From Alphaproteobacteria bacterium (GTDB lineage Bacteria > Pseudomonadota > Alphaproteobacteria > Bin95): a stretch of 64,000 nt of DNA. Below, one piece after another: positions 1 through 64,000 of the stretch; within the stretch, counting starts at the first letter, position 1; each line of letters starts with the position of its first letter. Where the stretch lies: assembly GCA_963665325.3 (NCBI GenBank), contig CAXXWS020000002.1, positions 497,644-561,643 of the forward strand, in the 5' to 3' direction. Position numbers and translations under genes: made by a program. The notes under the pieces are model-generated. The model had not been told where the DNA came from, ran no database searches, and saw only the letters and a list, made by a program, of their open reading frames with translations.

Positions 1-1
1 C

Positions 2-478
2 GAGAATCCTGGTGACGCGTTGGTGGATCTGGCTCCACGGGTATTGGCCAGGAGGCAGGAGAGACCAGTTTGCGTTGCGGATCGTGGGCGACGGTTCCGC
101 GCCGGCAGGCGGGAAAAGGCTGGGGGGTTGAGGCCTGTCCTTGGACTGTTCGCCGCCAGGGGCCTGGGTGGCCATGCCGAAATATTCGAGCCAGGAAGGG
201 TCGAGAGTTTCCCTGGCGGTCGGCATCGTCTCGAGGACGAGGGAAACAAGGCGCCGGCCCTGGTCCCTGCAGTCGGGTGACGGGCAGATAGCAACCAGTC
301 CCCAAGGATAGCGGCCGTCGGCAGCGGCTTTCCCGTCATGGGCCTCGATCCTGAACCAGCCGGGCTCGGCGTAGCATGTACGCCCGCAGAGCGAGCAGGA
401 CATGTGGCCGGAAACGGTCTGCTTTCCGAGAAGGGACTCGATTTCGTGCAGGCCGCGGGGGCATTCCAGTTTACGCAT
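2..478 (-). CDS. hypothetical Cys-rich protein, partial (3' end runs off the window start)
   Basis: Own translation of the minus strand: ATG at 476-478, then 159 codons open to position 2 with no stop (MRKLECPRGLHEIESLLGKQTVSGHMSCSLCGRTCYAEPGW...). GC3 about 75%. Absent from the ORF track because there is no stop inside the window. No family recognised. Confidence 0.35.
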   Translation of the reverse strand, partial: MRKLECPRGLHEIESLLGKQTVSGHMSCSLCGRTCYAEPGWFRIEAHDGKAAADGRYPWGLVAICPSPDCRDQGRRLVSLVLETMPTARETLDPSWLEYFGMATQAPGGEQSKDRPQPPSLFPPAGAEPSPTIRNANWSLLPPGQYPWSQIHQRVTRIL

Positions 479-562
479 GGAGTCGACCCGTCAGAGTGTC
501 ATTCGCCACTCATGCGGAATCGACCCAAATGCGGGCAAGGCGCCCGTCGAACTTCCTTTGCA

Positions 563-2116
563 TCACCTTCCCCGAACCTTGATCGTGCAATCCACGTACC
601 CGCTTTCGTCTTGTTCCGCCCGCTGGAAACACCCCCTTATGGCCGAACCGTAGTGCTCCCAGATATGGTCCTTCCAGCCCAGGGTGGGGTCCGCCCGGGG
701 CAGGAACGGCAAGCGGCTCTGGACCGCCGCGCCGCCGGCGAAGAAAACCAGCGCCAGCGCCGCCGCCGCCAGTGCCGTCCTTGCCACACGCCGGCGTCCC
801 CGCCTGCGATCCACGGCGATGACGGCCGTCGAGCCCGACAGCATTTCCATCTGCGGGCCCATCTTCGCGCTCCATGCCTCGATCCTGTCCACGACGCCGC
901 GAATGCCGTCCAGGTTCTCGGCCAGGTTGGCGACCGACTCCTCGCTGAGCCTGTTTCCCGCCCCGATTTCCTTCTCGGCTTCGGCGTCACTTTGCCTCCT
1001 GGCGTCCAATGTCGACTCGCCCGATCCCTCGGAACCGTCCTCCTCGTCTGCAGGGCTTTCCCGGTTCGCCTGCGGCCCCGTCTCCGGTTCGTCCCGGGCG
1101 GCCTCGGCGCGCTCTTCCCCGGCAGGGCTCACTTTACGGCTTCCCGACATCATCTCCTTGCCTAGCTTGACGGCCTTGCCTGCCACTCCCTTCGCGATAT
1201 CGAGCCCCTTCTTTGCCTTTCCAGGTCGTGGGGCTGCCGTTTCCGCTTCGCCCGCCCCTCCTTCGCCTTCGCCTCGACCCGGCGCCCCGCGCTCGTCGTC
1301 ATCGACATCGGCATCCGGATATCCGCTTGCAGCGTGCGCCCCGCCAGGCGCGTCGCGGCCTCTTTCCGTTCCGGTCCCGCTTTCAGCTTCCACGCGAGGC
1401 ATCCCGGACCGGTCGGCGCCCCCGGCCGTCTCTGCAACCTCTCCGTAGCGGTCGGTCGCTCCAGACCCGGTCACCTTGGCGATCGCCCCGGCCAGAGCCG
1501 CATCCGTCTGGCCGTCGTCGGCTTGCCCTTCGGGGACAGCTTCCGGCTCCCGGCTCGTGTCCGGGCCTTGCCCTACACTTTCGATTTCCAAGCCATCATC
1601 CGGGTCCCGGTATTCTCCCTCGCCTTCCGACAGAATCAGGCCGGTCTCCGTGTCGTATCTGTCGCCGGAGGGAGTCACCGACACAGCGCGCGTTCCGGCC
1701 CCGTCGCCGGCGCCCGGCGCCTCTTCCATGGCCGCGTCATTCGGCGGAGGTTCCGCTGCCCGTTCCGGCTCGGTGCTGTCCTGCGGGGCCGGGTTGTCGG
1801 CGTCCTCAGCCGGCGACGTTTCGACAGCGGTCTCCACACCCCCATCGCCGACCGCTTCGCTCAGGATTTTCCGCGCTGCCGTCCTCGCCTCTTCGAGGTT
1901 CATGTCTGCGTAGCGGGCGATCCGGATCCGGCGGCTCCGGACTTTCCCATCCTCCTGCCTCGTCCTGGCACTGACGATCCACGATTTTGTTCCCGAAGGC
2001 AGGATACGTAATCCGAAACCGGCCAAACCCTCGTCCCAGGCGACCCACTCCCTTTCCTTGGGCTTCAATGCATCGACGCTCGCCTGATCGAACTCAAACC
2101 TCCCTGACATCATCAC
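563..2116 (-). CDS. membrane-anchored protein with an integrase Arm-type (DUF4102-like) N-terminal DNA-binding domain, a long acidic low-complexity linker and a C-terminal TM segment; no recombinase catalytic domain
   Basis: The N-terminus FEFDQASVDALKPKEREWVAWDEGLAGFGLRILPSGTKSWIVSAR...IARYADMNLEEARTAARK matches the P4-type integrase Arm domain pattern. About 330 aa rich in D/E/G/A/P follow. Then comes the TM segment VARTALAAAALALVFFAGGAAV and a 50-aa tail with 2 Cys. A strong SD (GGGAGGTG) abuts the GTG-ATG-ATG start cluster at 2108-2116. Confidence 0.75.
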   Translation of the reverse strand: MMMSGRFEFDQASVDALKPKEREWVAWDEGLAGFGLRILPSGTKSWIVSARTRQEDGKVRSRRIRIARYADMNLEEARTAARKILSEAVGDGGVETAVETSPAEDADNPAPQDSTEPERAAEPPPNDAAMEEAPGAGDGAGTRAVSVTPSGDRYDTETGLILSEGEGEYRDPDDGLEIESVGQGPDTSREPEAVPEGQADDGQTDAALAGAIAKVTGSGATDRYGEVAETAGGADRSGMPRVEAESGTGTERGRDAPGGAHAASGYPDADVDDDERGAPGRGEGEGGAGEAETAAPRPGKAKKGLDIAKGVAGKAVKLGKEMMSGSRKVSPAGEERAEAARDEPETGPQANRESPADEEDGSEGSGESTLDARRQSDAEAEKEIGAGNRLSEESVANLAENLDGIRGVVDRIEAWSAKMGPQMEMLSGSTAVIAVDRRRGRRRVARTALAAAALALVFFAGGAAVQSRLPFLPRADPTLGWKDHIWEHYGSAIRGCFQRAEQDESGYVDCTIKVRGR

Positions 2117-2154
2117 CTCCCGCTACAGCCTTTCGTCGCACAGTTCCGGCTCAC

Positions 2155-2780
2155 GCTGGCGCGCCATGGAGCGGCCGTGGATTCCTGGAGCGCGCCCGTG
2201 GCGCTGGACCGCGCGCCATGGAGCGGCCGTGGATTCCTGGAGCGCGCCCGTGGCGCTGGACCGCGCGCCATGGAGCGGCCGTGGATTCCGTGGCGCGCGC
2301 CCGTGGGGCTGGCCCGCGCGCCATGGAGCGGCCGTGGATTCCTGGAGCGCGCCCGTGGGGCTGGCCGCGCGCCATGGAGCGGCCGTGGATTCCGTGGCGC
2401 GCGCCCGTGGGGCTGGCCCGCGCGCCATGGAGCGGCCGTGGATTCCTGGAGCGCGCCCGTGGCGCTGGACCGCGCGCCATGGAGCGGCCGTGGATTCCTG
2501 GAGCGCGCCCGTGGGGCTGGACCGCGCGCCATGGAGCGGCCGTGGATTCCTGGAGCGCGCCCGTGGGGCTGGCCGCGCGCCATGGAGCGGCCGTGGATTC
2601 CGTGGCGCGCGCCCGTGGGGCTGACCGCGCGCCATGGAGCGGCCGTGGATTCCGTGGCGCGCGCCCGTGGGGCTGACCGCGCGCCATGGAGCGGCCGTGG
2701 ATTCCGTGGCGCGCGCCCGTGGGGCTGGCCGTGCGCCATGGAGCGGCCGTGGATTCCTGGGGCGCAGCCGGCTCCACTGC
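2155..2780. repeat. tandem array of 12 copies of a ~52-bp unit (period 51-53 bp) with internally phased CC(A/G)TGG hexamers
   Basis: CCATGG cores at 2164, 2216, 2268, 2321, 2372, 2425, 2477, 2529, 2580, 2632, 2684 and 2736. There are two unit subtypes (..ATTCCTGGAGCGCGCCCGTGG.. and ..ATTCCGTGGCGCGCGCCCGTGG..). Units are directly adjacent with no unique spacers. Confidence 0.95.
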
Positions 2781-2802
2781 TTCGTCGGTTTTCCGCCGAG
2801 CC

Positions 2803-4845
2803 TCACTCTGCCGCTGCCGGCATGGACGCCGCCGGGCCGAGGCGCTTGCGTATCTTCCCGATTTCCTGCGCAAGGTCCCGGTCGAACCGGTCCAGTTCCG
2901 ACATGGCCTCCCGCCGGCGCAGCAGTCCGGCTGCTTTGAGCTTCCGCTCCACATAGGGATTGGGATCGGCATCGCCTCGCAGCGCGGCATGCTCCCAGTA
3001 GCGGGTGATGGCGAGCCGCATGGCGTCCCTCGGGAGCTCCTTGGAGGCGGCGATCACATACTGCTCGTCCGGTTTCATCATCACCAGGTCCTCGGGGCGC
3101 ACGATGCGCTCCTTGACGAGGTTGCGGCTGTCGCCGGTGGTGACCTTGTTGGCGGCGAGCAGGACCGAGCGGCCCATGGGCGTGCCGGAGGAGGTCTGGG
3201 TGTAGCCCTCGAAGGTGGCGTGGCCGATGGCCTTGGAGACTTCCTCCGCGCCGGCGGCGTCCGCGCGCGACCAGCCGAGGATCTGGACGACTTCGGAGAG
3301 GTCGATCATCTCCTGGCGGCGCTGCTTGCCCCAGCTGCCGTCGATCCCGGAGAGCGCCTGGGCGAAGGCCCAGAAATGGACGCCGCGCCCGGCGCCCGTC
3401 CTCCAGGCGTCCATGACGGGTTCGAGGTAGCCGACGGCCGGCATCTCGTCCATGACGACCAGCATGTCCTTCTTCAGAGACCGGCGGGCGGCGACGGCGA
3501 ACGGGATCGCGATCCAGAGCCTGAGCCAGGGGCGCGCCGCCTTGAGGACCTCCTCCGGCACCACGACGAAGATGTCCATGTTGCCTTCGGCCAGGTCGTG
3601 CGGATCGAATGTGCTGGCCGCCGTCTGCGCCTGGATCTTCGGATGCGCCAGGAACTGCATCTGGTTGGCGATCGTGGTGTAGTTCGAACCGCTCTCCTGC
3701 TTGCCGATGGCCTGCTCGGACTCCATGGCGCGGTGCGCGAGCCCGCCGGCGAACATGTCGCCCTCGAGGATCTGCGCCATCAGTGCGCTGCGCCTGTCGG
3801 GACCGGCCGAGAGGTTGTCGAACACGTGGGCCAGGTTCCGCTTCTCCTTCTCCGCCCCATAGGCCGCCCAGGCGATATGGCCGGAGATCAGGCGCTTGGC
3901 GCTCTCGTGGAAATGGCGGCTGTTGCCGCCGTCGTTCGCGGGCGGCGTGAGCAGGCCCTGGACGAGCACATCGACATCCTGGACGGCCTTCTCCTCGCCG
4001 CGCAGGAAATCGAGCGGGTTGTAGGTGTGCTTCTTCGCGAAGCGCGGCAGGTGGCAATGGGGATGCTGTTCGCGGTGGCGGTCGATAACGCCATAGGGGT
4101 CGAGCAGGATGACCTCGCGGCCGAGCTCGCGCCGGCGGCGGGCGACGATCGGATAGAGCTCGCCGCGCGGGTCGATGGTGACGGTCGAGCCCTGCCAGCC
4201 GCGCCCGTGGGGGGCCAGCATGTTGGCGGCGATGAGCGCGCCCTTGCCGGTGCGGGGCGGGGCGATGGTGACGGCATGGCCCTCGAGCGGCCAGACGGCG
4301 AGCGGGGCGCGGCTGCCGGGCCCGGTCTGGCCGAGCAGGATGCCGTCCTGGCGCCGCGCGAGCTTCCGGAGATGGCGCGCGCCCATGAGCTTCGAGGCGC
4401 CGTGGAGCTCGGACTTCGACCGCCTGCGCCTGGCGATCCGCCCGGCGCCGGTGAGCGCGGTCAGCAGCGCTACCAGCCAGAGGAACCCGAGCAGGGGCGC
4501 GATGAGCAGCGGCGCCGCCAGCCGGAACGCGTCGATCGCCGCGCTGCCCTTGGCCAGCGCCAGGACCCCGCCGAACTCGCCGGCGAGCAGGAACGGCGCC
4601 GTGTCGATCGCGATCGACATGGCGGCGATGGCGGCCGTCGGTCCCCAGACGCCGATCTTCCAGCCGAGGCCGCCGCGCTTGAGCTCGGTGAACAGCAGCA
4701 CGGCGAGCGAGGCCGCGGCCATGCCGGCAAGCGCCCAGCCCCGCAGCTCCGGATCGGGCCGTTCGGTCCAGAGCCACCAGACGAGGCCGGCGCCCGGAAT
4801 GCCGGTCGCCAGCGCCAGGCCCAGATGGGTTGCAAATCCGCCCAT
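2803..4845 (-). CDS. type IV secretion coupling protein (VirD4/TraG/DotL family)
   Basis: Multi-TM N-terminus, Walker A APPRTGKGA, and TraG/VirD4-like blocks TIDPRGELY, LLDPYG, YNPLDFL, VVMDEMPAVG. The track ORF starts at 4875, but the ATG at 4845 has a GGAAGGAA SD 6 nt upstream and is preferred. Confidence 0.85.
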   Translation of the reverse strand: MGGFATHLGLALATGIPGAGLVWWLWTERPDPELRGWALAGMAAASLAVLLFTELKRGGLGWKIGVWGPTAAIAAMSIAIDTAPFLLAGEFGGVLALAKGSAAIDAFRLAAPLLIAPLLGFLWLVALLTALTGAGRIARRRRSKSELHGASKLMGARHLRKLARRQDGILLGQTGPGSRAPLAVWPLEGHAVTIAPPRTGKGALIAANMLAPHGRGWQGSTVTIDPRGELYPIVARRRRELGREVILLDPYGVIDRHREQHPHCHLPRFAKKHTYNPLDFLRGEEKAVQDVDVLVQGLLTPPANDGGNSRHFHESAKRLISGHIAWAAYGAEKEKRNLAHVFDNLSAGPDRRSALMAQILEGDMFAGGLAHRAMESEQAIGKQESGSNYTTIANQMQFLAHPKIQAQTAASTFDPHDLAEGNMDIFVVVPEEVLKAARPWLRLWIAIPFAVAARRSLKKDMLVVMDEMPAVGYLEPVMDAWRTGAGRGVHFWAFAQALSGIDGSWGKQRRQEMIDLSEVVQILGWSRADAAGAEEVSKAIGHATFEGYTQTSSGTPMGRSVLLAANKVTTGDSRNLVKERIVRPEDLVMMKPDEQYVIAASKELPRDAMRLAITRYWEHAALRGDADPNPYVERKLKAAGLLRRREAMSELDRFDRDLAQEIGKIRKRLGPAASMPAAAE

Positions 4846-4991
4846 GGCGTTCCTTCCTTCGGAGCTTGTCTGCATTTCCGGTCATGCGGTTGTTCCGGGG
4901 GCCGACCCCGACCCGACCCGTCAATCCGGGGCGGCCGAAGCCGCCCCGATCTCCTTTATTTTCTTCATCGTGCTGCTCCAGTCGGCGATCT

Positions 4992-7313
4992 TCACAGCCC
5001 GTCATCCACGGGCGATTGCGGGCCCGGCCCCCCGCGGCCGGTCGGCAGCCGCCCGCCGCCGCGCCCTCTTTGACCGACCCGCATCGGTCCGACGCGCCCG
5101 AACGCGCCCGCGATGCCGCCGCCGAGGCGGTCGGCCTCGCCGTCCCTGCCGTCGCGCCCGCCGATCCAGTCCATGGCGATCGAGGGCAGGTGGTCGATCA
5201 GCTTGAAACAGCCGTTCATCAGCCCGTAGACGGTCATCAGGTAGATCGCCAACATGGCGAGCCAGCCGAGCACGCCGATCCCGTCCGAGGCGCCGGCGTC
5301 GAACACGAGGCCCCGGAACACGTCGTTGAAGGTGTCCATGATCGTGACGAACAGCAGGTAGCCAGTGACGAGGCCGAACAGCATCAGCACCGGGCGCAGG
5401 ATCAGCCCGGGCAGGAAGAGCCAGCCCTGGCGGGTCGCCTGCGTGACGAACCCCTCGCCGCGCACGGTGTGGCCGGCGAGCCAGACCGGCATGGCGAACA
5501 CGGCCGCGATGACGGCGACCAGCCAGGCGAGCAGGCCGAACAGGAACCGCAGGAACGGCAGCACCGGCACGAGATAGGCCAGCACCAGGCCGGCCAGGAT
5601 CATCACGCCCAGTATGGTCGAGATGAAGCTGTCCATGACCTGCCATGCCGCCTCGAACGCATCCAGCCCGCCGCCGATGAGCGGGATGGAGTTCAGCAGG
5701 TTCGATCCCGTCGCAAGGCCGCCGAGCAGCAGAATCGAGCCGAGCGCCTTGGTGACCAGGCTGTGTCCGAGCGAGACCAGGTCCAGGATCGGGTTGCCGC
5801 TGTCGACCAGCTGGATGTCCTCGATGTCGAGCCAGTCGAAGGAGCCGCGCCCGATCCCGCCGATGCCGCCGGAGCCGGGCGCGGGGTCCGCGCCGGCGCC
5901 CAGCACGGCCGGATATTCGAGCGAGCCGGCAAGCTGCTCGGCCGCCGCGGTCACCGCCGCGCTCGCCTGCGGGACGCGCTCGCCGAGCCGTGCGGACGGG
6001 CCCGCAACCCTCGGAATGCTTCCCGCGCCCAACTGGTATTCGCCGACATGGCGGGTTATGGTCATGAACAGCGAGGCCGCGAGCGTCCAGGGGCTGTTCT
6101 TCGCCTCCTCCTGCAGCGCCTCTTCGAGCGCGTTCGTGGCCTCGTCCCGGGTCGAGTCCGCCGCCGCCCTCACGGTCGCCAGATACGTCCCGAGCGGATC
6201 GGCGCCGACCAGCAGCGCCTCGATATCGGGCAGCGGGCCGTCATTGCGCACCGTGCCGGGGGGTGCGGCAAACCATAGGGCCACCCGGTCCGCAATGGCG
6301 CCCAGCGCCGGACGGATGGCGTCGAACGCGGCGCTCTGGGCCTCCGCCATCTTTCCGCCTGGCGTCACGCCGCCGTCGAGGCCCGACAGCCTGACGCTGC
6401 CGCACATGCCCTTCGGCATGCCGCCGGCCTTGCCGTCATAGCTTAGCGTCCGGAAGCCCCGGCCCCTGTAGGCCCTTCTCTGCTGCTGCAGGGGGCTGGA
6501 CCTCTGCGTCTCCGTCACCTCGACATAGGGCGGGTCGCCGACCTCCCGGGCCGCCAGGTTGGCGGTGCGCGCGCAGAGTTCCGCCAGGAAGATCCCCGCA
6601 ATGGCGGCCCGGAGCGGGCGCTGGTGCGGCGCCGGCGCCACCATGGTCCCGTTGCCGAGCACGTCGCGGGAGAACTCGCCCCAGACGATCTGGGCGATAT
6701 CGCCGCCGGTGCGGGCGAGCGAGAGCGCGATATGCTGGCCGCCGGAGAGCCCGCCGGCGAGCGGGACCATGAGCAGGAACGCGGCCACGATCCGGAGCGT
6801 CTCCTTGCCGGTGAACCCCCAGCGGCCCCGGCTTGCGGTATCGACCGTGCCGGCCGCCGTCCACCAGACGAGCAGCACGCCGGCGAGAACCAGGATCGCG
6901 CCGTTGTAGATCGTCAGCATGCCGGAGAGCGCGGTATTGTTGCCGGCATCGAGATCGGAGAGGAACGCCAGCAGGGCGCGTCCCGCTTGATCGGGCTCGC
7001 CCGACAGGTCCGGGACGGGCGGTGTCTGGGCCTCCGCCGGCGAGGACCCTGTCCACATGGCGAGCGCGGCCATGGCGATCCATATCAGCCCGGCGAGCGC
7101 CATGGCGACGCCGAGCCAGCCGAGCGGCCCGCGCGGGCGCGGCAGTCCGCTCTTGCCGCGCCGACGTGGCAGTCCGCCTCCCGCTCCCTGCGGCCGTCGC
7201 AGGCCGCCGGATATCGTGCGCAGCAGGCCGGCGGCGTCCCCGAGCGCCCGCGCGGCCGGGCCGAACAGATCGGGCAGCAGGATATAGCGGGCGAGGGAGG
7301 GACGGCGCGCCAT
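4992..7313 (-). CDS. dotA: large polytopic membrane protein, DotA/TraY-like
   Basis: 773 aa. The C-terminal half has many TM helices and Gly-rich loops (..LIGGGLDAFEAAWQVMDSFISTILGVMILAGLVLAYLVPVLPFLRF..). It occupies the TraY position, after the TraU-V-W-like genes and before the coupling protein, as in IncI R64. Confidence 0.6.
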   Translation of the reverse strand: MARRPSLARYILLPDLFGPAARALGDAAGLLRTISGGLRRPQGAGGGLPRRRGKSGLPRPRGPLGWLGVAMALAGLIWIAMAALAMWTGSSPAEAQTPPVPDLSGEPDQAGRALLAFLSDLDAGNNTALSGMLTIYNGAILVLAGVLLVWWTAAGTVDTASRGRWGFTGKETLRIVAAFLLMVPLAGGLSGGQHIALSLARTGGDIAQIVWGEFSRDVLGNGTMVAPAPHQRPLRAAIAGIFLAELCARTANLAAREVGDPPYVEVTETQRSSPLQQQRRAYRGRGFRTLSYDGKAGGMPKGMCGSVRLSGLDGGVTPGGKMAEAQSAAFDAIRPALGAIADRVALWFAAPPGTVRNDGPLPDIEALLVGADPLGTYLATVRAAADSTRDEATNALEEALQEEAKNSPWTLAASLFMTITRHVGEYQLGAGSIPRVAGPSARLGERVPQASAAVTAAAEQLAGSLEYPAVLGAGADPAPGSGGIGGIGRGSFDWLDIEDIQLVDSGNPILDLVSLGHSLVTKALGSILLLGGLATGSNLLNSIPLIGGGLDAFEAAWQVMDSFISTILGVMILAGLVLAYLVPVLPFLRFLFGLLAWLVAVIAAVFAMPVWLAGHTVRGEGFVTQATRQGWLFLPGLILRPVLMLFGLVTGYLLFVTIMDTFNDVFRGLVFDAGASDGIGVLGWLAMLAIYLMTVYGLMNGCFKLIDHLPSIAMDWIGGRDGRDGEADRLGGGIAGAFGRVGPMRVGQRGRGGGRLPTGRGGPGPQSPVDDGL

Positions 7314-7319
7314 GGCGGA

Positions 7320-8459
7320 TCAGTTCGCCCCCGCCCGTCCGGCGACCCTGCGGTCGCGGTCGATCCGCGCCGCCAGCATCGCGGCCTGGATGGCGAGGCG
7401 GCGCTCCTCCAGGCGGAACCGCTCGCGGTCGAGCAGCAGCGAGGCCGCAAGCAGCGAGGCGGTCTCGCGCAAGAGCGCCTCGCCGCCCATGGACTGGAGC
7501 TCCGTCCACCAGGCCGTGCGCTCGAACCGTTTCGCGGCCAGCAGGTCGACCAGCTCCAGCCGGCTGACAGCCGCTTCCGGATCGCGGTCCGGATCGACCG
7601 CCGCCGCCCAGGCGCCGAGTTCGGGTCCGGGCGCCCTGAGCGCGCGCAGATGGCCGAGCGCCTCGGCCGCCAGCGCGCGCCGGGCGGCGGCCGACCGCGA
7701 GGCCATGACGCGCGCGCGCTCCGAGGCGGAGTCGACGGCGCCGAGCGGCTCGGGGTCCTCGACCGCCGGCACGGTCAGGTTGCGGGAGAGGTCGATCGCC
7801 GCCTGCAGCTCGTTTTCCGAGGCGAAGGTCTCGACGCCGAACAGGCTGTCGGGGCGCAAGTCCGCGCCATGGTCCTCGGACGCGCCCGAGCAGGCCGCGC
7901 TCTGGAGCGGCGCGCGGTCCGGGCTGCACCAGCGCTCCAGGATGCGCCGGTAGCGCTCGGCGCTGTCGGTGGCGGCTGCCGGTGCCGATCCCGTCGCCCG
8001 GTCGCCGGCGATGCGGCCGGTCTCGGAGACGGCGGCCGCGCGGCCCGCGAGTCGGCTCGCGGCGCGCGCCTGGGCGAGGCCCTCCGCGCCGGTGGTCACG
8101 GTGCAGGCCGAGCGCGAGGGCCGGCGCGCGACCTGCGCCTTCACCTCGGCCGCCTCGCGCTCGGTCTGCGCGCGCACCGCGGCATGGCTGTCGATCGCCG
8201 TGGTGATCGCCTTCGCGCTCTGCGCGATGTAGCCCGACTGCTGGCCGGTCTGCCTCACCAGCGCGTCATGGATGGTGCGTTCCAGGATCGCGATGCGGGC
8301 GTTCACCCTGGTGATCACCCGGCTCGCCTCGCTCACCGTCTTCCAGGTCGGCGTGCATTTGCCACCGCCGCCGAAGAACGCCTCCGCTGGCGTGGCGGCG
8401 AGCGCCCAGGCCGCGACAATTGCCGCCCCGGCCGTCAGGAACCGCGCCGTCCTGCTCAT
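7320..8459 (-). CDS. secreted periplasmic T4BSS-associated protein (TraW/IcmX position)
   Basis: Signal peptide MSRTARFLTAGAAIVAAWALAATPAEA. ATGA overlap with the upstream gene at 8456-8459. Assignment is from synteny only. Confidence 0.5.
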   Translation of the reverse strand: MSRTARFLTAGAAIVAAWALAATPAEAFFGGGGKCTPTWKTVSEASRVITRVNARIAILERTIHDALVRQTGQQSGYIAQSAKAITTAIDSHAAVRAQTEREAAEVKAQVARRPSRSACTVTTGAEGLAQARAASRLAGRAAAVSETGRIAGDRATGSAPAAATDSAERYRRILERWCSPDRAPLQSAACSGASEDHGADLRPDSLFGVETFASENELQAAIDLSRNLTVPAVEDPEPLGAVDSASERARVMASRSAAARRALAAEALGHLRALRAPGPELGAWAAAVDPDRDPEAAVSRLELVDLLAAKRFERTAWWTELQSMGGEALLRETASLLAASLLLDRERFRLEERRLAIQAAMLAARIDRDRRVAGRAGAN

Positions 8460-8986
8460 TGCGTCGTTCCCCCGAAGAGGCGGCGGAATCGCTCGCGCTC
8501 GATACCGGCGTCCTCGAGGACATTGCCGCGCACGGTCGTGGTCCGCGTCCCCGGAATGTCATGGACCGGGCCGGCGAACACGCGCGCGTCGAGGCTTCGC
8601 CCGACATGGCGGTTGTAGACGTCGCGGGCCTCCGAGCAGATCCGCTTGCGGGCGAGGTTGAGGATGCGGTCGAGCGCGGCGCCCGGATCGTGGAGGATGT
8701 TGAAGCCGCGATAGTCGAACATGTCCCACACGCAGCTGAGGTCGAGGATCGAGTCCGGCTTGCGAATGCCCTGGTCGGAATGGCGGATGACCTGGAAATC
8801 CGCCTGCACGCCGGCCTCGGCCGCATCCACCAGCGCTTCCGCGACCCGGGGATCGCAGTCGGCCGGCCCGGAAGGGGGAGTGCCCGGCGCGTCCTGCGCA
8901 GCGGCCGGCCCCGCCGATATCAGCAGCAGGGCGAGCAGCGCCGCCGGTCCCCTTCTCGCCGCCATGCCTGCCTTCGCTGTCTTCAT
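8456..8986 (-). CDS. secreted 176-aa protein (TraV position)
   Basis: Trimmed from track ORF 8456..10051 to the ATG at 8986, which overlaps the dotO stop as ATGA. Signal peptide MKTAKAGMAARRGPAALLALLLISAGPAAA. Three Cys. Confidence 0.6.
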   Translation of the reverse strand: MKTAKAGMAARRGPAALLALLLISAGPAAAQDAPGTPPSGPADCDPRVAEALVDAAEAGVQADFQVIRHSDQGIRKPDSILDLSCVWDMFDYRGFNILHDPGAALDRILNLARKRICSEARDVYNRHVGRSLDARVFAGPVHDIPGTRTTTVRGNVLEDAGIERERFRRLFGGTTQ

Positions 8987-11900
8987 GCCGCCGCTCCACG
9001 CCGCTGTTGTCTGCCGGCCAGCCGGTCGGCCATGGCGTCCAGCACCTCGCGCACCGAGGCGCGGGAGCGGGCGCCGCGCGCCTCCAGCTCTGCCAGCACG
9101 TGCTCGATCTGCTGGAGAGCTGATCCGGCCGGGAACGCCTCGGCGAGCACGCGCCGCGCCTCGGCCGGCCCGAGGCGGGACTGGACCCTGCGCCTCAGCG
9201 CCACGTCCACCGGCCTTGTATTGAGCGCCCAGAGCTCCTGCGGCCCGGGCGCATTGACCACCAGCTGCTCCAGCCGCCCGCGTTCGCCGGGGGCGATCAG
9301 CAGCGCCGGCGCGCCGCCCGGGCCGGGTCCCGTCAGCTCGAACTTCACGATGTCGTTCAGCGTGTCCGTCAGGCCGAACGTGGCCGCCATGGCCTCGACC
9401 TCGCGCGCCTGGCCGCCCGCGCCCAGGATCCAGTATTGCGTCGCCAAATCGACCAGGCCGTCGCCGAAGTCCTCCAGCCGCTGGCTGGAGAGCGCGAGCC
9501 GGGCGCCCGCCTTCCTTGCCTCGCGCACGTCGCGCTCCACCTGGGCGCGCACGGCCGGCGCCCCGGCCGTGCGGTGGTATTCGTCGTAGCAGAGCCGCTT
9601 CGGGGTCTCGCGGACCTCCCGGTTGCGCCTGGCGTGCCAGTCGCGGTAGCGCTCCGGCACCCCGGCCAGGTCCTCTTCCGCCAGCCACCAGGTCCGCGTC
9701 AGCGCATGGCGGGCCAGCATGTAGAACGCCGCCGTCTGCCGGTCGGCCTCGGGGCTGCCCGTCGGCGCGACTTCGGCGAGATCGATCACCGCGAGGCGCG
9801 CATTGCCGATATCGAAGGACGTCGCCCGGAACATGTTCGGCCAGGCTGAGGAGAGCCCCGTCAGGATGCGCCGGAACGCGGCCGTCACCGTCTCGCCGCC
9901 GGACCCGTAACGGGCCTCGCGCACCAGGCCCTGCACGGCTTCGGCCTGCGCCGCCGAGGGCAGCTCCGCGAATGTCGGCGCCGCGCGGCGCTGCGCCCGG
10001 ATGGCGGCCTCGACGGCGCCGGCCTCGAAGAGCGCATCGACGACCTCCCATTGCAGCGCCTCTCCGTGCAGGGCGATCCCGTAGAGGTCGAGCGCGGCAT
10101 CCACTTGCGCGTCCTCGCCCCGGTTCCAGAGCTTCGGCTCGCCGTTCCTCGCCGTGTCGGAGGCGAGCTTGTAGGCTTCCTCGACGGTGGCCCCGATCAG
10201 CTCGCGCATGCCGTCGGGCAGGCCGCCGCTGCCGACCGGCGTCACCATCAGCGAGAGCAGGTTCACGAGGAACGCGCGCTCGGCCGGCAGCGGGAAGCGG
10301 CAGCCGAGCTGCGTGTCCATGGGGTTGACGGCATCGGAGGCGTCCATGCGCCAGCGCCAGCGGCCCGCCTCGTGGCGCCGCGAGACCGGCAATGCGTCGC
10401 GCACCATCTCCACGAGCCCGGCCGCCGAGGGCCCGATATCGACGACGGCCTGCAGCGGCAGGCGCGCCTGGCCGCCCTGGAGGCAGAAGGCGAGCCCGAG
10501 CGTGTTCAGCAGCACCGACTTGCCCCGCCCCGGAATGCCGTGGATCAGGTCGAAGCCGTGCTCGGCGCCCTCGAAGCCGAAGGGCAGCGCCTTGCCGTCG
10601 GGCGCCATGAACATGTGCGAGGCGGCCGCCATCCGGTCCGACCGCGCGAGCGGCGCCGGGCGCGACACCGGCAGCATGCGCAGCACCTGGTGAAGAGGCG
10701 CCAGGCCCGCCACCGCAGTCGAGCCGCAGGCGAAGCCCGGCGCCGACATCGCCAGCGCCTGGAGCGGGTCTCCGGTGACGCGCGTCACCGCGATCTCACC
10801 CCAGCCCTCGACGAGCTGCTGCAGACGGCTCGCGCGGCGCGTCAGCTCCTCCCGCCTCGCTTCCGTCGCGATCGGCCCGTCCACCCAAGTCAGGAACTGG
10901 ACCCGGACCCTGACCACGGCGCGCCCGGTGTCGGCATGGGCGGCAAGCGCCCGCGAGGCGTCGCGCACCGCCAGGCTGTCCGAGGAGGAGAACGCCAGGA
11001 ACGGCGCGAGCGCATGGCGCAGCACCGCGCCCGCATGCTTCATGCCGCCGCCTTCGATCAGCACCGAGACGCGGAGCGGCAGGTTGCCGGCGGCCGCCAG
11101 CCGCGCCATCAGCTCGGAGAACGGCCTCACGATGCGGGGTCCGAGCTCCATGTCGAACGGCGCCCAGAGGCGCGGGCCCAGCAGCACCGTGCGGGCGTCG
11201 AGAACCTCCGGGTCCTGGATCAGCACCTGCGGGGCGAGCGGCGGCGGGAAGGCGCCCAGGATCGCGGGCTCCAGCTGGCGCGGCGGGGCCTCGTTGGCCG
11301 AGGTCACCGGAACCCAGCCGTCGCCGACGCTCTCCGGGCCCATCAGCCACCAGCGCAGCACGCGCACCGCGTCATGCGCGCCGAGAACCCGTGCGACCAG
11401 GCCCGTCTCCTCCAGCACGGCCTGCACGGACTCCGTGAACGCCAGATGCCTTGCGCCCAGCGCGCCGTCGGCCGCGAACGGGCATTGCGACTCGTCATCG
11501 CCCGGCGCCCAGTCCTGCATCCGGCGCTCGATCGCCTTCCTCTCGCGCTTCGCCTGGTCGCGCGGCAGCACGGCCGCGCCGCTCCAGCAGGCGATGGTGA
11601 GCCGCTCGCCCGCCGCCCGGGGCGCCAGGCGCTCAACCCTCTCGGCGATCGGGCCCTCGAGATCGAGCCCGAGCCGGGCGCAGCTCTGCCGCTGGCGCCC
11701 GGCCGCGTCCTCGAGCAACCGCCTTCCTTCCTCCGGCGCGCGCTCGAAGACGACATGCAGCGTGTGGCCGCGCTCCAGGAACGCCGTGCCGAGCCGGCGC
11801 TCGACCGTCTCCACCAACCGGTCCAGCTCCGCCTCTCCCATCGCGCTGCGGGCGCCGCCGACATCGATGACCGACGCAAGCGAGCCGTCATGGCCGATCA

Positions 11901-12024
11901 GCAGGCCCGTCCCGTCGCGCTCGGCCGCGGCGCGCACCAGCATGAAGCTCTCCAGCGGCTTGCGCCGCACGTCCCACGACCAGTGAAGCAGGTCCTCCAG
12001 CCCGTCCGCGAGGCCCCGCCGCAT
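8983..12024 (-). CDS. dotO: T4BSS ATPase DotO/IcmB (TraU-like, VirB4 analogue)
   Basis: Trimmed from track ORF 8983..12483 to the ATG at 12022-12024 (MRRGLADGLEDLLHW..), which shares 1 nt with the upstream stop. 1013 aa. Walker A GIPGRGKS. Size and position match TraU/DotO. Confidence 0.85.
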   Translation of the reverse strand: MRRGLADGLEDLLHWSWDVRRKPLESFMLVRAAAERDGTGLLIGHDGSLASVIDVGGARSAMGEAELDRLVETVERRLGTAFLERGHTLHVVFERAPEEGRRLLEDAAGRQRQSCARLGLDLEGPIAERVERLAPRAAGERLTIACWSGAAVLPRDQAKRERKAIERRMQDWAPGDDESQCPFAADGALGARHLAFTESVQAVLEETGLVARVLGAHDAVRVLRWWLMGPESVGDGWVPVTSANEAPPRQLEPAILGAFPPPLAPQVLIQDPEVLDARTVLLGPRLWAPFDMELGPRIVRPFSELMARLAAAGNLPLRVSVLIEGGGMKHAGAVLRHALAPFLAFSSSDSLAVRDASRALAAHADTGRAVVRVRVQFLTWVDGPIATEARREELTRRASRLQQLVEGWGEIAVTRVTGDPLQALAMSAPGFACGSTAVAGLAPLHQVLRMLPVSRPAPLARSDRMAAASHMFMAPDGKALPFGFEGAEHGFDLIHGIPGRGKSVLLNTLGLAFCLQGGQARLPLQAVVDIGPSAAGLVEMVRDALPVSRRHEAGRWRWRMDASDAVNPMDTQLGCRFPLPAERAFLVNLLSLMVTPVGSGGLPDGMRELIGATVEEAYKLASDTARNGEPKLWNRGEDAQVDAALDLYGIALHGEALQWEVVDALFEAGAVEAAIRAQRRAAPTFAELPSAAQAEAVQGLVREARYGSGGETVTAAFRRILTGLSSAWPNMFRATSFDIGNARLAVIDLAEVAPTGSPEADRQTAAFYMLARHALTRTWWLAEEDLAGVPERYRDWHARRNREVRETPKRLCYDEYHRTAGAPAVRAQVERDVREARKAGARLALSSQRLEDFGDGLVDLATQYWILGAGGQAREVEAMAATFGLTDTLNDIVKFELTGPGPGGAPALLIAPGERGRLEQLVVNAPGPQELWALNTRPVDVALRRRVQSRLGPAEARRVLAEAFPAGSALQQIEHVLAELEARGARSRASVREVLDAMADRLAGRQQRRGAAA

Positions 12025-12452
12025 TACTGGAACTTCGGCTTCTGGAGCCCGGGATCGCGGTCGAGGCCGATACCTTCGACGATCGAATCGATCAGCGCCG
12101 GCGCCGAGGCCAGAGCCACCGCGACCAGAATGCCCACCACCGGCAAAGCGAGCCCGCCGCGCTGCTGGTTCTCCAGGTTGGTCTTGAAGCGCAGGATCGC
12201 CCAGCCGCCGACGAATATCGCCAGCCCATAGAACACCCATTCCATCAGGACCATCGCCTCCTCGATCTGGGTGGCTCCGTCCTCCGCCAGCTCGCCCAGC
12301 GTCACCGCCTTCGCCGGACCCGCCCGGAACAGCACCGCGGTGAACGCCGCCGCCGCCAGTCCCGCCATGAACTCCCGGACCTGCCGGGCCATGGCTTCCA
12401 TTCTCTCCTTCATCTCCAACCTCCTTCTTCCGGTTGAAATCCGCCGTCTCAT
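12024..12452 (-). CDS. small inner-membrane T4BSS protein (DotP/DotV/TraR-like), paralog of 12449..12805
   Basis: Two hydrophobic helices. ..GGWAILRFKTNLENQQRGGLALPVVGILVAVALASAPALIDSIVEG aligns with the neighbouring ORF. ATGA overlap at 12449-12452. Confidence 0.6.
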   Translation of the reverse strand: MRRRISTGRRRLEMKERMEAMARQVREFMAGLAAAAFTAVLFRAGPAKAVTLGELAEDGATQIEEAMVLMEWVFYGLAIFVGGWAILRFKTNLENQQRGGLALPVVGILVAVALASAPALIDSIVEGIGLDRDPGLQKPKFQ

Positions 12453-12805
12453 TCGCCGCGCCAGACGGGCGGTTCATGTCCAATGGCCAAACCCTCCAGC
12501 AGCGCCTCGATCAGCGAGGGCGCCGTGGCCAGCGCGACCGCGAAGGCGATCCCCACCACCGGCGTAATCAGGCCGCCGGGCTTCGGGGCATCGAAATGCA
12601 TTTTGAGCCTCAGGAGCGCCCAACCGCCGACGCACACTGCCAGCGCGTAGAATGTCCATGTCACCAGCCACGGCAGCAGGTCCTCGAGCGGATGGCCGGG
12701 GCGGTACAAGAGGTCCTCGCCCATCCCGTAAGGCTTCGCGACCGCCATGCCGGCCGCCAGCGACGCGCCGGCCGCGAAGGCGGAATACGCCGCCCGCCGC
12801 CTCAT
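12449..12805 (-). CDS. small inner-membrane T4BSS protein, paralog of 12024..12452
   Basis: Trimmed from track ORF 12449..13447 to the ATG at 12805 (ATGA overlap). ..GGWALLRLKMHFDAPKPGGLITPVVGIAFAVALATAPSLIEALLEG. Confidence 0.6.
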   Translation of the reverse strand: MRRRAAYSAFAAGASLAAGMAVAKPYGMGEDLLYRPGHPLEDLLPWLVTWTFYALAVCVGGWALLRLKMHFDAPKPGGLITPVVGIAFAVALATAPSLIEALLEGLAIGHEPPVWRGE

Positions 12806-13335
12806 ATCGGCACCGCCTGGACGCCGAGCGTCTCCTGAAGGGCGCGGACCAGGCCCGCCATGTGCCAGGCGAGCACGCCGCCCAAGAGGTGCGAGCCGGC
12901 CTGCGCCAGCGTCGCCTGGCCGCGCCCGTCCACCGCGTGCTTCAGCACGAACAGGCCGCGCATGAACGCGAACACGCCGATCCACGCCACCACGGTGAAC
13001 GCCGCCTGGACCGCGGCGCCGAAGCGCGCCCACTCGCCCGAGGCGGGCGGGATCCACGCCACCGCCGCCGCCGCCTCGCGCTCGGCGCCGAACAGCGACT
13101 CGCCGCCCGCGGCCAGCACCGCCGGCAGCTGGGCCAGCAGCGGCGCCAGCAGGAACAGCATCGCCGTGCCCGTCGCCGTGCCGGGCCAGTGGCCGCCCGC
13201 ATGGCGCAACAGGCGCAGGCACGCCCCCAGGAAGCAGAACGCCGCGAGCGCATAGCAGACCCAGGTCATCAGCGTCCGGAGCGCCGGGTCGACGTTCTCG
13301 ACCAGCGCCCGGAAGGCCTCCTCCAGACCGTTCAT
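12802..13335 (-). CDS. polytopic inner-membrane protein (DotE/IcmC-TraQ position)
   Basis: Trimmed from track ORF 12802..14871 to the ATG at 13335 (ATGA overlap with the dotG stop). 177 aa with about 4 TM helices. Confidence 0.6.
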   Translation of the reverse strand: MNGLEEAFRALVENVDPALRTLMTWVCYALAAFCFLGACLRLLRHAGGHWPGTATGTAMLFLLAPLLAQLPAVLAAGGESLFGAEREAAAAVAWIPPASGEWARFGAAVQAAFTVVAWIGVFAFMRGLFVLKHAVDGRGQATLAQAGSHLLGGVLAWHMAGLVRALQETLGVQAVPI

Positions 13336-14573
13336 TGCGCGGCGCCCACGTTGGGCCGGATGACGGCCCCGCCGGCATCGATCGTGGCGACGGGAGGTTC
13401 GCGTCCGGGCGGTGCGGCGCCTGACGCAGGCTCCGCACTGCCGCCACGCTCCTCCGGCTCGGGCGGCGCGGTCACGACCAGCACCAGCTCGGTGTCGACC
13501 GGGACCCGGACCGTCGGCCCGTCCGGAGCGGACTCCAGCAGCACCCGGCTCGCGACCCGGGCCGCGCTGGCCGCGCCCGCATGGACCTGCTGGCGGTGCG
13601 TGGGGGCCCCGCTCTCCACCGTTATCGAGTTGCCCGAGGCATCGCGCGTCACGATCTGCGCCGTGCGCGCGGCCGCATCGAGGAACCCTTCCGCGAAGGC
13701 CAGCGCCGAGGGCAGCAGCACGCGCTGGAACCAGTGCCGGTCGACCTCCCCCGGAATGCCGTAGCAGGCGCAGCCCGGGTCCACCGCCCAGCCCTCGACC
13801 GCCCAGCTTCGCCGCCCGAGCGAAAGCCGGTCGATCCGGATCACCAGCCGCTCGCCCTGCTCCTGGAACGCCCCGGTCGCGACGGCGCCCGCCAGAGGCG
13901 GCTCCAGCACCTCCAGCACCACCGGGCCCGGCCAGTCGCTGTTCGCTTCGTAGAGCGTGCGCGCATAGAGGCCCCGGCCGACGGCCAGGGCCGCGAGCGC
14001 CGCCGGCAGCCGGGACGCGGCCCGGCCCCGTTCCGGACCGGCCCGGGCGCTCTCCACCGTCTCTTCGCGGGCGTATTCCAGCCAGGCCGCCTTGCCCGGC
14101 GGCTCGCCCAGCACTTCCAGCAGCGCGTCGAGCGGCGAAGACGACGCCTCCCGGTCGCGGCCGCGCTCGGGCAGGCGCTCGCGGTATCCGGCCGCCGGCT
14201 CGGCGCGTTGCCGCTCCACCGGATCGTCCGGGGCCGGCCGGGCCTCCGGAGGAGCCTCCACGATGTCGGGAGGCGGTCCGGCTTCGGCGGCGGGCACGGC
14301 CGGGATCGTCGCCGGGGGCGGTCCCTCCCGCACAGCGGGCCCGGGAGGTGCTGGCCGCGTCGGCTTGTGGAAGGTCGGCGCGAAGCTCTCGCCCTCCTTC
14401 CGGGCCCGGCGCTCGCGCGTCGCGTCGTCCGCCTCGATCGCGTCGCGAAAGGCCGGCGCCACCGGCTTCTGCGGGTCGAACTGGACACCCTCGCCGCCCG
14501 ATTCCGCCCAGGCCCCCGAGAGCGGAAGCAGGAGCGCAGCGAGCGCCAGCGCCGCGAGACGGACAACCGCCAT
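13332..14573 (-). CDS. dotG: DotG/IcmE (TraO-like, VirB10/TrbI-domain) channel protein
   Basis: Signal/anchor segment, Pro-rich linker, and a C-terminal VirB10-like barrel block (..GWAVDPGCACYGIPGEVDRHWFQRVLL..). Confidence 0.75.
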   Translation of the reverse strand: MAVVRLAALALAALLLPLSGAWAESGGEGVQFDPQKPVAPAFRDAIEADDATRERRARKEGESFAPTFHKPTRPAPPGPAVREGPPPATIPAVPAAEAGPPPDIVEAPPEARPAPDDPVERQRAEPAAGYRERLPERGRDREASSSPLDALLEVLGEPPGKAAWLEYAREETVESARAGPERGRAASRLPAALAALAVGRGLYARTLYEANSDWPGPVVLEVLEPPLAGAVATGAFQEQGERLVIRIDRLSLGRRSWAVEGWAVDPGCACYGIPGEVDRHWFQRVLLPSALAFAEGFLDAAARTAQIVTRDASGNSITVESGAPTHRQQVHAGAASAARVASRVLLESAPDGPTVRVPVDTELVLVVTAPPEPEERGGSAEPASGAAPPGREPPVATIDAGGAVIRPNVGAAQ

Positions 14574-14579
14574 CGGCTG

Positions 14580-14885
14580 TCAGCCCTCCCCGCCGCCATT
14601 GACCGCGCGCTTCAACGCCGTCGCGGGGCGGAAGTGGACGACCCGCCGGGCCGGTGCCGTCCCGCGCTCTCCCGTACGGGGGTCGGTGAACGGCCTCTCG
14701 GCCCGCTCCCTCGTCGAGAACGTTCCGAAGTCCCGGAACACCACCCGGTCGCCGGCCGCGATCCGTTCCTGCATCCCCGAAATCACCGCGTCCACCGCAA
14801 TAGCGGCCGCCTTCCGGTTCAGTCCCGTCTCCCTCGCGACCGCGATCGTGAGCTCCTTGCGCGCCCACCATGTCTTCTCTGTCAT
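14580..14885 (-). CDS. HU/IHF-family DNA-binding protein
   Basis: 101 aa. ..KELTIAVARETGLNRKAAAIAVDAVISGMQERIAAGDRVVFRDFGTFSTRERAERPFTDPRTGE..VHFRPATALKRAVN aligns along its length with the HU fold consensus. Confidence 0.85.
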   Translation of the reverse strand: MTEKTWWARKELTIAVARETGLNRKAAAIAVDAVISGMQERIAAGDRVVFRDFGTFSTRERAERPFTDPRTGERGTAPARRVVHFRPATALKRAVNGGGEG

Positions 14886-14886
14886 G

Positions 14887-15915
14887 TCAGTTCTCCCTTG
14901 CAGGCTGCGGGATGTCGGTCCGTTCCAGGAAGGCCGCCCGCAGCTCGCGGCCCTCCTCGGAAACCATCGCGTAGGGAACCCCCGCCAGCCGGTAGGCCCA
15001 GCGCCCCGAGGGATCGCGCTCCGCCGCGCGCGGGCCGGGCGAGAGCAGATGCGCCCGGGTCACCAGCAGCAGCTCGTCGCCGAGCCGCCAGGCGCGCGCC
15101 TCGACGCCCTCGACATCGAGGGGAAGGGCGCCGGCCGGGGGATTGCCCGAAAGCAGGCCCAGCAGCATGTCGGAGCCGGCATGGAAGCCGGCGGCGCCGG
15201 CGCCGGCGAGCGGATCGGCATTGGGACCCGCCTTGGCGAGACGCAGGTCCACGCGGAAGTCGGCCACGCCCTCGCGCTCGCCCAGCATCAGCAGCACCGG
15301 CTCGGCCAGGCCCTCCAGCATCACCGAGGCATTGCCCGCGAGCCACCGGGCCTCCGGCGCGAAATGCACCAGGTGCGGACTGCCGTCCCGCTTCGTCGCG
15401 CCCAGGCGCCCGTCCGCCAGCACCGCCTCGATCGGCCAGGGCGCGCCCGTGCGGTCGAAGAACCCGACCGAGGTCACATAGCCCGCCCTGACCGCGATCT
15501 CCGGCACCCCGTCCGCGGCCAGCGGGTCGAGCCTGAGGCGGCGCACGCGCCCGAGGGCCTTGCCTTCCCGCGCATGGGCCGCCGCCTGCTGCGTCTGCCG
15601 CAGCAGGCGCCCCAGAAGCTCGATCTGCTCGCGGGTCAGGGGCAGCCGCGCCCGGCCCGCCGCAGCCGCCTCCTCGTCCGGCATCGCATGCTCCGGCCAG
15701 ATATCGCCGTCCGGATCGGGCGCGGCGCCGGTGTTCGGCACGGAGCCCACGTTGGGCACGGAGCCGACGTTCGGCCCGGAAGAGGGCGGAGGCAGCGTCT
15801 CCGGTCCGGGCGTCGCCGGCGCCTGCGCCCGGGCCGGCGAGGAGGCCGCCGGCATTCCGAGCGCCAGCAGCGCCGCAATCCCGGCAGCCCGGACCCGCGT
15901 TCCTGTCCACGTCAT
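14887..15915 (-). CDS. dotH: DotH/IcmK (TraN-like) outer-membrane-complex protein
   Basis: Trimmed from track ORF 14887..16500 to the ATG at 15915 (ATGA overlap). Signal peptide present. Position between the dotI-like genes and dotG as in IncI and Legionella. Short GSVPNV tandem repeat near the N-terminus. Confidence 0.7.
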   Translation of the reverse strand: MTWTGTRVRAAGIAALLALGMPAASSPARAQAPATPGPETLPPPSSGPNVGSVPNVGSVPNTGAAPDPDGDIWPEHAMPDEEAAAAGRARLPLTREQIELLGRLLRQTQQAAAHAREGKALGRVRRLRLDPLAADGVPEIAVRAGYVTSVGFFDRTGAPWPIEAVLADGRLGATKRDGSPHLVHFAPEARWLAGNASVMLEGLAEPVLLMLGEREGVADFRVDLRLAKAGPNADPLAGAGAAGFHAGSDMLLGLLSGNPPAGALPLDVEGVEARAWRLGDELLLVTRAHLLSPGPRAAERDPSGRWAYRLAGVPYAMVSEEGRELRAAFLERTDIPQPAREN

Positions 15916-16574
15916 CGCCGCCCCTCCGCCTTCCTCGCCAGCAGGAAGTCCGCGATCGCGACGCCCGAGAGCCGTTCGGAGCGCGGAACCCGGACCACCA
16001 GCGCCCGGGCCGCGAGGCGCTCGTCCGCCTTCTCGCCCTCGCCCGCGTAGAAGGTCAGCAGCAGCGGGAACTCGACCTCGTAGCCGACCGCCCCGTCCGG
16101 CATGGTCCGGAGCCGCGCCATCACCGGCGCCCCCTGCGCTACCGCCGAGACCACCTGGCGCTGCCTGCGCAGGCGCTCCAGCACCAGGCTCCGCTCCAGC
16201 ACAAGCTGCCAGGCCCGGAACCCGTCTTCCGTGAACCGGCCGCGCATTTCCTCCATGCGGGCCTCCCAGTCGTCGAAGCCGATATCCAGCGCCTTCGTCA
16301 CCGTCGCCACCGTCCAGGCGAGCATCACGTCCACCTCCATGCCGCCGCCGGCGTCCTCCTTGCCGTGGATCGGCACCGCCCGTCCGTCCGCGTCCAGCGC
16401 CAGCGCCACGGGGACCGTCTCGCGGAGCAGCATCGAGGCGAGCAGAACGGCCGCCGTCAGCAGCTGGCAGGCCGCGAGGCCGAGCGCGAGCGCCGGCCAC
16501 GGGCCGTGATGCAGGGGATCGCGCGCCGCCGCCGCAGGCCGGGCGTCCGCGCCGTGCGTGTCTGCCGCCGTCAC
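15912..16574 (-). CDS. dotI: DotI/IcmL-family (TraM-like) inner-membrane protein
   Basis: One TM helix followed by the conserved periplasmic domain (..VDVMLAWTVATVTKALDIGFDDWEARMEEMRGRFTEDGF..YEVEFPLLLTFYAGE..). GTGA overlap at 16571-16574. Confidence 0.75.
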   Translation of the reverse strand: MTAADTHGADARPAAAARDPLHHGPWPALALGLAACQLLTAAVLLASMLLRETVPVALALDADGRAVPIHGKEDAGGGMEVDVMLAWTVATVTKALDIGFDDWEARMEEMRGRFTEDGFRAWQLVLERSLVLERLRRQRQVVSAVAQGAPVMARLRTMPDGAVGYEVEFPLLLTFYAGEGEKADERLAARALVVRVPRSERLSGVAIADFLLARKAEGRR

Positions 16575-17275
16575 CGGCCCGCCTCCCTCGTCAGATGCAG
16601 CAGCGCGACCGCGATCCCGGCGAGCCGCTCCGAGCGCGACATGCGCATCACCAGCGCCTTCGCGCGGAGCGTCTCCTCGACCCGCTCGTCCTCGCCCGCC
16701 CAGAAGGTCAGCAGCAGCGGGAACTCGACCTCATAGCCCACGCCCCCGTCGTCGAAACGGCGCACCCGCAGGAGCACCGGCGCGCCCCGCGCCACCGCCG
16801 AGACCGCCTGGCCCTGGCTACCGACGCGCTGGAATACGAGGCTCTGCTCCAGCATCCGCCGGTAGCTCTCATAGCCCTCGTCCGTGAACCGCTTGCGAAC
16901 GCCCTCCACCCGCATCCGGAAATCGTGGAAGCCCATGGTGAAGGCCTCGGTCACGGCCGCCACCGTCCAGGTGAGCATGAAGCCCACCTCGTCCTGGGCA
17001 TCTGCGTTCTCCGCCGAGACGATCGGCAGCGTGCGGCCCGCCTGGTCCGTCGCGACCGCGACATAGACGGTCTCGCGCATGCCCATCCACAGCGCCAGCG
17101 CCGCCACCGTCAGAGCCTGGCCGGCAAGCGCGATCCCGGCGACCCGGCGCCAGACGCGGTGCTGCGCGATGTGGTAGGCCTCGGAGCGCGACACCGCCTC
17201 CATGACCGCACCGAGACGGGACGCGCGCTGCGTCTCCCTGCGTACCGTCCGGTCCCGCCACCAGAGGAGCCTCAT
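16571..17275 (-). CDS. second DotI/IcmL-family paralog (DotJ-like)
   Basis: Trimmed from track ORF 16571..17464 to the ATG at 17275 (ATGA overlap). ..VGFMLTWTVAAVTEAFTMGFHDFRMRVEGVRKRFTDEGY..YEVEFPLLLTFWAGE.. is clearly paralogous to 15912..16574. Confidence 0.75.
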   Translation of the reverse strand: MRLLWWRDRTVRRETQRASRLGAVMEAVSRSEAYHIAQHRVWRRVAGIALAGQALTVAALALWMGMRETVYVAVATDQAGRTLPIVSAENADAQDEVGFMLTWTVAAVTEAFTMGFHDFRMRVEGVRKRFTDEGYESYRRMLEQSLVFQRVGSQGQAVSAVARGAPVLLRVRRFDDGGVGYEVEFPLLLTFWAGEDERVEETLRAKALVMRMSRSERLAGIAVALLHLTREAGR

Positions 17276-18240
17276 CGCCGCGCCTCCGTCGTCATGAAGT
17301 CCGCCGAGGCCGGCAGCCCGGCATAGGTGCGAATCCCGCCGTCCCGCCCACGCCAGGCGAGCCACGGCACGGCGTCGGCCCCGAAGGCGCGCCAGAGCGC
17401 ATTGTTCGCCTCCAGGCGCAGCGCGTCCTCGGCGGTCGCCGGCGCCGGGTCCGAGCGGTACCACGCGAGGCCCGGGCGGGGCGAAGCAAGGATCCCGGCC
17501 GCATGCGTATGGGAGTCGGGGCTCATCACGCCCACCGGCACCGCATGCAGGCGGAACGCGCCCTCGAGCGCCAACTGCCCCAGCTCCGCCGCCGCACGCC
17601 TGGACCAGGGACAGCCGGGATCGACGAACGCGACCAGGTCCGGACCGCTCTCGCCCACCGTGAAGGCCGCGACATCGAGGCTGCGCTCGAACAGGGCGGC
17701 CGCGCGCGCCGGCCGCGCCGGGCCTGTGCCCGGGACCGAATGGCGCGGTTCTGCCGCCTCGCCGGCCGCAGCGCGCACCGCATCCGCCAACACGGCCTCG
17801 CCCGTTGCCGGCAGGGCGGCCCCAGCGGGGCTCGCTGACCGCGTCGGACCCGCAGTCCGCGTCGGACCCGCAGCCCGTTCGAGCTGGCCGCCCGTGAGCT
17901 CCAGGCCGTCCGGGCCGTAGAGCAGGCCCGCCACGACATGCCCGCCGGGCGCGGCATAGACCGTCAGCACGCTGCCGTCCGCCTTGCGCACGAGCCAGCC
18001 GTCCAGCACGCCCGCGCGCCCGAGCGGCACGAGCTCCGCGCCGGCATCCCGGAGCGCCGCCAGCGACGCCGGCGGCGGGTCCGACGCGGACCGCGGGCCC
18101 AACGTGGGCTCCGTGCCCGGCGCAGACTGCGGGTCCGGCGCGGACTGCGGGGCCTCTGCCGAGCGCCCGAGGCTGAGCCCGCCCAGGATCGCCAGCACCA
18201 GCAGCGCCGAGAACGCGAATGCGCGAAGGATCGTCTTCAT
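17272..18240 (-). CDS. periplasmic thioredoxin-fold DsbC/DsbG-like protein with a CPWS (CxxS) motif
   Basis: Signal peptide MKTILRAFAFSALLVLAILGG. DsbC-like N-terminal dimerisation-like region (GWLVRKADGSVLTVYAAPGGHVVAGLLYGPDG). Thioredoxin-like VAFVDPGCPWSRR. Confidence 0.6.
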   Translation of the reverse strand: MKTILRAFAFSALLVLAILGGLSLGRSAEAPQSAPDPQSAPGTEPTLGPRSASDPPPASLAALRDAGAELVPLGRAGVLDGWLVRKADGSVLTVYAAPGGHVVAGLLYGPDGLELTGGQLERAAGPTRTAGPTRSASPAGAALPATGEAVLADAVRAAAGEAAEPRHSVPGTGPARPARAAALFERSLDVAAFTVGESGPDLVAFVDPGCPWSRRAAAELGQLALEGAFRLHAVPVGVMSPDSHTHAAGILASPRPGLAWYRSDPAPATAEDALRLEANNALWRAFGADAVPWLAWRGRDGGIRTYAGLPASADFMTTEARR

Positions 18241-18241
18241 T

Positions 18242-18520
18242 TCAGCCCCGCCCGTAGTCGAGCGCGGTGCGCAGGCGCTTGCGCTGCACCGCGCGCCGCC
18301 CGCCCGCCATCGCGGCGCGGATCGCGCGGACCGCCGCCGGCGGCCGGTAGCCCCGCGCCTCCACCGCCCGGAATGCGAGCCACGCCAGGAATACCGCCGT
18401 CAGCGTCCACCAGCGGGGAAAGAACGCCGCCGGAATCGCGAAGGCCAGCAGGCGCGCGTCGAACGGCCCGAGCCGCACCGGGCGCATCGCGTCCCGCCAT
18501 GACCGGTCCTCCTCGTCCAT
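18242..18520 (-). CDS. icmT: IcmT/TraK-family small membrane protein
   Basis: 92 aa. SWRDAMRPVRLGPFDARLLAFAIPAAFFPRWWTLTAVFLAWLAFRAVEARGY matches the IcmT pattern (WRDS..RFF.D.R..FP...). Confidence 0.75.
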   Translation of the reverse strand: MDEEDRSWRDAMRPVRLGPFDARLLAFAIPAAFFPRWWTLTAVFLAWLAFRAVEARGYRPPAAVRAIRAAMAGGRRAVQRKRLRTALDYGRG

Positions 18521-18532
18521 GCCGCACCGCCC

Positions 18533-19030
18533 TCACGCCGTCCGCCGGGCCGAGCCGCCGGGTCCGGTATCGGCCGGTGCCTCCGGCGTTTCGGGCGCGC
18601 CGTCGGCTTCCGGCATGAACGCTTCGGCGACGACCGCCGCCCGTTCCTCGCCCAGCACCTCGCGCAGCAGCTCCATCGCCCGCTCGCGCCGGCCCTCGCG
18701 CGCCATCTTGCGCAGCGGCTCCTCCAGCAGGGCGCGGATGTCGTCCTGCACCTGCCGGGCCGCCTCGCCGTCTGCATCCAGACCCCGCGCCAGTTCCGTC
18801 ACCCCGTCCAGAAAGGCGCGCTGCCGCCCCTCGTCCAGAACCAGCGGCTGCGCCTTCTTCCCCTTCGGCGAAGGGTCCACGGTCAGCGCGCAATGCACCC
18901 ACCAGGCCGACACCGACATGCCGGCCCGCCTCGCGCCCTCCCGGACCGCTTCCCATTCCTCGTCGGTAGCGCAGACCGTGTGCGTCATGCCCTTCGCGCC
19001 GCGCCCGCCCGGCTTGCTCCGCTTCCTCAT
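18533..19030 (-). CDS. ribbon-helix-helix (MobC/NikA/CopG-like) DNA-binding protein
   Basis: Trimmed from track ORF 18533..19729 to the ATG at 19030 (ATGA overlap with the dotB stop). RHH core THTVCATDEEWEAVREGARRAGMSVSAWWVHCAL. Confidence 0.6.
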   Translation of the reverse strand: MRKRSKPGGRGAKGMTHTVCATDEEWEAVREGARRAGMSVSAWWVHCALTVDPSPKGKKAQPLVLDEGRQRAFLDGVTELARGLDADGEAARQVQDDIRALLEEPLRKMAREGRRERAMELLREVLGEERAAVVAEAFMPEADGAPETPEAPADTGPGGSARRTA

Positions 19031-20181
19031 CTTCGCTTCTTCCTGTCGCGCGGTCCGTCGCCAAGGTCGCCCGAGGCGGCGAGCGCGCGGGCCAGGTCGG
19101 CGCTGCCGATCCGCCCCTCGCCATGCGCGCGGGCCGCCGCAGCGCCGAGGCCGCCGCAGCGCGCCTTCACCTCCTCGCCGATCTCCCGGGGCCAGCGTTC
19201 CCGCGGCGTGGCGAACAGCCGGCGCTTCAGGTCCCCGTCGAACACGAGCCACTCCCGGAGCGCCGTCCGGCCGCCCTCGGGGTTCGGGACCAGCATCTGC
19301 GTCACCACCAGCGTCAGGCCGTCCAGCAGCGCTACCGCCCGCTCCGCCCGCTCGTCCGGAGGAAACGCCGTCAGCAGGCGCCGGATCGCGGCCGAGACCC
19401 CCACCACATGCGCCGTCGAATAGACCGCAATCCCGAAATCCGCCGCATTGACCACGGCCTCGATCGTCTCGAGATCGCGCGCCTCGCCCACCATTACCGC
19501 CGCCGGACGACGGCGGAGCGCCGCGCGCAGGCCGTCGGCAAAGCTCCCCACATGCGTCGGGACCTCGGTCTGCTCGATGAACGCCCGGCCCGCCCTCACG
19601 CCGTCGAGCTGGAACTCGATCGGGCTCTCGAAGGTCTGCACCTTGCCGAGGCCCCGCTCCAGCAGACGGCGCATCGCGGCCGCCAGAATGGTGGACTTGC
19701 CCGAGCCCGGCACGCCGGTGACCAGGCATATCCCCTCGCCCAGCTGGAGCGCATCCACGATCTGGGCCTCCACGCCGAGCGCGCCCAGCTCCGGAATGTC
19801 CTCCGGCAGAACCCGGAGCGCGACGCCCATGCCCCAGCGCCCGCGCGTCTGGAGCGGCAGCATGTTCACCCGGAACCGCCGGCGCTCCCGCCCCGGACCC
19901 CGGGCGGTGTGGCTGCAGTCGATCGCGCCGCCGCCGCGAAGCTCGGTCTCCGCCCGCTCGCGGCTCACATGCAAGGCGCCCGCAACCCGCGCCATGGCCG
20001 GGCCGTCGAGAGCCCCGCCGGTCGCATGCCTGAGGCGCCCGTCCACCTCCATGAACGCCGGCAGGCCCGTAGAGAACGCGATATCGGTCGCACCCTCGTC
20101 CGCCGCCCAGAGCAGGAACTCGTCGAGCCGCTCGGTCGGGAACGCATGCGCCGCCGGCTCCCAGAGCGCGGCGTCGGTCAC
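19027..20181 (-). CDS. dotB: DotB (TraJ-like) PilT/VirB11-class hexameric ATPase
   Basis: Trimmed to the GTG at 20179-20181 (GTGA overlap with the ssb-like stop). Walker A GVPGSGKST, Asp box VMVGEARD, His box YSTAHV. Confidence 0.85.
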   Translation of the reverse strand: MTDAALWEPAAHAFPTERLDEFLLWAADEGATDIAFSTGLPAFMEVDGRLRHATGGALDGPAMARVAGALHVSRERAETELRGGGAIDCSHTARGPGRERRRFRVNMLPLQTRGRWGMGVALRVLPEDIPELGALGVEAQIVDALQLGEGICLVTGVPGSGKSTILAAAMRRLLERGLGKVQTFESPIEFQLDGVRAGRAFIEQTEVPTHVGSFADGLRAALRRRPAAVMVGEARDLETIEAVVNAADFGIAVYSTAHVVGVSAAIRRLLTAFPPDERAERAVALLDGLTLVVTQMLVPNPEGGRTALREWLVFDGDLKRRLFATPRERWPREIGEEVKARCGGLGAAAARAHGEGRIGSADLARALAASGDLGDGPRDRKKRR

Positions 20182-20621
20182 GAGCCCTCTCCCTTCGCCG
20201 GAACCCGCCGCCAATGGGCGCGCACCAGCACCCGGCGCTCGGCGCCCATCCACTCGGGCTCGGCCTCGGCGCCGGCCTCGCGCGGGGGCCCGTCCAGCCG
20301 GTTCAGCCAGCCGCGCGCGCCCGCCAGCACCACCAGCGCAACCCGCCCGGACCGCTCCTCGCCGCTCAGCTCCCGGTATTCGAGGCGGCCCATCACCTGC
20401 AGCGCAGCACCCTTGACCACCAGCCGCCGCGCCACGTCCGCCAGCGCGCCCACCGCGCGCACATGATGCCACTCGACGCTCTCCTCATACTCGCCGCCGC
20501 GCCGGTAGCGCCGGAGGTTCGTCGCCAGCGAGAAATCCGCGATCTCGGTCTCGCCAGCCTTGCGTATCTCGGCATCCTTGCCGGCATGCCCAACCAGGTG
20601 GACGTCCGAAAGGTTCAGCAT
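20178..20621 (-). CDS. ssb: single-stranded-DNA-binding (OB-fold) protein lacking the usual acidic C-terminal tip
   Basis: MLNLSDVHLVGHAGKDAEIRKAGETEIADFSLATN...WHHVRAVGALADVARRLVVKGAALQVMGRLEYRE is SSB-like. GGAGG SD upstream. The C-terminus reads ..WRRVPAKGEGS. Confidence 0.75.
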   Translation of the reverse strand: MLNLSDVHLVGHAGKDAEIRKAGETEIADFSLATNLRRYRRGGEYEESVEWHHVRAVGALADVARRLVVKGAALQVMGRLEYRELSGEERSGRVALVVLAGARGWLNRLDGPPREAGAEAEPEWMGAERRVLVRAHWRRVPAKGEGS

Positions 20622-20643
20622 GGCAACCGCCTCCTTCCGCTCC

Positions 20644-20772
20644 GCGGAAAATCAAAACCTAAAGTTTCGGACTTGATATTTCCTTGTTGTTTCATTGGCT
20701 TGCCGGCCTCCCTCCACACCGCGAGCGCCGGCGGAAAATCAAAAGTCCGATTTTCGGACAGTTGATATTTCG
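20644..20772. promoter_or_regulatory. two ~40-bp AT-rich direct repeats, each an imperfect palindrome; candidate operator/promoter upstream of ssb-dotB
   Basis: 20644-20683 GCGGAAAATCAAAACCTAAAGTTTCGGACTTGATATTTCC and 20731-20772 GCGGAAAATCAAAAGTCCGATTTTCGGACAGTTGATATTTCG. Each has arms GAAAATCAA / TTGATATTTC. They lie in the only sizeable intergenic gap (160 bp) of the tra operon. Confidence 0.5.
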
Positions 20773-20781
20773 CCCTGCCTC

Positions 20782-21636
20782 TCATGGCCTTGCCCGCCCG
20801 CTGCCCTCGTCCACCGTCGGCAGCGGCTTCCACTCGCGCGGCAGGAGGTTGAAGGCGGACCGCGCGCCGAGGCGCACCACCGTCTCCGATATGCGCAGCA
20901 GCCGCTCATGGCCCGACACGGCCGTCACCTCGGTCTCTGTCCCGGGCGCGCTCACCATCGCCGCCCGGCGAAGCCGGTGCCAGCGCACCACGCCCTCGAA
21001 TGCCGCAACCAGCCGCTCCAGGTCCGAGGCATGGATATCGTCGGCCAGCCGGACCCCGTGCTTCCAGCCTTCCTCCAGCCAGCCGTTCCAGCGCCGGCGT
21101 TCCTCCGCGTTGCGCGGGAACAGCACCGACGCCGGAGGCCGGGCCGCCTCCCACCCCCGCTCCAGCCAGTCGCGCCAGACCGGCGGCGCGCCCACGATCC
21201 GCTCCCCGGCCGCGATGCGGAGCACGCGTCTCGCGCTCGCCGCCCTGCCGGGCTCGATCCGGATCGCGTCCCGCGTCTCCGCCAGAACGGGCGGCATCAC
21301 CTGGAACCCGCCCCGGTCCAGCAGCAGCGCCCGGAAGTCGAATACCTGAGAGAGCGCCTTCGACCGCTTCTCCAGCAGCCGCGCAATCTCCCGGCCGCGA
21401 TGCGCCAGGCCCGCCTGCGAGGCCCATGACAAGGCCGCCAGACGCTGCGCCTCGCCCCGGCGCTTCGCCGCCCGCTCCTTCTCGCCGCCGTCGCTTTCGG
21501 GCGCCTCCATCTCCTTCAACGCCTGCAGGCTGGTTACAGGGCTGTTACCTGCCACCACATCCGGCGCTGCCCGGACCGGCATGACACCCGCCAGCAGCAG
21601 CGCGGCCGCGAACAAGACCGGCACCACCCGCTTCAT
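20782..21636 (-). CDS. dotC: DotC (TraI-like) T4BSS outer-membrane-complex protein
   Basis: Trimmed from track ORF 20782..21969 to the ATG at 21636 (ATGA overlap). Signal peptide MKRVVPVLFAAALLLAGVMPVRA. Position next to dotD and upstream of dotB as in IncI traH-traI-traJ. Confidence 0.65.
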   Translation of the reverse strand: MKRVVPVLFAAALLLAGVMPVRAAPDVVAGNSPVTSLQALKEMEAPESDGGEKERAAKRRGEAQRLAALSWASQAGLAHRGREIARLLEKRSKALSQVFDFRALLLDRGGFQVMPPVLAETRDAIRIEPGRAASARRVLRIAAGERIVGAPPVWRDWLERGWEAARPPASVLFPRNAEERRRWNGWLEEGWKHGVRLADDIHASDLERLVAAFEGVVRWHRLRRAAMVSAPGTETEVTAVSGHERLLRISETVVRLGARSAFNLLPREWKPLPTVDEGSGRARP

Positions 21637-22262
21637 CCGGACGTTCCTCCGGCCTCGTTCGCCGCCGGCGCTGCCTGCCTTCTGCGCAAGACGCCCACCG
21701 CCACGCCGTCCGCATATCCCGCGCCCGCTATCGCCACGGACAGGATGTCCGGCGCAATGGCCAGCAGCGCCGGCGAGCCGAACAACACCGCCGCGAAGCC
21801 GATGGTGGCGATCGCCACGCGGCTCTCCCTGAAGGCTGTCCGGGCCAGCAACCCGTTCTCGACGCCCCAACGCCGTGCCGCCCAGAACGAAAACCCGAAC
21901 AGCGCGCACCAGCAACCGCCGGCAACTGCGATATGCTTCCAGCCTGCCGTTTGCGGTCCCAATGCACACACCGTCAGCGACCAGGCGAGAGCCAGCGTCA
22001 ATATGAGAGAGATCCCCGCATCATGGAAAGAATCGCCGACCTCCTCTGGAGCCTTACATGCTTCGCCGGATACTTCTTTTCCGTTCTCTTCGTGGTCCTC
22101 CTGACTTACCGCCTCCGCGCCATCCTGTGGGGGCAACACACTTCCCGATCGTCCTGGATCACCTTTCTGTTCTTCGCGATTCTGGCCGGCGCGCTGGTCC
22201 TGCCCTGCTACGTCGATCTCAGCTTTCGACCCTCGCCCGCTCGCTGGTGAACGCCTCCTCAT
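21633..22262 (-). CDS. membrane protein, function unknown; true start probably internal (TTG 22001 or GTG 21971)
   Basis: The 3' two-thirds has high GC3 and about 3 TM helices (..CWCALFGFSFWAARRW.., ..IATIGFAAVLFGSPALLAI..). In the 5' ~240 nt, minus-frame GC3 is only ~55%, although an ATGA overlap exists at 22259-22262. Confidence 0.55.
   Translation of the reverse strand: MRRRSPASGRGSKAEIDVAGQDQRAGQNREEQKGDPGRSGSVLPPQDGAEAVSQEDHEENGKEVSGEACKAPEEVGDSFHDAGISLILTLALAWSLTVCALGPQTAGWKHIAVAGGCWCALFGFSFWAARRWGVENGLLARTAFRESRVAIATIGFAAVLFGSPALLAIAPDILSVAIAGAGYADGVAVGVLRRRQAAPAANEAGGTSG
22023..22250 (+). CDS. candidate opposite-strand small (75 aa) two-TM protein nested in the operon
   Basis: MERIADLLWSLTCFAGYFFSVLFVVLLTYRLRAILWGQHTSRSSWITFLFFAILAGALVLPCYVDL... 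Hand-counted codon-position GC in this frame is GC1 55 / GC2 48 / GC3 77%, which is coding-like. The overlapping minus frame gives 77/48/55. Confidence 0.35.
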   Translation: MERIADLLWSLTCFAGYFFSVLFVVLLTYRLRAILWGQHTSRSSWITFLFFAILAGALVLPCYVDLSFRPSPARW

Positions 22263-22885
22263 CGCCCACTCCCTTCCGCGTTACCGCGGTGCGTCACCGA
22301 GAGCGTCCTGCCGCCGGGCGCGATCGCGGCCTCCGGCGCGCGGTCCAGCCCGGATAGGGAATCCGCGAGCGCGCCGACGGCCTCCGCGAACGTCCCCCGG
22401 AAGCGGCGCGTCTCGTGAACCCGGTATGTCCGGTCCGTCAGCCAGACGAGCTCGACACCCACCATGGCGCTCCAGCGCGCCAGCGCCTCCTGCAGCGTCT
22501 CACCCTGCGCGACGCTCCAGTCGGCGACGCCCCGGCCCACCGTCGCGAGCTCGACCTCGCCGGGGGGCAGGCCCGCGGGGCGCACATGCACCTCGTCATC
22601 GTGGCGCTGCCAGGCGAGGCCGAAATCGAAGAGCAGCATCTTCCAGTCCGCATGGACCGCCCGCGCCCGCCGGCTCGTGTCCACACGCCGGTCCCAGCGC
22701 AGCGTCATCCCCTTCGGGGCGAGCCTGGCCGCGACCTCCGCGATCCCGAGCCGGTCCGCCGGCCCGTGGATGAACAGCGACCGGTCCGACTGCACGGGCG
22801 CATAGGCGAACCCCGCATCCGCCGGCAGAGGCATGGCCGCCGGGAGCGCCGCCAGCACCGCAAGCACTGCCGGGACCGCTTTCAC
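22259..22885 (-). CDS. secreted protein with a TcpQ/PilL-like C-terminal domain
   Basis: Signal peptide MKAVPAVLAVLAALPAAMPLPADA. The C-terminal block VADWSVAQGETLQEALARWSAMVGVELVWLTDRTYRV..FRGTFAEAVGAL resembles the TcpQ/PilL module. GTGA overlap with the dotD stop. Confidence 0.55.
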   Translation of the reverse strand: MKAVPAVLAVLAALPAAMPLPADAGFAYAPVQSDRSLFIHGPADRLGIAEVAARLAPKGMTLRWDRRVDTSRRARAVHADWKMLLFDFGLAWQRHDDEVHVRPAGLPPGEVELATVGRGVADWSVAQGETLQEALARWSAMVGVELVWLTDRTYRVHETRRFRGTFAEAVGALADSLSGLDRAPEAAIAPGGRTLSVTHRGNAEGSGR

Positions 22886-23421
22886 GAACCGTCCTCCGCC
22901 GGAGGTGCGGCGCTCTCCGCCTTCGGTCCGATCCAGTCGAGCCGCACCTGCATCCGCCCGGCATCGACGGTCAGCACCGCCTGCTCCCTCGCCTGCAGGC
23001 CCACGTCGCGCAGCACGAAGATCGCGGGCTCGTCCTTTACCTCGATCTCCACCATCACCGGCGCCGGCGGCCGCGTGCCCGCGACCACGAAATCGTAGCC
23101 GATCTCGTCGGCCAGGCGCTCCGCCAGCCGCTCCAGCGGACCCAGCCAGTCGAGCGTCACCCGCGTCTGCAGCTCCGGCGTCACCAGGCGCGGCATATCC
23201 ACGGCGGGCGCCGCGCCGGCCGCGCGGTCCTCCGCGAGCCGCGTCAGCGCCTCCTGCGCGAGGATCATGGCCTCGGCCATGCGAACCTCCGCCGGGTCGC
23301 TCACCGCTGCCGCCTCATCCTTGCCGGGGCGATCCTTGGTCCAGTCCAGGTCGAGCGACTGGCAGCCCGCAAGCGCGAGCGCGCCGAGCGCCATGCCGCC
23401 GAGCGCGGCTGCCGCGCTCAT
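22882..23421 (-). CDS. dotD: DotD (TraH-like) lipoprotein
   Basis: Lipobox LALAGC. DotD-like block VTLDWLGPLERLAERLADEIGYDFVVAGTRPPAPVMVEIEVKDEPAIFVLRDVGLQA. Confidence 0.75.
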   Translation of the reverse strand: MSAAAALGGMALGALALAGCQSLDLDWTKDRPGKDEAAAVSDPAEVRMAEAMILAQEALTRLAEDRAAGAAPAVDMPRLVTPELQTRVTLDWLGPLERLAERLADEIGYDFVVAGTRPPAPVMVEIEVKDEPAIFVLRDVGLQAREQAVLTVDAGRMQVRLDWIGPKAESAAPPAEDGS

Positions 23422-24491
23422 TGCGCTGCACTCCCGATATCGCGCACCACCAGCCAGCGGTTCGGATAGGCGGTCACGCTCAGCAGCCGGCGCATCGGCG
23501 CGATCGCCAGCAGCGCATCGGCCGCCTTCAGGAACCCCTCTTCCTCCGTCTCGCCCGCAGGGAACGCCGCCGCCGCTCCGACCTCGAACTTCCGCTTCGT
23601 CTCCCAGGCCAGGCTCCAGCCGGCGCGCTCCGCCCAGGCGCGCAGCACACCCTCCACGGTCCCGTGCCGCGCCGGGTCTACGCCCCAGCCGGCCGGTTCT
23701 GCCGGCGCCGCGGCCGCTGGCGACGCCTCGCCCTGTCCTTCCAGCGCCGCGCGAGCTTCACCGTCCACAGGCGCTGCGGGTCCTGCTTCCACTCCCCCCG
23801 GAACGCCAGACGCCAGACGCCCCGCCGGATCCATTTCCGCACGGGCCCGTTCCTCCCCGTCTTCCAGTTCACCCGCCCCGTCGACCCGGGCCGCGTCCGC
23901 CTCGGTCTCGGCAAGCGCGGCGAGCAGATCGACCGCGACGCCGGACGGGAGCCTCAGCGCCTCGCGCTGCTCGCTGTCGGCATGGCGGAAGAACACCAGC
24001 CGCCCGTCCGACCAGGTCCAGTCATAGCCCGACAGACGCGCCAGCTCGTCCAGCACCGCCGGCACGGTCCCGGTCATGACCAGGCCGAACGGCACCGGCG
24101 CACCGTGGATGACCTGCTCGCCGGCGACGCGGCCCGGCCGCTCCTCGAGCGCCGCCTCGACGCTCATCAGTTCGGCAATCCGTCCGACCAGCTCCCGGAA
24201 CGCCAGCGGCTCCAGCTGCCTGACCGCGATCTCCCTGGCCGCAAGCTCTGGAGGCAGGGCGCGCGACGGCGCATCCACGCTCACCGTCGCCGGCAGGGGA
24301 CGTGCAGCCCGAGCCGGGCCCGCTGCCCGCTCGTCCGCCGCATCCGCTGACGCGAGCGCCAGGACTGCGGCGGCCAGGACGAACGCCATGAGCAGCAGAA
24401 GCTCCGCACCCGTGCGGTCCGCCCGCCGCCGGCGCGCGTGGCGGCCTCCCGAAGGCATCCAGGCCCGCATGTCCGCCACACGCCGCGTCAT
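23418..24491 (-). CDS. membrane-anchored protein with two TcpQ/PilL-like modules
   Basis: Trimmed from track ORF 23418..24809 to the ATG at 24491 (ATGA overlap). One TM helix. Modules are GTVPAVLDELARLSGYDWTWSDGRLVFF and GTVEGVLRAWAERAGWSLAWETKRKFEV. Confidence 0.55.
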   Translation of the reverse strand: MTRRVADMRAWMPSGGRHARRRRADRTGAELLLLMAFVLAAAVLALASADAADERAAGPARAARPLPATVSVDAPSRALPPELAAREIAVRQLEPLAFRELVGRIAELMSVEAALEERPGRVAGEQVIHGAPVPFGLVMTGTVPAVLDELARLSGYDWTWSDGRLVFFRHADSEQREALRLPSGVAVDLLAALAETEADAARVDGAGELEDGEERARAEMDPAGRLASGVPGGVEAGPAAPVDGEARAALEGQGEASPAAAAPAEPAGWGVDPARHGTVEGVLRAWAERAGWSLAWETKRKFEVGAAAAFPAGETEEEGFLKAADALLAIAPMRRLLSVTAYPNRWLVVRDIGSAAQ

Positions 24492-25066
24492 CGGCCCGCT
24501 CCCGCGCAGCGCCGCAGGGCCGTCCGCGCCTCGCGGTTCTCGCCCTCGCCGATCCGGTTCCAGACCGAGTTGTGGCCGTTCGAGACCAGCGCGCCCGTCA
24601 CCACCGCCGCATCGACGAAGCGCAGCACATCCGCCTTGTCGGCGATGACCGGGCTGTGAAAGCCCGCCGCCGGACCGCCGCCGCGCACGACCGGACCGAA
24701 CCGCTCCACCGGCCCGTCCGGATGGCCCGCGGCCGCCTGCACCGGCTTGCCGGCAGGAACCGTCCCGAAGGACAGATAGGCCTCCGCCTGCCCCGACGCC
24801 CGCTCGCACTGCACCGCGAAGCCGATACGCGGCCCGTTGTCGTCCCCGGTGAGCGGCTCCGCCACGGCGATCGTCAGGTAATCCCCGTCATCGACCCGGA
24901 TCGCGAACGACCGCGCCTCGGGCGTCTCGACACGCTGCGCATGCGCGGCCGCGGGCAACCCGCATGACAACGCCAGAAACAGCGCGACCGGTGCCGCAAC
25001 AGGCGGGCCACTTCTATTCTCTCGTCGCACCGAAAGCCCCCACGATCCCGTTTCGCTGGAAAACAC
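24488..25066 (-). CDS. putative lipoprotein, function unknown
   Basis: Lipobox FLALSCG. 2 further Cys. The start is uncertain: the GTG at 25066 overlaps the upstream gene by 53 nt. Confidence 0.55.
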   Translation of the reverse strand: MFSSETGSWGLSVRRENRSGPPVAAPVALFLALSCGLPAAAHAQRVETPEARSFAIRVDDGDYLTIAVAEPLTGDDNGPRIGFAVQCERASGQAEAYLSFGTVPAGKPVQAAAGHPDGPVERFGPVVRGGGPAAGFHSPVIADKADVLRFVDAAVVTGALVSNGHNSVWNRIGEGENREARTALRRCAGAGR

Positions 25067-26939
25067 CGCCTGCCTCGTTATGGCCGGCGCCGTAGAACCG
25101 GCCCTCGATCGAGCCGTTCATATCGCTCGCCTCGAACGCGCCCTGCGCGACAGAAATGCCTTCCCATCGCATGTCCGAAACCACACCGCCTCCGGTGTCC
25201 GTCATTCCCGTGAGTGCGACGTCCACGTCCGGTGCCGCCAGATCGTCGATGGCGAGCTCGGCATCGCCCCCGATGCGCAGGCCGCTTGTCCCGTCGAGGC
25301 CCACCACCGATCCCTGCCATACCGCCCTGCCGATCCCTGCCGGGTTCGTCTCCGGCCAGGCCCCGAACGAAACCGCGGTCGTCCCGTCCACCAGGCCGAA
25401 TACGCTGTCCTCGAACAAGGAGCCCCGGAAGCCGGACCCGTCGCCCCGCGCCAGCCGCTCCGCCAGCGCGTCCACGTCCAGGGCCCCCGACGCGCTCGAG
25501 GCGAAGCTGTCCGAACCCGCAAGCCGCTCGCCGCGCCGCCAGTCCGACGGCTCCACATGGTCGCCCCGATGCATCCCGCGACCGGCCGTCCGCGCCTCGT
25601 CTTCCTCATCGACATAGTCGTCGGCATATTGCCGGTAGGCGAGCGCCCAGCCGTTCGCGACCAGCCACGCATTCACGTCGATCCCGCCCGAGGAGCACTG
25701 GCCGATCGTGCGCCCGAAGCCGTCCGTCCCGCTGCCCGTGCAGCTCAACCCCGCAGCATGAGACCGCAGCGCCTCCGTCGCCGCCGCGCCGCAACCCCAT
25801 GACCGGCCCCAGGCCCGGCAGGTCTGCCGGCTCTCAGGCGCATCGATGCCGAACAGCCGGTAGCGCACGCCGTCGATATCGACCGTGTCGCCGTCTATCA
25901 CCCGGACCTCCCTGGCCGGCGCTACCGTCCCCGACCCGGGCGGGTTCGACCCGGAACCGGATACGGCGCCGAAGGCCCCCAGGATCCCGTTCTGCTCGAA
26001 GACGCCGGCGACTTCGTCCCTGTCGGGTCCGAAGAAGCCGCCCCTTATCCGGTTGCCGGCAACGCCCGCGTCGAAGGCCATTCTCGCCGTCACGTCGACC
26101 TCGGGCTCCTCGCCGGGCTCCAGCTCGCCCTCCTCCTCGACCGTCGTCTCCGTCACGTCGTGCAGGCTGACCGGCACATCCACGAAGCTCGCATCGGCAA
26201 ACGACGCGCCGGTCGACACGCTCACAATGTCGGTGAAGGCCGCATCGATCCGACCGACGACATCGCCGTCTTCGGCATCGTCGCCGAGCGCCTCGACCGA
26301 CCGGTAGGTGAGCGCCGCATCGCCATGCAGACGCCCTTCCGAAAACCCGCCGGTATCCGTCACCCCGACCATCCGGCCCCGCCAGACCGCGTTCACGTCC
26401 CGGCCCTCGGCGACCTCCGTCAGCCCCCCGAGCGCCAGCCCGTAGCGAAACTCGCGAAGCTCCGCATCCATGCCCGCGCGCTCCAGCAATACGCCGAAGC
26501 CGGCATGGCGCATCCAGCCGCCCCAGCTCTGCGCATCGAGGTCCGGCGCCCAAACCACGTCGATACCGCCAATCCGCTCGACAACGCCGGCGCTGGCGAG
26601 CGGTCCGGCATTGCCGATGCCGATCCCGCCGCCGCCCGACCCCGAGCAGCTCAGCCCCGAACATGCGGTGTCATGGACCGCGCTCTCGCCGTACCCGCGT
26701 TCCTCATGCACGCTCGTTGCGAACAGCGCATCCGCGCCTCCCAGAACCGAAGCCGCCCGCACCGAAGCGGCCCTTTCCCCATCCTCCGGCAAAGGCGTCG
26801 GTCTCTCTCCCGGCTCCGGACCCGCCGGCGCGATCCGGGCCGCTGGCCGCGACGGTCCCCCGTCGCCGCCGCAGGCCGACAGAACCGCGCCGCATGCCAG
26901 CAAGGCCGCGGCCAGACGCCCGTATCCCGATCCGCGCAT
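25014..26939 (-). CDS. lipoprotein: TbpB-like beta-barrel module, then a staphylococcal-nuclease (SNase) domain, then a second TbpB-like beta-barrel module
   Basis: Lipobox VLSACGG. Each barrel ends with the TbpB-type signature (..NRIRGGFFGPDRDEVAGVFEQNGILGAFGAV and ..IEGRFYGAGHNEAGGVFQRNGIVGAFGATRE). The SNase core is VRVIDGDTVDIDGVRYRLFGIDAPES..GRTIGQC..VNAWLVANGWALAYRQY, with the Ca-binding and catalytic D/D/E/R positions present (about nt 25530-25913). Confidence 0.8.
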   Translation of the reverse strand: MRGSGYGRLAAALLACGAVLSACGGDGGPSRPAARIAPAGPEPGERPTPLPEDGERAASVRAASVLGGADALFATSVHEERGYGESAVHDTACSGLSCSGSGGGGIGIGNAGPLASAGVVERIGGIDVVWAPDLDAQSWGGWMRHAGFGVLLERAGMDAELREFRYGLALGGLTEVAEGRDVNAVWRGRMVGVTDTGGFSEGRLHGDAALTYRSVEALGDDAEDGDVVGRIDAAFTDIVSVSTGASFADASFVDVPVSLHDVTETTVEEEGELEPGEEPEVDVTARMAFDAGVAGNRIRGGFFGPDRDEVAGVFEQNGILGAFGAVSGSGSNPPGSGTVAPAREVRVIDGDTVDIDGVRYRLFGIDAPESRQTCRAWGRSWGCGAAATEALRSHAAGLSCTGSGTDGFGRTIGQCSSGGIDVNAWLVANGWALAYRQYADDYVDEEDEARTAGRGMHRGDHVEPSDWRRGERLAGSDSFASSASGALDVDALAERLARGDGSGFRGSLFEDSVFGLVDGTTAVSFGAWPETNPAGIGRAVWQGSVVGLDGTSGLRIGGDAELAIDDLAAPDVDVALTGMTDTGGGVVSDMRWEGISVAQGAFEASDMNGSIEGRFYGAGHNEAGGVFQRNGIVGAFGATRE

Positions 26940-26942
26940 CGC

Positions 26943-27977
26943 CTACTCCGCCTCCTGCCGTCGCGCGCCGAAGGACCCGACAATGCCGAGCTGCTCCATC
27001 ACCCCCACGCTCTCCGGATGACCCGGCCCGTAGAAGCCGCCGGCGATACGGTTCCCGCGGACGCCCGCGTCGAACGTCCCGTCCAGACGAACCGGCACAT
27101 TGTCGAACCTGACCCGGGGCACGCTGTGCGGGCGCCGGTTTGCCAGGTCGTAAATGCCGGAGAACACCGCATCCAGCGAAGCGTCGCCGGCGTCATATGT
27201 GAGCACCGCGTCGCCCTGCAGCGGCAGGTAGCCGTTGGCCGAACTGCCACTCAGCACGCCCCGCCAGACCAGATCGAAATCGCGGACCGGAACCGGGCGT
27301 GTCCCGGCGAGATCGCCGCCCGCCAGCCCGTAGCGCCACTGCGTCTCCCAGCCGTCATCGACCGTCAGCGCATGGCTGAATACGAACCCGCTATGGTCCA
27401 TCCAGGCGCCGAGGCTTCGCATGTCGGGCGTGTCCGGCGCCGCCTTGCGCACGTCCGCCTGCGCTTCCAGGAGCGTGATCCCGTGCCGGCGCCCCCAGGC
27501 GCTGGAAGCCCGCGTCACCCAGTCCAGGTCCCGCAGCGCGAACCCGTCCGGCACGCCGCCAGCCGACGCCCCGCCCGCATCGCCTGCTGCCGCCAGCCTG
27601 CAGGATGCGCCCTCGCACTCGGCGTCGAACAGGAAGTCCTGCCGTTCGAGCTCCGGTTCCGGGTCGAACCCGCCCCGGTCGGGCAGCACCGCCACCTCCG
27701 GCGGCAGCTCGCGGCGCTGTCCGTGGACGCGCGTCGCCAGCAGAGAGTCGGTCCGGAACAGGATTTCGGCCATCCGCGCCGCCACCTCGCCGCCTGTCTC
27801 CGAAGGCGCGCCGGTATTGGGCGCCGGGCCGGGAGGAGAAGGAAGACGGGGCTCGTCGCCGGCGCCGCATGCCGACAAGGCGAGTATGGGTGCGGCCGCC
27901 ATGACGAATGCCTTCGCCAGCATCCGCCGGCGAGAGACTCGCTTCGTTGTCCTGCGTCGAATGCCTTGGGCCCTCAT
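26943..27977 (-). CDS. lipoprotein with a single TbpB-like beta-barrel module (paralogous to the modules in 25014..26939)
   Basis: Lipobox LALSACG. C-terminal NRIAGGFYGPGHPESVGVMEQLGIVGSFGARRQ. The ATG at 27977 gives an ATGA overlap; the track start at 27983 is TTG. Confidence 0.7.
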   Translation of the reverse strand: MRAQGIRRRTTKRVSRRRMLAKAFVMAAAPILALSACGAGDEPRLPSPPGPAPNTGAPSETGGEVAARMAEILFRTDSLLATRVHGQRRELPPEVAVLPDRGGFDPEPELERQDFLFDAECEGASCRLAAAGDAGGASAGGVPDGFALRDLDWVTRASSAWGRRHGITLLEAQADVRKAAPDTPDMRSLGAWMDHSGFVFSHALTVDDGWETQWRYGLAGGDLAGTRPVPVRDFDLVWRGVLSGSSANGYLPLQGDAVLTYDAGDASLDAVFSGIYDLANRRPHSVPRVRFDNVPVRLDGTFDAGVRGNRIAGGFYGPGHPESVGVMEQLGIVGSFGARRQEAE

Positions 27978-28612
27978 TCGCAAGCCTCCCCACCGAGAAG
28001 CCGCCGCCAGCGCGTCCGCTCCCGCCTGCTCGCCTCACGCCAGTGCCTCCGGCTCCACCCGATCGACAGCACCCGCCACGGGCTCACCCCATGCCTGGCG
28101 CCCAAAGCACCCAGCCACAGCCAGTCCGTCAGACCCGACAGCAGCCCTGCCGCAATGCCGCAGCCTCCCAGCACCGCGATCCACAACTCCGCATTCGCCC
28201 TGGCCTGCTTGCAGGCCTCCGCGAACGCCTCGATCACCTGCGCCTTGTCCATTTCCGGATCCGCCAGGCCTTCGATGAGGACGTCCGTCATCGCGAGCTT
28301 CAGCCCCGCAAGGATCAGACAACCCACAAACAACGTTGCGCAGACCGCTGCGAACCTGATCTCCCACGCCGCGACCCAACCCAGGGCCCGGCGCAAACGG
28401 CTGCCCGGCCCGCCCCGGTTTCGGCCCGTCCCGTCGGCCCTGAGCGCCGCCCAGGCGAGAGCCCCGCCGGCGCCCCAGGCCAGCAGCAGCCAATGCGGCC
28501 CGACGGCCAGCCACGCAACGACCGACACCATCGCCATCGACATCACGCCCAGCGCGGAGGCTCGCAACACCGCGCGCCTTTCCCAGGGTTTGAAGCCGAT
28601 CCGCCCGCTCAT
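27974..28612 (-). CDS. polytopic membrane protein, paralog of 29812..30432
   Basis: Trimmed to the ATG at 28612 (ATGA overlap). The C-terminal ..GIAAGLLSGLTDWLWLGALGARHGVSPWRVLSIGWSRRHWREASRRERTRWRRLL aligns with ..VGTAALSGLIDGVWVGRVSAGTGKRPWQVLPGGRAWSGWRRKERERCRRWL. Confidence 0.6.
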   Translation of the reverse strand: MSGRIGFKPWERRAVLRASALGVMSMAMVSVVAWLAVGPHWLLLAWGAGGALAWAALRADGTGRNRGGPGSRLRRALGWVAAWEIRFAAVCATLFVGCLILAGLKLAMTDVLIEGLADPEMDKAQVIEAFAEACKQARANAELWIAVLGGCGIAAGLLSGLTDWLWLGALGARHGVSPWRVLSIGWSRRHWREASRRERTRWRRLLGGEACE

Positions 28613-29202
28613 CGCCCCGGCTCCCGGAGCTGCCGCGCCGTCTCCACGGCCATGAAGCCCGACAGGAGGCAAATCAGGGCGGCCGTCGCGAGGAAAGCCA
28701 GCACCGTGACTCCGTATTCCAGTACGGGCCCCGCTCTACCGAACCGGACCAACGTGCCCATCGCGACCGACAGCGAGGCCAACATCATGCCGTTGCTGCA
28801 GGCGCCCCCGGCCATGGCCCCGCCGGCGAGCGCCAGAATGCATCGGCGCCAAAGGCGCAACCGGCCGCCCGCCTCCCTCAATCTCCAGACCGTAACCCCG
28901 CCGCCCGTGCAGAAGCAGCCCAGCGGGCCGGCGATCACAAAGGCCTTCACGACGATGAGGCCTTCCAGCGACACCGGCTGGCTCCATAGCGGCAGAACCC
29001 ACAGGAGAAGCCCCAGACAGAACCCTACCCCCACCGCCGCCAGGCCATAGCCGGTCCCGAACCACCACAGGCGCCGCGCCGGCCCTGGAGGCGGCCCGCA
29101 AAGCATCTGCTTCGCGCGGTCCCGCATGCCGGCAGGCCCGCAGTCCGACGCACCGGCGCCTTCATGCTTCATCGCTTCTGTCGAGCCGGTCATCGCCTTC
29201 AC
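28609..29202 (-). CDS. membrane protein, function unknown
   Basis: 4-5 hydrophobic helices. GTG start at 29202, 4 nt after the peptidase stop. An internal ATG start (MRDRAKQ..) is also possible. Confidence 0.5.
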   Translation of the reverse strand: MKAMTGSTEAMKHEGAGASDCGPAGMRDRAKQMLCGPPPGPARRLWWFGTGYGLAAVGVGFCLGLLLWVLPLWSQPVSLEGLIVVKAFVIAGPLGCFCTGGGVTVWRLREAGGRLRLWRRCILALAGGAMAGGACSNGMMLASLSVAMGTLVRFGRAGPVLEYGVTVLAFLATAALICLLSGFMAVETARQLREPGR

Positions 29203-29206
29203 CCCC

Positions 29207-29815
29207 TCACACGAACCCGAGACCGGCGCGGTCGAGAGCCGTCACCGCGAGGACCAGGCCCGCGCCCACGGCCATGCCGGGCCCGAGCGGCACATGGCCC
29301 CGGAGCCAGGACCGGCCCCGCCGGCGCTGGACAAGCGCATGGCGGGCAAGAGCGCAGACCGAGCCGAGGGCAAGCACCCAGAGAAGGCCGAAGGGCCCGA
29401 GCAGCCAGCCCAGCGCCGCGAACAGCAGCACGTCGCCCGGCTGGAACGGCCAGCGCCGGCCGAAGGCCTCCGCAGCGACGAGAGGCACGGCCCCGATCAG
29501 GAACCCGATGCCCGCGCCCGCCATCGCCCGCAACAGGCCGTCGGCCGCATCGGGACCGACCGTCTGCATCTGCCGGAGCACGCCGGCGCCCACGAGCAGA
29601 AGCAGCCACCAGGGATCGATCCGGAGCCGCTGCCCGTCGATGCTGCCGATCCGCCAGAGCGCGCCGCAGGCCCAGGCGAGCACGACCACAGAGAGCGCCT
29701 CCGTCCGGGGCGCGCCGGCCAGCATCGCCATGCCGCCGAACAGGAATACGACGCCTGCGAAAACCGCCGCGGCATCGCGGGAGGTCGCCTGCTTCTTTCC
29801 CGACCCTGTCGTCAT
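29207..29815 (-). CDS. pilU: A24-family prepilin peptidase, short form without the N-terminal methyltransferase/Zn domain (PilU/TadV-like)
   Basis: Trimmed from track ORF 29207..30607 to the ATG at 29815 (ATGA overlap). 202 aa, polytopic. Contains the two Asp-containing blocks ..SIDGQRLRIDPWW.. and ..FQPGDVLLFAALG... Confidence 0.7.
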   Translation of the reverse strand: MTTGSGKKQATSRDAAAVFAGVVFLFGGMAMLAGAPRTEALSVVVLAWACGALWRIGSIDGQRLRIDPWWLLLLVGAGVLRQMQTVGPDAADGLLRAMAGAGIGFLIGAVPLVAAEAFGRRWPFQPGDVLLFAALGWLLGPFGLLWVLALGSVCALARHALVQRRRGRSWLRGHVPLGPGMAVGAGLVLAVTALDRAGLGFV

Positions 29816-30432
29816 TCCGCTGCCCCGCTTTCGCCCCGCAGCCAGCGCCGGCATCGCTCGCGCTCCTTCCGGCGCCAGCCCGACCAGGCCCGTCCTCCCG
29901 GCAGCACCTGCCAGGGACGCTTGCCGGTCCCTGCCGACACCCGCCCGACCCAGACGCCGTCGATCAGCCCGGACAGCGCCGCCGTGCCGACCGCCAGCCC
30001 CATCGGGACCAGGAAAAGCGGCGCGTCGAAGCTGAAACCCGCCTTGACGGCCGCCGTCCAGGCGTTGCCGAATTCGGCAACGCTCACTGCCTCGTCCCCG
30101 AAGCGCTCGATCGTCTCCGCGAACGACTTGGCCACGCTCACGGCAAGGCCCCAACCCGTCCACGCCACGACGACCGTCATGAGCGGCCGCACGTCCAGCC
30201 CCGCGACCAGATCGACGAGAAACCCCGGGCCCCGATCCGCCCCGCCCCGGAGCAACCGCAAGCCGGCATACAGGCCCGCCCCGGCGCCGAGTGCGTATGC
30301 GAGGAACAGCCAATGCATCCCGATCGCCGGGCCGCACACCGCAACCGCAATGGCAAGGAACACCAGGCTCCGTCCAAGCGACCGGTCGAGCCGCCGCCGG
30401 CCCCAGGCGCTCGAATGCCGTTCGCCCGTCAC
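29812..30432 (-). CDS. polytopic membrane protein, paralog of 27974..28612
   Basis: Trimmed to the GTG at 30430-30432 (GTGA overlap). See the paralog alignment under 27974..28612. Confidence 0.55.
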   Translation of the reverse strand: MTGERHSSAWGRRRLDRSLGRSLVFLAIAVAVCGPAIGMHWLFLAYALGAGAGLYAGLRLLRGGADRGPGFLVDLVAGLDVRPLMTVVVAWTGWGLAVSVAKSFAETIERFGDEAVSVAEFGNAWTAAVKAGFSFDAPLFLVPMGLAVGTAALSGLIDGVWVGRVSAGTGKRPWQVLPGGRAWSGWRRKERERCRRWLRGESGAAE

Positions 30433-30827
30433 GACCCGTCCTCCCACACGCCGAACGTCGCCGGCAGGAGGCGGCACCAGCGCTCCAGCTCCTCTTCGCC
30501 GCAGATCTCCGGGCGCAGCGTCCTGACGGCCGAGCCGACCTCCGCCCGCTCCCGGTTCCACGCCCCGAGCTCCTTCTGCACCGCCAGAAGCCGGCGCATC
30601 CCGGCAACCTCGCGCGCCAGCGCCTCGCGGACCTTCAGGCCCTCGAGGCGCGTCGCCGCCCAGCCGTCCGGAGCCGCCGGCGTGTCCTGCTTCGGGGCGC
30701 TGTTCTGCGCGGGAGCCGTGTTCTCTGCCGGGACCGCGTCCTGCGCCGGGGCCGCAGACGGCAACGCCATCGCGCCCGCCAGCGACAGCAGCGTTGCCAG
30801 ACCCGAAATGCGCGCCGCCCTCAGCAT
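30429..30827 (-). CDS. small secreted protein, function unknown
   Basis: Trimmed from track ORF 30429..32006 to the ATG at 30827. Signal peptide MLRAARISGLATLLSLAGAMALPSAAPA. Pro/Ala-rich linker, helical C-terminus with 2 Cys. Confidence 0.55.
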   Translation of the reverse strand: MLRAARISGLATLLSLAGAMALPSAAPAQDAVPAENTAPAQNSAPKQDTPAAPDGWAATRLEGLKVREALAREVAGMRRLLAVQKELGAWNRERAEVGSAVRTLRPEICGEEELERWCRLLPATFGVWEDGS

Positions 30828-31897
30828 CCCTGGCAGCTCCCGACCGAGAGGGTCCCGAACGAGCCCGTGCCGGTCACCGATACAGACCCGGTGACGTCGG
30901 CGCCCGAGGCCGTGAGGTTGGCCTCGGCCTCGATATTCTCGGCCTCCACGTCGCCGGCGATATCGGCGCTCGCCGCCTCCAGCGCGCCCCTCGCCTCCAC
31001 CTCGTCGGCATTGACCACGCCCGTGAACGCCGCATCGCCCCGGAACACCAGCCCGTCCGGCACCGTGAAACTCCCCATGACCTCGACCGATCCCGCCGTC
31101 GTCGCCGTGCCCACCGTCAGCGCCCGGTCGATCCGGAACTCGCCCGCCCGCATGACGCGGTCCACCTGCAGCTCCTCGGCCGTCAGCACCCGCACGCCCA
31201 CCAGGTCGTTGTTGTTCATGTCGAGATCGGTCTCCATGCGCGCGGAGTCCGGACAGCCGGCGCGTACCCGCCGGAACACCGCGTCCCCGCACACGCTCTC
31301 CCGGTCGAGCTGCCGGTAGACGGCAAGCGCGCGGGCGCGCGGATGGCCGCCGGCCGCCGCCCGGAACGCGCCCAGGTCCTCCTGCACGGTCGGCCCGAGC
31401 AGCCGGCCCGCCGCGTCCACCACGCCGAGCGCCTGTGCGCCGCGCGCCTCGAAGACCGCATTCGCCGGAAAGCGCGTGTCGTTCGCATCCGCCAGCTGCA
31501 TCGACAAGAGCCGGACATTGCCCCCGCCGAGCGAGACCGCCCAGGCCTGGAGCGGGCGCTTCATCGCGTCGCCCGCCTCGTCGAAGCCCTGCGGCAGCAG
31601 CCTGTCGGTCCTCAGCGCGCCGATATCGATCCGCCGCGCCGTCCCGGCCGCGAGCGCGGCATAGGTCCCGTATTCCGAGCGCACATGGCTCTCGACCGCC
31701 TGCGCCAGCACCACCAGCTTCCGCGCCGAGCCGACCGCGTTCGAGGCCGCGATGCGGCCCTGCAGCCAGATCGCGAAACCGAGCGCGATCACCACCAGCA
31801 CGATCACCGCCACCAGCGCGCCCACAGGCGTCATGCCCCGCCAGCGCCCGATCCTGAGGCGCCGCGCGAACCCTGGTCTGCGCATGGGACCCCTCAT
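30821..31897 (-). CDS. pilV: PilV-like minor pilin / tip adhesin (shufflon-N-like constant region, fixed C-terminus)
   Basis: Basic leader plus hydrophobic helix (..RWRGMTPVGALVAVIVLVVIALGF..). Conserved ..METDLDMNNNDLVGV.. block as in R64 PilV. Ends ..LSVGSCQGC. Confidence 0.65.
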   Translation of the reverse strand: MRGPMRRPGFARRLRIGRWRGMTPVGALVAVIVLVVIALGFAIWLQGRIAASNAVGSARKLVVLAQAVESHVRSEYGTYAALAAGTARRIDIGALRTDRLLPQGFDEAGDAMKRPLQAWAVSLGGGNVRLLSMQLADANDTRFPANAVFEARGAQALGVVDAAGRLLGPTVQEDLGAFRAAAGGHPRARALAVYRQLDRESVCGDAVFRRVRAGCPDSARMETDLDMNNNDLVGVRVLTAEELQVDRVMRAGEFRIDRALTVGTATTAGSVEVMGSFTVPDGLVFRGDAAFTGVVNADEVEARGALEAASADIAGDVEAENIEAEANLTASGADVTGSVSVTGTGSFGTLSVGSCQGC

Positions 31898-33138
31898 TGC
31901 ACCACCGGCTCGCAGCCCGTGCAGCCGCCCGTCGTGACCGCACCGGTGAACGAGCCCGTATTCGCGCCGAGACCGCCGTCGATCCGCAGCCTCCGCGCCC
32001 GGGCATTGCCCGAGGCCTCGAGCCTGCCGCCGGCGTCCAGGCGCCCGGTCACATCCAGGCTGCCCGCGCCCGCTTTGCCCTCCACCGCCAGCGCCGTGTC
32101 CGTGGCAGTGAGCCCGGTGCCGACCGACAGCAGCTGCGGGATGTTGAAGGCCTGCGCCGGCGCGCCCGCATGGCCGAACCGGAACCCGCCATCCGCCCGG
32201 AACGCCGTCGCCGGAATGTCGCCCCCGAACGCCATGCTGCCGGGCTGGCCGGTCCGGCCCACGGTCACATTGCCGGCGACCTCAGCCGGCGTCCCGCCCG
32301 TCCCGGCAAAGCGGCCCTCCCGGTTGGTCCCCGCGTCGACCCCGGCGACGCTGCCGGCGTCCAGCACCCCGTAGCAGCGCCGGTCGTCCGCCAGCGCCGC
32401 ATCCCGGCAGTCCTCGCCGGCGACGACCGCAACCGGGCTCTCGATCTCGGCCGCCGGCAGCAGCGCCTGGCCGACCGCGCCCGCGTTCGGGCCGAACACG
32501 AAATCCGTCTCCATGCGCGCAAGCTCGGGACGCCCGCCCACCGGCCGCCGGTAGAGCCGGTCCTCGTCGTGGCCCACCGCATGGTCCGCCGTTGCGAACA
32601 GCGAGCCCGCCGGCAAAGTCCCGAGCACCGCCCGGACCGCCGGCAGCCGGTCATGCATCGCCGTCGCCTCGCCGCCGACCGCGCCGACAAGGTCGAGGCC
32701 GCCCATCACCGCGCCCGCCCTGAGCGCCGGCGCCCGGAACGAAAGCTCCGGGCCCGAGAGCGAGCAGGCCGCCATCGGAACGCTGTCGACCGTCACCGCG
32801 CCATAGGCAGCCGTCGCCACCGTGCCCCCGGCGCGACCGACCGTGCCGAGGCCGTCCGGGAGGAGGGACCAGCCCTTCAGCTGCGCCGGCGTCACGACAC
32901 CCGCCGCCGTCACCCGGCCCGACTGGACCGCCCGGTGGACCGCCGTGCAGGTCATCGCCCAGATGCGCCCGCGCTCGCGGTCGATCTCCGCGAGCCGCAA
33001 CTCCTCCTGCTGGCGCTCCCAGGCCGCCAGCACGACCACTACCGTCATGACCAGGAACAGCGCGCCCACAGGCAGCGCCGCGCCGCGGCGCGCGCCCCGG
33101 CGAAGACGGCAGAACAGCGATGTCCCGAGGCGCGCCAC
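31894..33138 (-). CDS. second PilV-like minor pilin / adhesin paralog
   Basis: ..RRGAALPVGALFLVMTVVVVLAAW.. leader and helix. ..ARMETDFVFGPNAG.. block. Ends ..GGCTGCEPVVQ. ATGA overlap at 31894-31897. GTG start. Confidence 0.6.
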   Translation of the reverse strand: MARLGTSLFCRLRRGARRGAALPVGALFLVMTVVVVLAAWERQQEELRLAEIDRERGRIWAMTCTAVHRAVQSGRVTAAGVVTPAQLKGWSLLPDGLGTVGRAGGTVATAAYGAVTVDSVPMAACSLSGPELSFRAPALRAGAVMGGLDLVGAVGGEATAMHDRLPAVRAVLGTLPAGSLFATADHAVGHDEDRLYRRPVGGRPELARMETDFVFGPNAGAVGQALLPAAEIESPVAVVAGEDCRDAALADDRRCYGVLDAGSVAGVDAGTNREGRFAGTGGTPAEVAGNVTVGRTGQPGSMAFGGDIPATAFRADGGFRFGHAGAPAQAFNIPQLLSVGTGLTATDTALAVEGKAGAGSLDVTGRLDAGGRLEASGNARARRLRIDGGLGANTGSFTGAVTTGGCTGCEPVVQ

Positions 33139-33141
33139 CGG

Positions 33142-33681
33142 TCACCCGAACACGAAGGTCAGGGCGTTGGACGCCGTGCCGTTGTCGCACTGGTTGTTGA
33201 GCCAGGTGACCGTGCGCGTCACCGGCGCGCCGGCATGCACCGCCGCCGGGGCGCTGCCGGCCACCTGCATCCGCACGATCCCCGAGCCCGCCCGCGTCCG
33301 GCCCACATAGGCCTGGCCCAGGTCCTTGCAGGTCTCGTCGTCCAGATCCGCGAACGTGATCGCGAACCGCCCGCCATTGCCCAGGATCGTCACCGCGCCG
33401 CCGAACGGATGACGGATCGTCGCCGACCCGCCCGTGCCCACCCGCGAGCCGTCCGGGATCTTCCCGAACCCGGCCAGGATCGGCACAAGGTCGTCATTCG
33501 CGCTGTCGCCGTAGCTGGCCTGGCCCGAATAGATCCTCTCGACATTGGCGCGCAGCTGGTTCAGCAGCTCGACCGACTCGCCCTCGCTCAGCCGCGCCGT
33601 GATCCCGTTGTAGATCCCCACAACCGCGACGATCGCGAAGAGGCCCGCTACCACCGACAGCAAGACTCCGATAGGGTTCAT
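33142..33681 (-). CDS. pilS: type IVb major pilin candidate (PilS-like) with an unusually short leader
   Basis: GAGGAGGGG SD. MNPIGVLLSVVAGLFAIVAVVGIYNGI hydrophobic N-terminus, followed by a globular domain with a C-terminal Cys pair (..ETCKDL.. and ..NNQCDNG..). Confidence 0.65.
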   Translation of the reverse strand: MNPIGVLLSVVAGLFAIVAVVGIYNGITARLSEGESVELLNQLRANVERIYSGQASYGDSANDDLVPILAGFGKIPDGSRVGTGGSATIRHPFGGAVTILGNGGRFAITFADLDDETCKDLGQAYVGRTRAGSGIVRMQVAGSAPAAVHAGAPVTRTVTWLNNQCDNGTASNALTFVFG

Positions 33682-33693
33682 GTTCCCCTCCTC

Positions 33694-34263
33694 TCAGTAG
33701 CTTCGTTCCACCTGGGTCGAGATGTCGAAACTCACCCACATGATCAGGATCATCTGCGCCGTCCCGAGCGCCATCAGCACCGTGTTCAGAACCATGGTGC
33801 GCATCCGCATCATCGCCTCCGAGCGCTCCACCCAGCGCTCCACGAACCCGGCAAGCGTCTCTTCCCAGTCCGCGCGCCCGTCCATCGCGCCCGCAACCGC
33901 AACCAGCGTCTCGTCCGGGAATCCCTGGCGGGCCGCCGAGAGCGCCGAGCCGAACCCCAGACCCTCGTTCAGCATCAGCTCCCGAACCCGGCGCATCCGC
34001 GAGCGCACATAGGGCGAGGCGCCCCGCTCGAATTGCTCGAACGTGTCCCGGTTCAGGTCCACGCCCATGCGCAGGAACTCCACGCACACGAACAGGAACC
34101 CGCTCCCCGACAGCATCCGGTAGAGCGAAAAGGGCGGGATCCGGTCCGCGAACACGCGCCCCCGGCCGGTCCAGCGCAGCACCACGAGCCGGAACGCCGC
34201 CAGAAACAGCAGGAAGGCGAGCCCGATGAGTGTGCTCTCGGTATCTGATGGCGGGATGGTCAC
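33694..34263 (-). CDS. pilR: T2SSF-domain platform protein, C-terminal-half equivalent of PilR/GspF
   Basis: One T2SSF-like cytoplasmic domain flanked by TM helices (..LNEGLGFGSALSAARQGFPDETLVAVAGAMDGRADWEETL..). GTG start at 34261-34263, immediately next to the transposon. Confidence 0.7.
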   Translation of the reverse strand: MTIPPSDTESTLIGLAFLLFLAAFRLVVLRWTGRGRVFADRIPPFSLYRMLSGSGFLFVCVEFLRMGVDLNRDTFEQFERGASPYVRSRMRRVRELMLNEGLGFGSALSAARQGFPDETLVAVAGAMDGRADWEETLAGFVERWVERSEAMMRMRTMVLNTVLMALGTAQMILIMWVSFDISTQVERSY

Positions 34264-34499
34264 GTTGTTCGATGGTTTTCAGGCGTCGGGCCGGGCGTGA
34301 CGGCGGGGGTGTCGGACGGCCGTCGGCGCGTCAAGCCGCTTCGCGGCTCCTGCGCTGCGCTCCGGCCCTTCGGGTGACCCGCCGCCGTCCCTCCGACGGA
34401 GTGCATCCATGGCCGTAAGCAAGCTTCCGGCCACGGGCCGGCCGCTTTACGCAGTGTGACAATGGGAGCGGTGTTACCCGTTACCGTTACCCTCTCTCC

Positions 34500-35498
34500 C
34501 TAGGGGTTCGAGGCGGTAACGGTTTTCGGTAACGTGTCCCTGCGGTCGTTGCCGTTGAGGGCGGCGAGGCGGTATCCGCCTTCGGATGCGCGCTCGACGC
34601 GTCCTTCGCGGACGAGCCTGTGCAGCGCCTCGGCGACGGTTGCGGGCCGGGTTGCCGCGCGCTCGCGGATCCGGCGCTGGGAGAGCGGCGCGTCGGCGTC
34701 GGCGAGGGCCTGCAGGATGCGCCGTTCGGGGGTATCCGGCTCCGGCGCCTGGTCTTCCGGCGTCTCGCGCAACCGCAGGGCGGGGCGCTCGTCGTCGTCG
34801 GCGAGTTCGATCTCGAGGTCTTCGAGGCCAGGGGCGTCGCGATGCTCGACGGTCATGAGGATCTGGCGGTCTCGCCGGCGCAGGTACAGATTCGAATCGC
34901 CCCAGGCGTGAAGTTCGCTGCTGCCGCGCAGCGCCTGCCCGGGCCGGGAGCCGCCGCTCTTTCGTGCGTGATGGACGAGGAGGACGGCGGTTTCGAAGCG
35001 GCGCTGTATGTCGCGCAGGAAGCCCAGCATGGGGGCGACCTCGGCGACGGTATTTTCGTCGACGCCGTGCAGGCGCACGAGGGGGTCGAGGACGACGAGG
35101 CGGGGTGAGACGCGCTCCACCGTCTCGACCAGGCGCTGGCGATCGGCGCGATGGTCGAGACGCAGCGTGGGCACGTCGATGACGGCGATGTCGAGGGTCT
35201 CGAACGCGGTGCCTGCCGCCTTTGCGATGCCCTGGAGGCGTGCGCGCACGATATGGCCGGCGTCCTCGGCGGCGAACAGCAGCACGGGGCCGCTTGCGGC
35301 GGGACGGAAGTGGCGCAGGCAGGGGACGCCGGCGGCGACCGCGACGGCGATGTCGAGTGCGAGGAAGGATTTGCCGCACTTGGGCTCGCCGCCGACGATG
35401 CCGACGCCCTGCTCGGACCACAACGCCTCGACCATCCAGCGGCGCGCCTGGGGGCGCTCTTCGAGCTCCGCCGGCGCCCGTGTCGGGAAGCCCTTCAC
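34500..35498 (-). CDS. RepA/RecA-like AAA_25-type ATPase with a C-terminal winged-helix domain
   Basis: Trimmed from track ORF 34500..36512 to the GTG at 35496-35498 (GTGA overlap). Walker A GGEPKCGKS, Walker B-like RLVVLDPL. C-terminal wHTH ..RRILQALADADAPLSQRRIRERAATRPATVAEALHRLVREGRVER... Confidence 0.7.
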   Translation of the reverse strand: MKGFPTRAPAELEERPQARRWMVEALWSEQGVGIVGGEPKCGKSFLALDIAVAVAAGVPCLRHFRPAASGPVLLFAAEDAGHIVRARLQGIAKAAGTAFETLDIAVIDVPTLRLDHRADRQRLVETVERVSPRLVVLDPLVRLHGVDENTVAEVAPMLGFLRDIQRRFETAVLLVHHARKSGGSRPGQALRGSSELHAWGDSNLYLRRRDRQILMTVEHRDAPGLEDLEIELADDDERPALRLRETPEDQAPEPDTPERRILQALADADAPLSQRRIRERAATRPATVAEALHRLVREGRVERASEGGYRLAALNGNDRRDTLPKTVTASNP

Positions 35499-36328
35499 CG
35501 CCGCGCCCTCCTCGGCTTGGCGGGTTCGCCCAGGGTCTCGATGAAGAGCTTCTCGTCGAGGACCTCGCGCTCCTTCTCGGCGGCGGCGGCGAGCAGGGCG
35601 TCGGCCATGACGGTGAGCGCCCGCGGGTTGCCGTCGGCATGGGCGACCAGGGTGTCCTTGAGGCCCGCGGTCATGAGGCCGGGATTGCCGGCCTGCTCGA
35701 TCAGATGGTCGAGCAGGGCCGCGAGGTCGCCGGCCTCGGCCTTGGTCATGACCAGGCGCTGGCGGATGCGCGAGGCGATGGGCTGCAGATCGGGCTGGCG
35801 GAGCTTGTCGAGCAGGCGCGTGTCGCCGGCGAGGACGACCGAGAGGATGGCGCGCGAGTCGAAGTCGGTCGAAGCCAGCAGGCGGATCTCGGAGAACACC
35901 GAGGGCAGCAGCTCCTGGGCCTCGTCGACGAGCACGACGGGGCGCATGCGGGTATCGTCGACATGGGCGAGCCAGCGCTCGCGCAGGCTTTTGAAGCTGG
36001 CCCAGCGGTTGTTGTACATCAGGTCGACGCCGAACATCTCGCCGATCTCGCGGTAGAAGTCGGACAGCCGGGAGGAGGGATGGGTGATGGCGGCGATGCT
36101 GAGCCCCTCGCAGCGGCCGAGACGGTCGGCGAGCAGGCGCAACGCCACACTCTTTCCGGCGCCGGGCTCGCCGGCGATCAAGGCGAAGCCGCCCTGGCGC
36201 ACCAGGTGGCGCTCGATCCTGAGGCAGAAGCTGTCGACGGCAGGCGTCGCCATGAGACTGTCGACCGGCAGGTCGGTGGCGAAGGGGTTCCACTTGAGCC
36301 CGTAGAAGGTGAGCAGTTCCCGGTTCAT
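35495..36328 (-). CDS. TniB/ExeA-like AAA+ transposition ATPase
   Basis: Walker A GEPGAGKS, Walker B VVLVDEAQ. ATGA overlap with the transposase stop. Confidence 0.8.
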   Translation of the reverse strand: MNRELLTFYGLKWNPFATDLPVDSLMATPAVDSFCLRIERHLVRQGGFALIAGEPGAGKSVALRLLADRLGRCEGLSIAAITHPSSRLSDFYREIGEMFGVDLMYNNRWASFKSLRERWLAHVDDTRMRPVVLVDEAQELLPSVFSEIRLLASTDFDSRAILSVVLAGDTRLLDKLRQPDLQPIASRIRQRLVMTKAEAGDLAALLDHLIEQAGNPGLMTAGLKDTLVAHADGNPRALTVMADALLAAAAEKEREVLDEKLFIETLGEPAKPRRARR

Positions 36329-37800
36329 GGCGCATCTCCCCGATCTTCGTCCTCGCCCGGACCGGGCGTCTTGTCATGGGGCAGCCAGGCCGGCGGCAGG
36401 CCGGTTGCGGCCTGGGCGTCGAGCATGCCCTTGAGCAGCGGCGGAAGTTCCCCCGTCCCCGCGCCGCCATTGCCATCGTTGCCGCCGGGGCCGGCGGGAC
36501 GGCGCACGCCATCGGCGTTGCCGCGCTTGTCGAGGGGGTACAGCGTGCACAGGCGCTCGCCGCCTCGACCGTCGATCAGATCGACGCTGGCGAGGTTCCA
36601 GCGCGCGTAACGGATCCAGGCCTCGCGCAGGTGGCGCCACGGCTGTGGCACCTGGTAGCGGATGCCCTCGACCGAGACGGTGCCGTCCGAGCGCCTGAGC
36701 GTGCGCTTCCTGGTGATGCGGAAGGCCGCCTTGAGCTCGGCCGAGCCGGGGCAGGATCTCGACGCGTCGACGCTCCCGGCCAGGCGTTGATGCGGCGTCA
36801 TGCCGAGCTCGCGGTGCTTGCGGCGGTGATAGTCCTGCTCCAGCCAGGCGATGGTGGCGTCGTTGAGCATCTTCAAGGTAAGCGCGTCGACGCCTTCGAG
36901 CTGAGCCATCAGGCGCGATTCGACCGTGCCCCAGAACGACTCGATCTTGCCGTTCTGATGGGGGCTGTAAGCGAGCGTCGTGACCCCCGCGATGCCGAGC
37001 CGGTGCAACCCCTCCTCGACCTCGCCCGCGGTCATCGCCGCGCCGTTGTCGGTCAGCAGGGACCTCGGCAGACCGCGCTTCATGAAGGCCTGGCAAAGGC
37101 CGTGGACGAACACCTCGGCGGTCTCGGCGAGGTACCACTGAAGGTGGCAGCCGAGGCGCGAGTGGTCGTCGAGGAAGCCGAGCAGGATCGGCGTCTTCCA
37201 CTCGCCCGAGGCGGTCAGCACGCGACGCTTGGCGCTGTGCATGTCGGCGTGCCACAGGGCGTGAGAGCGCGAGACCTCGTAGCTCAATACCTCGCGGGCT
37301 TCGACCGCCGGCCTGGCCTCGCTCTCATGCCACTTGCGCCGGCGCTTGCGTACCAGCCCGCGAGCCCGCATCGCCCGGGTCAGCGTCGCGTAGGACGGTA
37401 TCGGGCCGAGCTCGGGATCGGCCTCGACCCGCGCGGCCAGATTCTCGTGATGAAGCTGCGCCGACCACGACGGATGCGCCCGGTACTGCTCGTGCAGCGC
37501 CTCGATCAGCGTCGGCGACATCGCGCGCGGGCGCCCGGCATCGGCGCGCGGGCGCCGCTTGAGCGCCCCCACCGGATCGTTGTCCGCCGCCCGCGCCTGG
37601 TAGTACCAGCGCTCGATCGTGGACACCGCGAAGCGCACCCGGCCCTTGCCGGACGGGTGATCCCACTCGCGTTCGGCAAGCCGCTCAAGCTCGGCGTGCA
37701 GCCGCCCCGCCGGCGGCGGCGAGGCCAGAAGCGGCCCGACCACCGCGAAGCGCAACCGCGCCCACCGGTCGCGACGCTCGCTCCCGTCGTTGCTGTTCAT
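36325..37800 (-). CDS. DDE (rve/Mu-type) transposase, TniA/TnsB-like
   Basis: HTH-rich N-terminus. DDE triad context LWHADMH, LLTDNGAAM, HQNGKIESFW. Mu-transposase-like C-terminal barrel (..VSVEGIRYQVP..). Confidence 0.85.
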   Translation of the reverse strand: MNSNDGSERRDRWARLRFAVVGPLLASPPPAGRLHAELERLAEREWDHPSGKGRVRFAVSTIERWYYQARAADNDPVGALKRRPRADAGRPRAMSPTLIEALHEQYRAHPSWSAQLHHENLAARVEADPELGPIPSYATLTRAMRARGLVRKRRRKWHESEARPAVEAREVLSYEVSRSHALWHADMHSAKRRVLTASGEWKTPILLGFLDDHSRLGCHLQWYLAETAEVFVHGLCQAFMKRGLPRSLLTDNGAAMTAGEVEEGLHRLGIAGVTTLAYSPHQNGKIESFWGTVESRLMAQLEGVDALTLKMLNDATIAWLEQDYHRRKHRELGMTPHQRLAGSVDASRSCPGSAELKAAFRITRKRTLRRSDGTVSVEGIRYQVPQPWRHLREAWIRYARWNLASVDLIDGRGGERLCTLYPLDKRGNADGVRRPAGPGGNDGNGGAGTGELPPLLKGMLDAQAATGLPPAWLPHDKTPGPGEDEDRGDAP

Positions 37801-37848
37801 TCCGGCATCCCCCTCGCTGCTTCGTGGAGGTGCCGATGATGCGGTGCC

Positions 37849-38463
37849 CTATCCGTGCATCATAGAAACGCTTTCTGCGGGCGAAGCCGGACCTGCGCCG
37901 AGCGCGCAAAAGCCGGTCCACGGCATCAGCCAGACCAGGCTCCGCAGCAGCCGCGAGCGGAAGCCACGGCCCCGCATGATGCGCAGCAGCCGGCGCAGCG
38001 GCGCCTCTTCGGGCGGCGCCGCCAGCTCGCCCCGTCTCGCCTGCCACTCCCGGGTCAGCGGGAAGGCTTCCAGCCACCAGCGCCGCCAGCGCTTCAGCGT
38101 CGAGGCCGGAACCCCGCACCGCCGCGCGATCGTCTGCAACCGCGCGCCGCCGGCCACAGCCAGCGCACTCACCACAAGGAACAGCGCCCCGACGTAAAAG
38201 CGCCTGCCGAAGAAACGCACCGACGGCGGCTTCACGCGGCGTCGGCACACCGAACAGCACAGGCTGAAGCGCCGAACGTCGTTCCGAAGATTCGCCGCCA
38301 GACCGTGCGGCTTGCGCGGGTAGCTCGCGCTGTGAAGCGCGCCGCCGCAGCGCGGGCAACCCGCCGCCCGGCACGCCTCCGCCTCGGCCGCGTCGACCTG
38401 CTTCAGAAAATCCCAAACCCGGGCGTTGGAGAGATTGGAGTGCCGGAACAGCTTGTGCGACAT
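37849..38463 (-). CDS. Zn-ribbon plus HTH protein (possible TniQ-like target selector or regulator)
   Basis: CPRCGG..(26 aa)..CCSVCRRR four-Cys cluster. HTH-like LQTIARRCGVPASTLKRWRRWW. First gene of the transposon operon. Confidence 0.55.
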   Translation of the reverse strand: MSHKLFRHSNLSNARVWDFLKQVDAAEAEACRAAGCPRCGGALHSASYPRKPHGLAANLRNDVRRFSLCCSVCRRRVKPPSVRFFGRRFYVGALFLVVSALAVAGGARLQTIARRCGVPASTLKRWRRWWLEAFPLTREWQARRGELAAPPEEAPLRRLLRIMRGRGFRSRLLRSLVWLMPWTGFCALGAGPASPAESVSMMHG

Positions 38464-38607
38464 TGGGGCCGTCTCAGGTTGATGTCACTGTCACCGAGAC
38501 AAGCCCTCCGGCGGCCTTCTTGCAAGATCGCCGGGGGGCACCCAATCCAAAACCTCGATTAATCCGAGCCGATCAGCCCCTGATCGCCGCTGAAAGCCTG
38601 CGCCCGC

Positions 38608-39150
38608 TCACCCGATCTCGATATCGTTCGCGTAGAAACCCTCCGAGACCCAGGCGAACGAGCGCGACCAGATATCCCAGCGCGACCGGTCGCTCACCTC
38701 CAGCATCGCCGGAATGACCTCGTAGCCCATGAACCAGGTCATGCCGATGCAGCCCACGAAGATCACCAGCGGCAGAAACATCGCGCTCGCCACCGCGCGC
38801 ACCTGCTTCGAGCGCATCTCCGCGACGCGCGCCGCCGCCAGGAACAGAACCTCAGCCCGCGCCCGGCCGAGCCCGTAGAAGATCATCGCCTCCGAGGCCG
38901 GAACCCAGCGCGACAGCTCCACCGCGAAATCGTCCCCGCCGCCCGCAAGCGCCGCCTGCCAGTCCCGAAGCATCCGCACCCGGATCGTCTCGCGCGACTT
39001 CGCCTGCATCACCACGCCGAGCGCCTCGCGCAGACCAAGCCCGCCCTGGAGCAGGTCGTGCAGCAGATACCAGATGTCGATCCGCGCCTCCGTCCCCGCC
39101 GCCAGGAACCGCCGCACCGGAAACCAGACCGCCCCCCAGAGACGCCTCAT
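38608..39150 (-). CDS. pilR: T2SSF-domain platform protein, N-terminal-half equivalent of PilR/GspF
   Basis: Trimmed to the ATG at 39150 (ATGA overlap with the pilQ stop). ..LLHDLLQGGLGLREALGVVMQ..VPASEAMIFYGLGRARAEVLF.. is T2SSF-like, followed by a TM helix. Stop at 38608-38610, at the transposon edge. Confidence 0.7.
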   Translation of the reverse strand: MRRLWGAVWFPVRRFLAAGTEARIDIWYLLHDLLQGGLGLREALGVVMQAKSRETIRVRMLRDWQAALAGGGDDFAVELSRWVPASEAMIFYGLGRARAEVLFLAAARVAEMRSKQVRAVASAMFLPLVIFVGCIGMTWFMGYEVIPAMLEVSDRSRWDIWSRSFAWVSEGFYANDIEIG

Positions 39151-40838
39151 TCCACCGCCTCCGCGCCCGCGACCAGCACCGGCTTGCCCGGCGCGGGCGC
39201 GGCGCCGGCATGACCCGGCCCGTCCTCCACCCGGCCTTCGCCCGGAGGCCCGAACGCCGCCTTCGCCACGGCGATCTCCGCGCCCTTCAGCATCGCGTCC
39301 GCCGGATCGACCCGGCCCTTGCCGACCGCGCCCCAGATCTTCCGTCCGATCGGGACCCCGCCCATCGCGCCCGTCCAGTGGTTCCACGCGCCCACCGCAT
39401 CCCGCTTCTGGACGAACCTGAGATAGCCGTCGTCCGGGACGATCCACTCCGCCACCGCAAGCGGGCGCACATAGCCCGCCCACGCCGCCAGCGAGAGCGC
39501 CGACTGGCCCGCCGTCCGGCAACCGGCGCAGCCCTCCGGATTGCGGTAGCGGACCTCCGGGCCCAGCAGCGCCGCCAGCTCCTCCGGGAGGTCCCGGCCC
39601 TCCGGCAGAACCGGCAGCGCGCAGGACGGGCAGAGCAGCGGCACCAGCGTCTGCTTCATCAGGAGGCGCACATTGCCGGGCTTGGTCACCTCCGACACCT
39701 CGACGCCGAGGTCCATCAGCCGGAACAGGATGCCGTTCGCCGTGTGCACGTGGATTGTCGTCCACACCTGGTGGCCCGAGTCGATGAACTGCAGCACCTG
39801 CTGCGCGCCCATCTTGTCGCGGATCTCGCCCACCATCCCCGAGGCCGGATGCACCCGCACGAAATGCATCAGCGCGGCTGCAAACCCGAGCCCCCGCTCC
39901 TCGCCGATGCCCCGGGTCGGAACCGCAATCTGCACCGCGCCGGGTATGTCGTATTCGACCGGGTCCTCCAGCGTGATCATGTTGAGCTTCCCGCCATGCT
40001 CACGCATCTGGAGGTTCAGGTTCACCGCAAGCGTCGTCGACTTGCCGTCGCCCGTCGTCCCGCCGATGAAGATGCCGCCGTATTTCGACATCCGGATCTC
40101 GCGGAACAGGCCCGCCACCTCCGCCGTGAAGCCCAGGTCCTCCAGCGTCTGCCGGCCCCCGACCTGGTCGCGGTAGAAAAGCCGCATGTAGAGGTGGTGG
40201 CCCTCCGGCTCGTGCGGACCCGCCTCGCAGCGCAGCGCCGCGATCTCCTCCGGAAGCGGGAACGTCTCCGAGCGCCTCACGCTGAAACCCTGGAAGCTCG
40301 CACGCTGCAGCGAGGTCTGCCGCGAGCCTTCGTCCTTCACGAAGAACAGGAACCCGAACACCTGCTCCGCCTCCCGCACCGTCATCGCAGAACCCAGGGG
40401 CAGCTTGCGGTCGTTCACGATCGCGAACACCCGGCAGTCGTCCGGGCCCTTCTCCAGCACCACGTCCGAAGCCCGGGCCCGGGCCGCCTCCGTGAAGATC
40501 GCGACAAGCCCCTCCACGATCCGCGGGTTCACGTCCAGGCTCTCGTCACGGACCCGGTTGCCGCGCCAGACCTCCGCCACCTCCTGGAGCGAGGCCGTCT
40601 CCTCCCGGAACTGGCCCCGGACCGCGCCCGTGCGCTGCAACTCCACCAGCAGCGCGCGCAGCTCCACGTCGTTCGCATAGCCGTCCGCGATCAGCACGCG
40701 CCCGTCCGACCAGACCGCGCAGCGCTCCCGGAAGCGCTCGTCCATCCGCTCCCAGCGCAACAGGCCCGACGGCATCACCTCCGGAGGTCGCTCCTTGAAC
40801 ATGAGGCGGCCCCACCATGTGTCCCGCCAGCCCGTCAT
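39147..40838 (-). CDS. pilQ: GspE/PilB-family pilus assembly ATPase (R64 PilQ-like)
   Basis: Trimmed from track ORF 39147..42071 to the ATG at 40838 (ATGA overlap). Walker A GGTTGDGKSTT, LEDPVEY, Asp box MVGEIRD, His box TTIHVHTA, tetra-Cys CPSC..CAGC. Confidence 0.85.
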   Translation of the reverse strand: MTGWRDTWWGRLMFKERPPEVMPSGLLRWERMDERFRERCAVWSDGRVLIADGYANDVELRALLVELQRTGAVRGQFREETASLQEVAEVWRGNRVRDESLDVNPRIVEGLVAIFTEAARARASDVVLEKGPDDCRVFAIVNDRKLPLGSAMTVREAEQVFGFLFFVKDEGSRQTSLQRASFQGFSVRRSETFPLPEEIAALRCEAGPHEPEGHHLYMRLFYRDQVGGRQTLEDLGFTAEVAGLFREIRMSKYGGIFIGGTTGDGKSTTLAVNLNLQMREHGGKLNMITLEDPVEYDIPGAVQIAVPTRGIGEERGLGFAAALMHFVRVHPASGMVGEIRDKMGAQQVLQFIDSGHQVWTTIHVHTANGILFRLMDLGVEVSEVTKPGNVRLLMKQTLVPLLCPSCALPVLPEGRDLPEELAALLGPEVRYRNPEGCAGCRTAGQSALSLAAWAGYVRPLAVAEWIVPDDGYLRFVQKRDAVGAWNHWTGAMGGVPIGRKIWGAVGKGRVDPADAMLKGAEIAVAKAAFGPPGEGRVEDGPGHAGAAPAPGKPVLVAGAEAVE

Positions 40839-41770
40839 CGCCCGGACCTCGACCGGTAGGGGAGGTGCGGGCTCGTCCAGCCCTTCACGCGAACGCCCGG
40901 AGGACGCGCCTCGACCGAGACCACCCTCACGCCGCCCGGCAAGCGGTCGCCGGCCTCCACCCGCCAGACGTTCTCGCCGTCCGTCACCGCCGCGCGCAGC
41001 GCCTCGCCCGATCCCATCACCGCGAACCAGCCATAGGCGCGGGGCGGCTCGGGAGGCGGCGCCTTCTTCTCTTCCTTCGGCGCCGTCCTGGCCGCCTCGG
41101 CGGCCGCCTTCGCCTGCTGCTCGCGCACGATCTCCGCCCGCGCCGCCTCCAGCATCGCCGCATGCGCGCCGCGAACCCGCGCATCCGCCTCGCGGCGCGC
41201 CGTCTCCAGCTTCAGGGCTTCCGCCGCCCTCGCGGCCGCAGACTTGTTCAACGCCGCCGCCAGCTCGATCTCCGAGCCCACAAGCTCCTTCAGGATCGCC
41301 TGACGGTCCCGGCACAGCACCAGAACCTCGCGCTCCAGCTCCAGAGCCTCGCTGAACTGGCCCTCGTTCACCGCGCTCGACAGCATCCGCACGATCGCCT
41401 CGCGCGGACACTCGAAGGTCCGCAATATCGCCGGCTCGTAAGCGATAACCGGAGGACCGGAAGGAGAAGCCGGGGCGGCAGGGGGAGGATCGGCCTGCCG
41501 CCCCGGCAGACCGGCAGCGGCCGCAGCCGCCCCGCCCGCACGCCGCCCCGGCGCGCCGGCAGCGGACGGGGCGGCCACAGTACCCGCCGCCGCCGGTGTT
41601 GGTTGAAGATCGTCGCCCGCGCCGGACGGCTCCGATGCAGGCCTGAACTCCGGAGCCGGAGTCTTGATCGACGACCCGTCGGGGTCCTGCGCCGAGACCT
41701 CGCCGAACGACAGCACCGCCACCGACAGCGCGACCGCCGACAGCAGGAGACCGCGACGGAGGCCGGCCAC
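40835..41770 (-). CDS. PilP-like periplasmic pilus biogenesis protein
   Basis: Trimmed from track ORF 40835..42697 to the GTG at 41768-41770. Signal peptide VAGLRRGLLLSAVALSVAVLSFGEVSA, coiled-coil region, and a PilP-like C-terminal beta domain (..YGWFAVMGSGEALRAAVTDGENVWRVEAGDRLPGGVRVVSVE..). Confidence 0.55.
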   Translation of the reverse strand: MAGLRRGLLLSAVALSVAVLSFGEVSAQDPDGSSIKTPAPEFRPASEPSGAGDDLQPTPAAAGTVAAPSAAGAPGRRAGGAAAAAAGLPGRQADPPPAAPASPSGPPVIAYEPAILRTFECPREAIVRMLSSAVNEGQFSEALELEREVLVLCRDRQAILKELVGSEIELAAALNKSAAARAAEALKLETARREADARVRGAHAAMLEAARAEIVREQQAKAAAEAARTAPKEEKKAPPPEPPRAYGWFAVMGSGEALRAAVTDGENVWRVEAGDRLPGGVRVVSVEARPPGVRVKGWTSPHLPYRSRSGR

Positions 41771-41816
41771 GAAGGCTCCATTTGCCCCGCATCCCGAAAC
41801 CGGGCAGGCTCCACCC

Positions 41817-42209
41817 GTGGCAAAATCGCCCCTCGATCTGGCCGGCATCGCCAAGGCGCTCGAAGACGCCGGAATGGAACCGGACGATGCCAGGGCCGCA
41901 GCCATGCGCGTGCGCGCCGGCGCCACCGCGAACCCTCCCGGATACCACCTCGATATCCGGGACCGGAAACTCCGCAACGAGCTCATCGAAGCCGTCGCCG
42001 AAACCGGGAGGCATATCGACCGTAGCGAAGGACGAATCCTCGAACGCTTCTCGGAGATCGAACGTCGGCACATCGACGCCTCAGCGCGCCATCTCGACGC
42101 CGTCGAATACCGCCTCGGAAAACGCCTCGCCCGGCTCGTCTGGATGCTGTTCGCAGCCCTCGCGGCAATCCTCGCCGTCGCAGCAGCCGCGCTCCGATAT
42201 CTGGACTGA
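41817..42209 (+). CDS. DUF1640-like coiled-coil protein with a C-terminal TM anchor (paralog a)
   Basis: In-frame GTG at 41817 inside track ORF 41664..42209. LDLAGIAKALEDAGMEPDDARAAA.. N-terminus, heptad-like middle, ..RLVWMLFAALAAILAVAAAAL TM helix. Confidence 0.55.
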   Translation: MAKSPLDLAGIAKALEDAGMEPDDARAAAMRVRAGATANPPGYHLDIRDRKLRNELIEAVAETGRHIDRSEGRILERFSEIERRHIDASARHLDAVEYRLGKRLARLVWMLFAALAAILAVAAAALRYLD

Positions 42210-42245
42210 GCCGGCGCGACCGGGCCGGGAAGAGCCGTTGCCGCC

Positions 42246-42632
42246 TTGACGAGAACCGGCGCTGCAATACAGGATGCGCCCATCGCCGCACAGTTCGATA
42301 CGCTTATCGCCGCAGAGGCGCTGGAAGATGCCGGTATCGACCGGACGCACGCCAAGGCCATCGCTGCCCAGCTCCAGGTCGCCTCCGATGCTGGCGAGCC
42401 GGTGAGCCGCCCGGCACTCGAAGCCGCACTCGGCGCGCTCAAGGCTGAACTGCTCGAACGCATCGGAAAAACCGACGAGCGAATCGCTTCAACCGAGAAG
42501 AACCTGCTCGAACGCATCGCCGAGACCGAACGCCGGCTTATGGACCGGACTGCCGCTTTGCTCTGGCGATTCTTCGGCGCCATGGTCGCGCTTGCCGGCG
42601 TCATCATCGCCGCAGTCAAGCTGATCCCCTGA
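42246..42632 (+). CDS. DUF1640-like coiled-coil protein with a C-terminal TM anchor (paralog b)
   Basis: FDTLIAAEALEDAGIDRTHAKAIAAQL.. and ..AALLWRFFGAMVALAGVIIAAVKLIP. The track start is TTG, so the start is uncertain. Confidence 0.6.
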   Translation: MTRTGAAIQDAPIAAQFDTLIAAEALEDAGIDRTHAKAIAAQLQVASDAGEPVSRPALEAALGALKAELLERIGKTDERIASTEKNLLERIAETERRLMDRTAALLWRFFGAMVALAGVIIAAVKLIP

Positions 42633-42710
42633 CCGGGCACGCCCGGCCCGGCAGAAACCGGGACCGCGTAGGAAAGACGGCGGAAAGCGCGCGGCATCGT
42701 CCGGCAAGCC

Positions 42711-43964
42711 TCAGTCGATCTTGTCCGGCGTGGACCGCGTCCATACCGCCGGTTGCATATCGAGGTCGGCCGCCAGTTCGCGCCAGCCTATGCTCCGCAG
42801 ACCCGCCGGATCGTCCCTGACCGTCATCTCAAGACGGCCCCGCGTCCAACGCCAGACCCCGTCAAAATGCGGGCCCTCGACAAGGTTCCCGGCCTCGTCC
42901 ACCACCGAGAACTTCCCCTCGGGATGGAATACGAAACGCTTGTCCGCATAGGCCGCGCCCATGAACGGCAACTCGCGCGGATATGGGCGCGCCAGAAACT
43001 CGTCCGTCAGTTGGAACGCCTCATGGCGATGACCGGTGGGGAGATAGGGTAATGGATCGCCCATCCGATAGCGGGCCACGGTCTTCCCGTCGAATTTCCA
43101 GGCGAACCATTTGCTGCCTGACTCTTCGTACTCCACCAGGCCCGCTATCCACGCGAGGGTCCCCTCGTCCTTCAGTCCCCATATTTCATGCTGCCCCACA
43201 CCTTCTTCATGCCGAACGAACACGCGTCCGTGTCCCTGCGGACCGCGCATCACATTGCCTTCCTGCTCATTCAGGAACGTCCACACCTCGTCTCTCGTGG
43301 TTGTAGGAACGCCCGATGCCGCTATGCCCGTCCGGCCGGGTCCCGTCAGATGGGAACCCGGAAAGTGCCGGATGACTGCATCCGTATCCTGCTCTCGCAG
43401 CTTCCGCAGGCTCGACGAGGTCTGTTTCTCGTTCACTTTCATGCCCGCTGGCAGTTCTATGCGGGGACAGCCATTTGCGAACAAGCGGGGCCAACTGTCC
43501 TGCACCCAGCCTGCAGTAAAGCGCATCCAAGCTTGCTTTTCGCCGCGCCTGATCTCGTTGGCCAAGGTACCGGTTATCCGGTCGTAGTAGAGAAATTTAA
43601 ACTTGGGTTTGGTTTGCTTTCTTACAGTCTTTATGGAGGCTTCGAGGTTGTTCTCTACTTCCCAACGAACTGGTTCCTGCGCCACCCAATGCAACCTGTT
43701 GGTCGTCTTGTCTGTCCACCACGCTTTGCACTCCACATACTGCCCATTCTTCCGGAACAGCAGGGCATGCGGAACATTGCGATATTTTGGATGTTTCGGG
43801 TTATGGAAAACCCAAACTTTCCCCGAGAGTAATTCCCCGAAAAACTCCGCATGATGAGACGTGTAATTGATTGTCCTGTAGGCCTCTTCTTTGGCCGACA
43901 CTGGTCCAGGTGCCATGCCGAACGACAGCACCAACGCCATTCCAACCAAGATCGTTTTCTTCAT
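42711..43964 (-). CDS. secreted protein of unknown function, GC-poor relative to its surroundings
   Basis: Trimmed from track ORF 42711..44090 to the ATG at 43964 (GGAGGG SD upstream). Signal peptide MKKTILVGMALVLSFGMAPGPVSA. Lys/Trp/His/Phe-rich composition. No family recognised. Confidence 0.7.
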   Translation of the reverse strand: MKKTILVGMALVLSFGMAPGPVSAKEEAYRTINYTSHHAEFFGELLSGKVWVFHNPKHPKYRNVPHALLFRKNGQYVECKAWWTDKTTNRLHWVAQEPVRWEVENNLEASIKTVRKQTKPKFKFLYYDRITGTLANEIRRGEKQAWMRFTAGWVQDSWPRLFANGCPRIELPAGMKVNEKQTSSSLRKLREQDTDAVIRHFPGSHLTGPGRTGIAASGVPTTTRDEVWTFLNEQEGNVMRGPQGHGRVFVRHEEGVGQHEIWGLKDEGTLAWIAGLVEYEESGSKWFAWKFDGKTVARYRMGDPLPYLPTGHRHEAFQLTDEFLARPYPRELPFMGAAYADKRFVFHPEGKFSVVDEAGNLVEGPHFDGVWRWTRGRLEMTVRDDPAGLRSIGWRELAADLDMQPAVWTRSTPDKID

Positions 43965-44001
43965 GCCATCCGCCCTCCAACCCTGCGGTAGCTCATCCAG
44001 C

Positions 44002-45303
44002 TCAAGGCGGTGATCCCCCATTCCCGGATTCGCTGCCGCTGCTCCCGTCAGCGCCGCCGTCGTTGCCACCGTCGCCATGCCCCGAGTCACCAGGGCTCAC
44101 ACCGGAATGGCTGTCCGTCGTTCCGTGATAGCCACCTATCCCGCCGACCTCTCCGGGATTGCCGCTGGTGCCGCTGGTGCCGCTGGTGCCGGAGTGCCCG
44201 CCGTTTTCGCCGTCGGGGCCCTCGCCGCAGCCGCTCTGACACTCATCGGGCGGTATCGGCGTGCAGTTCTCGACCGTGCGCACCAGCCGCCTGGCGCCGT
44301 TTACCCGCGCCACGCGCCGGGTCGTGACGACCGGAGCTCCCGGGCGCACCTGGAAGTCGCGATACTCCGTGTTCTGCTCGTAATGCAGCGTGCAGGTCCC
44401 CGAATAGCCGGCAGGGCAGCTGCAGGGCCCCGTCGTCTTGTGGACGGGCCCCGGCCTCCAGTTGATGATCGGGTCCGGGATCGGCGTCGGAGGCGGCGCC
44501 TGCGCATACTGGAACGGACAGAGGCCCTCGGCATGGCGCCAGTCGGTGCATGCGGCCCGCGAGCCCAGACCCGCCCGGAGCGCGCAGTCGCGCGGCCAGA
44601 GATGCGGTGCGGACGGTGCCGTCTCCGAGAGGTCGTTGCAGTTGGGCGTCGCCGCCGGGCAGTCGGTCAGCGCCGTCACCTGGATCGGAACCTGCCGCGC
44701 CTCGCGGAAGGTGTCCGCCGGCGAGCCCGGACAGGCGACGTCCCGCGTCTCCGTCTCCCAGCGTATGCCCGTCACCGTGCGGATCGGATCGGCGACCGCG
44801 CCCACAAGGCCCACACGGTCCTCGGCCGTCGAGGGAATACCCATACAGGCGGGCAGCGCCGTGTCATCGCGTCCATGCGCGCCCCGCGCGATGCGCGTGT
44901 TCGCCAGGATCACATGCAGGCCCGTCCGGTCGCCGCCATGAAGCACGGGCGCAACCTGGACCTCCCTGTGGCCCCGGCCCAGGCCCTTCAGCTCGTCCTG
45001 TCCCGCATAGACCGCCAGCACCCCCTCGCAGTAGCGCGCCGTCAGACCCCGCTCCGTCCAGGACGAAAGCCACCAGGACCCGGAAGGGGGAGCGGCAAGG
45101 CCGGTCCATTCATCTTCCCAGAGATTCGCAACATCCGTCACCCGGATGCGCGCCTCCACGCTCTGCCAGGCGCTCTGGATCGCCACCGCATGCGCCAGCG
45201 CCTCCTGCTGGCGCGTCCGGTCCGGATCGCCCGTCTGGGCCATGGCGCCCGAGGCGAGCCCCGCGAATACAAGCGCCAGAAGCGCCGTTGCAAACGGTCT
45301 CAT
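44002..45303 (-). CDS. secreted Cys-rich protein with a Gly/Ser/Asp-rich C-terminal tail
   Basis: Trimmed from track ORF 44002..45966 to the ATG at 45303. Signal peptide MRPFATALLALVFAGLASGAMA. About 18 Cys. The tail ..GGHSGTSGTSGTSGNPGEVGG..GDGGNDGGADGSSGSESGNGG is encoded partly by a 9-bp triplicated repeat near 44160-44190. Confidence 0.65.
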   Translation of the reverse strand: MRPFATALLALVFAGLASGAMAQTGDPDRTRQQEALAHAVAIQSAWQSVEARIRVTDVANLWEDEWTGLAAPPSGSWWLSSWTERGLTARYCEGVLAVYAGQDELKGLGRGHREVQVAPVLHGGDRTGLHVILANTRIARGAHGRDDTALPACMGIPSTAEDRVGLVGAVADPIRTVTGIRWETETRDVACPGSPADTFREARQVPIQVTALTDCPAATPNCNDLSETAPSAPHLWPRDCALRAGLGSRAACTDWRHAEGLCPFQYAQAPPPTPIPDPIINWRPGPVHKTTGPCSCPAGYSGTCTLHYEQNTEYRDFQVRPGAPVVTTRRVARVNGARRLVRTVENCTPIPPDECQSGCGEGPDGENGGHSGTSGTSGTSGNPGEVGGIGGYHGTTDSHSGVSPGDSGHGDGGNDGGADGSSGSESGNGGSPP

Positions 45304-45384
45304 CCGGATCACCCCGCTTTCGTGCATAATGTCCGCCCTCCCGCCTGTTCGCCCCGGACACGCCCCGCACCACAGGAGGCCCCC

Positions 45385-45798
45385 ATGGCCGAGCCGTTCG
45401 ACATTGTCGCCGCGGCCGGCACGCTCGTGGACGCCGGGATAGAGCCGCAGAAGGCCCGGGCGGTCGCCCTCCAGCTCCGGGCCGCCGCCGTCGCGGGCGA
45501 GCCGGTGAACGGGGCCGAGCTCGAAGCCGCGCTCGACGCGCTCCGGGCCGCCCTGCTCGAAGCCGGCGCCGGGACCGACCGCAATATCGCCGCCACCGAA
45601 GAGCGGCTCATGGAACGCTTCGAGAAGTCCGACCGGCGCATCGAGTCCATCCTCCGGCAGTTCAACGCGACCGAGCACCGCCTCAACGCGACCGCAGCCG
45701 AGACCGACCGGCACATGGCCCGGCTGTTCTGGCGCTTCTTCGCCGCCATGGCCGCGCTCACCTGCCTCGCCGTCCTCGCCATCAAATACCTGCCCTGA
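45385..45798 (+). CDS. DUF1640-like coiled-coil protein with a C-terminal TM anchor (paralog c)
   Basis: ATG at 45385 with an AGGAGG SD (inside track ORF 44077..45798). FDIVAAAGTLVDAGIEPQKARAVALQL.. and ..ARLFWRFFAAMAALTCLAVLAIKYLP. Confidence 0.7.
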   Translation: MAEPFDIVAAAGTLVDAGIEPQKARAVALQLRAAAVAGEPVNGAELEAALDALRAALLEAGAGTDRNIAATEERLMERFEKSDRRIESILRQFNATEHRLNATAAETDRHMARLFWRFFAAMAALTCLAVLAIKYLP

Positions 45799-45853
45799 CC
45801 CGAAGGGCACGGCACGGCGGCAACCGTCGCGACGGTCGGAGCGGCCGGGCGCA

Positions 45854-46546
45854 TCATCGCGACTCCCCGAACAGGGCAACCCAGCATTGCCTCCGGGCTT
45901 CCCTCTCCCCGGCAATGAGGTCCCGCCAGGCGCGCCAAAGGCCGACGCCGCGACGCTCGGCGGCAATGGCTATCCACCCGCCGTCCGACCAGCCCCCGAG
46001 AAGCAGCGCGGAGAAGGCCAGCCAGCCGGCCAGGTTGCCCCCGCCTTCTCTGCCGACAGAGGCAAGAACAATTGCCGCGAAGATCAGGGCGAAACGCCCG
46101 CCTCCGAACCGGTCCGCCGGCAGCAGGGCCTTGCGCTTTCGGTGATTGCGGCGCTCCAGGACGAAGATCAGCAGCAGCATGGCCAGGTAGGCGCCAACGC
46201 CACCGAAAACCCTTCCCGGATTCGAACCGTCAGGATCGACAAGGTCGGCCCCGATGAGGACAATTCCGGCGAGACACGACAACATCAGGGATCGACCGCC
46301 ATGCAGGAACTCCCACCGGATGCCGCTCGCGCCATCGCTCAAGAGTTCGCTCTCCTCGATTTCGCAAGGGACGCCGCGACCAGCGAAGTCACCGGGCTCA
46401 TTGCCGCGCTCCTTGTCGCTGCCGGCTTCTGGTGTGCCGAGCATGTCGAGTTGGCCATTACTGTCGTCTGCATCGGGTTTTCCATCTATGGCCTGGCCCA
46501 GGTCTTCTGACCGGCCAGTCCGTCCGACACGCCTCAACCACCGCAT
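45854..46546 (-). CDS. membrane protein, function unknown
   Basis: Trimmed from track ORF 45854..47929 to the ATG at 46544-46546 (TGATG 1-nt overlap with the pilO stop). The C-terminal two-thirds has 4 TM helices. The hydrophilic N-terminal ~80 aa is less certain. Confidence 0.5.
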   Translation of the reverse strand: MRWLRRVGRTGRSEDLGQAIDGKPDADDSNGQLDMLGTPEAGSDKERGNEPGDFAGRGVPCEIEESELLSDGASGIRWEFLHGGRSLMLSCLAGIVLIGADLVDPDGSNPGRVFGGVGAYLAMLLLIFVLERRNHRKRKALLPADRFGGGRFALIFAAIVLASVGREGGGNLAGWLAFSALLLGGWSDGGWIAIAAERRGVGLWRAWRDLIAGEREARRQCWVALFGESR

Positions 46547-47841
46547 CAGCCCGACCTCCCCGTTGTGCGATCCGCCGCCGCGCCCGCCTGCGTCAGCGCG
46601 TCGAACTCGCTCTCCAGCATGGTGAACGGCCGCGTCCGCCTGACCCCGAACCGCCAGCCGCCCTCTTCGCTCCAGGAGACCGAGGCGACCTCGACACCCT
46701 CCATGGCGGACAGCATCGCCACCGCCTCCCTGAGCGGCCTGCCGGTGCCGAGCACCGCTTCTGCGTCCGCGCCGAACTCCGTGTATTCGATATCGAAGCC
46801 GCGAAGCGCCAGCGTCCGGTCCAGAAGGTCCCGGAACTGCGTCGGCTCCAGCGCGTGGCCGGCCTTCGGGTCGTGCCGCTCGAGCACCGAAGGCAGTGCG
46901 ACAAGCGCAACCGATGCGCCGTTGTCGTCGATGAACGCCTTCGGCCAGCCGCGCAGCATGTCCCGGGCCATCGGTTCGTAGACGCGCGGGTCGAGGCCTT
47001 CCCTGAGCGCCCAGCGGACCTCCAGCACCGGCCGGCCCATCCCGGCGCCCCATGAGGCGCCCGACTCGCTCCCGGCAAACCTCGGATGGCAGACCACGGC
47101 GCGGCGGTCGAACCCCGCCATGCGCACCCTGAGCCCGTCCCAGCCCGCCTGGCACGACCGCAGGAATGCCGGCGTCACCACGACCGCCTCCACCGTCGGC
47201 GGCTCCTCCGGTTCCGGCTTCCCGTACCCGGCCAGCTCCAGAATGTCGTCGTAATGCTGCCAGCCCGCATATGCGGCCCCGCCCACGACCAGCAGCAGCG
47301 TCGCCGCCCAGGTCGCGGCCTTCGACAGGCTCCCCTTCGGCGCCTCGACCAGGACCGGCAGGTCCTTCGCGGCGGCAGCAATGCTCGACGGCTCGACGGT
47401 CGCGGCTTCCTCGAACAGCGCCGCCAGGCCCGGCGTCGCGAGAATGCGCACGCCCTGGGTGGCGCCTGTCCCGAGCGCCCTCTGCGCCTCCGCAGCCGAC
47501 TGAAACACGCCGTCGCCGCCGGGAAGGACCGTGCCGCCCGAACCGCGCACCACCCCGACCCGCTTCGGCCCCTCGCCCTCGCCGTCCTCCTCGATGAACG
47601 CCGTCCAGGGCGACCTGCCCTCCGGGCGCTTGCGCATATACTCCACGAGCGCGCCCGCCAGCGGCGCCAGCCCGCCGGGGTTCTCGATATCGCCGAGGAA
47701 TCCCGTCTGCCCGCCGAGCTCGACCGCCCAGCGATGGCCCCGGTCGCGCGCCGCCTTCGCCGCCTTGCCCCCGCGCAGGACCTCGCGCTCCCAGTCGAGA
47801 CCGGCCGCGAAACGGTGACCGCCGACGACAAGTACGCTCAT
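46546..47841 (-). CDS. pilO: type IVb pilus biogenesis protein PilO (PilO2-like)
   Basis: The N-terminal MSVLVVGGHRFAAGLDWE.. pattern and a mid-protein TM helix are as in R64 PilO. ATGA overlap with the pilN stop. Confidence 0.65.
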   Translation of the reverse strand: MSVLVVGGHRFAAGLDWEREVLRGGKAAKAARDRGHRWAVELGGQTGFLGDIENPGGLAPLAGALVEYMRKRPEGRSPWTAFIEEDGEGEGPKRVGVVRGSGGTVLPGGDGVFQSAAEAQRALGTGATQGVRILATPGLAALFEEAATVEPSSIAAAAKDLPVLVEAPKGSLSKAATWAATLLLVVGGAAYAGWQHYDDILELAGYGKPEPEEPPTVEAVVVTPAFLRSCQAGWDGLRVRMAGFDRRAVVCHPRFAGSESGASWGAGMGRPVLEVRWALREGLDPRVYEPMARDMLRGWPKAFIDDNGASVALVALPSVLERHDPKAGHALEPTQFRDLLDRTLALRGFDIEYTEFGADAEAVLGTGRPLREAVAMLSAMEGVEVASVSWSEEGGWRFGVRRTRPFTMLESEFDALTQAGAAADRTTGRSG

Positions 47842-49349
47842 CCGCCAGCCTCCCGGGCCGCGCCGGCTGCCGCCGGAGAGACCGCATCCTGGAGGGCCGG
47901 GGCCGCCGGGGCCGCATTGCCGCTTTCAACCTTCGCGACAGGCCCGCCGGCGCCCTCGCCGAGCTGGCGTTCCGTAATGCCGAGCGGCGTCCCGATATCG
48001 GCCGTCACCAGCAGCGCCGTCTCGGCGCGGACGATGGCCGCATCCGCGCCGCCTTCGGGCAGGGGCACCGCCGGATGGAACGTGCCCGACCGCTCGCCAG
48101 AGGACGCCCGCTCGCGGAAGCCCGTGAGGAGAAGCGTCTCGCCCCTCGCGATGCGCTGCGTCACCACGATCGCGCGGCGTCCGGACGCCGGAAGCTGGAT
48201 CTGGTTGCCAGCCGGCCCGAAAGGCACGATCTCAGGAGCATCCTGGATCGTCGCCGTAATCCGCGCCAGAACCTCGTCCGGCGCGACGATCCGCGCCACG
48301 AAACTCAACCCGAAACCCCACGACACCGTATCGGGCTCCAGTTCGAACGTCCGCAGCCCTTCCTGAACCGTTGTCGTGATCTTCGCCAGATAGGCTTGGT
48401 CGAACAGGTCGTAGAACTGCGCCGGGCGCCCGTTCAGGGTCGGTACGTCCACCGACAGCACCCGCGAGGCCGTGCCGACCTTGCGGAGCGCATTCACCGT
48501 CGCCCGCAGGGACGAGGCACCGATCGATGTCGGCCTCACCACGGAAATCGTGCCGCCGTCGACGCCGACCACGAAGTTGGACCCAAACACCTCCGGCAGA
48601 ATGCCCGTCAGACCCACCTCATAGTCCGAGCCCTTGTCGAAGCGCACCGAGTAGACGTGCACCGACAAGGTCACCGGGCGCAGCACATGCCCGTTCACAT
48701 GCTCCAGATAGGCCCGCACACGGTCCGCCGCCCGGGGCAGGCCGGTCACCGTCACCGTCCCGGCCGTCGTCGAAACCGAAACCGCGCCCTCCGGACCCGC
48801 CGCCGCAACCGCCTGCGGCCCGATCTCCTGCCAGGGATCGTAGGTCATCTCGGACGAGATCGATTGCGAGGAAGTGCCGCTCGTCCCCTCGCCGGCGCTC
48901 CCGGACGTCGTCGTCGTCACGCCGTATGTTTGCCTCCCCGCCAGTGCGTGGACCTCGAAGATGCGCGTCTCGGAGCGCACGACCTCGACCAGCGCCGCCT
49001 CGTCATCGTACTGCCACCGGTAGCCCGCAGCCTGCGTCCAGGCGTCCAGCAGCCGGTCAAGCGGACCCGACCACACGCCGGCCTCGCCCGCCAGCTCGTC
49101 TGACCAGGACGAGAGCCAGTCCACGCGAACGGTGTCCGTCAGCGTACGAACGGTATCCGTTACTGCGTCCACGGGTCCGCCCTCGCCGACAGGGGACTGC
49201 CAGCGGACGCCGACCAGGCGGACCCCGATCCCGGCCGCATCCGATATCCGCCGCGCCAGAACCTCGTCACCCGGCTCGTCGCCGAGCGTGACAACGATCC
49301 CGGTCTCCGAGCGCAGGTCCTCGGGCAGGAGCGAACGATCCTCCGCCAC
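47838..49349 (-). CDS. pilN: secretin PilN (type IVb pilus); the annotated GTG start is probably not the true N-terminus
   Basis: The secretin C-domain (..LSVDVPTLNGRPAQFYDLFDQAYL..VVTQRIARGETLLLTGFRE..) is present. The same frame stays open upstream to 49619 and encodes ..GAVGALFLAAAILLPGCGW.., a lipobox with its Cys codon at 49491-49493. There is no ATG/GTG/TTG in that stretch. Confidence 0.75.
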   Translation of the reverse strand: MAEDRSLLPEDLRSETGIVVTLGDEPGDEVLARRISDAAGIGVRLVGVRWQSPVGEGGPVDAVTDTVRTLTDTVRVDWLSSWSDELAGEAGVWSGPLDRLLDAWTQAAGYRWQYDDEAALVEVVRSETRIFEVHALAGRQTYGVTTTTSGSAGEGTSGTSSQSISSEMTYDPWQEIGPQAVAAAGPEGAVSVSTTAGTVTVTGLPRAADRVRAYLEHVNGHVLRPVTLSVHVYSVRFDKGSDYEVGLTGILPEVFGSNFVVGVDGGTISVVRPTSIGASSLRATVNALRKVGTASRVLSVDVPTLNGRPAQFYDLFDQAYLAKITTTVQEGLRTFELEPDTVSWGFGLSFVARIVAPDEVLARITATIQDAPEIVPFGPAGNQIQLPASGRRAIVVTQRIARGETLLLTGFRERASSGERSGTFHPAVPLPEGGADAAIVRAETALLVTADIGTPLGITERQLGEGAGGPVAKVESGNAAPAAPALQDAVSPAAAGAAREAGG

Positions 49350-49597
49350 CGGGCGCAGCGCCAGATAAGGGTCCCTGGATTGCGTGAGAGAGCGGAAGCC
49401 GGGCCTGTCCGGCTCCAGCGAGCCGACCGAACCCAGGCGGGCCTCTACGGACGCCGCATCTCGCGCAACCTCATCCTGGTCGAACCAGCCGCAGCCCGGC
49501 AGCAGAATTGCCGCCGCGAGGAAGAGCGCCCCGACAGCCCCTCCGGAACCTGACGCGGCAGCGTTCGAACCGGCCGTAAGTCCTTGTCGAGCGGTAG

Positions 49598-50377
49598 TTG
49601 ACAGACCCCCGAATCCCCATCATCCTTCTTCCGAATGCAGTTGCCGGTCGGGTGCTTTTCATGGACCTGCTGGTGGCGCGGGAGAACACCGAGGGCTTCT
49701 ATGCCGACCGCAACATGTTCGCAGGCTCGGGCGAGTTCATGGCGACCGAGGATGTCGGGCTCGCAGTGCGCAAGATCACCCGCAGGGGCTCGGAAAGGAT
49801 CGCCCGCGCCGCCTTCGCCGCCGCCCGCGACCGGCGGCGCAAGGTGACGGTCGTCCACAAGTCGAATGTGCTGAAACACACGGACGGCCTCTTCGAGCGC
49901 GTGGCCTACGAGGTCGGCGCCGAGTGGCCCGATGTCGAGGTGGACGATGTGCATGTCGATGCCGCCGCCGCGCTGCTCGTTCGCGAGCCCGAGCGTTTCG
50001 ACGTGCTGCTCTGCACCAACATGTTCGGCGACATCCTCTCCAATCTCGCTGCGGAGTTGTCGGGTGGCCTCGGGCTCGGCGGCTCGATCAATGCGGGCGA
50101 TGCAGTGGCTGTGGCCCAGGCCGCGCACGGCAGTGCGCCGGACATTGCGGGTAAGGACATGGCCAACCCGAGCGCGCTCCTGTTCTCGGCGGCGCAACTG
50201 CTCGCATGGAAGGGCGCACGGGAGCAGAACAACTCGCTCATGGAAGCCTCGCGGGTGCTGGAACGCACCGTCGAGAGGCTGCTTGCCTTGCCCGAAACGC
50301 GCACGTTCGACCTCGGCGGCCCGCTCGGCACGCGGGCGTTTGCCGACAGGGTGGTCGCCGGCATTTCTGACGGATAG
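49598..50377 (+). pseudogene. 5'-truncated isocitrate/isopropylmalate/tartrate dehydrogenase-family gene (lacks roughly the first 90-100 codons)
   Basis: The reading frame begins just before the conserved ..DLLVARENTEGFY.. block, which normally lies about 100 aa into these enzymes. It continues through ..CTNMFGDILSNLAAELSGGLGLGGSIN.. to a normal C-terminus. In-frame TAG and TAA occur immediately upstream. Confidence 0.7.
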
Positions 50378-50840
50378 CGCGGAAGGCCAGCGGATTCGGC
50401 CTGGATCGCCACTCCCGGCCGTTCGGGGGAGGGCCGCCCTTTGCCGCTCTCCGGCAAGGGCCTGCAGCGGAGCCCCCCGGAGAGTGTCATGCAATGTCAT
50501 GTTTCGTCATGTTTCCCATGTGCAAAACGCGTGTTGGGGGCCCCGTTCCGGCATGACGCCATCGCTTCGGCTAGAGGTTCCGGGGGTATTCCGCCTTTTC
50601 CGGCGCCTGTCTGTCTTCGGCATAGGTCCTTCCTTTCGATCCGGTTCCACTCCCGCCGCAGCGCCGTGGCGGGTCCCTTTGTCGCGCGTATCGCGGGCGG
50701 GCGGGCGCGCCCGTCGGCGCCGGCGCGGTTCGCGCGCCTGATTGCGCACGCGCGCGAGGCAAACGCCGGACGCAACTGTCCTGTCCGCTCCCGCCGGAAC
50801 ATTTTTTGCCTCAGCCGCTTTTCCGCCCAAGAAAGCGTAA

Positions 50841-50861
50841 AGGCGGCCCCGGGAGCCGCCT
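50841..50861. terminator. GC-rich hairpin, candidate terminator downstream of the racemase-family operon
   Basis: AGGCGGC-CCCGGGA-GCCGCCT. On the minus strand it is followed by TTTACGCTTTCTT. It lies 90 nt after the stop at 50952. Confidence 0.4.
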
Positions 50862-50951
50862 CTCTACTCTCATTCTAACATAGATATTTGCTTGTCAATC
50901 CTGTTTCGGGAATTATTTCCAAAAAATTCATGATCGGATAGAGAATACCAT

Positions 50952-51689
50952 TCAATCCCTTGCTTCTGCCATCGGCGGTCGATGCGCGTCGGCGAAGCCG
51001 GAATGCACCCAGCTTATGAAGCTGAAAATGTCATGCACCGGCAGGGCCGTTTCGTTGCGTACGGCGGCGGCGTAGGGGGCCATGTTGGCGCATTCGAGCA
51101 CGATGGCGCCGACCTCCGGGCAGCGCGCCTTGAGGCGGCGGGCGGCGGCGATGACATCGGCTTCGGCCGCGGCAATGTCGAGCCAGGGCTCATTGCCGAT
51201 CAGCACGCGGGTGAGCTCGCGCCCGCTTTCGGTGCCCTCGACGGGTGTGTCCGCGCGTGCGCCGACGGTAGTGAAATGGTCGTCCCAAAGGCTCTCGCGG
51301 CTGACCGTGACGACGCCCGTCCGCTTTCCGGGAGGCAACATCCGGTCGAGCGCCGCCACCTGCATCAGGGTGGACGAGGCGACCGGCACGCCGGCATGGG
51401 CGGCGAGTTCGGACTGGAAGAAGGACAGGAACCCGCAAACCGTGGTGAGGGCCGTGGCGCCGCGATCCACCAGCCGCCGGGCGGCATCGAGGAAGGCGCC
51501 GTCCAGCCCTTCGGCGCGGCGGCGCACCACCCGTTCGGGCGTTGCGCCGCGCACGATCTCGTAAAGCACCGGGAACGGCCAGGTATCGCCATTGCCCATG
51601 TCGCCCGGGACGCGCGGAAAACGGGCGTCCAGCATGAGGATGCCGAGCGCCGCTCCGCCGATGGGCGAGCCTCCGACCGCGACCGTCAT
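50952..51689 (-). CDS. Asp/Glu/hydantoin-racemase-family protein
   Basis: ..GILMLDARFPRVPGDMGNGDTWPFPV.. N-terminal signature and ..IVLECANMAPYA.. second-half motif. Confidence 0.75.
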   Translation of the reverse strand: MTVAVGGSPIGGAALGILMLDARFPRVPGDMGNGDTWPFPVLYEIVRGATPERVVRRRAEGLDGAFLDAARRLVDRGATALTTVCGFLSFFQSELAAHAGVPVASSTLMQVAALDRMLPPGKRTGVVTVSRESLWDDHFTTVGARADTPVEGTESGRELTRVLIGNEPWLDIAAAEADVIAAARRLKARCPEVGAIVLECANMAPYAAAVRNETALPVHDIFSFISWVHSGFADAHRPPMAEARD

Positions 51690-52309
51690 CGCGGGAAGAC
51701 CCTGGGGGCAAGGCTGGCGTGGAACCAGGCGAGGAAGCGGGTCCGGTCATAGACGGGCCGGCCGGTGGCGGCGCGGATATCGGATGCGAATGGGCCCATC
51801 TCCGGCTCCTCTAGCAGCCAGGCGGCGATGCCGGGCCGATTGGAAACGGCCCGCTCGGCAGCGGTGGCGAGGCTGTCCCGCGCGCGCTCCACATCGAGCC
51901 TGTCCTGATCCGCCGCCACGGCGTCGGCGAGATAGCCGGGCGCTGCAATCCGGTCATTGTCTGCGGAGAAGGCCAGCACGCCGACCTCGGCGCTCGGCGG
52001 GAGCATGGCTTCGATGAGGTCCCGTTGCGTCGCCAGTCCGCCCGCATATGGGGCGTCGAGAGCGTCCGCAAGGTCGAATTCCGCGTTGAAGGCGAGGCCG
52101 ATGCCTTCCGCGCCCTCGTCCAGCAGGCGTTCCGCGGCGTCCAGAGCCGCTGTCCGGTCGGTCTGCTCCAGCACCGCATAGCGCACGCTGAAGGGGAAGC
52201 TGCTTGCATTGGCCGGGTCGCCCGGCAGCCGCGGAAAGCGCGTCCGGCGCACCAGCAGCCCGAGCCGCGCACCGTAGAAGCTCCTGCCGCCCGTCGCGAC
52301 TGTGCTCAT
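51686..52309 (-). CDS. Asp/Glu-racemase-family paralog
   Basis: ..GLLVRRTRFPRLPGDPANASSFPFSV.. is similar to 50952..51689. The ATG at 52309 (MSTVATGG..) is preferred over the track start at 52327. ATGA overlap at 51686-51689. Confidence 0.65.
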   Translation of the reverse strand: MSTVATGGRSFYGARLGLLVRRTRFPRLPGDPANASSFPFSVRYAVLEQTDRTAALDAAERLLDEGAEGIGLAFNAEFDLADALDAPYAGGLATQRDLIEAMLPPSAEVGVLAFSADNDRIAAPGYLADAVAADQDRLDVERARDSLATAAERAVSNRPGIAAWLLEEPEMGPFASDIRAATGRPVYDRTRFLAWFHASLAPRVFPR

Positions 52310-52522
52310 GGTCCCATCTATGCCCATCTGACATATCGATTTGTCGAGCCCGAGCTTACGAGCCGGCGGCAGCTCATGCTATAGCGGCCAAGGGCGTCCC
52401 GAAGACCCGGGAGGGGACGGAATGGTGGCCAATGCTGCCAGGCCGAAGGTGTTGCCCGGCGACGGCAGACATCCCGGGCGGCGACCGGGAAGTTTCTGCC
52501 GAAGGCATGAGCGATGCGGTGA

Positions 52523-53773
52523 TTGCGGCGATGGAGCGGCGCTGTGGCTGAAAACGCGGATGTCTCGGCGGCGATAGAGCAAGCTTCCGGACGGTCCGCG
52601 CGCTTCGACGGGCGGCTCGGCGCGCTCGGCGTGCTGATGCTGCGGAACCTGCTGTTCTCCATTCTGACGTTCGGCATTTACCGCTTCTGGGGCCGGACGC
52701 ATGTGCGGCGGTTTGTCTGGCGCCATACGACCGTTCTGGACGATGCGCTGGAATATCTCGGCACGGGCGGGGAGCTGTTCATCGGCTTCCTGATCGCGGT
52801 CGCCGTTCTGTTGCCCGTGTTCGCCGCCTATTCGGTGTTGCAGTTCGTCTTCGCGGACGGGTCGCAAGTTGCGCTGATTGCGCTCGAAGTCCTGTATTAC
52901 CTGGCGCTGTTCTTCCTGATCCAGATCGCCATCCACCGGATGCGCCGCTACCGGCTGACGCGGACAGCCTGGCGCGGCGTGCGTTTCGGACTCGGCGGCT
53001 CGTCGCTCGCTTATGCCCGCGTGGCGTTCGGTTACGGTCTGCTGACGGCGGCTACCCTTGGATTTGCCTATCCCTGGCTGCGGGTCGCGACGCTGAAATA
53101 TTTCGCAAGCCACGCCTATTTCAGGACAGCATCGGTCGCGCTCACGCCGGACGCCCGCTGGCTGTTCCGACGGTGGCTGGCGGTTGTTGCGCCGCTGACG
53201 GCAATTCTTGCTCTCTTTATCGCACTCAACCTGGAAATGTTCGAAAACATTCGCTTCTTCTTTGAGGAGGGATACGACAGGGCTGGTGGGCGCGCCATGC
53301 TCCGCTTGTCATTCTGGCCTCTCTTCATCTATCCGATAGCGCTTCTCGCTTGGATCTGGTACCGCGTGGTCGAATTCCGGCACATGGTCGGTTGTCTGAT
53401 CATTGGCGATACCGGATTCGGCTCCTGCGCCCGACCGAAATATGTTTTCTGGCGACTTCTTATTTTCGTTTTGGCCATGGTCTCGATCGGTGTGCTCGTC
53501 GGCGGCTTTGCGGCCTCGATGGCGACCGGTTTGGCAAAGACCGGGGCCGCGCCCGCCACTGTGGCCGCTACTGTGATCGTGCCGCTTCTCGCGTTCGTTC
53601 TTGTTGCGGGCATCCTCAGAACCCTGCTCCTGGACATCCCGCTGCTGGCCCATGCCTGCGAGACGCTCGAAATCTCGAACGGCGGGGCGCTGGACGAGGT
53701 CGTGCAGTCCTCGGCCGCCGTGCCGAGCTACGGCGAGGGGACGGCCGAGGCGCTGGATGTCGGCGGGTTCTGA
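52523..53773 (+). CDS. DUF898/YjgN-family membrane protein
   Basis: ..LRNLLFSILTFGIYRFWGRTHVRRFVW.. and a repeated ..TLGFAYPWLRV.. motif. Start is uncertain (TTG 52523 or GTG 52544). Confidence 0.75.
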   Translation: MRRWSGAVAENADVSAAIEQASGRSARFDGRLGALGVLMLRNLLFSILTFGIYRFWGRTHVRRFVWRHTTVLDDALEYLGTGGELFIGFLIAVAVLLPVFAAYSVLQFVFADGSQVALIALEVLYYLALFFLIQIAIHRMRRYRLTRTAWRGVRFGLGGSSLAYARVAFGYGLLTAATLGFAYPWLRVATLKYFASHAYFRTASVALTPDARWLFRRWLAVVAPLTAILALFIALNLEMFENIRFFFEEGYDRAGGRAMLRLSFWPLFIYPIALLAWIWYRVVEFRHMVGCLIIGDTGFGSCARPKYVFWRLLIFVLAMVSIGVLVGGFAASMATGLAKTGAAPATVAATVIVPLLAFVLVAGILRTLLLDIPLLAHACETLEISNGGALDEVVQSSAAVPSYGEGTAEALDVGGF

Positions 53774-53776
53774 CGC

Positions 53777-54907
53777 ATGGCCCGGTATCCGGCGCGGTAC
53801 TATGACGGGCTGACGGCGCGCTCGCGGGCGGTCGAGATCGAGATTGCGGCAACCGGGCTTGCGATCTTCGACGAGGCCGGGCCGGTCGTCGGGTCCTGGC
53901 CGGGCGAGGGCATACGGCTGGTGGAGAAGCTGCGTGAGGGGGAGCCGGTGCGCCTCGGCCTCGCCGGCACGACGGCGCGGCTCATCGTGGACGATCCGGG
54001 GATCGTCGCCTCGCTCGGCGGGGTGGCGCCGCGCCTCCGGAGCCGGCAGAGGACATCGGGCAGGGCGGTCGGCCGGATCGCGCTCTGGGCCGTGCTGGCC
54101 GCCGGGTCGCTGACCGGCATCGTGCTCGTGCTCATCCCGCTGCTCGCGGCCCAGCTTGCGGCGGCAACGCCGGAGTCGGCGAAATACCGGCTGGGCCGGG
54201 CGGTTCTCGCCCAGGTCGCTGAGTTGCTGCCGGGTCCGGCCGGCCCGGCAAGCCGCCAGCGCTACTGTTCCTACGAAGATGGGCAGGCGGCACTGCAGCG
54301 CCTTGCGGACCGTCTCGCTGCGGACTTGCCGGACCCGCCGACGGTTCGGGTGGTCGTGGTGAATACCCTTCTGGTCAATGCCTTTGCGCTGCCGGGAGGA
54401 ATCATGGTCTTCACCCGGGGGCTGCTGGTCCATGCGGGCAGCGCGGAGGAAATCGCGGGCGTTGCCGCGCACGAACTCGGCCATATCGCGCACGACCATT
54501 CGATCCGCGCTCTCTTCCGTTCCTTCGCCGTCTCGCTGCTGATCGGTGTGCTTCTGGGCGACCTGACCGGCGGCACGCTGGCGGGCGGGCTCGCGGAGTG
54601 GCTGGTCAACACCGGCTACTCCCGCGAGGCCGAGCGCGACGCGGACGCCTTTGCGCTGGCTCGCCTGGAGGCTGCGGGAATCGATACTCAGGGGCTCGCG
54701 GATTTCTTCGCCCGCTTGAAGGAACAGGAGAAGGACGAAGGCGGGCTGCTGGCCCGAATGCTCTCTACCCACCCGGCCACCGAGGAGCGTTTGGCCCATA
54801 TCCGCGATGCCGCACGCCCGGGTCTCCGGCCCGCTATGAGCGAAGAGGACTGGACACATGCCCTGAAGGCATGTCTCACGCTTCAAATGACGCCGCCGCT
54901 GCCGTAA
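53777..54907 (+). CDS. M48-family zinc metallopeptidase (the usual partner of DUF898 proteins)
   Basis: HELGHIAHDH (HExxH), downstream ..EAERDADAFA.., and an N-terminal ..ARYYDGLTARSRAVEI.. domain. Confidence 0.8.
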   Translation: MARYPARYYDGLTARSRAVEIEIAATGLAIFDEAGPVVGSWPGEGIRLVEKLREGEPVRLGLAGTTARLIVDDPGIVASLGGVAPRLRSRQRTSGRAVGRIALWAVLAAGSLTGIVLVLIPLLAAQLAAATPESAKYRLGRAVLAQVAELLPGPAGPASRQRYCSYEDGQAALQRLADRLAADLPDPPTVRVVVVNTLLVNAFALPGGIMVFTRGLLVHAGSAEEIAGVAAHELGHIAHDHSIRALFRSFAVSLLIGVLLGDLTGGTLAGGLAEWLVNTGYSREAERDADAFALARLEAAGIDTQGLADFFARLKEQEKDEGGLLARMLSTHPATEERLAHIRDAARPGLRPAMSEEDWTHALKACLTLQMTPPLP

Positions 54908-54949
54908 GAAGCGAGCTGTGTGCCGCAGCCGGAAGCGAGGGAGAGGGCA

Positions 54950-56104
54950 ATGCCCGAACCGGGTCTGGAGTTCACCTTCGGGATAGAAGAAGAGTTTTTC
55001 CTGGTCGATCCGGAAACGCGGGACATCATCGCCGATCCCGACCCCGGAATCATGGAACGCTGCGAACGGGAAAGCGGCCCGCATACGGTGGTGCCCGAAT
55101 TGCTGCGCTCCCAGGTCGAGACCAACACGCGGGTCTGCTCCTCCATTGCGGACCTGCGCACGGCGCTTGCCGAAACCCGCCGGCTGGTCGTTGAGGCGGC
55201 GGAGGCCTACGGCGCCCGCGCCATGGCCGTCTCGACACACCCGTTTGCGGCCTGGCGGGAGCAGCAGGTCACGCCGAAGGCGCGTTACCAGGAGGCCGAG
55301 ATCGCATTGCAGGAGGCCGTGCGGCGCTTTCTTGTGGGCGGCATGCACATCCATGCCGGCTTCGGCGATCCGGACTCCCGCCTGCGCGTCATGACGGCGA
55401 TCCGCCGCCATCTGCCGCTGTTCATCGCGCTCTCGGCCTCCTCTCCCTTCAATGCCGGGAGCCACACCGGGTTCAAGTCCTACCGACCCATCATCATCGG
55501 CGCCCTGCCTCGCACGGGACTTCCCCGCCCGTTCGCCTCGCAGGCTGAGTTCGACGGGCTGGTGACGGAATACCGGCGCATCGGCGCCATCGAAGACAGC
55601 AGCGAATTGCGCATGGATATCCGTCCTTCCCACGCCTATCCGACGATCGAGCTCAGGAGCTGCGATATCTGCCCGCGCATGGACGAATCGATGACTCTGG
55701 CGGCCCTCTATGCCTCGCTCCTGCGCCGGCTGTTGCGCCAGGACGGGGCGGAGGGGCTGCCGCCCGAACCGCCGACCGAGATCATCGCCGAGAACTGCTG
55801 GCTCGCCCAGCGCTACGGCACGCTGGCCTTCATCGGCGATCTGGAACGCGGCGGGCGCATCGATATTGCGGATTGTGTCGAGGCGCTGGTGGAGGAGGTC
55901 ATGGAGGATGCGCGCGCGCTCGGCTGCGAAGAGGAACTCACGCGGGTTTCCCTCATCCTGCATGACGGCGCCTCGGCGGATCGGCAGCTCGAACGCTACA
56001 GCCTCTGCCGCCTGGACGGCGCGGACCACAAGGAAGCGCTGCATGCGGTGGTGGACGAGGTGCTGGAGGAAACACGCACAGGGACAGGCGGGCCAGCCCG
56101 TTGA
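54950..56104 (+). CDS. carboxylate-amine ligase, YbdK/GCS2 family
   Basis: ATG at 54950 with a GAGGGAGAGGG SD. FTFGIEEEFFLVD.., ..GMHIHAG.., ..ELRSCDICP.. blocks. Confidence 0.8.
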   Translation: MPEPGLEFTFGIEEEFFLVDPETRDIIADPDPGIMERCERESGPHTVVPELLRSQVETNTRVCSSIADLRTALAETRRLVVEAAEAYGARAMAVSTHPFAAWREQQVTPKARYQEAEIALQEAVRRFLVGGMHIHAGFGDPDSRLRVMTAIRRHLPLFIALSASSPFNAGSHTGFKSYRPIIIGALPRTGLPRPFASQAEFDGLVTEYRRIGAIEDSSELRMDIRPSHAYPTIELRSCDICPRMDESMTLAALYASLLRRLLRQDGAEGLPPEPPTEIIAENCWLAQRYGTLAFIGDLERGGRIDIADCVEALVEEVMEDARALGCEEELTRVSLILHDGASADRQLERYSLCRLDGADHKEALHAVVDEVLEETRTGTGGPAR

Positions 56105-56162
56105 ACGCCCGCGCGAAAAAGCGCAGCCTTCCTGGAATTCCCTGATCGCGGGGCGGCTTCGG

Positions 56163-59100
56163 ATGGCGGGTCTGGCGAGAGAGTGGATCGAGGCTGGCGC
56201 AGAGCTTCCGGTCGTTGCCGATACCGAGGCGGCGCAAACCTGCTGGCAGCGCTGGCGCGAGGCGGCGGACGAGGCGGGCGACGATGCCCTGCGTGCCTTC
56301 ATGCTGGCGGCGGAGGGCGACGCGACTGCCGGGCGGCTGCTCTCCTCGGTGTTCGCGAACAGCCCCTATCTCAGCCACAGCCTGATCTCCGATCCCGGTT
56401 TCGCCCGGCTGGCGCTGGAGGCCGGACCGGACGCGGGCTACCGGGCGGCGTATGACGAGGCTGCCGATCGGGCCGGCTTCGCAGGGGAATCGACAGCGGA
56501 CATCATGCTCCGCCTGCGCCGGGCCAAGAGGCGCGCGGCGCTCGTCATCGCCCTGGCCGACATCGCGTCCGCCTGGCCGCTGGAGAAGGTGACCGGCGCG
56601 CTTTCCGAATTTGCCAACGCCACGCTGGGCGCCGCCTTCCGGCATTTGCTTCGCGGACTGCACGAGGCGGGCGAGCTGGCCTTGCCGGACCCCGAGGATC
56701 CGGAGCGCGGCTCGGGACTGTTCGCGCTCGGCATGGGCAAGCTCGGTGCCTCGGAACTCAACTATTCCAGCGATATCGACTTGATCCTGTTCTACGACCA
56801 GGATCGGGCGCCCTATATCGGCAGGCGTGGCATCCAGCCTGCCTTTGCGCGGTTGGCGCAGGGCCTGGTGCGAATCATGGGCCAGCAGACTGCCCAGGGC
56901 TACGTGTTCCGCACCGATCTGCGGCTGCGCCCCGACCCGGGATCGACGCCGCCTGCCGTCTCGGTACGCTCCGCTGAGGTGTACTACCGCACTGCCGGGC
57001 GCAACTGGGAGCGGGCGGCGATGATCAAGGCGCGGCCGGTCGCCGGCGATATCGAGGCGGGGGAAGCGTTCCTGGAGGTGTTGCAGCCCTTCATCTGGCG
57101 CCGCCATCTCGACTTCGCCGCAGCGCAGGACATCCGGGCGATCAAGGAGCAGATCGACACCGCGCGCGGCGCGGGCGGGGAGGGACTGGAAGGGCACAAT
57201 GTCAAGCTCGGCCGCGGCAGCATCCGCGAGATCGAGTTCTTCGTGCAGGCGCAACAACTCCTCTGGGGCGGGCGCAACCCGGACCTTCGCAGGCGCGGCA
57301 CACTGGAATCTCTGGAGGCGCTGGTGTCGGCAGGCCATGTCGATTCCGGCGCGGCGGTGGAGCTTCAGGCGGCCTACGGCTTCCAGCGCAGCGTTGAGCA
57401 CCGTCTGCAAATGGTGGATGACCGGCAGACCCACAGCCTGCCTGACAGCGGGGACGGCATTGCGGGCATCGGGGCGTTCATGGCCTTCCCTTCCGCGGGT
57501 GCGTTCGGGGACCGGCTCAACGGGCATATCGCGGCGGTGGAACGCCACTATGGAGCATTGTTCGAAGACCCGCTGGCTGTGACGGACGCCGAAGGAGTGG
57601 ACTTCTCGGCGGAGGGCGAGGGGGAAACGGCGCTTGCAGGCATGGGCTATGCCGATGCTGGGCAGGCCGCGGCAACGGTCCGCCGCTGGCTGGCTGGCGG
57701 CGCGCCGGTATTGCGAAGCGAAGAGGCGTGCGGGCTGCTCGCGAGGTTGTTGCCCGGGATTCTGGCGGCGTTCTCGGCCGCGCCCGACCCCGACGCAGCC
57801 TTGTCGCGGTTCGACCGGTTCCTCGCCGGACTGCCGGCCGACCGGCGGCTGCTCTCCCTGCTGGCGGCGCGGCCCGAATTGCTGGGCATCGTGACGGATG
57901 TCGCCGGTTCCGCACCCCTGCTCGCCGGCTGGCTCACCCGCCGCCCGCTGCTGCTGGAGAGCGCGCTCAGCCGCGATTTCACCGATCTTGACCTGCCGGA
58001 CGAGGAGGGCCTCGAGCCGGAGATCGCGGAGGCGGCCCGCCGGGGGCTGGTGCGGCTCTTCTATGCGCGGGAGTTCGGCCGGCCGGAAATGCAGGCGGAG
58101 CTGGAAGCTGCGGCCGGCCGCGCGGGCGACCTTATGGATTTGCTCGACTCCGTCAGGCGTTGGGCCAATGACCGGTTGTTCCAGATCGGGACCCATATAT
58201 TGCGCGGACGCCTCTCGCCGGAGGAGGCGGGGTCGCCGCTTTCCGAAATCGCTGATGCTTGTATCGGGGCGCTGGCGCCGGCGGTGCAGGAAGTGTTCGC
58301 GGCCGTCCATGGGCGCGTGCCGGGCGGCAGAGCGGCGGTGCTGGCCTTCGGCGACCTCGGCAGCCGCGAAATGACGCTGAACTCCGATCTCGATCTCATG
58401 CTGCTCTACGATTTTGAGGGAAGCGAGTCGGACGGCTCCCGGCCGCTGGACGCCGACACCTACTATGCGAGGTTTTGCCGGCGCCTGACGGCTGCTCTGA
58501 CTGCCGAGACCGCCGAAGGCGGCCTTTACCGCATCGACATGCGGCCGCGCGAGACGGGCAGCAGCGGTCCGCTGGCCTGCTCTCTGCCGGCTTTCCTGGA
58601 CTATCCGCACGACCGCGCCGAAGCGCCGGAACTGGCGGCGCTCCGGCGCGCGCGGGTCGTCTGGTCCGAGGACGGACTGGGAGAGCGTTTCGAAGAGGCG
58701 AAGCGGGCCGTGCTCGCTGCGCCCCAGCCGGCGGGTCCGCTGGCGGCTGGGCTTGTCCCGGTGCGGGGACGAAAGGACGAGGCCGGGGACGACCTCTGGG
58801 CCATCGAGCACATGGCCGGCGGCCTGCGCGACGTGGCTGCCGCCGCCGACTTCCTCCGATTGCTCCACGCCGCCGAACGGCCGTCCATCCTCCACGGCGA
58901 CGCGCCGGCGGTCTTCCGGGCGGCGCAGGCGCTGGGCTCCATCGGAGCCGGTGCGGCGGAGGACCTTGAAGAGGCCGCGCACCTCTGGCGTAACCTCTGG
59001 GGCCTGGCGCAGCTGGCCGTGGACGGGAACCTCGTCGGCGAAGCCGCAGGACCGGAGCTGATGAGCGTGATCGGCCGGTCGGGCGGGAAGCTTGTCGTCG

Positions 59101-59192
59101 AGGCATTGAGCGATTCGGTACAGGATATCGCGGCCCGCGCCGCCGGGCATGTCGACGGGATACTGGGCCCCGCCCGGACGGGAGGACCGTGA
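56163..59192 (+). CDS. glnE: bifunctional glutamine synthetase adenylyltransferase / adenylyl-removing enzyme GlnE
   Basis: Two nucleotidyltransferase halves (..GMGKLGASELNYSSDIDLILFY.. and ..AFGDLGSREMTLNSDLDLMLLYD..). About 1009 aa. The first in-frame ATG after the ybdK-like stop was chosen. Confidence 0.85.
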   Translation: MAGLAREWIEAGAELPVVADTEAAQTCWQRWREAADEAGDDALRAFMLAAEGDATAGRLLSSVFANSPYLSHSLISDPGFARLALEAGPDAGYRAAYDEAADRAGFAGESTADIMLRLRRAKRRAALVIALADIASAWPLEKVTGALSEFANATLGAAFRHLLRGLHEAGELALPDPEDPERGSGLFALGMGKLGASELNYSSDIDLILFYDQDRAPYIGRRGIQPAFARLAQGLVRIMGQQTAQGYVFRTDLRLRPDPGSTPPAVSVRSAEVYYRTAGRNWERAAMIKARPVAGDIEAGEAFLEVLQPFIWRRHLDFAAAQDIRAIKEQIDTARGAGGEGLEGHNVKLGRGSIREIEFFVQAQQLLWGGRNPDLRRRGTLESLEALVSAGHVDSGAAVELQAAYGFQRSVEHRLQMVDDRQTHSLPDSGDGIAGIGAFMAFPSAGAFGDRLNGHIAAVERHYGALFEDPLAVTDAEGVDFSAEGEGETALAGMGYADAGQAAATVRRWLAGGAPVLRSEEACGLLARLLPGILAAFSAAPDPDAALSRFDRFLAGLPADRRLLSLLAARPELLGIVTDVAGSAPLLAGWLTRRPLLLESALSRDFTDLDLPDEEGLEPEIAEAARRGLVRLFYAREFGRPEMQAELEAAAGRAGDLMDLLDSVRRWANDRLFQIGTHILRGRLSPEEAGSPLSEIADACIGALAPAVQEVFAAVHGRVPGGRAAVLAFGDLGSREMTLNSDLDLMLLYDFEGSESDGSRPLDADTYYARFCRRLTAALTAETAEGGLYRIDMRPRETGSSGPLACSLPAFLDYPHDRAEAPELAALRRARVVWSEDGLGERFEEAKRAVLAAPQPAGPLAAGLVPVRGRKDEAGDDLWAIEHMAGGLRDVAAAADFLRLLHAAERPSILHGDAPAVFRAAQALGSIGAGAAEDLEEAAHLWRNLWGLAQLAVDGNLVGEAAGPELMSVIGRSGGKLVVEALSDSVQDIAARAAGHVDGILGPARTGGP

Positions 59193-60478
59193 TGCTGTGC
59201 CGGACCGGTTTCGGGCTGGCGCTGGCGGTGTGTCCGCTGCCGGCCCTGGCGGAGGCCGGAACCGTGAGTGCCGGCGATACGGCATGGATGATCGCCGCAA
59301 GCGCTCTTGTCCTGCTGATGACCCTGCCGGGCCTCGCCATGTTTTATGCAGGCCAGGTGCGCGCGCAGGCCGTGCTATCGGTCGTCATGCAGTGCCTGGC
59401 CGTCGCCTGCCTCTCGAGTGTGCTCTGGCTCGCGGGCGGCTACAGCCTTGCATTCGGAGACAGCCTGGGCGGGCTCGTCGGCAGCCTCGACAGGATTTTC
59501 TTCGCGGGCATCGGGCGGGATGCGGTCAGGGGCACGATTCCGGAGATTGTCTTCGCCGTTTTCCAGATGACCTTCGCGATCGTCGCACCCGCAATCATGA
59601 TCGGCGCCTGGGTGGAGCGGATACGTTTCCCGGTCGTACTGATCGTAAGCGGGGCCTGGCTGCTGCTGGTCTATGCGCCGGTCTGCCACTGGGTGCGGGG
59701 CGGCGGCTGGCTGGCGGGACTCGGCGTCGCGGATTTCGCCGGTGGACTCGTCGTCCACGTCAGTGCGGGCGTTTCGGCTCTCACGATTGCGAAACTCCTT
59801 GGCGCCCGGCAGGGCTTCCCCGGCAATATCCATCCGCCGCACAATCCCGGCATGACGGCTGTCGGCGCGGCGCTGCTCTGGGTCGGCTGGTTCGGTTTCA
59901 ACGGCGGCAGCGCGTTGGCGGCCGACGCCACGGCCGGCATGGCGGTTGCGGCGACGCATATTGCCGCGGCGACGGCCGCCATGACCTGGGCGGCGATCGA
60001 GTGGATCAGGTTCGGCAAGGCCTCGCTCGTCGGGGCGGTGACGGGCATGATTGCCGGCCTCGCCGCGGTGACGCCGGCGTCCGGCTTCATCGAGCCCGCA
60101 GGCGCGTTGGTGCTGGGCGCGGTTGCTGGAGCCGCCTGTTTCGCGGCGACGGAAGCAGTCAGGAAGTCATTGAAAATCGATGATTCTCTGGGTGTATTCG
60201 CCGTGCACGGAGTGGGCGGTGCGGCCGGCGCACTGCTGGTTGCCGTCCTGGTGACGGATGCGCTCGGTGGTCCGGGCCTGGGTGAGGGAGCGACCGCCGG
60301 TGGCCGAATCGCCGTGCAGGCGGCGGGTGTGCTGGGGGTCGCCGCTTGGGCGGTCGTCGCGACCTTCGTCATCGTCAAGGCCGCCGAAGCGTTGGTCGGC
60401 GGCCTGACAGTGGACAAGGAAGATGAACTGGTGGGTCTTGACCTTGCCGCCCACGGCGAACGGGGCTACGACCTTTAG
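59189..60478 (+). CDS. amtB: ammonium transporter (Amt family)
   Basis: Signal peptide then ..DTAWMIAASALVLLMTLPGLAMFYAG.., ..DFAGGLVVHVSAG.., ..GVFAVHGVGG... The start overlaps the glnE stop (GTGATG). Confidence 0.9.
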   Translation: MMLCRTGFGLALAVCPLPALAEAGTVSAGDTAWMIAASALVLLMTLPGLAMFYAGQVRAQAVLSVVMQCLAVACLSSVLWLAGGYSLAFGDSLGGLVGSLDRIFFAGIGRDAVRGTIPEIVFAVFQMTFAIVAPAIMIGAWVERIRFPVVLIVSGAWLLLVYAPVCHWVRGGGWLAGLGVADFAGGLVVHVSAGVSALTIAKLLGARQGFPGNIHPPHNPGMTAVGAALLWVGWFGFNGGSALAADATAGMAVAATHIAAATAAMTWAAIEWIRFGKASLVGAVTGMIAGLAAVTPASGFIEPAGALVLGAVAGAACFAATEAVRKSLKIDDSLGVFAVHGVGGAAGALLVAVLVTDALGGPGLGEGATAGGRIAVQAAGVLGVAAWAVVATFVIVKAAEALVGGLTVDKEDELVGLDLAAHGERGYDL

Positions 60479-60609
60479 CCAAGGGTGAGTACAGTTACCG
60501 AAGGCTATGTCGGGCGGCGGGATCGTGCAAGAATAGGGCAAACAGCGCCTGAGATGGGCGAAACAGGTGCTTGGGCCGCGCTGGACGCCGCCGGACACGG
60601 ACAGGAGGA

Positions 60610-60954
60610 ATGAGAATGGAAGTCAGGATGGAACGGCGCGAGGGCGCTCTGCTTGCGGTGCCGGAAGGCCGCATCGACAGTGCGACGGCCCGTGATTTCG
60701 AGAGCAAGATGAAAGCGGCGATCCAGGACGACGACCGTGCCGTCGTCGTGAACCTGTCCCAGCTTTCCTATATCAGCAGTGCCGGTCTTCGCGCGGTGCT
60801 CGTGATCGCCAAGGGTCTCTGGAGGCGGGATGCGAGCTTCGCGCTCTGCGCGCTTCCCGACACCGTCCGGGAGATCGTCCAGCTTTCCGGTTTCGACAAG
60901 ATCATCCAGATTCACGGGTCCGAGGTCGAGGCGCTCGACGCGGTCGGGAACTGA
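60610..60954 (+). CDS. STAS-domain protein (anti-sigma-factor antagonist-like)
   Basis: AGGAGG SD then ATG at 60610. ..LSQLSYISSAGLRAVLVIAK.. STAS core. Confidence 0.75.
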   Translation: MRMEVRMERREGALLAVPEGRIDSATARDFESKMKAAIQDDDRAVVVNLSQLSYISSAGLRAVLVIAKGLWRRDASFALCALPDTVREIVQLSGFDKIIQIHGSEVEALDAVGN

Positions 60955-61178
60955 CGGGCGGATCGCGGACCGATCCGGCGCCCGACGGATTCGGCGCAGC
61001 AATCCTTCCAACTGCCGCACCGCGGTAAACTTCTATTGAGAGGCGGCGCAGCGGGTTTCGCAACCGTTGCGCCGCAGTATTTGGAACAGGGTGCGAAGGC
61101 GGCCCGGCTGTCCGATACCGGGAGCGGGCGCTGCGGCTCCGGTCTATACTGCCCGCTCCGAAGCAACGGAAATGCGCG

Positions 61179-62048
61179 ATGACCGGCCTCTGCGCCTTCT
61201 TCCCGACCAGGGATTTCGGCTCCGATTTCGCTGCCATCCGGGACTGGGCCCAGGCAGCGGAGGATCTGGGCTACGACTGGATTACGGTTCCCGACCATGT
61301 GCTCGGTGCGGACCCGGCCACGCGCGACGGCTGGAAGCCGCCCTACACCCACCTGGACCAGTTCCACGAGACCTTCGTCACGATGGGCTATCTGGCGGCC
61401 TGCACGACGCGAATCGGGCTGGCCTCTGGCGTGTTGATTCTGCCGCAACGCCAGACGGCGCTCGTCGCCAAGCAGGCGGCCGAGGTGGATATCCTGTCCG
61501 GCGGGCGCCTTAGGCTCGGCATCGGTACCGGTTGGAACTTCGTCGAATACGAGGCACTGAACGAGGACTGGGAAACGCGCGGCGCCCGGCAGGCGGAGCA
61601 GGTGGCGCTGATGCGCCGGCTCTGGACGGAGGACCTGGTGACGACCGAGGGACGCTGGCACGGCTTTGCCGACGCCGGGCTCAATCCGTTGCCGCCCCAA
61701 CGCCCGATCCCGGTCTGGTTCGGCGGCACGCATCCGGCCGTGCTGCGCCGCGCGGCAAAGATGGGCGACGGGTGGATTCCCATCGCCCGCCCGGACGACG
61801 CCGGCAAGCGGCTGGTCGAGACGCTTCACGGTCTGCTGGAGGCGGAGGGGCGCGATCCGGCTTCGTTCGGCATCGACGCCTGGCTGCGCGCTTCCTCGCC
61901 CGACGTGCAGAAATGGGCTGCTGCTGCCGAGGGCTGGCGGGCGCTCGGCGCAAGCCTGCTGACGCTCTACCCGCTCTACCGGGTGGAGTCGGTGGACGAA
62001 CGCATCCAGGCGCTTGCGCGCTTCAAGGAGGCGGCCGGCGCTTGCTGA
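61179..62048 (+). CDS. luciferase-like monooxygenase (LLM) class oxidoreductase, F420-dependent-type
   Basis: ..ITVPDHVLG.., ..ILPQRQTALVAKQAAEVDILSGGRLRLGIGTGW.. LLM signature. Confidence 0.8.
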   Translation: MTGLCAFFPTRDFGSDFAAIRDWAQAAEDLGYDWITVPDHVLGADPATRDGWKPPYTHLDQFHETFVTMGYLAACTTRIGLASGVLILPQRQTALVAKQAAEVDILSGGRLRLGIGTGWNFVEYEALNEDWETRGARQAEQVALMRRLWTEDLVTTEGRWHGFADAGLNPLPPQRPIPVWFGGTHPAVLRRAAKMGDGWIPIARPDDAGKRLVETLHGLLEAEGRDPASFGIDAWLRASSPDVQKWAAAAEGWRALGASLLTLYPLYRVESVDERIQALARFKEAAGAC

Positions 62049-63169
62049 CGATCTCCGGCGGACAGGTCCTGTCGCCGGAAGGCGGCTTCGAGCGGGGCGA
62101 TCTTGCCGTCGCCGACGGGCGCATTGCGGCCGCCGGCAGCGGCGGAGGCGAGGTTCTCGACGCCTCCGGGCTTCTGGTCCTGCCGGGAATCGTGGATATC
62201 CACGGCGACGCCTTCGAACGCCAGATCATGCCGCGCCCGGGCGTCCATTTCCCGCTGGACGTGGCGCTGCTGGACACCGACCGGCAGATGGCCGCCAACG
62301 GCATCACCACGGCTTACCACGCCGTCACATGGTCGTGGGAACCGGGACTGCGCGGGCGCGGCACGCTGGTGGCGCTGATGAATGCGCTGGAGGCGCTGGA
62401 AGGCCGCCTCGTCGTGGACACCCGCCTGCACCTGCGCATCGAGACCTACAATCTGGGCGCGGTGGACGAGCTTTGCGAGTGGATGGGAGCGGGGAAAGTC
62501 GATCTCCTCGCCTTCAACGACCATTTCGAGGAGATCTACGAGCAGTGCCGCGACGGCGAAAAGATCGGGAAATACGCAGAGCGCGCGGGGCTCGCGCACG
62601 ACGCCTTTCTTGACCTTCTGGAGGAGGTGCGAAAGGGAGTGCCCGAGGTGCCGGCGGCCATGCGGCGGGTCGCAGCGGCGGCGGAAGCGGCGGGCGTCGT
62701 CCGGCTCGCCCATGACGAGGAGACGCTCGAAGACCGGAGCCTTTATCGCAGCCTGGGCGCGCTGATTTCCGAGTTTCCGGAGATTGTGCCGGTGGCGCGC
62801 GAGGCGGCTGCGGCAGGGGAGGACGTCGTGTTCGGGGCGCCGAATGTGCTGCGGGGCGGCAGCCACGCCGGCTGTCCCGGAGCGGCTGACATGGTCCGCG
62901 AGGGCTTCTGCACAGTGCTGGCCTCGGACTACTACTATCCCGCCCTGCTGCTGGCGCCGTTCCGGCTGGCGGAGCAGGGCATCCTCAAGCTGGAGGAGGC
63001 CTGGCCGCTGGTCTCCGCAAACCCGGCCCGCGCGGCGGGCTTGGCCGACCGGGGTGCGCTCGTCGAGGACGCACGGGCGGACATCTTGCTCGTCGATCCC
63101 TCCGGCCCCGTGCCCCGCCCCGCCGCCATGCTCGCCGGAGGCAGGCTGCTGCGCTTCGGGATCGGCTGA
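62042..63169 (+). CDS. PhnM-like amidohydrolase (alpha-D-ribose 1-methylphosphonate 5-triphosphate diphosphatase family)
   Basis: ..LVLPGIVDIHGDAFE.., ..AHDEET.., ..VLASDYYYPALL... TTG start at 62042 overlaps the upstream stop by 7 nt (inside track ORF 61532..63169). Confidence 0.7.
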   Translation: MLTISGGQVLSPEGGFERGDLAVADGRIAAAGSGGGEVLDASGLLVLPGIVDIHGDAFERQIMPRPGVHFPLDVALLDTDRQMAANGITTAYHAVTWSWEPGLRGRGTLVALMNALEALEGRLVVDTRLHLRIETYNLGAVDELCEWMGAGKVDLLAFNDHFEEIYEQCRDGEKIGKYAERAGLAHDAFLDLLEEVRKGVPEVPAAMRRVAAAAEAAGVVRLAHDEETLEDRSLYRSLGALISEFPEIVPVAREAAAAGEDVVFGAPNVLRGGSHAGCPGAADMVREGFCTVLASDYYYPALLLAPFRLAEQGILKLEEAWPLVSANPARAAGLADRGALVEDARADILLVDPSGPVPRPAAMLAGGRLLRFGIG

Positions 63170-63328
63170 CGATTCGGTTCAAGAAACGATCTGCCCCCGT
63201 CCTGCCGGCGGCGCCGGCAGCTTGAGCCCGGCCTCTCGGTATTCGGGGCCGGCATGGCTGGCGCAGGGGCTTGCGGCCGGTGGCCAAGGCTTGCTTGACT
63301 GACAGCTGACCCTTGCCGGAGACCTCGA

Positions 63329-64000
63329 ATGAATCTGGCCGCATTGATGATCCGTGCAGCCCGCGCCAGGCCGGACAGCCTTGCGCTGGCGCGCGGGCTC
63401 GAACCGCACTCCGACTACCGCACGCTTGCCGACCGCTCAGCCGCTATCGCCGGCTCCCTGCGCGCCGCCGGCCTGCAGCCCGGAGACCGTGTGGCGATCG
63501 CGATGAAGAACTGCCCGGAATTCATCGAACTGCTTTACGGCATCTGGCATGCGGGCCTCTGCGCCGTACCGGTCAATGCCCGGCTGCACCCGGCGGAGTT
63601 CGCCTACATCTTCGAGAACTCCGGCGCTCGGGTCGTGGCCGTCACGCCGGACCTAGCGGACGCGCTGGCCCCGGTCTGCGACGGCCTGCCCGAGGTGGAA
63701 CGCATGCTCGTCGTCGGGGAGGCGGAGTTCCGGGCCCTCTACGACGGCGAGCGGATCGGCCTCGCCGATGTCGCGCCGACGGACAATGCGTGGCTGTTCT
63801 ACACCAGCGGCACGACCGGCCGGCCAAAGGGTGCCGCGCTCTCGCACCGCAACCTGATGCACTGCACGCTCGGCTATTTCTCCGACGTGGACGACATCTC
63901 CGAGGGCGATGCCGTGCTGCATCCCGCGCCGCTCAGCCATGCATCCGGCTGCTACAGCATCCCCTATGTCGTCCGCGCCAGCCCCCAGGTGGTGCCCCAC
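63329..64000 (+). CDS. AMP-dependent acyl-CoA synthetase/ligase, partial (runs off the window end)
   Basis: Own translation from the ATG at 63329: MNLAALMIRAARARPDSLALA... with the AMP-binding signature FYTSGTTGRPKGA. Not in the ORF track because there is no stop in the window. Confidence 0.8.
   Translation, partial: MNLAALMIRAARARPDSLALARGLEPHSDYRTLADRSAAIAGSLRAAGLQPGDRVAIAMKNCPEFIELLYGIWHAGLCAVPVNARLHPAEFAYIFENSGARVVAVTPDLADALAPVCDGLPEVERMLVVGEAEFRALYDGERIGLADVAPTDNAWLFYTSGTTGRPKGAALSHRNLMHCTLGYFSDVDDISEGDAVLHPAPLSHASGCYSIPYVVRASPQVVPH

Follow-up and report, generated by a model that had tools for sequence, protein, structure and literature searches.

Arm-X, the label we use here for a 517-aa protein made up of an integrase Arm-type DNA-binding domain, an acidic region, a TM helix and a Cys-containing tail, is encoded directly after a coupling protein (T4CP) gene in the T4BSS cluster of the 64,000-nucleotide stretch of DNA analysed here (the window), with a tandem repeat array between the two genes. 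Comparative evidence favours a model in which Arm-X binds the neighbouring array and acts together with the T4CP, because an array holds this position at 13 of 14 informative loci, array and Arm domain track each other, the repeat periods are helical, and Arm-less relatives are linked to T4CP genes. Judging from sequence comparison, we tentatively read Arm-X as an element-specific adaptor that would tie the DNA of its element to the coupling protein, and we hold this reading at somewhat under even confidence. The preliminary description had spread the possible role over a relaxosome accessory, a partition-like tether and a regulator, and the analysis narrows this choice.

Architecture and gene neighbourhood of Arm-X

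563..2116, minus strand: Arm-X gene, an ORF of 517 aa with its stop codon at 563-565 (coding-potential score 77; 27 full-length homologues)
1832..2116, minus strand: Arm-type DNA-binding domain, residues 1-95 (PF13356, AF2, Foldseek)
962..1831, minus strand: acidic region, predicted disordered, residues 96-385 (composition, AF2)
791..961, minus strand: juxtamembrane helix, residues 386-442, NLDGIRGVVDRIEAW...DRRRGRR (invariant alignment columns, AF2)
719..790, minus strand: single TM helix, residues about 443-466 (hydropathy and AF2 helix)
566..718, minus strand: predicted periplasmic tail of about 51-53 aa, residues 467-517 (conserved motif)

The true start of the gene is probably the ATG at 2110 or 2113, since homologues start MSGKF, and the strong SD noted earlier is present as GGGAGG. 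The exact protein sequence was not on record in our look-up. Residues 12-87 match Arm-DNA-bind_3 in Pfam (PF13356, E 9.9e-10, 38.9 bits versus a cutoff of 27), AF2 models residues 1-90 at a pLDDT of about 90, and Foldseek pairs the N-terminal model with the arm-type binding domains of the HAI7 and HPI integrases (3ju0 and 3jtz), which superpose at an rmsd of 2.1-2.3 A (TM 0.68-0.85). Sequence profile and fold search concur on a predicted arm-type DNA-binding domain, and the profile match above cutoff together with the match to solved arm domains upholds the Arm/DUF4102 assignment of the preliminary description.

The acidic region consists of 63% D/E/G/A/P, with a net charge of -39 and a pI of 4.2, and most of residues 91-371 are modelled at pLDDT <50 (AF2). 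Short conserved motifs lie within it, namely VTPSG..YD.ETGEIL, DPDEDLG and a Lys-rich helix at 302-322. The 420 aa following the Arm domain, put down earlier as a low-complexity region, a TM helix and a tail, are of low complexity only in part: residues 386-442 form a conserved helix running into the TM segment. In the AF2 model a single continuous helix spans residues 392-468 (mean pLDDT 86.5). Arm-X contains exactly one hydrophobic segment, at about 444-466 (Kyte-Doolittle maximum 2.11), so that hydropathy and the modelled helix bear out the one TM helix claimed before. The segment is preceded on its N-terminal side by DRRRGRRR, an Arg cluster that predicts an N-in topology.

The tail follows a family motif, DPTLGWKDHxWxHYG..C..(13)..C..VRGR, and its helix has block-mean pLDDT values of 86-96 (AF2). 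Among 50 diverse relatives, G480, W481, W486, G490, C496 and C510 are invariant, and 59 of 60 tails in the family carry two Cys, which substantiates the Cys-containing C-terminal tail of the earlier account. A DsbG-like oxidoreductase is encoded in the same gene cluster.

The surrounding element contributes three further genes to the argument:

2803..4875, minus strand: VirD4/TraG-type T4CP (PF02534, E 1.6e-39, plus TraG-D_C and TrwB_AAD_bind)
4992..7313, minus strand: DotA/TraY, a T4BSS component upstream of the T4CP (TIGR04346, E 4.2e-71)
18533..19030, minus strand: NikA-like ribbon-helix-helix (RHH) relaxosome accessory gene inside the T4BSS cluster (PF21983, 28.9 bits versus a cutoff of 27)

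The adjoining coupling protein was therefore correctly recognized by the preliminary description (PF02534 at 2803-4875); its best start is probably 4845. The other neighbour of the module is a Cys-rich ORF. The NikA-like protein is 35% identical to a 143-aa protein of locus L004. Its gene lies 16 kb away from the array, whereas in IncI plasmids nikA adjoins oriT, and by this analogy the array is unlikely to be the oriT core. The ORFs of the window that were scanned included no relaxase. A scan of the window ORFs that covered the smallest ones only partly returned no partition NTPase (ParA, ParM or TubZ).

Repeat arrays, Arm domains and the wider family

2159..2765, minus strand: tandem array of 52-bp units (11.7 copies, 95% matches)

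The array, which had been reported as 12 copies and is measured here as 52 bp x 11.7 copies, occupies the space between the T4CP stop and the Arm-X start, its last unit ending about 45 nt before the start codon. No other tandem array in the window reaches a score of 80. The 22-nt core of this array is present in 12 perfect copies with none elsewhere in the 64 kb (0 expected). Inverted repeats occur within the units; a dimeric binder would fit these better than a monomeric Arm domain, and to that extent they count against an adaptor. An RNA element is disfavoured by an Rfam search of the array without a hit and by unremarkable folding z-scores (-2.2 and -0.9). Coding repeats are rejected, as periods of 52, 53, 62 and 64 are not multiples of 3, and the ORFs called across the arrays in L006 and L008 are artefacts.

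Surveying homologues for arrays next to T4CP genes, as the preliminary description had proposed, gave a tandem array in the same position at 13 of the 14 informative loci with full-length Arm-bearing homologues. These 13 comprise ten T4CP-adjacent loci and three partial contigs, with the array directly upstream of the gene. The sole exception, L007, has the Arm-X gene and no array, which speaks against the adaptor reading. Arrays were absent from three translationally coupled Arm-less loci. The unit sequences fall into six unrelated families in the same slot (types T1-T6), with the window family recurring in L006, L008 and L092, and the units of each locus are found nowhere else in its sequence (at most 10 kb either side). 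Unit number ranges from 3 to 17 across loci, and homogeneity is 86-96% within most loci. By family, the periods are 52, 64, 63.5, 62, 42 and 42.5 bp, or about 4, 5 and 6 helical turns; none of the six deviates by more than 0.10 turn from an integer multiple of 10.5 bp (naive probability 5e-5).

Sequence comparison indicates that array type tracks the Arm subtype and not the C-terminal half of the protein. Arm domains that go with the same array type are 71-100% identical, those that go with different types at most 77%. The window and L008 both have T1 arrays, yet their C-modules are 53% identical; L008 and L002 have C-modules 93% identical, yet carry T1 and T3 arrays respectively. This co-variation could partly be plain linkage, because the array abuts the 5′ end that codes for the Arm domain.

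The helix, TM segment and Cys tail together form an unannotated family, here called the C-module, of about 120 clusters at 50% identity, and the Arm domain is present in only 6 of 116 new representatives. It defines what we call the X family, bitopic acidic membrane proteins encoded downstream of a T4CP gene, and the window protein fits this family by its C-terminal TM helix and by GW[RK]DHxW..YG..C..C..VR with two Cys. Searches of the C-module against Pfam and NCBIfam and by Foldseek found nothing, and those against PDB sequence profiles gave generic coiled-coil matches only; PLSDB plasmids, IncI ExcA included, contained no similar protein with two different queries. 'Hypothetical protein' is the only name found in the source annotation, and full-text literature searches turned up no description of an Arm-plus-TM protein or of the X family.

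Gene order DotA, T4CP, X is conserved across loci. In the window and in L001-3, L006-8, L012 and L090-92, a cluster with DotA has the Arm-X gene immediately after the T4CP gene, and the Arm-less genes of L094, L095 and L096 are likewise directly downstream of a VirD4-type T4CP gene in such a cluster. Four Arm-less relatives were examined, and the gene of each lies at or close to one for a VirD4-type T4CP. In three cases it overlaps the T4CP stop codon by 4-17 nt, and one of these overlapping genes follows a DotA 35% identical to that of the window. Across loci, identity is 83-97% for the T4CP, 77-94% for DotA and 38-75% for Arm-X. The type of the T4CP C-terminal tail, I or II, corresponds to the clade of the Arm-X C-terminal half in 11 of 11 loci, a match that can be explained by a single ancestral replacement. 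Locus L089, considered as a different genomic context, proved to be a deletion-decayed copy of the same ICE.

Natural short variants of Arm-X exist that have no acidic region. They are encoded in mobilizable modules of about 10 kb, together with a TrwC relaxase and three NikA-like paralogues; their 20-kb locus is free of T4CP and T4SS genes, and the modules occur in the same MAG as full ICEs. Paralogues of the window NikA-like gene sit directly upstream of the short variants, the nearest Arm relatives of which are the Arm domains of T5-array loci. GGTCCC, the core of the T5 arrays, is enriched 5-8 fold upstream of these short variants.

Proposed role and alternative explanations

As an adaptor, Arm-X would work as follows. 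The helix, TM segment and disulfide-bonded periplasmic tail, its putative ancestral part, would hold Arm-X in the inner membrane next to the VirD4-type T4CP encoded just before it, and the acidic cytoplasmic region would extend toward either this T4CP or the relaxosome. At the N-terminus, the Arm domain, a probable lineage-specific addition, would bind short reiterated motifs in the upstream array, phased on one face of the DNA helix; Arm domains are known to recognise reiterated arm-type sites. The element DNA would thus carry many membrane-tethered copies of Arm-X and be held at the transfer machine, where Arm-X would contact the T4CP and might affect transfer. Array and Arm domain would diverge and swap together as a cassette, so that each related ICE or IME would have an address of its own on a shared T4BSS. 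Arm domains of the classical kind work as parts of recombinases, and we know of no established solo function for them, which weighs against an adaptor. A bolder extension, which we consider doubtful, is that array and Arm domain are an exchangeable address label by which each ICE or IME loads only its own DNA onto the shared machine through the membrane docking module, with small mobilizable elements hijacking the ICE machine by means of a stripped-down adaptor.

It is possible, though unlikely, that Arm-X is instead a ToxR-like membrane-bound one-component regulator whose Cys tail senses an envelope, redox or mating signal. Binding of the Arm domain to the array could in that case control its own gene or read-through from the T4CP operon, for example as a roadblock. 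The layout predicted for Arm-X, in which an N-in DNA-binding domain is joined by a linker to a single TM helix and a small periplasmic domain holding two Cys, resembles that of ToxR, TcpP and CadC, and ToxR also binds tandem direct repeats. A DsbG-like protein encoded in the cluster would fit a regulator, as would the position of the array, which follows the T4CP and immediately precedes the Arm-X gene, with no terminator predicted. No sigma-70-like promoter was predicted in 1-3200 and no terminator around the array, by a scan that is poorly suited to an alphaproteobacterium of 70% GC. The known regulators carry an OmpR-type winged helix, whereas Arm-X has an Arm domain and no wHTH hit; no sequence or fold similarity was found for the rest of the protein, and its tail has no homology to ToxR-family sensors. 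The Arm-X anchor, unlike theirs, belongs to a T4CP-linked family. Most members of that family have no DNA-binding domain and retain the tail and the T4CP linkage, so the ancestral role would not have been control of transcription. The roughly 45 nt between array and gene contain no promoter-like element, up to 12-17 phased units far exceed what an operator needs, and the short variants occur in relaxase modules.

A second alternative, which we regard as distinctly unlikely, is that the array is an unrelated, self-expanding intergenic repeat, either a slippage-prone spacer or an RNA element, with the Arm domain binding elsewhere or nothing and the adjacency incidental. The gene without an array in L007 is compatible with this, the high within-locus homogeneity fits recent expansion, and linkage alone could account for co-inheritance. 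Self-expansion sits poorly with six unrelated unit families in exactly the same slot at all but one of the informative loci and nowhere else in the locus sequence, or with periods quantised near helical turns, and it does not anticipate the lack of arrays in the coupled Arm-less loci. The unremarkable folding and the Rfam result speak against the RNA version, and GGTCCC persists ahead of the short-variant genes, which lie in another genomic setting.

Arm-X might also be a centromere-like tether that anchors the excised, circular ICE to the membrane for maintenance or segregation independently of transfer, which we judge very unlikely. The array resembles sopC of SopB and parC of ParR in being built of some 12 units, each roughly 40-60 bp long and with an inverted repeat inside, adjoining the gene of the (here putative) binder; sopC of F has 12 repeats of 43 bp, and helical phasing of the 12 repeats adds to the likeness. 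Protein and site diverge fast and together, as incompatibility determinants do. Unlike sopC and parC, however, the module lies in a transfer operon next to the T4CP gene and the Cys-rich ORF with no partner NTPase gene of the ParA, ParM or TubZ type adjoining it, and its putative binder has a membrane anchor and is linked to the T4CP. That the C-module goes with T4CP genes in distant relatives too points to the transfer machine, and the short variants accompany relaxase and NikA-like genes, not replication or partition genes.

Highly improbable is a role as an inner-membrane entry-exclusion protein that blocks redundant transfer in the manner of ExcA. In IncI plasmids ExcA follows traY, and Arm-X is comparable as a membrane protein at the end of a T4SS cluster near DotA/TraY that diverges much faster than its neighbours. 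Its predicted periplasmic tail is, however, the most conserved part, while exclusion specificity should vary there or at the contact site. A DNA-binding domain and matching array would have no role in exclusion, PLSDB yielded no similarity to plasmid proteins (IncI ExcA included), and Arm-X diversity is uncorrelated with DotA identity.

Decay of a frameshifted P4-type integrase, with Arm-X as the 5′ stub left over, can be virtually dismissed: although an integrase Arm is its sole database-annotated domain, at least 27 full-length homologues share the conserved non-integrase C-terminus, the C-module makes up a separate family of about 120 clusters, the gene has positive coding potential, and the window holds no catalytic-domain remnant in any frame. 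The relatives are full-length and conserved rather than frameshifted integrases, which answers the decay scenario raised in the preliminary description. The recombinase core that it had found missing is indeed absent. Arm-X has no Pfam match to the catalytic domain with R..HxxR..Y (PF00589) at E up to 1, and five real integrases searched against the window by tblastn align through their Arm parts alone, at 1778-2113, with all remaining hits at E >0.03. The closest integrases are 34-44% identical over the Arm domain. In P4/CP4-type tyrosine integrases the first 90 residues have the same fold and Pfam family as Arm-X, but Arm-X is without their SAM-like core-binding and catalytic domains and is not a recombinase.

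Comparison with known substrate-selection systems

To our knowledge, how a coupling protein chooses its DNA is understood for few plasmid systems only, all with soluble accessory proteins. The Arm-X family suggests another solution, in which a membrane-anchored adaptor would carry a swappable DNA-recognition head with a matching site array. New here are the wider C-module family, the arrays that go with the Arm domain, and the short variants. If true, the adaptor model would account for genomes in which several near-identical transfer systems live side by side without cross-mobilisation, as well as for parasitism by small elements. It would also put an integrase arm domain at work outside recombination, describe a membrane-anchored, cis-acting substrate-selection system for conjugative DNA, and give a first clue to what a T4BSS-associated family of about 120 clusters does.

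One likeness to the proposed role of Arm-X is found in Streptomyces TraB and clt, where a membrane-anchored conjugation protein recognises reiterated motifs at or beside the translocase gene. TraB is itself the FtsK-like motor and recognises the clt repeats through a winged-helix domain, whereas here, in a T4BSS, a VirD4-type T4CP is the motor and a different protein is the putative DNA binder. A further likeness is to TraM, sbmA-C and the TraD tail of F-like plasmids, and more loosely to TrwA of R388 and to VirC2 with overdrive, in which an accessory protein bound to reiterated sites links DNA to the T4CP. F-like plasmids have allele-specific pairs of protein and site, which diverge faster than their transfer apparatus, and VirC2 of Agrobacterium acts with overdrive. 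Parallels in the window are the fast divergence of Arm-X, the co-variation of Arm subtype with array type, and the match between T4CP tail type and C-half clade. The sites of Arm-X differ from those of the F system in forming a long, regular, phased array by the T4CP gene and not lying inside a defined oriT. TraM, TrwA and VirC2 are soluble ribbon-helix-helix or tetramerising proteins without a membrane anchor, unlike Arm-X, which has an integrase Arm fold and is predicted to be bitopic with a periplasmic Cys tail. The fold of Arm-X thus differs from the RHH of the TraM/TrwA/NikA class, and the element encodes a separate NikA-like RHH protein.

Architecture and conservation of Arm-X

The minus-strand ORF at 563..2116 of the window encodes a protein of 517 aa, Arm-X, with GGGAGG upstream of a GTG-ATG-ATG run at its start; homologues start MSGKF, which makes the ATG at 2110 or 2113 the probable true start. 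Residues 12-87 match Pfam Arm-DNA-bind_3 (38.9 bits against a gathering score of 27, E 9.9e-10), and the Pfam scan returned no second family and no recombinase domain. AlphaFold2, with 24 homologues in the alignment, models residues 1-90 at pLDDT ~90, and Foldseek matches are 3ju0 and 3jtz, solved structures of arm-type binding domains from the HAI7 and HPI integrases (rmsd 2.1-2.3 Å, target TM 0.68-0.85), in agreement with the Pfam result and with the integrase Arm domain proposed in the preliminary description. The D/E/G/A/P-rich low-complexity region, single TM helix and Cys-containing tail of that description are likewise recovered: residues 96-385 are 63% D/E/G/A/P (pI 4.2, net charge -39), pLDDT is below 50 over most of residues 91-371, and the one hydrophobic segment, at ~444-466 with DRRRGRRR on its N-terminal side, is followed by a 53-aa tail whose two cysteines are invariant among relatives.

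A word-indexed search recovered 27 full-length homologues (~440-580 aa, 38-80% identity), with real integrases ranking far below them. PF13356 is the sole precomputed Pfam domain in 26 of the 27, the exception being P0027, a homologue with a miscalled start. In the alignment the Arm domain is conserved, the acidic middle is semi-conserved with short motifs, and a strongly conserved block runs from NLDGxRGVVDRIEAW...DRRxxRRR through the TM helix to DPTLGWKDHxWxHYG..C..C..VRGR. When five real integrases are compared with the window in all six frames, the matches are confined to 1778-2113 and there is no catalytic remnant, consistent with the missing catalytic core noted earlier. With so many full-length homologues sharing a strongly conserved non-integrase C-terminus, the possibility raised in the preliminary description that the ORF is the 5' stub of a frameshifted integrase is extremely improbable.

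The juxtamembrane helix, TM helix and two-Cys tail (the C-module) define a wider family, X. An exhaustive HMMER scan with the last 132 Arm-X residues (E 1e-3 or better, clustering at 50% identity) yielded 120 clusters. An Arm domain is present in 6 of the 116 new representatives, the others having N-terminal parts that are acidic, coiled-coil and variable in length, with the same TM-plus-tail motif. Exactly two cysteines occur in 59/60 tails, and G480, W481, W486, G490, C496 and C510 are invariant in 50 diverse members. With a deeper alignment, AlphaFold2 predicts the C-module at a mean pLDDT of 86.5, as a continuous helix 392-468 (juxtamembrane and membrane), a loop and a second helix 481-502. 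Pfam had no match for any of ten Arm-less members, profile and fold searches of the C-module against the PDB gave nothing specific, no PLSDB plasmid encodes it, and the source-given name is solely 'hypothetical protein'. A VirD4-type coupling protein (T4CP) gene lies at or near X in all four Arm-less relatives with readable contigs:

L094: 4-nt overlap between X and the T4CP stop
L095: likewise a 4-nt overlap; upstream DotA 35% identical to the window DotA
L096: overlap of 17 nt between X and the T4CP stop
L093: X three genes downstream of the T4CP

The simplest reading of these sequences is that X would be the ancestral T4CP partner in this type IVB secretion system (T4BSS) lineage, and the Arm domain a later N-terminal addition.

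Position at the end of a conjugative element

The minus strand of the window encodes an IncI-like type IVB conjugation system that starts at ~49.3 kb and ends with the Arm gene:

47838-49349 and 39147-40838 (-), secretin-like and T2SSE thin-pilus genes
30821-31825 and 31894-33138 (-), two PilV-like shufflon-N proteins
25014-26762 (-), SNase
22882-23421 (-), DotD
20782-21636 (-), TraI/DotC
20178-20621 (-), SSB
19027-20214 (-), DotB
18533-19030 (-), NikA-like RHH protein
17272-18240 (-), DsbG-like protein
15912-17275 (-), two IcmL/DotI paralogues
14887-15915 (-), DotH
14580-14885 (-), HU/IHF-like protein
13332-14573 (-), TrbI/DotG-like protein
8983-12024 (-), probable DotO, from size and position only (VirB4 match weak)
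4992-7313 (-), DotA/TraY
2803-4875 (-), VirD4-type T4CP

Past ~49.6 kb the genes are chromosomal and of housekeeping type (GlnE, an ammonium transporter and GCS2 among them), so the gene content identifies an integrative conjugative element (ICE) whose T4BSS cluster occupies one end and finishes with the Arm gene. The first housekeeping gene is a 5'-truncated isocitrate/isopropylmalate dehydrogenase (49652-50377, +) covering only positions 123-347 of the Pfam profile, and 49350-49650 / 49652-50377 is probably one ICE end, inserted in or next to the dehydrogenase gene. No tRNA gene was found anywhere in the window, and no relaxase among the window ORFs scanned. The NikA-like, SSB and HU/IHF-family proteins are encoded inside the structural cluster. 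The DsbG/DsbC-like thiol:disulfide interchange protein, comparable to IncI TrbB, could plausibly be the oxidoreductase that acts on the two invariant tail cysteines. The order DotO, 176 aa, 379 aa, DotA, T4CP, (array), Arm gene is kept in every long contig examined; locus L089 was considered as an exception and rejected, being a deletion-decayed copy of the same element.

Several other features of the region were observed. The 582-aa product of 25014-26762, encoded within the transfer cluster, has both TbpB-type beta-barrel lobes and a staphylococcal-nuclease domain; it may be a nuclease of the surface or periplasm, similar to those encoded by nuc genes on IncI and IncN plasmids. Within the thin-pilus/T4BSS cluster, 34500-38463 (-) is a four-gene block comprising a 204-aa ORF, an rve DDE transposase with HTH_32, an AAA_22 ATPase and an AAA_25 plus wHTH protein, which looks like a TniA/TniB-type transposon; the set recurs with matching gene sizes in L004 (2417-6417) and L005 (16821-20776) of an unrelated MAG and so may be mobile. 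Directly 3' of Arm-X, a Cys-rich ORF (MRKLECPRGLHEIESLLGKQTVSGHMSCSLCGRTCYAEPGW...) at 1-476 (-) runs past the window start; its DNA is 82-93% conserved in L001, L089 and L092, and its product may bind zinc. At L006, L008, L091 and L002 the content 3' of Arm-X varies by locus (toxin-antitoxin pairs, restriction-modification genes, resolvases) and includes an opposite-strand protein of 1600-2200 aa with YAcAr/NADAR domains; this region looks like cargo or a leading region.

Repeat arrays and their co-variation with the Arm domain

At 2159-2765 the window carries its only sizeable tandem array, 11.7 units of 52 bp at 95% identity, whose 22-nt core has 12 perfect copies and none elsewhere in the 64 kb. 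Among loci with full-length Arm-bearing homologues, the interval from the T4CP stop to the start of Arm-X is occupied by an array in ten T4CP-adjacent loci and three partial contigs; L007 is the only such locus lacking one, and there 2 nt separate the T4CP stop from Arm-X. No array is present in the three translationally coupled Arm-less loci, and by this distribution the array belongs with the Arm domain.

Array types by repeat-unit family
T1: period 52-53 bp; window, L006, L008, L092
T2: period 64 bp; L001
T3: period 63-64 bp; L002, L017
T4: period 62 bp; L003
T5: period 42 bp, 21-bp sub-period; L009, L011, L012, L090
T6: period 42-43 bp; L091

The six unit families have no sequence relation, and each motif is confined to its own array (per-locus sequence, at most 10 kb either side). 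No period deviates by more than 0.10 turn from a whole-number multiple of 10.5 bp, for which the naive probability over six values is 5e-5, some array types possibly sharing ancestry. Units contain inverted repeats and a short motif three to five times (T1 YCCAYGG, T3 GGTGCY, T5 GGTCCC). As a separate observation, Arm-less L093 has a perfect 18-bp x 5.3 tandem repeat (CGATGCGGCGTTAAGCGA) at 4915-5009, ~100 nt past the T4CP stop and within a called 239-aa ORF without a Pfam match; it could be coding, or another T4CP-proximal DNA array.

Across loci, identity is 83-97% for T4CP, 77-94% for DotA and just 38-75% for Arm-X. Arm domains that share an array type are 71-100% identical and those of different types 77% at most, whereas the C-module cuts across types: it is 53% identical between the window and L008 (both T1), 93% between L008 and L002 (T1 vs T3) and 83% between the window and L001 (T1 vs T2). 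By this pattern the array and Arm domain move together as a cassette, behaviour for which linkage alone can suffice, the array abutting the Arm-coding 5' end. The last ~35 T4CP residues take two unrelated forms, ...KIRKRLGPAA..AAE, with a basic KIRKRLGP end segment, and ...KRMGLDLDAEEAAAAAS, which ends in an acidic LDLDAEEAAAAAS segment. Tail form matches the clade of the Arm-X C-half in 11/11 loci, the two flanking the cassette, and is independent of overall T4CP identity (window 2803-2940; L002, L003, L008, L012, L090); one ancestral replacement could account for the match.

Short variants and possible roles of Arm-X

Short variants of ~265 aa (L004, L005, L013, L014, L016, P0036) keep the Arm domain, helix, TM and tail and lack the acidic region; they share a MAG with the full ICEs L001 and L002. 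The L004 gene sits in a ~10 kb module with truncated DctM and TauD genes at one boundary, in the order NikA-like genes, a 635-nt region, short Arm-X, tyrosine recombinase and a 1419-aa TrwC relaxase-helicase. Two of its three NikA-like paralogues have weak Pfam matches and the third is 35% identical to the window NikA-like ORF; the 20-kb locus contains no T4CP or T4SS genes. Upstream of short Arm-X there is no tandem array, and GGTCCC/GGGACC, the T5 core motif, occurs in 5-7 copies against ~1 expected (matched in 0-6 of 2000 shuffles; 5-8x the locus background). The closest Arm domains are those of T5 (63-67% identity). That a mobilizable element keeps this gene while lacking both T4CP and T4SS argues that Arm-X serves the DNA being transferred rather than the apparatus. 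L004 8278-18278, and likewise L013, L014 and L016, is a small integrated mobilizable element (IME) with a XerC-like recombinase; at least two independent samples show it inserted beside genes for TauD and a TRAP transporter (DctM).

The reading we favour, with a little less than even confidence, is that Arm-X is an element-specific adaptor between DNA and the coupling protein. The TM helix and predicted periplasmic tail would dock in the inner membrane, at the T4CP or close to it, the acidic cytoplasmic region would bridge the gap to the T4CP or relaxosome, and the Arm domain would coat the phased array, keeping the element's DNA at the transfer machine and allowing related co-resident elements to be addressed separately. 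Against it stand the array-less L007, the 16 kb between the NikA-like gene and the array, the inverted repeats of the units, and the lack of a located relaxase or oriT. The closest functional analogue is the F-like plasmid system of TraM, its sbm sites and the TraD tail, although that system is soluble and has a ribbon-helix-helix fold. An accessory protein linking transferred DNA to the T4CP is a known concept, and the implementation, as predicted here, is new: the protein is anchored in the membrane, its integrase arm domain does not belong to a recombinase, the phased array is long, cassettes are exchanged, and IMEs carry a stripped-down version. We found no curated model or solved structure for the X family (Pfam, NCBIfam, PDB profile, Foldseek) and no paper on it or on the Arm-plus-anchor architecture.

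There are other possible explanations. A ToxR-like regulator or autoregulatory roadblock would fit the domain layout, but a DNA-binding domain is missing from most of the X family and a promoter would have no space, which makes it unlikely. That the array is an incidental repeat expansion we consider quite improbable. For Arm-X and the array to act as a centromere-like membrane tether is very improbable, no partition NTPase having turned up among the window ORFs scanned. Entry exclusion is a highly doubtful function, as the predicted periplasmic part is the most conserved region of the protein.

Follow-up and report, generated by a model that had tools for sequence, protein, structure and literature searches.

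Co-varying repeat arrays and Arm domains of membrane proteins in conjugative islands: a probable binding array beside a coupling-protein gene

A tandem repeat array in an IncI/Dot-Icm-type conjugative island, located between the gene for the type IV coupling protein (T4CP) and the gene for a membrane protein with an integrase-type Arm domain, is probably the cognate multivalent DNA target of that protein, which is encoded directly downstream and would tether the DNA of the island to the membrane. In related islands the array and the Arm head have been exchanged as a pair, a pattern that suggests a previously undescribed means of marking the DNA of a mobile element. An earlier note on the same DNA had proposed that the array loads the adjacent Arm-domain protein; this proposal now draws support from the conserved position of the array, its co-variation with the Arm domain and the arm-type fold of that domain, which together suggest that the two bind one another.

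Analysis of the window (the whole stretch of DNA examined, 64 kb in length) with Tandem Repeats Finder returned a single array at positions 2159–2765 (minus strand; period 52, 11.7 copies, 95% matches, score 1050). Together with motif scans and a listing of the units, this confirmed the twelve head-to-tail units of 51–53 bp described in the earlier note, their lengths being, in order, 52, 52, 53, 51, 53, 52, 52, 51, 52, 52 and 52 bp, followed by a partial twelfth unit. CCATGG hexamers begin exactly where they had been placed (2164, 2216, 2268, 2321, 2372, 2425, 2477, 2529, 2580, 2632, 2684 and 2736), and the order of the two unit subtypes (AABABAAABBBA') and the offsets of the related hexamers (0, +11, +20 and +32/33) were likewise reproduced. 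Read in the sense of the genes (minus strand), the unit is GGTCCAGCCCCACGGGCGCGCTCCAGGAATCCACGGCCGCTCCATGGCGCGC, with some five direct cores of the YCCAYGG type at a phasing of 10.4 bp; one of the five slots (offset ~42) is occupied only by a degenerate GCTGG. We counted 40 strict CC[AG]TGG and 7 CCTGG cores across the array, or approximately 47 (the previous estimate was about 45), and the proposed spacing of one helical turn is borne out by a mean resultant length of 0.87 at 10.4 bp (52/5), as compared to 0.26, 0.27 and 0.49 at periods of 13, 8.67 and 17.3 bp. A partial dyad, CCGTGGCGC, had been ascribed to every unit, but only the units of subtype B, along with units 1, 2 and 6, contain it.

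Within the window, the repeat is confined to this one site. A 27-mer, GCGCGCCATGGAGCGGCCGTGGATTCC, occurs 12 times (11 exact and one with a single mismatch), every time within the array, and has no further match in the 64 kb at up to 3 mismatches (0 were expected in shuffles); clusters of the core motif were also absent from the island end (junction near 49.5 kb) and from the rest of the window. A scan of JGI metagenomes for the array units returned one array-bearing contig and nine single matches lacking an array, and a viral scan returned three single matches. The absence of further copies in the 64 kb and of dispersed arrays in either scan argues against a dispersed element of the REP/BIME type, the finding by which the earlier note proposed to be judged. 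Its view that the array is neither a CRISPR nor a coding feature also stands: the units follow head to tail with no spacers, and the period of 51–53 bp (periods in related loci include 52, 53, 62 and 64 bp) runs through a region in which all six reading frames are open, so that open reading frames within the array, whose period is no multiple of 3, carry no weight. The array is the local GC maximum (78–79%, with the array and its flanks together spanning 69–79%). A structured RNA was considered and rejected, as positions 1500–3500 gave no Rfam match at E ≤ 1 and the RNA folding z-score was weak, at only −2.5.

The array fills the gap between the two genes, as had been described. The T4CP gene (VirD4/TraG-like; 2803–4875, minus strand) lies immediately upstream, its stop codon (2803–2805) being 37 bp from the array end. 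The intervening non-repeat spacer (2766–2802, minus strand) reads GGCTCGGCGGAAAACCGACGAAGC... on the gene-sense strand, and the first ~20 nt past the stop codon are the same in six loci regardless of array type (100% identical between the window and locus L002); this constancy identifies the spacer as marking the left boundary of an exchangeable cassette. On the other side, the leader that separates the array from the start codon (2111–2158, minus strand) contains a Shine-Dalgarno sequence (GGGAGG, 2116–2121) and an in-frame TAG just upstream. The likely start of the Arm protein is an ATG at 2110, 48 bp from the array start at 2159, the alternative being a GTG at 2116 (42 bp). The sequence of this leader is common to class-1 loci and different in class-2 loci. 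A scan of positions 1500–3500 found no promoter or terminator, and in the leader neither a sigma-70-like promoter nor a terminator was found. The C-terminal tail of the T4CP occurs in two types (A and B) that follow the linker type of the Arm protein. The island also encodes an HU protein.

The Arm protein (515/517 amino acids) comprises an integrase-type Arm domain, an acidic disordered linker, one transmembrane helix and a small C-terminal domain containing two cysteines. The Arm-type DNA-binding domain (approximately residues 3–90; 1847–2110, minus strand) was identified by a match to Pfam PF13356 (E = 1e-9; the only domain found), a pLDDT of ~90 over residues 1–90 of the predicted structure, and a Foldseek search whose top matches (3ju0 and 3jtz) are from the HAI7 and HPI integrases, in each case the arm-type binding domain. 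A search of the PDB by sequence gave only a marginal match, to 3jtz; the fold was confirmed through the structure search, and we are confident, on the strength of the model, that the N-terminal domain has the arm-type fold. Its nearest sequence relatives are the N-termini of P4/CP4-type integrases, and a tblastn search of plasmid databases with the protein returned integrase N-termini only (a megablast search of positions 1–8000 against plasmid databases gave no match). The tyrosine recombinase catalytic domain (PF00589) was not found in the Arm protein; residue 90 is followed by the linker, the transmembrane helix and the small domain. The linker, of ~300 residues and predicted to be disordered, leads into a long juxtamembrane helix (residues 392–433; 797–1846, minus strand), beyond which lie an Arg-rich stop-transfer segment (DRRRGRRR), the transmembrane helix (~441–468) and the C-terminal domain with its two invariant cysteines (W-K-D-H-x-W ... 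C ... C) (563–796, minus strand). The Arg cluster is on the N-terminal side of helix 441–468, and the predicted topology places the Arm domain in the cytoplasm and the C-terminus in the periplasm. One distant protein in the family of the C-terminal module is a fusion with a T4CP; a distant family member that lacks the Arm domain (P0056) is found on a short contig.

Among 16 distinct related loci from alphaproteobacterial genomes, 15 carry a tandem array in the same position between the T4CP and Arm genes. The order T4CP–array–Arm is conserved, and the intergenic region measures 348–1062 bp and holds 2–12 copies of units with periods of 42, 48, 52/53, 62, 63, 64, 105 or 117 bp. Unit sequence and period are wholly different between Arm classes, although the T4CPs are 77–98% identical. 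Eight of nine array families have a period that departs from a multiple of 10.5 bp by no more than 1.5 bp (P ~3e-4; five of six on a conservative count, P = 0.009), with the 48-bp family being no such multiple. Copy number, which the earlier note had suggested checking for variation, differs even between loci with identical Arm domains (L002 versus L004, and L003 versus L005). The class-2 locus L002 has 64-bp units, and L008 has units of 48 bp. Across loci, the core motifs that could be matched to Arm domains are YCCAYGG, GGTCCCAYGG, GGCGSCTYC, GGTGCY, GGTGTGCY and GACATCCGNGAC. The 105-bp unit of L012 contains GAATCCACGGCCGTTTCCATGG, the 42-bp unit of L018 has the core GGTCCCAYGG, and a decayed GGTCCCAYGG array accompanies a short Arm–transmembrane gene with an L018-like Arm domain and no T4CP nearby in L009 and L010; the core motif evidently outlives turnover of the unit. 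A Dehalococcoidia relative (L013) has a gene in the same position that lacks the Arm domain, and has no array. At L020 the Arm domain is intact, but only 5 bp separate the T4CP from the gene and no array was found within 8 kb on either side. A scrambled remnant with two array types (L022) adjoins an ssb gene.

We compared the sharing of intergenic 9-mers with protein identity in 13 non-redundant loci (78 pairs). Sharing correlated with identity of the Arm domain (Spearman 0.37, Mantel P = 0.0006), and showed no significant correlation over those pairs with identity of the rest of the Arm protein (0.22, P = 0.10) or of the T4CP (0.11, P = 0.28). All pairs with an Arm identity of 78% or more share array k-mers (9–57%), while those at or below 76% share at most 11%, and mostly 0–3%. 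Two comparisons are particularly informative: the window and L017 are 89% identical in the Arm domain and 45% in the rest of the protein, and share 40% of the array, whereas the window and L002 are 41% identical in the Arm domain, 80% in the rest and 97% in the T4CP, and share 8%. As judged from these sequences, this is a double dissociation in which the array tracks the Arm domain but neither the remainder of the protein nor the T4CP. The boundaries of the exchanged segment recur in at least four exchanges (on the left ~20 nt past the T4CP stop codon, and on the right at codons ~110–160 of the Arm gene), in each of which the array and Arm domain have moved as one cassette. The array is separated from the Arm-coding segment by only ~50 bp, and linkage therefore contributes to the co-variation.

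In the reading that we favor, each 52-bp unit would offer four or five short direct YCCAYGG cores about one helical turn apart, and the 12 units would thereby present approximately 50 sites along one face of ~600 bp of DNA. The N-terminal Arm domain would bind these cores, while the C-terminal helix would anchor the protein in the inner membrane and the ~300-residue acidic, flexible linker would reach the DNA; this would build, on the island and beside the T4CP gene, a nucleoprotein complex of high avidity that is tethered to the membrane. Such a complex might hold or position the DNA of the island at the membrane, close to the island's type IV secretion machinery, after excision or during transfer, or might retain the island for inheritance. 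The array and Arm domain, as a single exchangeable specificity cassette, would give each island a DNA ‘address’ of its own, and their binding would also throttle read-through into the gene of the Arm protein itself. Against this reading, L020 keeps an intact Arm domain with no array found within 8 kb, the 48-bp family falls off the multiples of 10.5 bp, and same-type copies (L008 and L011) are present on two replicons of one genome, so that array types are not strictly mutually exclusive. CCATGG and GCGCCATGGCGC are also palindromic and could, from their sequence, suit a dimeric binder other than the Arm domain. Neither the scan of 1500–3500 nor the genes of the window and of the related loci yielded a promoter, terminator or partner NTPase that would link the complex to a given process.

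The strongest alternative differs only as to purpose, since the tethering reading also requires binding. The Arm protein might be a membrane-bound one-component regulator that uses its two-cysteine domain to sense a cue from the envelope or periplasm, with the array acting as an operator that controls read-through from the T4CP operon or the level of the protein itself, and with no role in tethering, positioning or transfer. ToxR, CadC and TcpP combine a cytoplasmic N-terminal DNA-binding domain with a single transmembrane helix and a periplasmic domain that contains a cysteine pair, and ToxR binds tandem direct repeats of varying copy number (TTTTGAT upstream of ctxAB); the Arm protein resembles them in its predicted topology, down to the two invariant cysteines, and in the variable-copy tandem repeats. 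The array moreover lies directly upstream of the Arm gene with no room for a separate promoter, so that binding would necessarily affect transcription. We nevertheless consider a purely regulatory role rather unlikely. Some 50 sites over 0.35–1.3 kb, kept in nearly all relatives, go far beyond the needs of an operator, a structural complex is suggested both by the linker of ~300 residues and by the phasing of whole units on the helix, and a regulated promoter was not detected in the scan of 1500–3500. ToxR, CadC and TcpP also differ in that their winged helix is of the OmpR type, their linkers are short and their targets are chromosomal genes for virulence or stress; the Arm protein has the arm-type fold in place of the OmpR-type domain, and no relation to them in sequence or fold was found.

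The 95–96% identity within the array and its varying copy number would be expected of slippage or unequal crossing-over, and the adjacent Arm segment would be linked to it in any case, such that the array might be a functionless, fast-evolving minisatellite, grown in a tolerant intergenic spot and co-inherited with that segment when the region recombines. This explanation appears improbable, given that unit architectures which are independent of each other (42 to 117 bp) are found at this one site in nearly every locus, that a short core is kept when the unit is rebuilt, that periods cluster on multiples of 10.5 bp, that several exchanges have their cassette boundaries at the edge of the array and where the Arm domain ends, and that the array is missing where the Arm domain is missing (L013).

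Still less probable is an origin of transfer or transfer-recognition locus read by the T4CP or relaxosome (comparable to clt/TraB of Streptomyces or TraM-sbm of F), or an iteron replication origin. In the clt/TraB system of Streptomyces, plasmid-specific short direct repeats at or near the 3' end of the translocase gene form a cis-acting transfer locus that is read by the translocase, and our array likewise sits at the 3' end of a DNA-translocase gene; the ssb gene next to the L022 remnant and a NikA-like accessory protein gene in the island would also fit. However, T4CPs of 97% identity accompany unrelated arrays, so that the T4CP is not the specific reader, and a constant T4CP beside changing arrays requires, unlike clt/TraB, that the reader be a separate protein. 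The NikA-like gene is 16 kb from the array; 18-bp repeats near it (17.8–18.2 kb), considered as an alternative cis site, proved to be coding repeats in a secreted protein. As for replication, no Rep gene or Rep family match was found nearby, the GC-rich array has no AT-rich unwinding region, and iterons measure 17–22 bp as compared to units of 51–53 bp in the window and 42–117 bp overall. That the array tunes excision or integration by drawing off the tyrosine integrase of the island, as a decoy or sink made of arm-type sites for which the Arm domain of that integrase would be the actual reader, is least credible of all: although the closest sequence relatives of the Arm domain are P4/CP4-type integrase N-termini, neither the window nor the 8 kb to each side of the related loci yielded an integrase gene, the Arm domain that co-varies belongs to the membrane protein, and the island end in the window has no core-motif cluster.

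The analogies to parC/parS centromeres, iterons and integrase arm sites drawn in the earlier note hold as likenesses in working and not as membership, since each class fails on at least one defining feature. In lambda attP (P'1–P'3) the arm-type fold recognizes short direct repeats about one helical turn apart, and the Arm domain shares its DNA-binding fold with the lambda/P4/HPI-family integrases (3ju0, 3jtz); both the fold and the co-variation would suit an arm-type reader for the array. The system differs from integrase arm sites in having no catalytic domain and no core crossover site, in offering tens of sites rather than three to five, and in the fusion of the Arm domain to a linker, transmembrane helix and periplasmic domain. 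Attachment-site arms were rejected on the lack of PF00589, the internal position of the array between tra genes and the absence of a motif cluster at the junction near 49.5 kb. The array shares with plasmid centromeres its location next to the gene of the putative binding protein (42–48 bp upstream in the window, with a corresponding placement in 15 of 16 loci). The only domain found in that protein is the PF13356 arm-type fold, and not a ParB-type (HTH) or ParR/ParG-type (ribbon-helix-helix) domain, and no partner NTPase (ParA, ParM or TubZ) was found among the 43 window ORFs scanned, several of which have no assignment, or among the gene calls in the 8-kb flanks of related loci.

Two described systems come closest. 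In plasmid R388, StbA (a DNA-binding, ParB-like protein described as a homologue of RP4 TraK) acts on short direct repeats that lie a short way ahead of the operon encoding it, within the conjugation region; these stbDRs form two sets of five 9-bp repeats with 2-nt spacing, and thus 11-bp phasing, and the complex controls both where the plasmid sits in the cell and the balance between its stability and its transfer (PMC3098194). The likeness lies in a helically phased repeat array upstream of the gene for a DNA-binding protein within a conjugation region; the units here are 42–117 bp in place of 9 bp, no counterpart of the partner ATPase StbB was found in the island of the window, and no relation of StbA to the arm-type fold was found. 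The ParR–parC type II centromeres of pCW3-like Clostridium perfringens plasmids are direct-repeat arrays upstream of the adaptor gene, in which repeat sequence and spacing vary by ParMRC family, and the family-specific, diverged pairs of protein and repeat on near-identical conjugative backbones permit the coexistence of related elements (PMC9426499, PMC2241845). A near-constant backbone with diverged pairs is also what we observe; ParR, though, is a ribbon-helix-helix protein that works with the actin-like ParM, whereas the protein described here has an arm-type fold and a predicted membrane anchor with no ParM or ParA found, and the island is integrated in the chromosome.

A full-text literature search found no published description of the array and Arm–transmembrane module. 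If binding were confirmed, the pair would represent a new cis-site and trans-factor for conjugation, in which an integrase arm domain without its recombinase, anchored in the membrane, reads a large helically phased array beside the T4CP gene. It would provide a testable handle on the open question of how mobile-element DNA reaches or stays at the membrane transfer machine, would bear on the avoidance of cross-talk between closely related elements in one cell, and would make the natural pairs of Arm domain and core motif a data set for an arm-type recognition code and a source of orthogonal DNA-tethering parts. More tentatively, the module might form a novel kind of element-specific ‘membrane centromere’, in which the transmembrane adaptor docks the DNA of its own island at the T4CP and type IVB machine and the swappable cassette defines transfer or incompatibility groups among near-identical islands in one cell.

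Positions 1 to ~49,400 of the window (GC content 70.7%) form an IncI/Dot-Icm-type (type IVB) conjugative island, which encodes DotA/TraY, a weak match to TraW, a TrbI/DotG-like protein, two DotI/IcmL paralogues, a DotB/TraJ-like ATPase, a TraI lipoprotein, DotD, an SNase nuclease, thin-pilus proteins (PilS, PilV-like and PilN), HU and a NikA-like protein. From 49.6 kb onwards the genes are chromosomal (GlnE, AmtB and others). The genes around the array are without exception on the minus strand and, in their own sense, the order is the coupling-protein (T4CP) gene (2803–4875; PF02534, E=1.6e-39), the array, a Shine-Dalgarno sequence (GGGAGG) and the gene for the membrane-anchored Arm-domain (Arm-TM) protein (563–2110). 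Neither a sigma-70-like promoter nor a terminator was found near the array.

Elsewhere in the island, an IS21-like pair (integrase-core transposase and AAA_22 helper; 35495–37800) is inserted within the thin-pilus gene block. Tandem 18-bp repeats near the NikA-like gene (17839–17877 and 18064–18151) were ruled out as a cis-acting site because they are coding: they encode PQSAPD-type repeats of a 322-residue protein (17272–18240) with a signal-peptide-like N-terminus. The island end (49400–50377) adjoins a 5'-truncated isocitrate/isopropylmalate dehydrogenase gene, of which only profile positions 123–347 were matched. At the same chromosomal site, genome ctg49708c (locus L035) has a deleted island remnant without T4CP, array or Arm domain, in which the Arm-TM gene is reduced to its final 148 codons (99% identical to the window).

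Tandem Repeats Finder reported a single array at 2159–2765 (period 52, 11.7 copies, 95% matches, score 1050), and the observation made in the earlier note was confirmed as a whole: recounting recovered all twelve CCATGG cores where it had placed them as well as its within-unit hexamer offsets (0, +11, +20 and +32–33), and the unit sequences follow its subtype order, AABABAAABBBA'. The units measure 52, 52, 53, 51, 53, 52, 52, 51, 52, 52 and 52 bp, followed by a truncated twelfth. The cores (40 strict CC[AG]TGG and 7 CCTGG) cluster in phase with a 10.4-bp period, with a resultant length of 0.87 (0.26 at 13 bp, 0.27 at 8.67 bp and 0.49 at 17.3 bp). The 27-mer GCGCGCCATGGAGCGGCCGTGGATTCC occurs 12 times, each time within the array, and never in shuffled sequences; no copy was found elsewhere in the 64-kb window, even allowing three mismatches, nor was the 17-mer core, a pair of CCRTGG hexamers or any further cluster of the core motif. 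Dispersal of the unit to unrelated sites, raised in that note, was thus looked for in the window and not seen. None of the six frames is interrupted by a stop within the array, whose period is not a multiple of three; open frames there carry no meaning. The array matched no Rfam family.

The N-terminus of the Arm-TM protein is an Arm-DNA-bind_3 domain (E=1e-9). In the predicted model (pLDDT ~90), this domain most resembles, by structure, the arm-type binding domains of the HAI7 and HPI integrases (3ju0, E=6e-5, target TM-score 0.68; 3jtz, E=3e-4, target TM-score 0.81). It is followed by an acidic stretch of ~300 residues with predicted disorder, then by a long helix, an arginine cluster (DRRRGRRR), a single hydrophobic helix (residues 441–468) and, at the C-terminus, a 50-residue domain in which two cysteines are invariant. 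The positive-inside rule predicts a cytoplasmic Arm domain and a periplasmic cysteine domain. The family defined by the membrane-spanning and two-cysteine module is small (at E<=1e-3, 120 representatives among 1.84 billion). Of 90 distant members, only six have an Arm domain and one is a fusion with a T4CP, a distribution that suggests a T4CP-associated membrane component to which a DNA-binding head and an array were added in this lineage.

Among 5.8 billion clustered sequences, the Arm-TM protein has 27 near-full-length relatives, all from metagenome assemblies or MAGs labelled Alphaproteobacteria. We fetched and compared 21 related loci (denoted by L numbers). The order T4CP, gap, Arm gene is kept in 16 distinct loci (T4CP identity 77–98%), and in 15 of these the gap (348–1062 bp) contains a tandem array. 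The window's unit type (period 52–53 bp, 8–11 copies) recurs in L001, L014, L017 and L003/L005. L002/L004 and L021 have an unrelated 64-bp unit with the core GGCGSCTYC; the other periods are 63 bp (L006, 10.9 copies, GGTGCY; L015, 7.8 copies, GGTGTGCY), 117 bp (L016), 62 bp (L007), 48 bp (L008/L011, 8.2 copies, GACATCCGNGAC) and 42 bp (L018, 7.6 copies, GGTCCCAYGG). L012 has a T4CP remnant only, then twelve 105-bp units containing GAATCCACGGCCGTTTCCATGG, which is the window's core placed in a different unit, and then an Arm gene resembling that of the window (class 1). The exception, L020, has an intact Arm domain, a 5-bp gap (L020:7998–8004) and no array within 8 kb on either side. In the flanks of every fetched locus, arrays are confined to the T4CP/Arm junction.

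An alignment of the proteins revealed discrete N-terminal classes on a common body. Across 13 non-redundant loci (78 pairs), the fraction of shared intergenic 9-mers correlates with identity of the Arm domain (residues 1–85; Spearman 0.37, Mantel P 0.0006), with lower, non-significant values for the rest of the protein (0.22, P 0.10) and the T4CP (0.11, P 0.28). The relationship is threshold-like: pairs with Arm identity >=78% share 9–57% of 9-mers without exception, and those with <=76% share at most 11%, mostly 0–3%. Two comparisons form a double dissociation: the window and L017 (Arm 89%, rest 45%, array 40% shared), and the window and L002 (Arm 41%, rest 80%, T4CP 97%, array 8% shared). 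The T4CP, near-constant between loci with unrelated arrays, was ruled out as the array's specific reader.

Sliding identity places the exchanged block from ~20 nt past the T4CP stop to codon 110–160 of the Arm gene. These boundaries are seen in window/L002, L001/L002, L017/L018 and L006/L007, and reciprocally in window/L017 and L014/L017; the array and Arm domain therefore constitute one cassette, which, judged from these alignments, has been exchanged among two or more backbone lineages. The lineages are marked by two unrelated types of T4CP tail (the last ~40 residues; window 2803–2930 and T4CP 3' ends of L001–L021), type A containing DRFDRDLAQEIGKIRKRLGPAA and type B EEVWEADLAEARKRYRAxLKRMGLDLDAEE. 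Tail type tracks the linker and C-terminal type of the Arm-TM protein, not the cassette, and this match could reflect either backbone lineage or contact between the T4CP tail and the Arm-TM protein.

Only ~50 bp separates the parts of the cassette, so some of the co-variation signal could come from linkage alone. Three findings exceed what linkage would give. First, the core is retained while the unit is rebuilt (52, 105 or 42 bp; the cores, TCCAYGG and TCCCAYGG, are related). Second, in L009/L010 the remains of a GGTCCCAYGG/GCGCCCATGG array, decayed and with 52-bp spacing, lie just ahead of a short (265-residue) Arm-TM gene with an L018-like Arm domain and no T4CP context. Third, a Dehalococcoidia relative, L013, has a gene at the same position and a 45% identical T4CP, with no Arm domain and no array.

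Ten JGI metagenome contigs matched GAATCCACGGCCGCNCCATGG when scanned, nine of them once only and without an array. In the tenth, L022 (12047–12724), a scrambled remnant beside an ssb gene runs in the order ssb, class-1 53-bp array (x5.3), T4CP coding fragment and 64-bp array of the L002 type (class 2; x2.9), with a duplicated ~100-bp segment flanking the block; two cassette types seem to have been joined here in scrambled form. Single matches were also seen in three viral contigs, in DNA of 42–43% GC.

The comparative evidence supports the earlier note's proposal of a protein-loading array for the adjacent Arm-domain protein, its predicted ligand. From the anatomy, conserved position and cassette behaviour that we demonstrate, and from the fold and predicted topology of the protein, we infer that the Arm domain binds YCCAYGG cores, that ~50 membrane-anchored copies can coat the array, and that the coated array would tie island DNA to the inner membrane. 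Such a tether might position the island at its own transfer machine or retain its excised form, a reading that we favour because the membrane module looks T4CP-associated with an acquired DNA-binding head. Co-resident islands with different cassettes fit an element-specific address: 64-bp and 63-bp cassettes plus a short variant in genome CAXXPN01, 52-bp and 62-bp in OY730441, and 48-bp and 105-bp in OZ2197xx. Against this, L008 and L011 are a same-type pair within one genome.

A pure regulator like ToxR is a rival to the tether: the topology is alike, but the DNA-binding domain differs. With a tether, too, autoregulation would be unavoidable, since the array sits in the leader of the Arm-TM gene. 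Less probably, the array is a functionless minisatellite. Copy number does vary among related loci, a point that the earlier note wished to see checked, and is unequal despite identical Arm domains (L002 vs L004; L003 vs L005). In eight of nine array families the period lies no more than 1.5 bp from a multiple of 10.5 bp (42, 52.5, 62, 63, 63, 64, 105 and 117; the 48-bp family is off), a clustering with binomial P ~3e-4, or 0.009 when only the six clearly independent periods are counted (five fit). Together with the 10.4-bp core phasing, these periods put the sites on one helix face along the whole array, an arrangement that a protein coat formed cooperatively on one side would need. An oriT, clt or iterons are a further, unlikely rival; no AT-rich element was found at the array, itself the local GC maximum. 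The last and also unlikely rival, an integrase decoy, draws on the kinship of the Arm domain with integrase arm domains; the fold is common to both, but here there is no crossover site, and no recombinase domain was found in the Arm-TM protein or nearby.

By analogy, the array and Arm-TM protein would work most like StbA/stbDRs of R388, in which direct repeats with 11-bp phasing upstream of the operon determine where the plasmid is positioned and how its stability is balanced against transfer (PMC3098194), and like ParR/parC, whose family-specific repeat/adaptor pairs let near-identical conjugative plasmids coexist (PMC9426499). Unlike these, the present system has an arm-type reader fold, a membrane anchor and no partner NTPase that we could find, and it belongs to neither family. 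Full-text literature searches returned no account of this module. We conclude that it pairs a repeat array with a cognate adaptor; its predicted reader, a membrane-anchored arm-domain protein, is unusual, and its specificity cassette can be swapped.

Perfect short-unit repeats occur in L014 (13853–13918, GACCGCC x9.4), L017 (10842–10893, GACCC x10.4) and L020 (11002–11083 and 12666–12747, GAGGCGC x11.7 in each). In L014 and L017 the repeats coincide with the 5' ends of methyltransferase/restriction genes that form part of the cargo downstream of the Arm gene, and they look like phase-variation switches. The corresponding cargo region of L016 (13039–16884) encodes a Cas13a-like protein, and that of other relatives includes toxin-antitoxin pairs, MmeI-like R-M systems and an E2/ThiF/JAB/patatin gene; the site that follows the Arm gene is therefore a hotspot for defence cargo.

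What the first reader, a model, noticed from the sequence alone, without database searches (positions are those of the whole stretch)
25014..26939. Lipoprotein with a catalytically intact staphylococcal-nuclease domain inserted between two TbpB-like beta-barrel modules
Seen: lipobox VLSACGG. Residues ~60-326 and ~480-641 each end with the motif G(F/R)F(F/Y)G(P/A)..(D/N)E(V/A)(A/G)GVF(E/Q).NGI(L/V)GAFGA. Between them (about nt 25530-25913) lies VRVIDGDTVDIDGVRYRLFGIDAPES..GRTIGQC..VNAWLVANGWALAYRQY..PSDWRR. Known: the FYGP..E.GG.F...(V/A)FGA(K/R) ending is the hallmark of the beta-barrel of TbpB/LbpB-type surface lipoproteins. The central block aligns with the SNase Ca-binding and catalytic residues (D21/D40/T41/E43, R35, R87 equivalents appear present). 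Inference: this would be a nuclease displayed on, or tethered to, the outer membrane by surface-lipoprotein barrels, encoded between the pilus and T4BSS genes. Possible roles are entry exclusion by degrading incoming DNA, processing of extracellular DNA in mating aggregates, or anti-competitor/biofilm activity. I am not aware of this domain combination being characterised.
Basis: partly seen in the sequence, partly recalled or inferred. Interest (0 to 1): 0.8.

Follow-up and report, generated by a model that had tools for sequence, protein, structure and literature searches.

The report
ICE-borne lipoprotein nuclease with TbpB-like barrels
A mobile element in a marine alphaproteobacterium encodes a lipid-anchored, apparently active DNA-cutting enzyme built like the surface lipoproteins of Neisseria; this rare, uncharacterised combination arose by fusing two neighbouring genes.

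Summary
ORF 25014-26939 (-) encodes a 641-aa lipoprotein. Pfam finds TbpB_B_D (33.2 bits, cut-off 26) and SNase (31.3 bits, cut-off 21). AlphaFold and Foldseek show an SNase fold flanked by two TbpB-lobe-like modules. All five catalytic SNase residues and four cysteines are invariant in 41/41 homologs.

The interpretation needs three refinements.
1. It is a gene fusion, not an insertion. The N-module normally exists as a stand-alone ~328-aa lipoprotein "B". The commoner form of the nuclease is a ~360-aa lipoprotein made of lipobox, SNase and one barrel.
2. The nuclease gene is a recurrent but dispensable accessory of mobile elements. Seven of 11 loci place it in the same slot of an IncI-like (MPF_I, Dot/Icm-type) integrative conjugative element (ICE), between the thin-pilus genes and TcpQ/DotD/TraI. 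Four loci lie in another mobile-element type. One related ICE lacks it.
3. No Slam/DUF560 translocator is present in the window or in the ±10 kb flanks of the 11 related loci, so surface exposure is inferred only from the cargo-like architecture.

IncI1 plasmids carry a non-homologous (PLD-family) nuc gene in their transfer region, which is a functional parallel. Only about 6-8 clusters among 1.84 billion representatives share the SNase+barrel architecture, and all are unnamed. Verdict: a real, uncharacterised new variant of known kinds, of moderate interest.

The parts
25014..26939 (-). Whole gene: 641-aa lipoprotein with the order B-lobe, SNase, C-module (stop codon at 25014-25016)
   Evidence: ORF and GC3; Pfam TbpB_B_D and SNase above gathering cut-offs; 8 full-length homologs at 65-92% identity
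26871..26939 (-). Signal peptide and lipobox (residues 1-23, LSA|C23, followed by GGDGG; no Asp at +2)
   Evidence: Read from the translation. A lipobox followed by a Gly run was found in 37 of the 40 database homologs scanned; the 3 without one begin without a recognisable signal peptide. The N-terminus is the same as in stand-alone B proteins
26790..26870 (-). Pro-rich, low-confidence tether after the lipid anchor (residues 24-50)
   Evidence: pLDDT below 50 in both models
25962..26789 (-). N-module 'B lobe' (residues 51-326): handle plus 8-stranded TbpB-type barrel ending GGFFGP...GAFGA
   Evidence: AF2 model with pLDDT 81 and pTM 0.78. Foldseek top hits are the TbpB C-lobe, hemophilin, PmSLP, LbpB, fHbp and NHBA. 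It is 65-87% identical to stand-alone ~328-aa lipoproteins P0050-P0066
25914..25961 (-). Fusion junction and linker (residues 327-342, VSGSGSNPPGSGTVAP). Stand-alone B proteins stop 2-5 residues after GAFGA here, and the short nuclease's own signal peptide is missing
   Evidence: Alignment A3; L001 ORFs; short-form sequences
25530..25913 (-). SNase (staphylococcal nuclease-like) domain, residues 343-470
   Evidence: Pfam PF00565 over residues 360-456; phmmer hits to S. aureus nuclease in PDB; Foldseek TM about 0.72 and rmsd about 3 A to SNase structures, with pLDDT above 90
25710..25889 (-). Span holding the catalytic and Ca2+ residues D351 (25887-25889), R361 (25857-25859), D366 (25842-25844), E369 (25833-25835) and R410 (25710-25712), plus four invariant cysteines C374, C383, C400 and C415
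   Evidence: All are 41/41 invariant in alignment A1; correspondence to SNase D21/R35/D40/E43/R87 comes from the HMMER alignment
25017..25511 (-). C-module (residues 477-641): small beta 'pedestal' plus 8-stranded TbpB/NHBA-type barrel ending GRFYGA...GAFGATRE
   Evidence: pLDDT above 90; Foldseek match to the NHBA C-terminal domain 6cuj (TM 0.60-0.63) and to TbpB; second TbpB_B_D stretch; weak NCBIfam slam_lipo match at residues 600-640
26943..27983 (-). Upstream paralog 'A': 346-aa lipoprotein (LSAC) with one TbpB-lobe-like module and no nuclease; its stop lies 3 nt before the fusion gene's ATG
   Evidence: BLASTP E 8e-21 to the N-module and 9e-12 to the C-module; conserved in L017 and L001; junction sequence
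24488..25066 (-). Downstream overlapping ORF 'Cpart': a small secreted protein (a more likely start is the GTG at 25030). It is an ICE component, not a nuclease-specific partner
   Evidence: 90% conserved in L017 and joined to Npart in L022; absent next to short forms outside the T4BSS; sequence
27974..28672 (-). 'Npart' membrane protein upstream of A; in L022 it is contiguous with Cpart
19027..24809 (-). Downstream T4BSS outer-membrane and ATPase genes: TcpQ-like, DotD/TraH, TcpQ-like, TraI/DotC-type lipoprotein, TraJ/DotB ATPase
   Evidence: Pfam
30821..33681 (-). Upstream type IVb thin-pilus genes (PilS pilin and two PilV/shufflon-N-like proteins)
   Evidence: Pfam

Best explanation
This is an accessory gene of an IncI-like (MPF_I, Dot/Icm-type) integrative conjugative element. 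It encodes an outer-membrane lipoprotein nuclease. SHOWN from sequence and models: a Sec/lipoprotein signal with Cys23 and no inner-membrane retention residue; a complete SNase catalytic and Ca2+ site; four invariant cysteines; and two handle-plus-8-stranded-barrel modules of the TbpB/fHbp/NHBA/hemophilin type. The gene arose by in-frame fusion of a stand-alone TbpB-lobe lipoprotein gene (B) with the adjacent short nuclease gene (lipobox-SNase-pedestal-barrel), which lost its own signal peptide. INFERRED: after lipidation and Lol transport to the outer membrane, the C-terminal barrel works as it does in Slam/T11SS cargo, as an export and anchoring module. That would place the disulfide-stabilised, Ca2+-dependent SNase 'effector' on the cell surface, where it cuts extracellular DNA or RNA close to the cell. 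The extra N-lobe supplies the lipid anchor and probably an unknown ligand-binding surface. MOST SPECULATIVE: by thinning eDNA around the donor, it helps thin-pilus and T4BSS mating, or persistence, in DNA-rich matrices. It is beneficial but not essential for transfer, like the non-homologous PLD-type Nuc of IncI1 and IncN plasmids.
For: Domains: Pfam TbpB_B_D and SNase pass their gathering cut-offs; PDB SNase hits; AF2 residues 341-641 have pLDDT above 90, with Foldseek matches to SNase (TM about 0.72) and the NHBA barrel (TM about 0.6); the N-module model (pLDDT 81) hits only Slam/T11SS-cargo folds with significance. Active site: D351/R361/D366/E369/R410 and four Cys are 41/41 invariant. Lipoprotein: a lipobox plus Gly run is near-universal. 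Fusion: stand-alone B proteins are 65-87% identical and end at the junction; L001 has A plus B and no SNase; L022, L023, L026 and L027 have the short SNase-barrel form in the same slot; the fusion is conserved in 8 homologs down to 65% identity and in syntenic loci L017 and L025. Mobile-element link: 7 of 11 loci occupy the same pilus-to-T4BSS slot and 4 of 11 lie in another relaxase/T4CP element. Cargo model: T11SS cargo are described as N-terminal effector, pedestal and C-terminal 8-stranded barrel (PMC12282271; PMC8406197). Parallel: IncI1 carries a PLD-family nuc between traK and sogL, and it is dispensable (PMC4288162).
Against: No DUF560/Slam (PF04575) gene was found among the window's predicted genes or in the +/-10 kb flanks of the 11 related loci, although known cargo are usually adjacent to their translocator. 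NCBIfam slam_lipo scores only 28 bits against a cut-off of 80. Surface exposure, nuclease activity and Ca2+ dependence are all untested. A sister ICE (L001) lacks the nuclease, so it is not needed for the machinery. Short forms also occur away from T4BSS genes. The periplasmic location reported (from memory) for other plasmid nucleases is an equally simple alternative. The N-module fold matches have modest TM-scores (0.3-0.45).
Confidence: 0.55

Rival explanations
1. A periplasm-facing outer-membrane lipoprotein nuclease. The lipid anchor holds it on the inner leaflet of the outer membrane, the barrels are only structural or ligand-binding, and the SNase degrades DNA that enters the periplasm (transforming DNA, phage DNA, or DNA taken up as a nutrient). 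This would resemble periplasmic plasmid nucleases such as IncN/IncI1 Nuc.
For: No Slam/DUF560 gene in the window or in the flanks of the 11 related loci. IncI1 tra regions carry a nuclease that is dispensable for transfer. The four invariant cysteines fit the periplasm as well as the surface.
Against: Every characterised protein with this barrel fold among the Foldseek hits (TbpB, LbpB, fHbp, NHBA, hemophilin, PmSLP) is surface-exposed or secreted (PMC12282271). fHbp and NHBA can reach the E. coli surface without Slam (PMC5500766). The conserved C-terminal motif is the part that matches TbpB_B_D and slam_lipo.
Confidence: 0.27
2. A released or contact-dependent anti-competitor nuclease. The barrel mediates secretion, as for the soluble T11SS cargo hemophilin, and the SNase attacks the nucleic acids of neighbouring cells or of the host matrix as a weapon or virulence/symbiosis factor, unrelated to conjugation. 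The ICE merely carries it as cargo.
For: Short forms occur in several non-T4BSS mobile-element contexts. The family reaches a Gemmatimonadota and a Gammaproteobacteria MAG, which suggests a niche-adaptive cargo gene. Secreted thermonucleases remodel biofilm eDNA in Neisseria and Staphylococcus (PMC13584700).
Against: The lipobox is near-universal, which argues for a tethered protein rather than a free one. No adjacent immunity or inhibitor gene is conserved across contexts: Cpart is absent next to short forms outside the T4BSS. An extracellular SNase cannot enter target cells by itself. The fixed slot in 7 ICE loci suggests co-expression with the transfer genes.
Confidence: 0.1
3. A catalytically inert DNA-binding adhesin, or an artefactual ORF. 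Either the SNase-like OB fold only binds eDNA, or the 641-aa ORF results from a sequencing frameshift that joined two genes.
For: NHBA, the closest structural match of the C-module, belongs to a DNA-binding surface lipoprotein (PMC13584700). Stand-alone B and short nuclease genes exist side by side in relatives.
Against: All catalytic residues are 41/41 invariant. The fusion recurs in 8 database proteins at 65-92% identity from different assemblies, and at the syntenic loci L017 and L025. The junction lacks the second signal peptide altogether, which a simple frameshift would not remove.
Confidence: 0.04

Closest known systems
Slam/T11SS-dependent surface lipoproteins and cargo (TbpB, LbpB, fHbp, NHBA, hemophilin HphA/Hpl, PmSLP)
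   Same: They share the lipobox followed by a Gly-rich tether, the handle/pedestal plus C-terminal 8-stranded barrel with the ...FYGP..E.GG.F....GAFGA ending, and the bilobed (two handle-barrel pairs) layout seen in TbpB. They also share the 'N-terminal effector, pedestal, C-terminal barrel' logic.
   Different: The effector here is an enzyme, an SNase nuclease, which is not among the roughly ten cargo architectures catalogued in PMC12282271. No DUF560 translocator and no TonB-dependent receptor partner lies nearby. The gene is carried on a conjugative element in Alphaproteobacteria. Sequence identity to the solved proteins is only 9-16% for the TbpB-family matches of the N-module and 21% for the C-module's match to the NHBA barrel.
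Staphylococcal nuclease family (S. aureus Nuc and membrane-anchored Nuc2; N. gonorrhoeae Nuc; Mycoplasma SNase-type lipoprotein nucleases; RK2/RP4 ParB). The last three are cited from my own knowledge; Neisseria Nuc is covered in PMC13584700
   Same: The OB-fold SNase domain has a conserved Ca2+ and catalytic constellation and is exported. A membrane- or lipid-anchored SNase is known in Gram-positives and Mycoplasma. SNase-type 'thermonuclease family' genes are common on plasmids (558 PLSDB records, 419 of them conjugative).
   Different: This domain has four invariant cysteines (a QTCR..G..W.CG motif) and is fused to TbpB-type barrels. It is only about 22% identical to S. aureus nuclease. Activity is untested.
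Nuc of IncI1 (R64, ColIb-P9, pESBL) and IncN (pKM101) plasmids
   Same: It is an exported nuclease gene embedded in an MPF_I-type transfer region near traH/traI/traJ homologs. It is accessory: dispensable for transfer in R64 and pESBL (PMC4288162), just as the gene here is absent from sister ICE L001.
   Different: It is not homologous. IncI1 Nuc is a 183-aa phospholipase-D-family protein annotated as an EDTA-resistant nuclease (PMC4288162), not an SNase. It has no barrel modules and sits in a different slot (between traK and sogL, rather than between the pilus genes and the TcpQ/DotD genes).

Membership tests
SNase / thermonuclease (Pfam PF00565) | Profile match above the curated threshold | tested here: met
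   31.3 bits against a cut-off of 21, residues 360-456 covering profile positions 2-104 of 107
SNase / thermonuclease (Pfam PF00565) | OB-fold SNase tertiary structure | tested here: met
   AF2 pLDDT above 90; Foldseek TM 0.70-0.74 and rmsd about 3 A to many SNase crystal structures
SNase / thermonuclease (Pfam PF00565) | Catalytic and Ca2+ residues (D21, D40, E43, R35, R87; T41 through its backbone) | tested here: met
   D351, D366, E369, R361 and R410 are present and 41/41 invariant; T41 is Ala367, a backbone ligand position
SNase / thermonuclease (Pfam PF00565) | Ca2+-dependent DNase/RNase activity | not testable with these tools
   Needs a biochemical assay
Slam/T11SS-dependent surface lipoprotein (TbpBBD cargo) | Sec/lipoprotein signal peptide with a lipobox cysteine | tested here: met
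   LSA|C23 GGDGG; conserved across the family
Slam/T11SS-dependent surface lipoprotein (TbpBBD cargo) | C-terminal 8-stranded TbpB_B_D-type beta-barrel at the extreme C-terminus | tested here: met
   Pfam TbpB_B_D 33.2 bits against a cut-off of 26; eight strands at residues 539-640 with pLDDT above 90; NHBA and TbpB matches. NCBIfam slam_lipo scores only 28.4 against a cut-off of 80
Slam/T11SS-dependent surface lipoprotein (TbpBBD cargo) | Cognate DUF560 (PF04575) outer-membrane translocator encoded nearby | tested here: not met
   No DUF560 hit among about 40 predicted window proteins, and none listed within +/-10 kb at L017, L018, L020, L022-L028 or the related multi-module locus L021
Slam/T11SS-dependent surface lipoprotein (TbpBBD cargo) | A DUF560 translocator anywhere in the host genome | not testable with these tools
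Slam/T11SS-dependent surface lipoprotein (TbpBBD cargo) | Experimentally shown surface exposure or secretion that depends on the translocator | not testable with these tools
   Needs shaving, flow cytometry or reconstitution assays
TbpB/LbpB bipartite receptor lipoprotein proper | Two handle-barrel lobes | tested here: met
   N-module and C-module, though the C-module has only a small pedestal
TbpB/LbpB bipartite receptor lipoprotein proper | Adjacent TonB-dependent receptor (TbpA/LbpA) and a role in iron acquisition | tested here: not met
   No TonB-dependent receptor among the window genes; the neighbours are pilus and T4BSS genes
IncI1/IncN transfer-region Nuc | Phospholipase-D-family (HKD) nuclease fold | tested here: not met
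   The IncI1 nuc product is annotated as a phospholipase D family protein; the window protein is an SNase
IncI1/IncN transfer-region Nuc | Exported nuclease encoded within an MPF_I transfer region and dispensable for transfer | tested here: inconclusive
   The location within an MPF_I region is met. Dispensability is suggested only by its absence from sister ICE L001

The most novel reading that the evidence does not exclude
This family would be the first enzymatic (nuclease) effector displayed by the TbpB/Slam-T11SS-type surface-lipoprotein scaffold. It would be mobilised by conjugative elements, and it would act at the donor surface to clear or process extracellular DNA so that thin-pilus and T4BSS mating works in DNA-rich matrices such as biofilm or animal-host tissue. 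That would give a testable answer to why unrelated conjugative systems (IncI1/IncN PLD Nuc, plasmid SNases) keep an exported nuclease in or near their transfer genes.
Probability: 0.25. Interest if true: 0.7.

Novelty: new variant of a known kind. Interest (0 to 1): 0.5.

Why it matters
If the protein is active and surface-exposed, it would extend the Slam/T11SS cargo repertoire from binding proteins (iron, haem, complement factors, adhesins) to an enzyme. It would also show that the TbpB-type barrel is a portable display module that mobile elements recombine with effector domains. The window and its relatives capture three states of that process: separate genes, the short nuclease form, and the fused bilobed form.

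It also adds a second, non-homologous case of an exported nuclease kept in MPF_I transfer regions. The purpose of such nucleases is a small but long-standing puzzle in conjugation biology. In practical terms, the short form (about 330 mature residues) is a compact candidate for nuclease assays and surface-display engineering.

Tried and rejected
1. I tested whether the downstream overlapping ORF (Cpart, 24488-25066) is a dedicated nuclease inhibitor or immunity protein. It accompanies the nuclease in the ICE loci tested by tblastn (window, L017, L022, L023), with matching 192-aa and 174-aa gene calls in L025 and L026. But tblastn finds no homolog next to short forms in other contexts (L018, L020, L024), and no matching gene call lies next to L028. 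In L022 it sits upstream, joined to Npart. Rejected.

2. My recollection that IncI1 nuc is an SNase homolog and essential for transfer was wrong on both counts. It is PLD-family and dispensable.

3. The NCBIfam 'EcnA calcium-activated nuclease' lead produced nothing relevant in the literature search.

4. Fetching R64 (AP005147), pESBL (CP003290) and RK2 (BN000925) by accession failed because they are not in the collections. The comparison with RK2 ParB therefore rests on memory only.

5. A combined full-length alignment that added the B homologs (A2) mis-registered the short forms onto the N-module. I abandoned it and modelled the N-module alone (A3).

6. The first full-length AF2 model left the N-module unresolved (pLDDT below 50) because only about 9 sequences covered it.

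7. A Paracoccus plasmid thermonuclease locus (H1/L014) showed no T4BSS context.

8. There are no tRNA genes in the window, so the ICE attachment site was not defined.

9. The frameshift or assembly-artefact explanation for the fusion was rejected; see the rival explanations.
Full report
**1. Observation**

The window is 70-75% GC over most of its length. A GC3-based gene call supports the minus-strand ORF 25014-26939 (641 aa; GC3 0.83, GC2 0.57).
- the lipobox VLSA-C23-GG;
- the SNase-like block VRVIDGDTVDIDGVRYRLFGIDAPES...GRTIGQC...VNAWLVANGWALAYRQY...PSDWRR, where nt 25530-25913 correspond exactly to residues 343-470;
- the two repeated endings, GGFFGPDRDEVAGVFEQNGILGAFGA (residues 300-325) and GRFYGAGHNEAGGVFQRNGIVGAFGA (residues 613-638).

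The only slip is that motif position 2 is G/R, not F/R.

The gene starts 3 nt after the stop of the upstream gene, with a GGAG about 6 nt before the ATG.

**2. Domain assignments**

- **Sequence.** Pfam gives TbpB_B_D at 33.2 bits (gathering cut-off 26, two stretches) and SNase at 31.3 bits (cut-off 21). NCBIfam gives sub-threshold matches to SNase-like PRK06518 models and to 'Slam-dependent surface lipoprotein' at residues 600-640 (28 bits against 80). phmmer against PDB sequences hits S. aureus nuclease directly (E about 2e-3). That alignment equates D351, R361, D366, A367, E369 and R410 with SNase D21, R35, D40, T41, E43 and R87.
- **C-terminal half.** An AlphaFold2 model built on 42 sequences resolves residues 341-641 at pLDDT above 90. 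Foldseek against PDB finds SNase crystal structures (TM 0.70-0.74 normalised to the target, rmsd about 3 A). For the C-terminal module it finds the 8-stranded barrel of the neisserial heparin-binding antigen NHBA (TM 0.60-0.63) and TbpB.
- **N-terminal module.** All significant Foldseek hits are Slam/T11SS-cargo folds: the TbpB C-lobe, A. baumannii hemophilin, the Pasteurella Slam-dependent lipoprotein PmSLP, LbpB, fHbp and NHBA. TM-scores are modest (0.3-0.45), but probabilities are about 1.0 and nothing else scores.
- **Internal similarity.** The two modules are detectably related to each other (E 1e-8). Both are related to the upstream neighbour (E 8e-21 and 9e-12).

**3. Active site and export signals across the family**

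In the 41 homologs of alignment A1, D351, R361, D366, E369 and R410 are invariant, as are four cysteines: C374, C383, C400 and C415. Invariant cysteine pairs in an exported protein suggest two disulfides; that is an inference. A lipobox followed by a Gly run (L-[STA]-[AG]-C-GGG) was found in 37 of the 40 database homologs scanned. The three without one begin without a recognisable signal peptide. There is no Asp at +2, so by the usual Lol rule (established knowledge) the protein should be sorted to the outer membrane.

**4. What the gene really is: a fusion**

- The homolog search found 8 full-length proteins (630-674 aa, 65-92% identity). It also found about 30 proteins of roughly 350-400 aa that cover only the C-terminal half. 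These short forms consist of signal peptide and lipobox, a short linker, the SNase and the C-module.
- The N-module searched alone retrieves about 17 stand-alone lipoproteins of 320-340 aa (P0050-P0066) that are 65-87% identical to it. They have the same signal peptide and terminate 2-5 residues after GAFGA, exactly where the window protein continues into the linker VSGSGSNPPGSGTVAPA and then the SNase.
- The window protein is therefore an in-frame fusion of a 'B' lipoprotein gene with the adjacent short nuclease gene, whose own signal peptide was lost. It is not a sequencing artefact. The fusion recurs in eight database proteins down to 65% identity and at the syntenic loci L017 and L025.

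**5. Context**

The gene lies in a block of about 49 kb with these features:
- a type IV coupling protein;
- a Dot/Icm-type (MPF_I) T4BSS: DotI/IcmL twice, TrbI/DotG-like, TraJ/DotB, TraI/DotC-type lipoprotein, DotD/TraH, and TcpQ-like proteins;
- a type IVb thin-pilus cluster: PilS, PilV/shufflon-N-like proteins, a T2SSE ATPase and a secretin-like protein;
- an IS21 insertion.

Housekeeping genes begin at about 49.6 kb. TraJ finds IncI-type traJ and Legionella dotB in plasmids.

Synteny comparison shows that the slot between the pilus genes and TcpQ/DotD is variable:
- **L001** (an Alphaproteobacteria MAG chromosome): A plus stand-alone B, with no nuclease.
- **L022, L023, L026 and L027:** the short nuclease form.
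- **Window, L017 and L025:** A plus the B::SNase-C fusion.

Counting all loci examined, 7 of 11 nuclease genes sit in this slot. The other 4 lie in a different mobile-element background with a TrwC relaxase or T4CP, HTH_17, H-NS, a type ISP restriction enzyme, or IS elements. The nuclease is thus a recurrent accessory gene of mobile elements, but not a core one.

**6. Slam/T11SS**

The published cargo model is an N-terminal effector, a pedestal and a C-terminal 8-stranded barrel that targets secretion (PMC8406197; PMC12282271). The short form fits it well: SNase as effector, strands at about 504-527 as pedestal, and eight strands at 539-640 as barrel. None of the roughly ten architectures catalogued there is a nuclease, and the words nuclease and DNase do not occur in that paper.

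However, I found no DUF560 protein among about 40 predicted window proteins, and none is listed in the flanks of any related locus. The genome-wide test could not be run. Slam-independence is conceivable, because fHbp and NHBA reach the E. coli surface without Slam in some strains (PMC5500766). Surface exposure therefore remains an inference from fold homology.

**7. Comparison with known transfer-region nucleases**

IncI1 plasmids carry nuc between traK and sogL. It is dispensable for transfer in R64 and pESBL (PMC4288162). Its product is annotated as a phospholipase D family protein, so it is not homologous to the SNase here. SNase-type 'thermonuclease family' genes are nevertheless common on plasmids (558 PLSDB records, 419 of them conjugative). 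The present gene is a convergent case of an exported nuclease kept with MPF_I transfer genes.

**8. Rarity**

An exhaustive phmmer search with residues 336-641 against 1.84 billion 50%-identity representatives gives 13,971 hits at E ≤ 1e-3. Only about 6-8 clusters cover both the SNase and the barrel: P0006, P0082, P0083, P0087, P0088, P0094 and a few fragments. The rest are SNase-only proteins or multi-barrel proteins. Of the family members looked up, only P0040 carries a source name, and that name is 'hypothetical protein'. Hosts named by the records are Alphaproteobacteria MAGs, one Gammaproteobacteria MAG and one Gemmatimonadota MAG. One locus comes from a TARA metagenome.

**9. Mechanism and verdict**

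The best-supported reading is a lipid-anchored outer-membrane SNase nuclease carried by conjugative elements and built on the TbpB-type surface-lipoprotein scaffold.
- Confidence is high (about 0.8) for an exported, catalytically competent lipoprotein nuclease with TbpB-like barrels that arose by gene fusion.
- Confidence is moderate (about 0.55) for surface display.
- Confidence is low (about 0.25-0.3) for a specific role in mating.

The main rival is a periplasm-facing nuclease. This is a new variant of known kinds, not a new category. Interest is moderate, at 0.5.

Noticed in passing
window 26943-27983 (-); L001 9989-11919: The upstream gene 'A' is a paralogous 346-aa lipoprotein with one TbpB-lobe-like module and no Pfam hit. 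Together with stand-alone 'B' proteins and a 1075-aa protein of four tandem modules (P0041, beside ZrgA/ABC-transporter/P-type ATPase genes in L021), it marks an uncharacterised expanded family of TbpB-like lipoproteins in these Alphaproteobacteria.
   Followed up: partly
window 27974-28672 (-) and 24488-25066 (-); L022 8826-10001: In L022 a single 391-aa gene joins homologs of the window's 232-aa membrane protein and its 192-aa secreted ORF. In the window these two parts flank gene A and the fusion gene, so the lipoprotein cassette lies between them. Their function is unknown.
   Followed up: partly
window 42711-44090 (-): A 459-aa ORF that appears to have a signal-peptide-like N-terminus sits in a low-GC patch (0.61 against about 0.72) inside the ICE pilus region. 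It looks like a separately acquired cargo gene and was not scanned against Pfam.
   Followed up: no
window 35495-38463 (-): An IS21-like element (IstA-type rve transposase, IstB-type AAA helper and an HTH ORF) is inserted within the thin-pilus gene cluster.
   Followed up: no
window 49598-50377 (+): An isocitrate/isopropylmalate dehydrogenase ORF covers only profile positions 123-347 of 348, and the upstream frame contains stops. It is a 5'-truncated gene right at the apparent ICE boundary, possibly a remnant of the integration site.
   Followed up: partly
window 563-2116 (-): The ORF at the other end of the element has only an Arm-DNA-binding N-terminal domain, followed by a long acidic low-complexity region and a C-terminal hydrophobic segment. 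It is not a normal tyrosine integrase. There are no tRNA genes in the window.
   Followed up: no
L002 10028-11594 (Gemmatimonadota MAG); P0040 (Gammaproteobacteria MAG): SNase plus C-module proteins at about 40% identity occur in other phyla and classes. L002 has two tandem SNase-like segments before the barrel. This suggests horizontal spread of the architecture.
   Followed up: no
P0081 (4105 aa): A giant protein matches the C-module in 15 separate stretches, so it is an extreme tandem array of these barrel modules.
   Followed up: no
window 14580-14885 (-); L017 and L022: An HU-family DNA-binding protein is encoded inside the T4BSS operon. Relatives also carry SSB and NikA-like genes between traI and traJ or icmT.
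   Followed up: no
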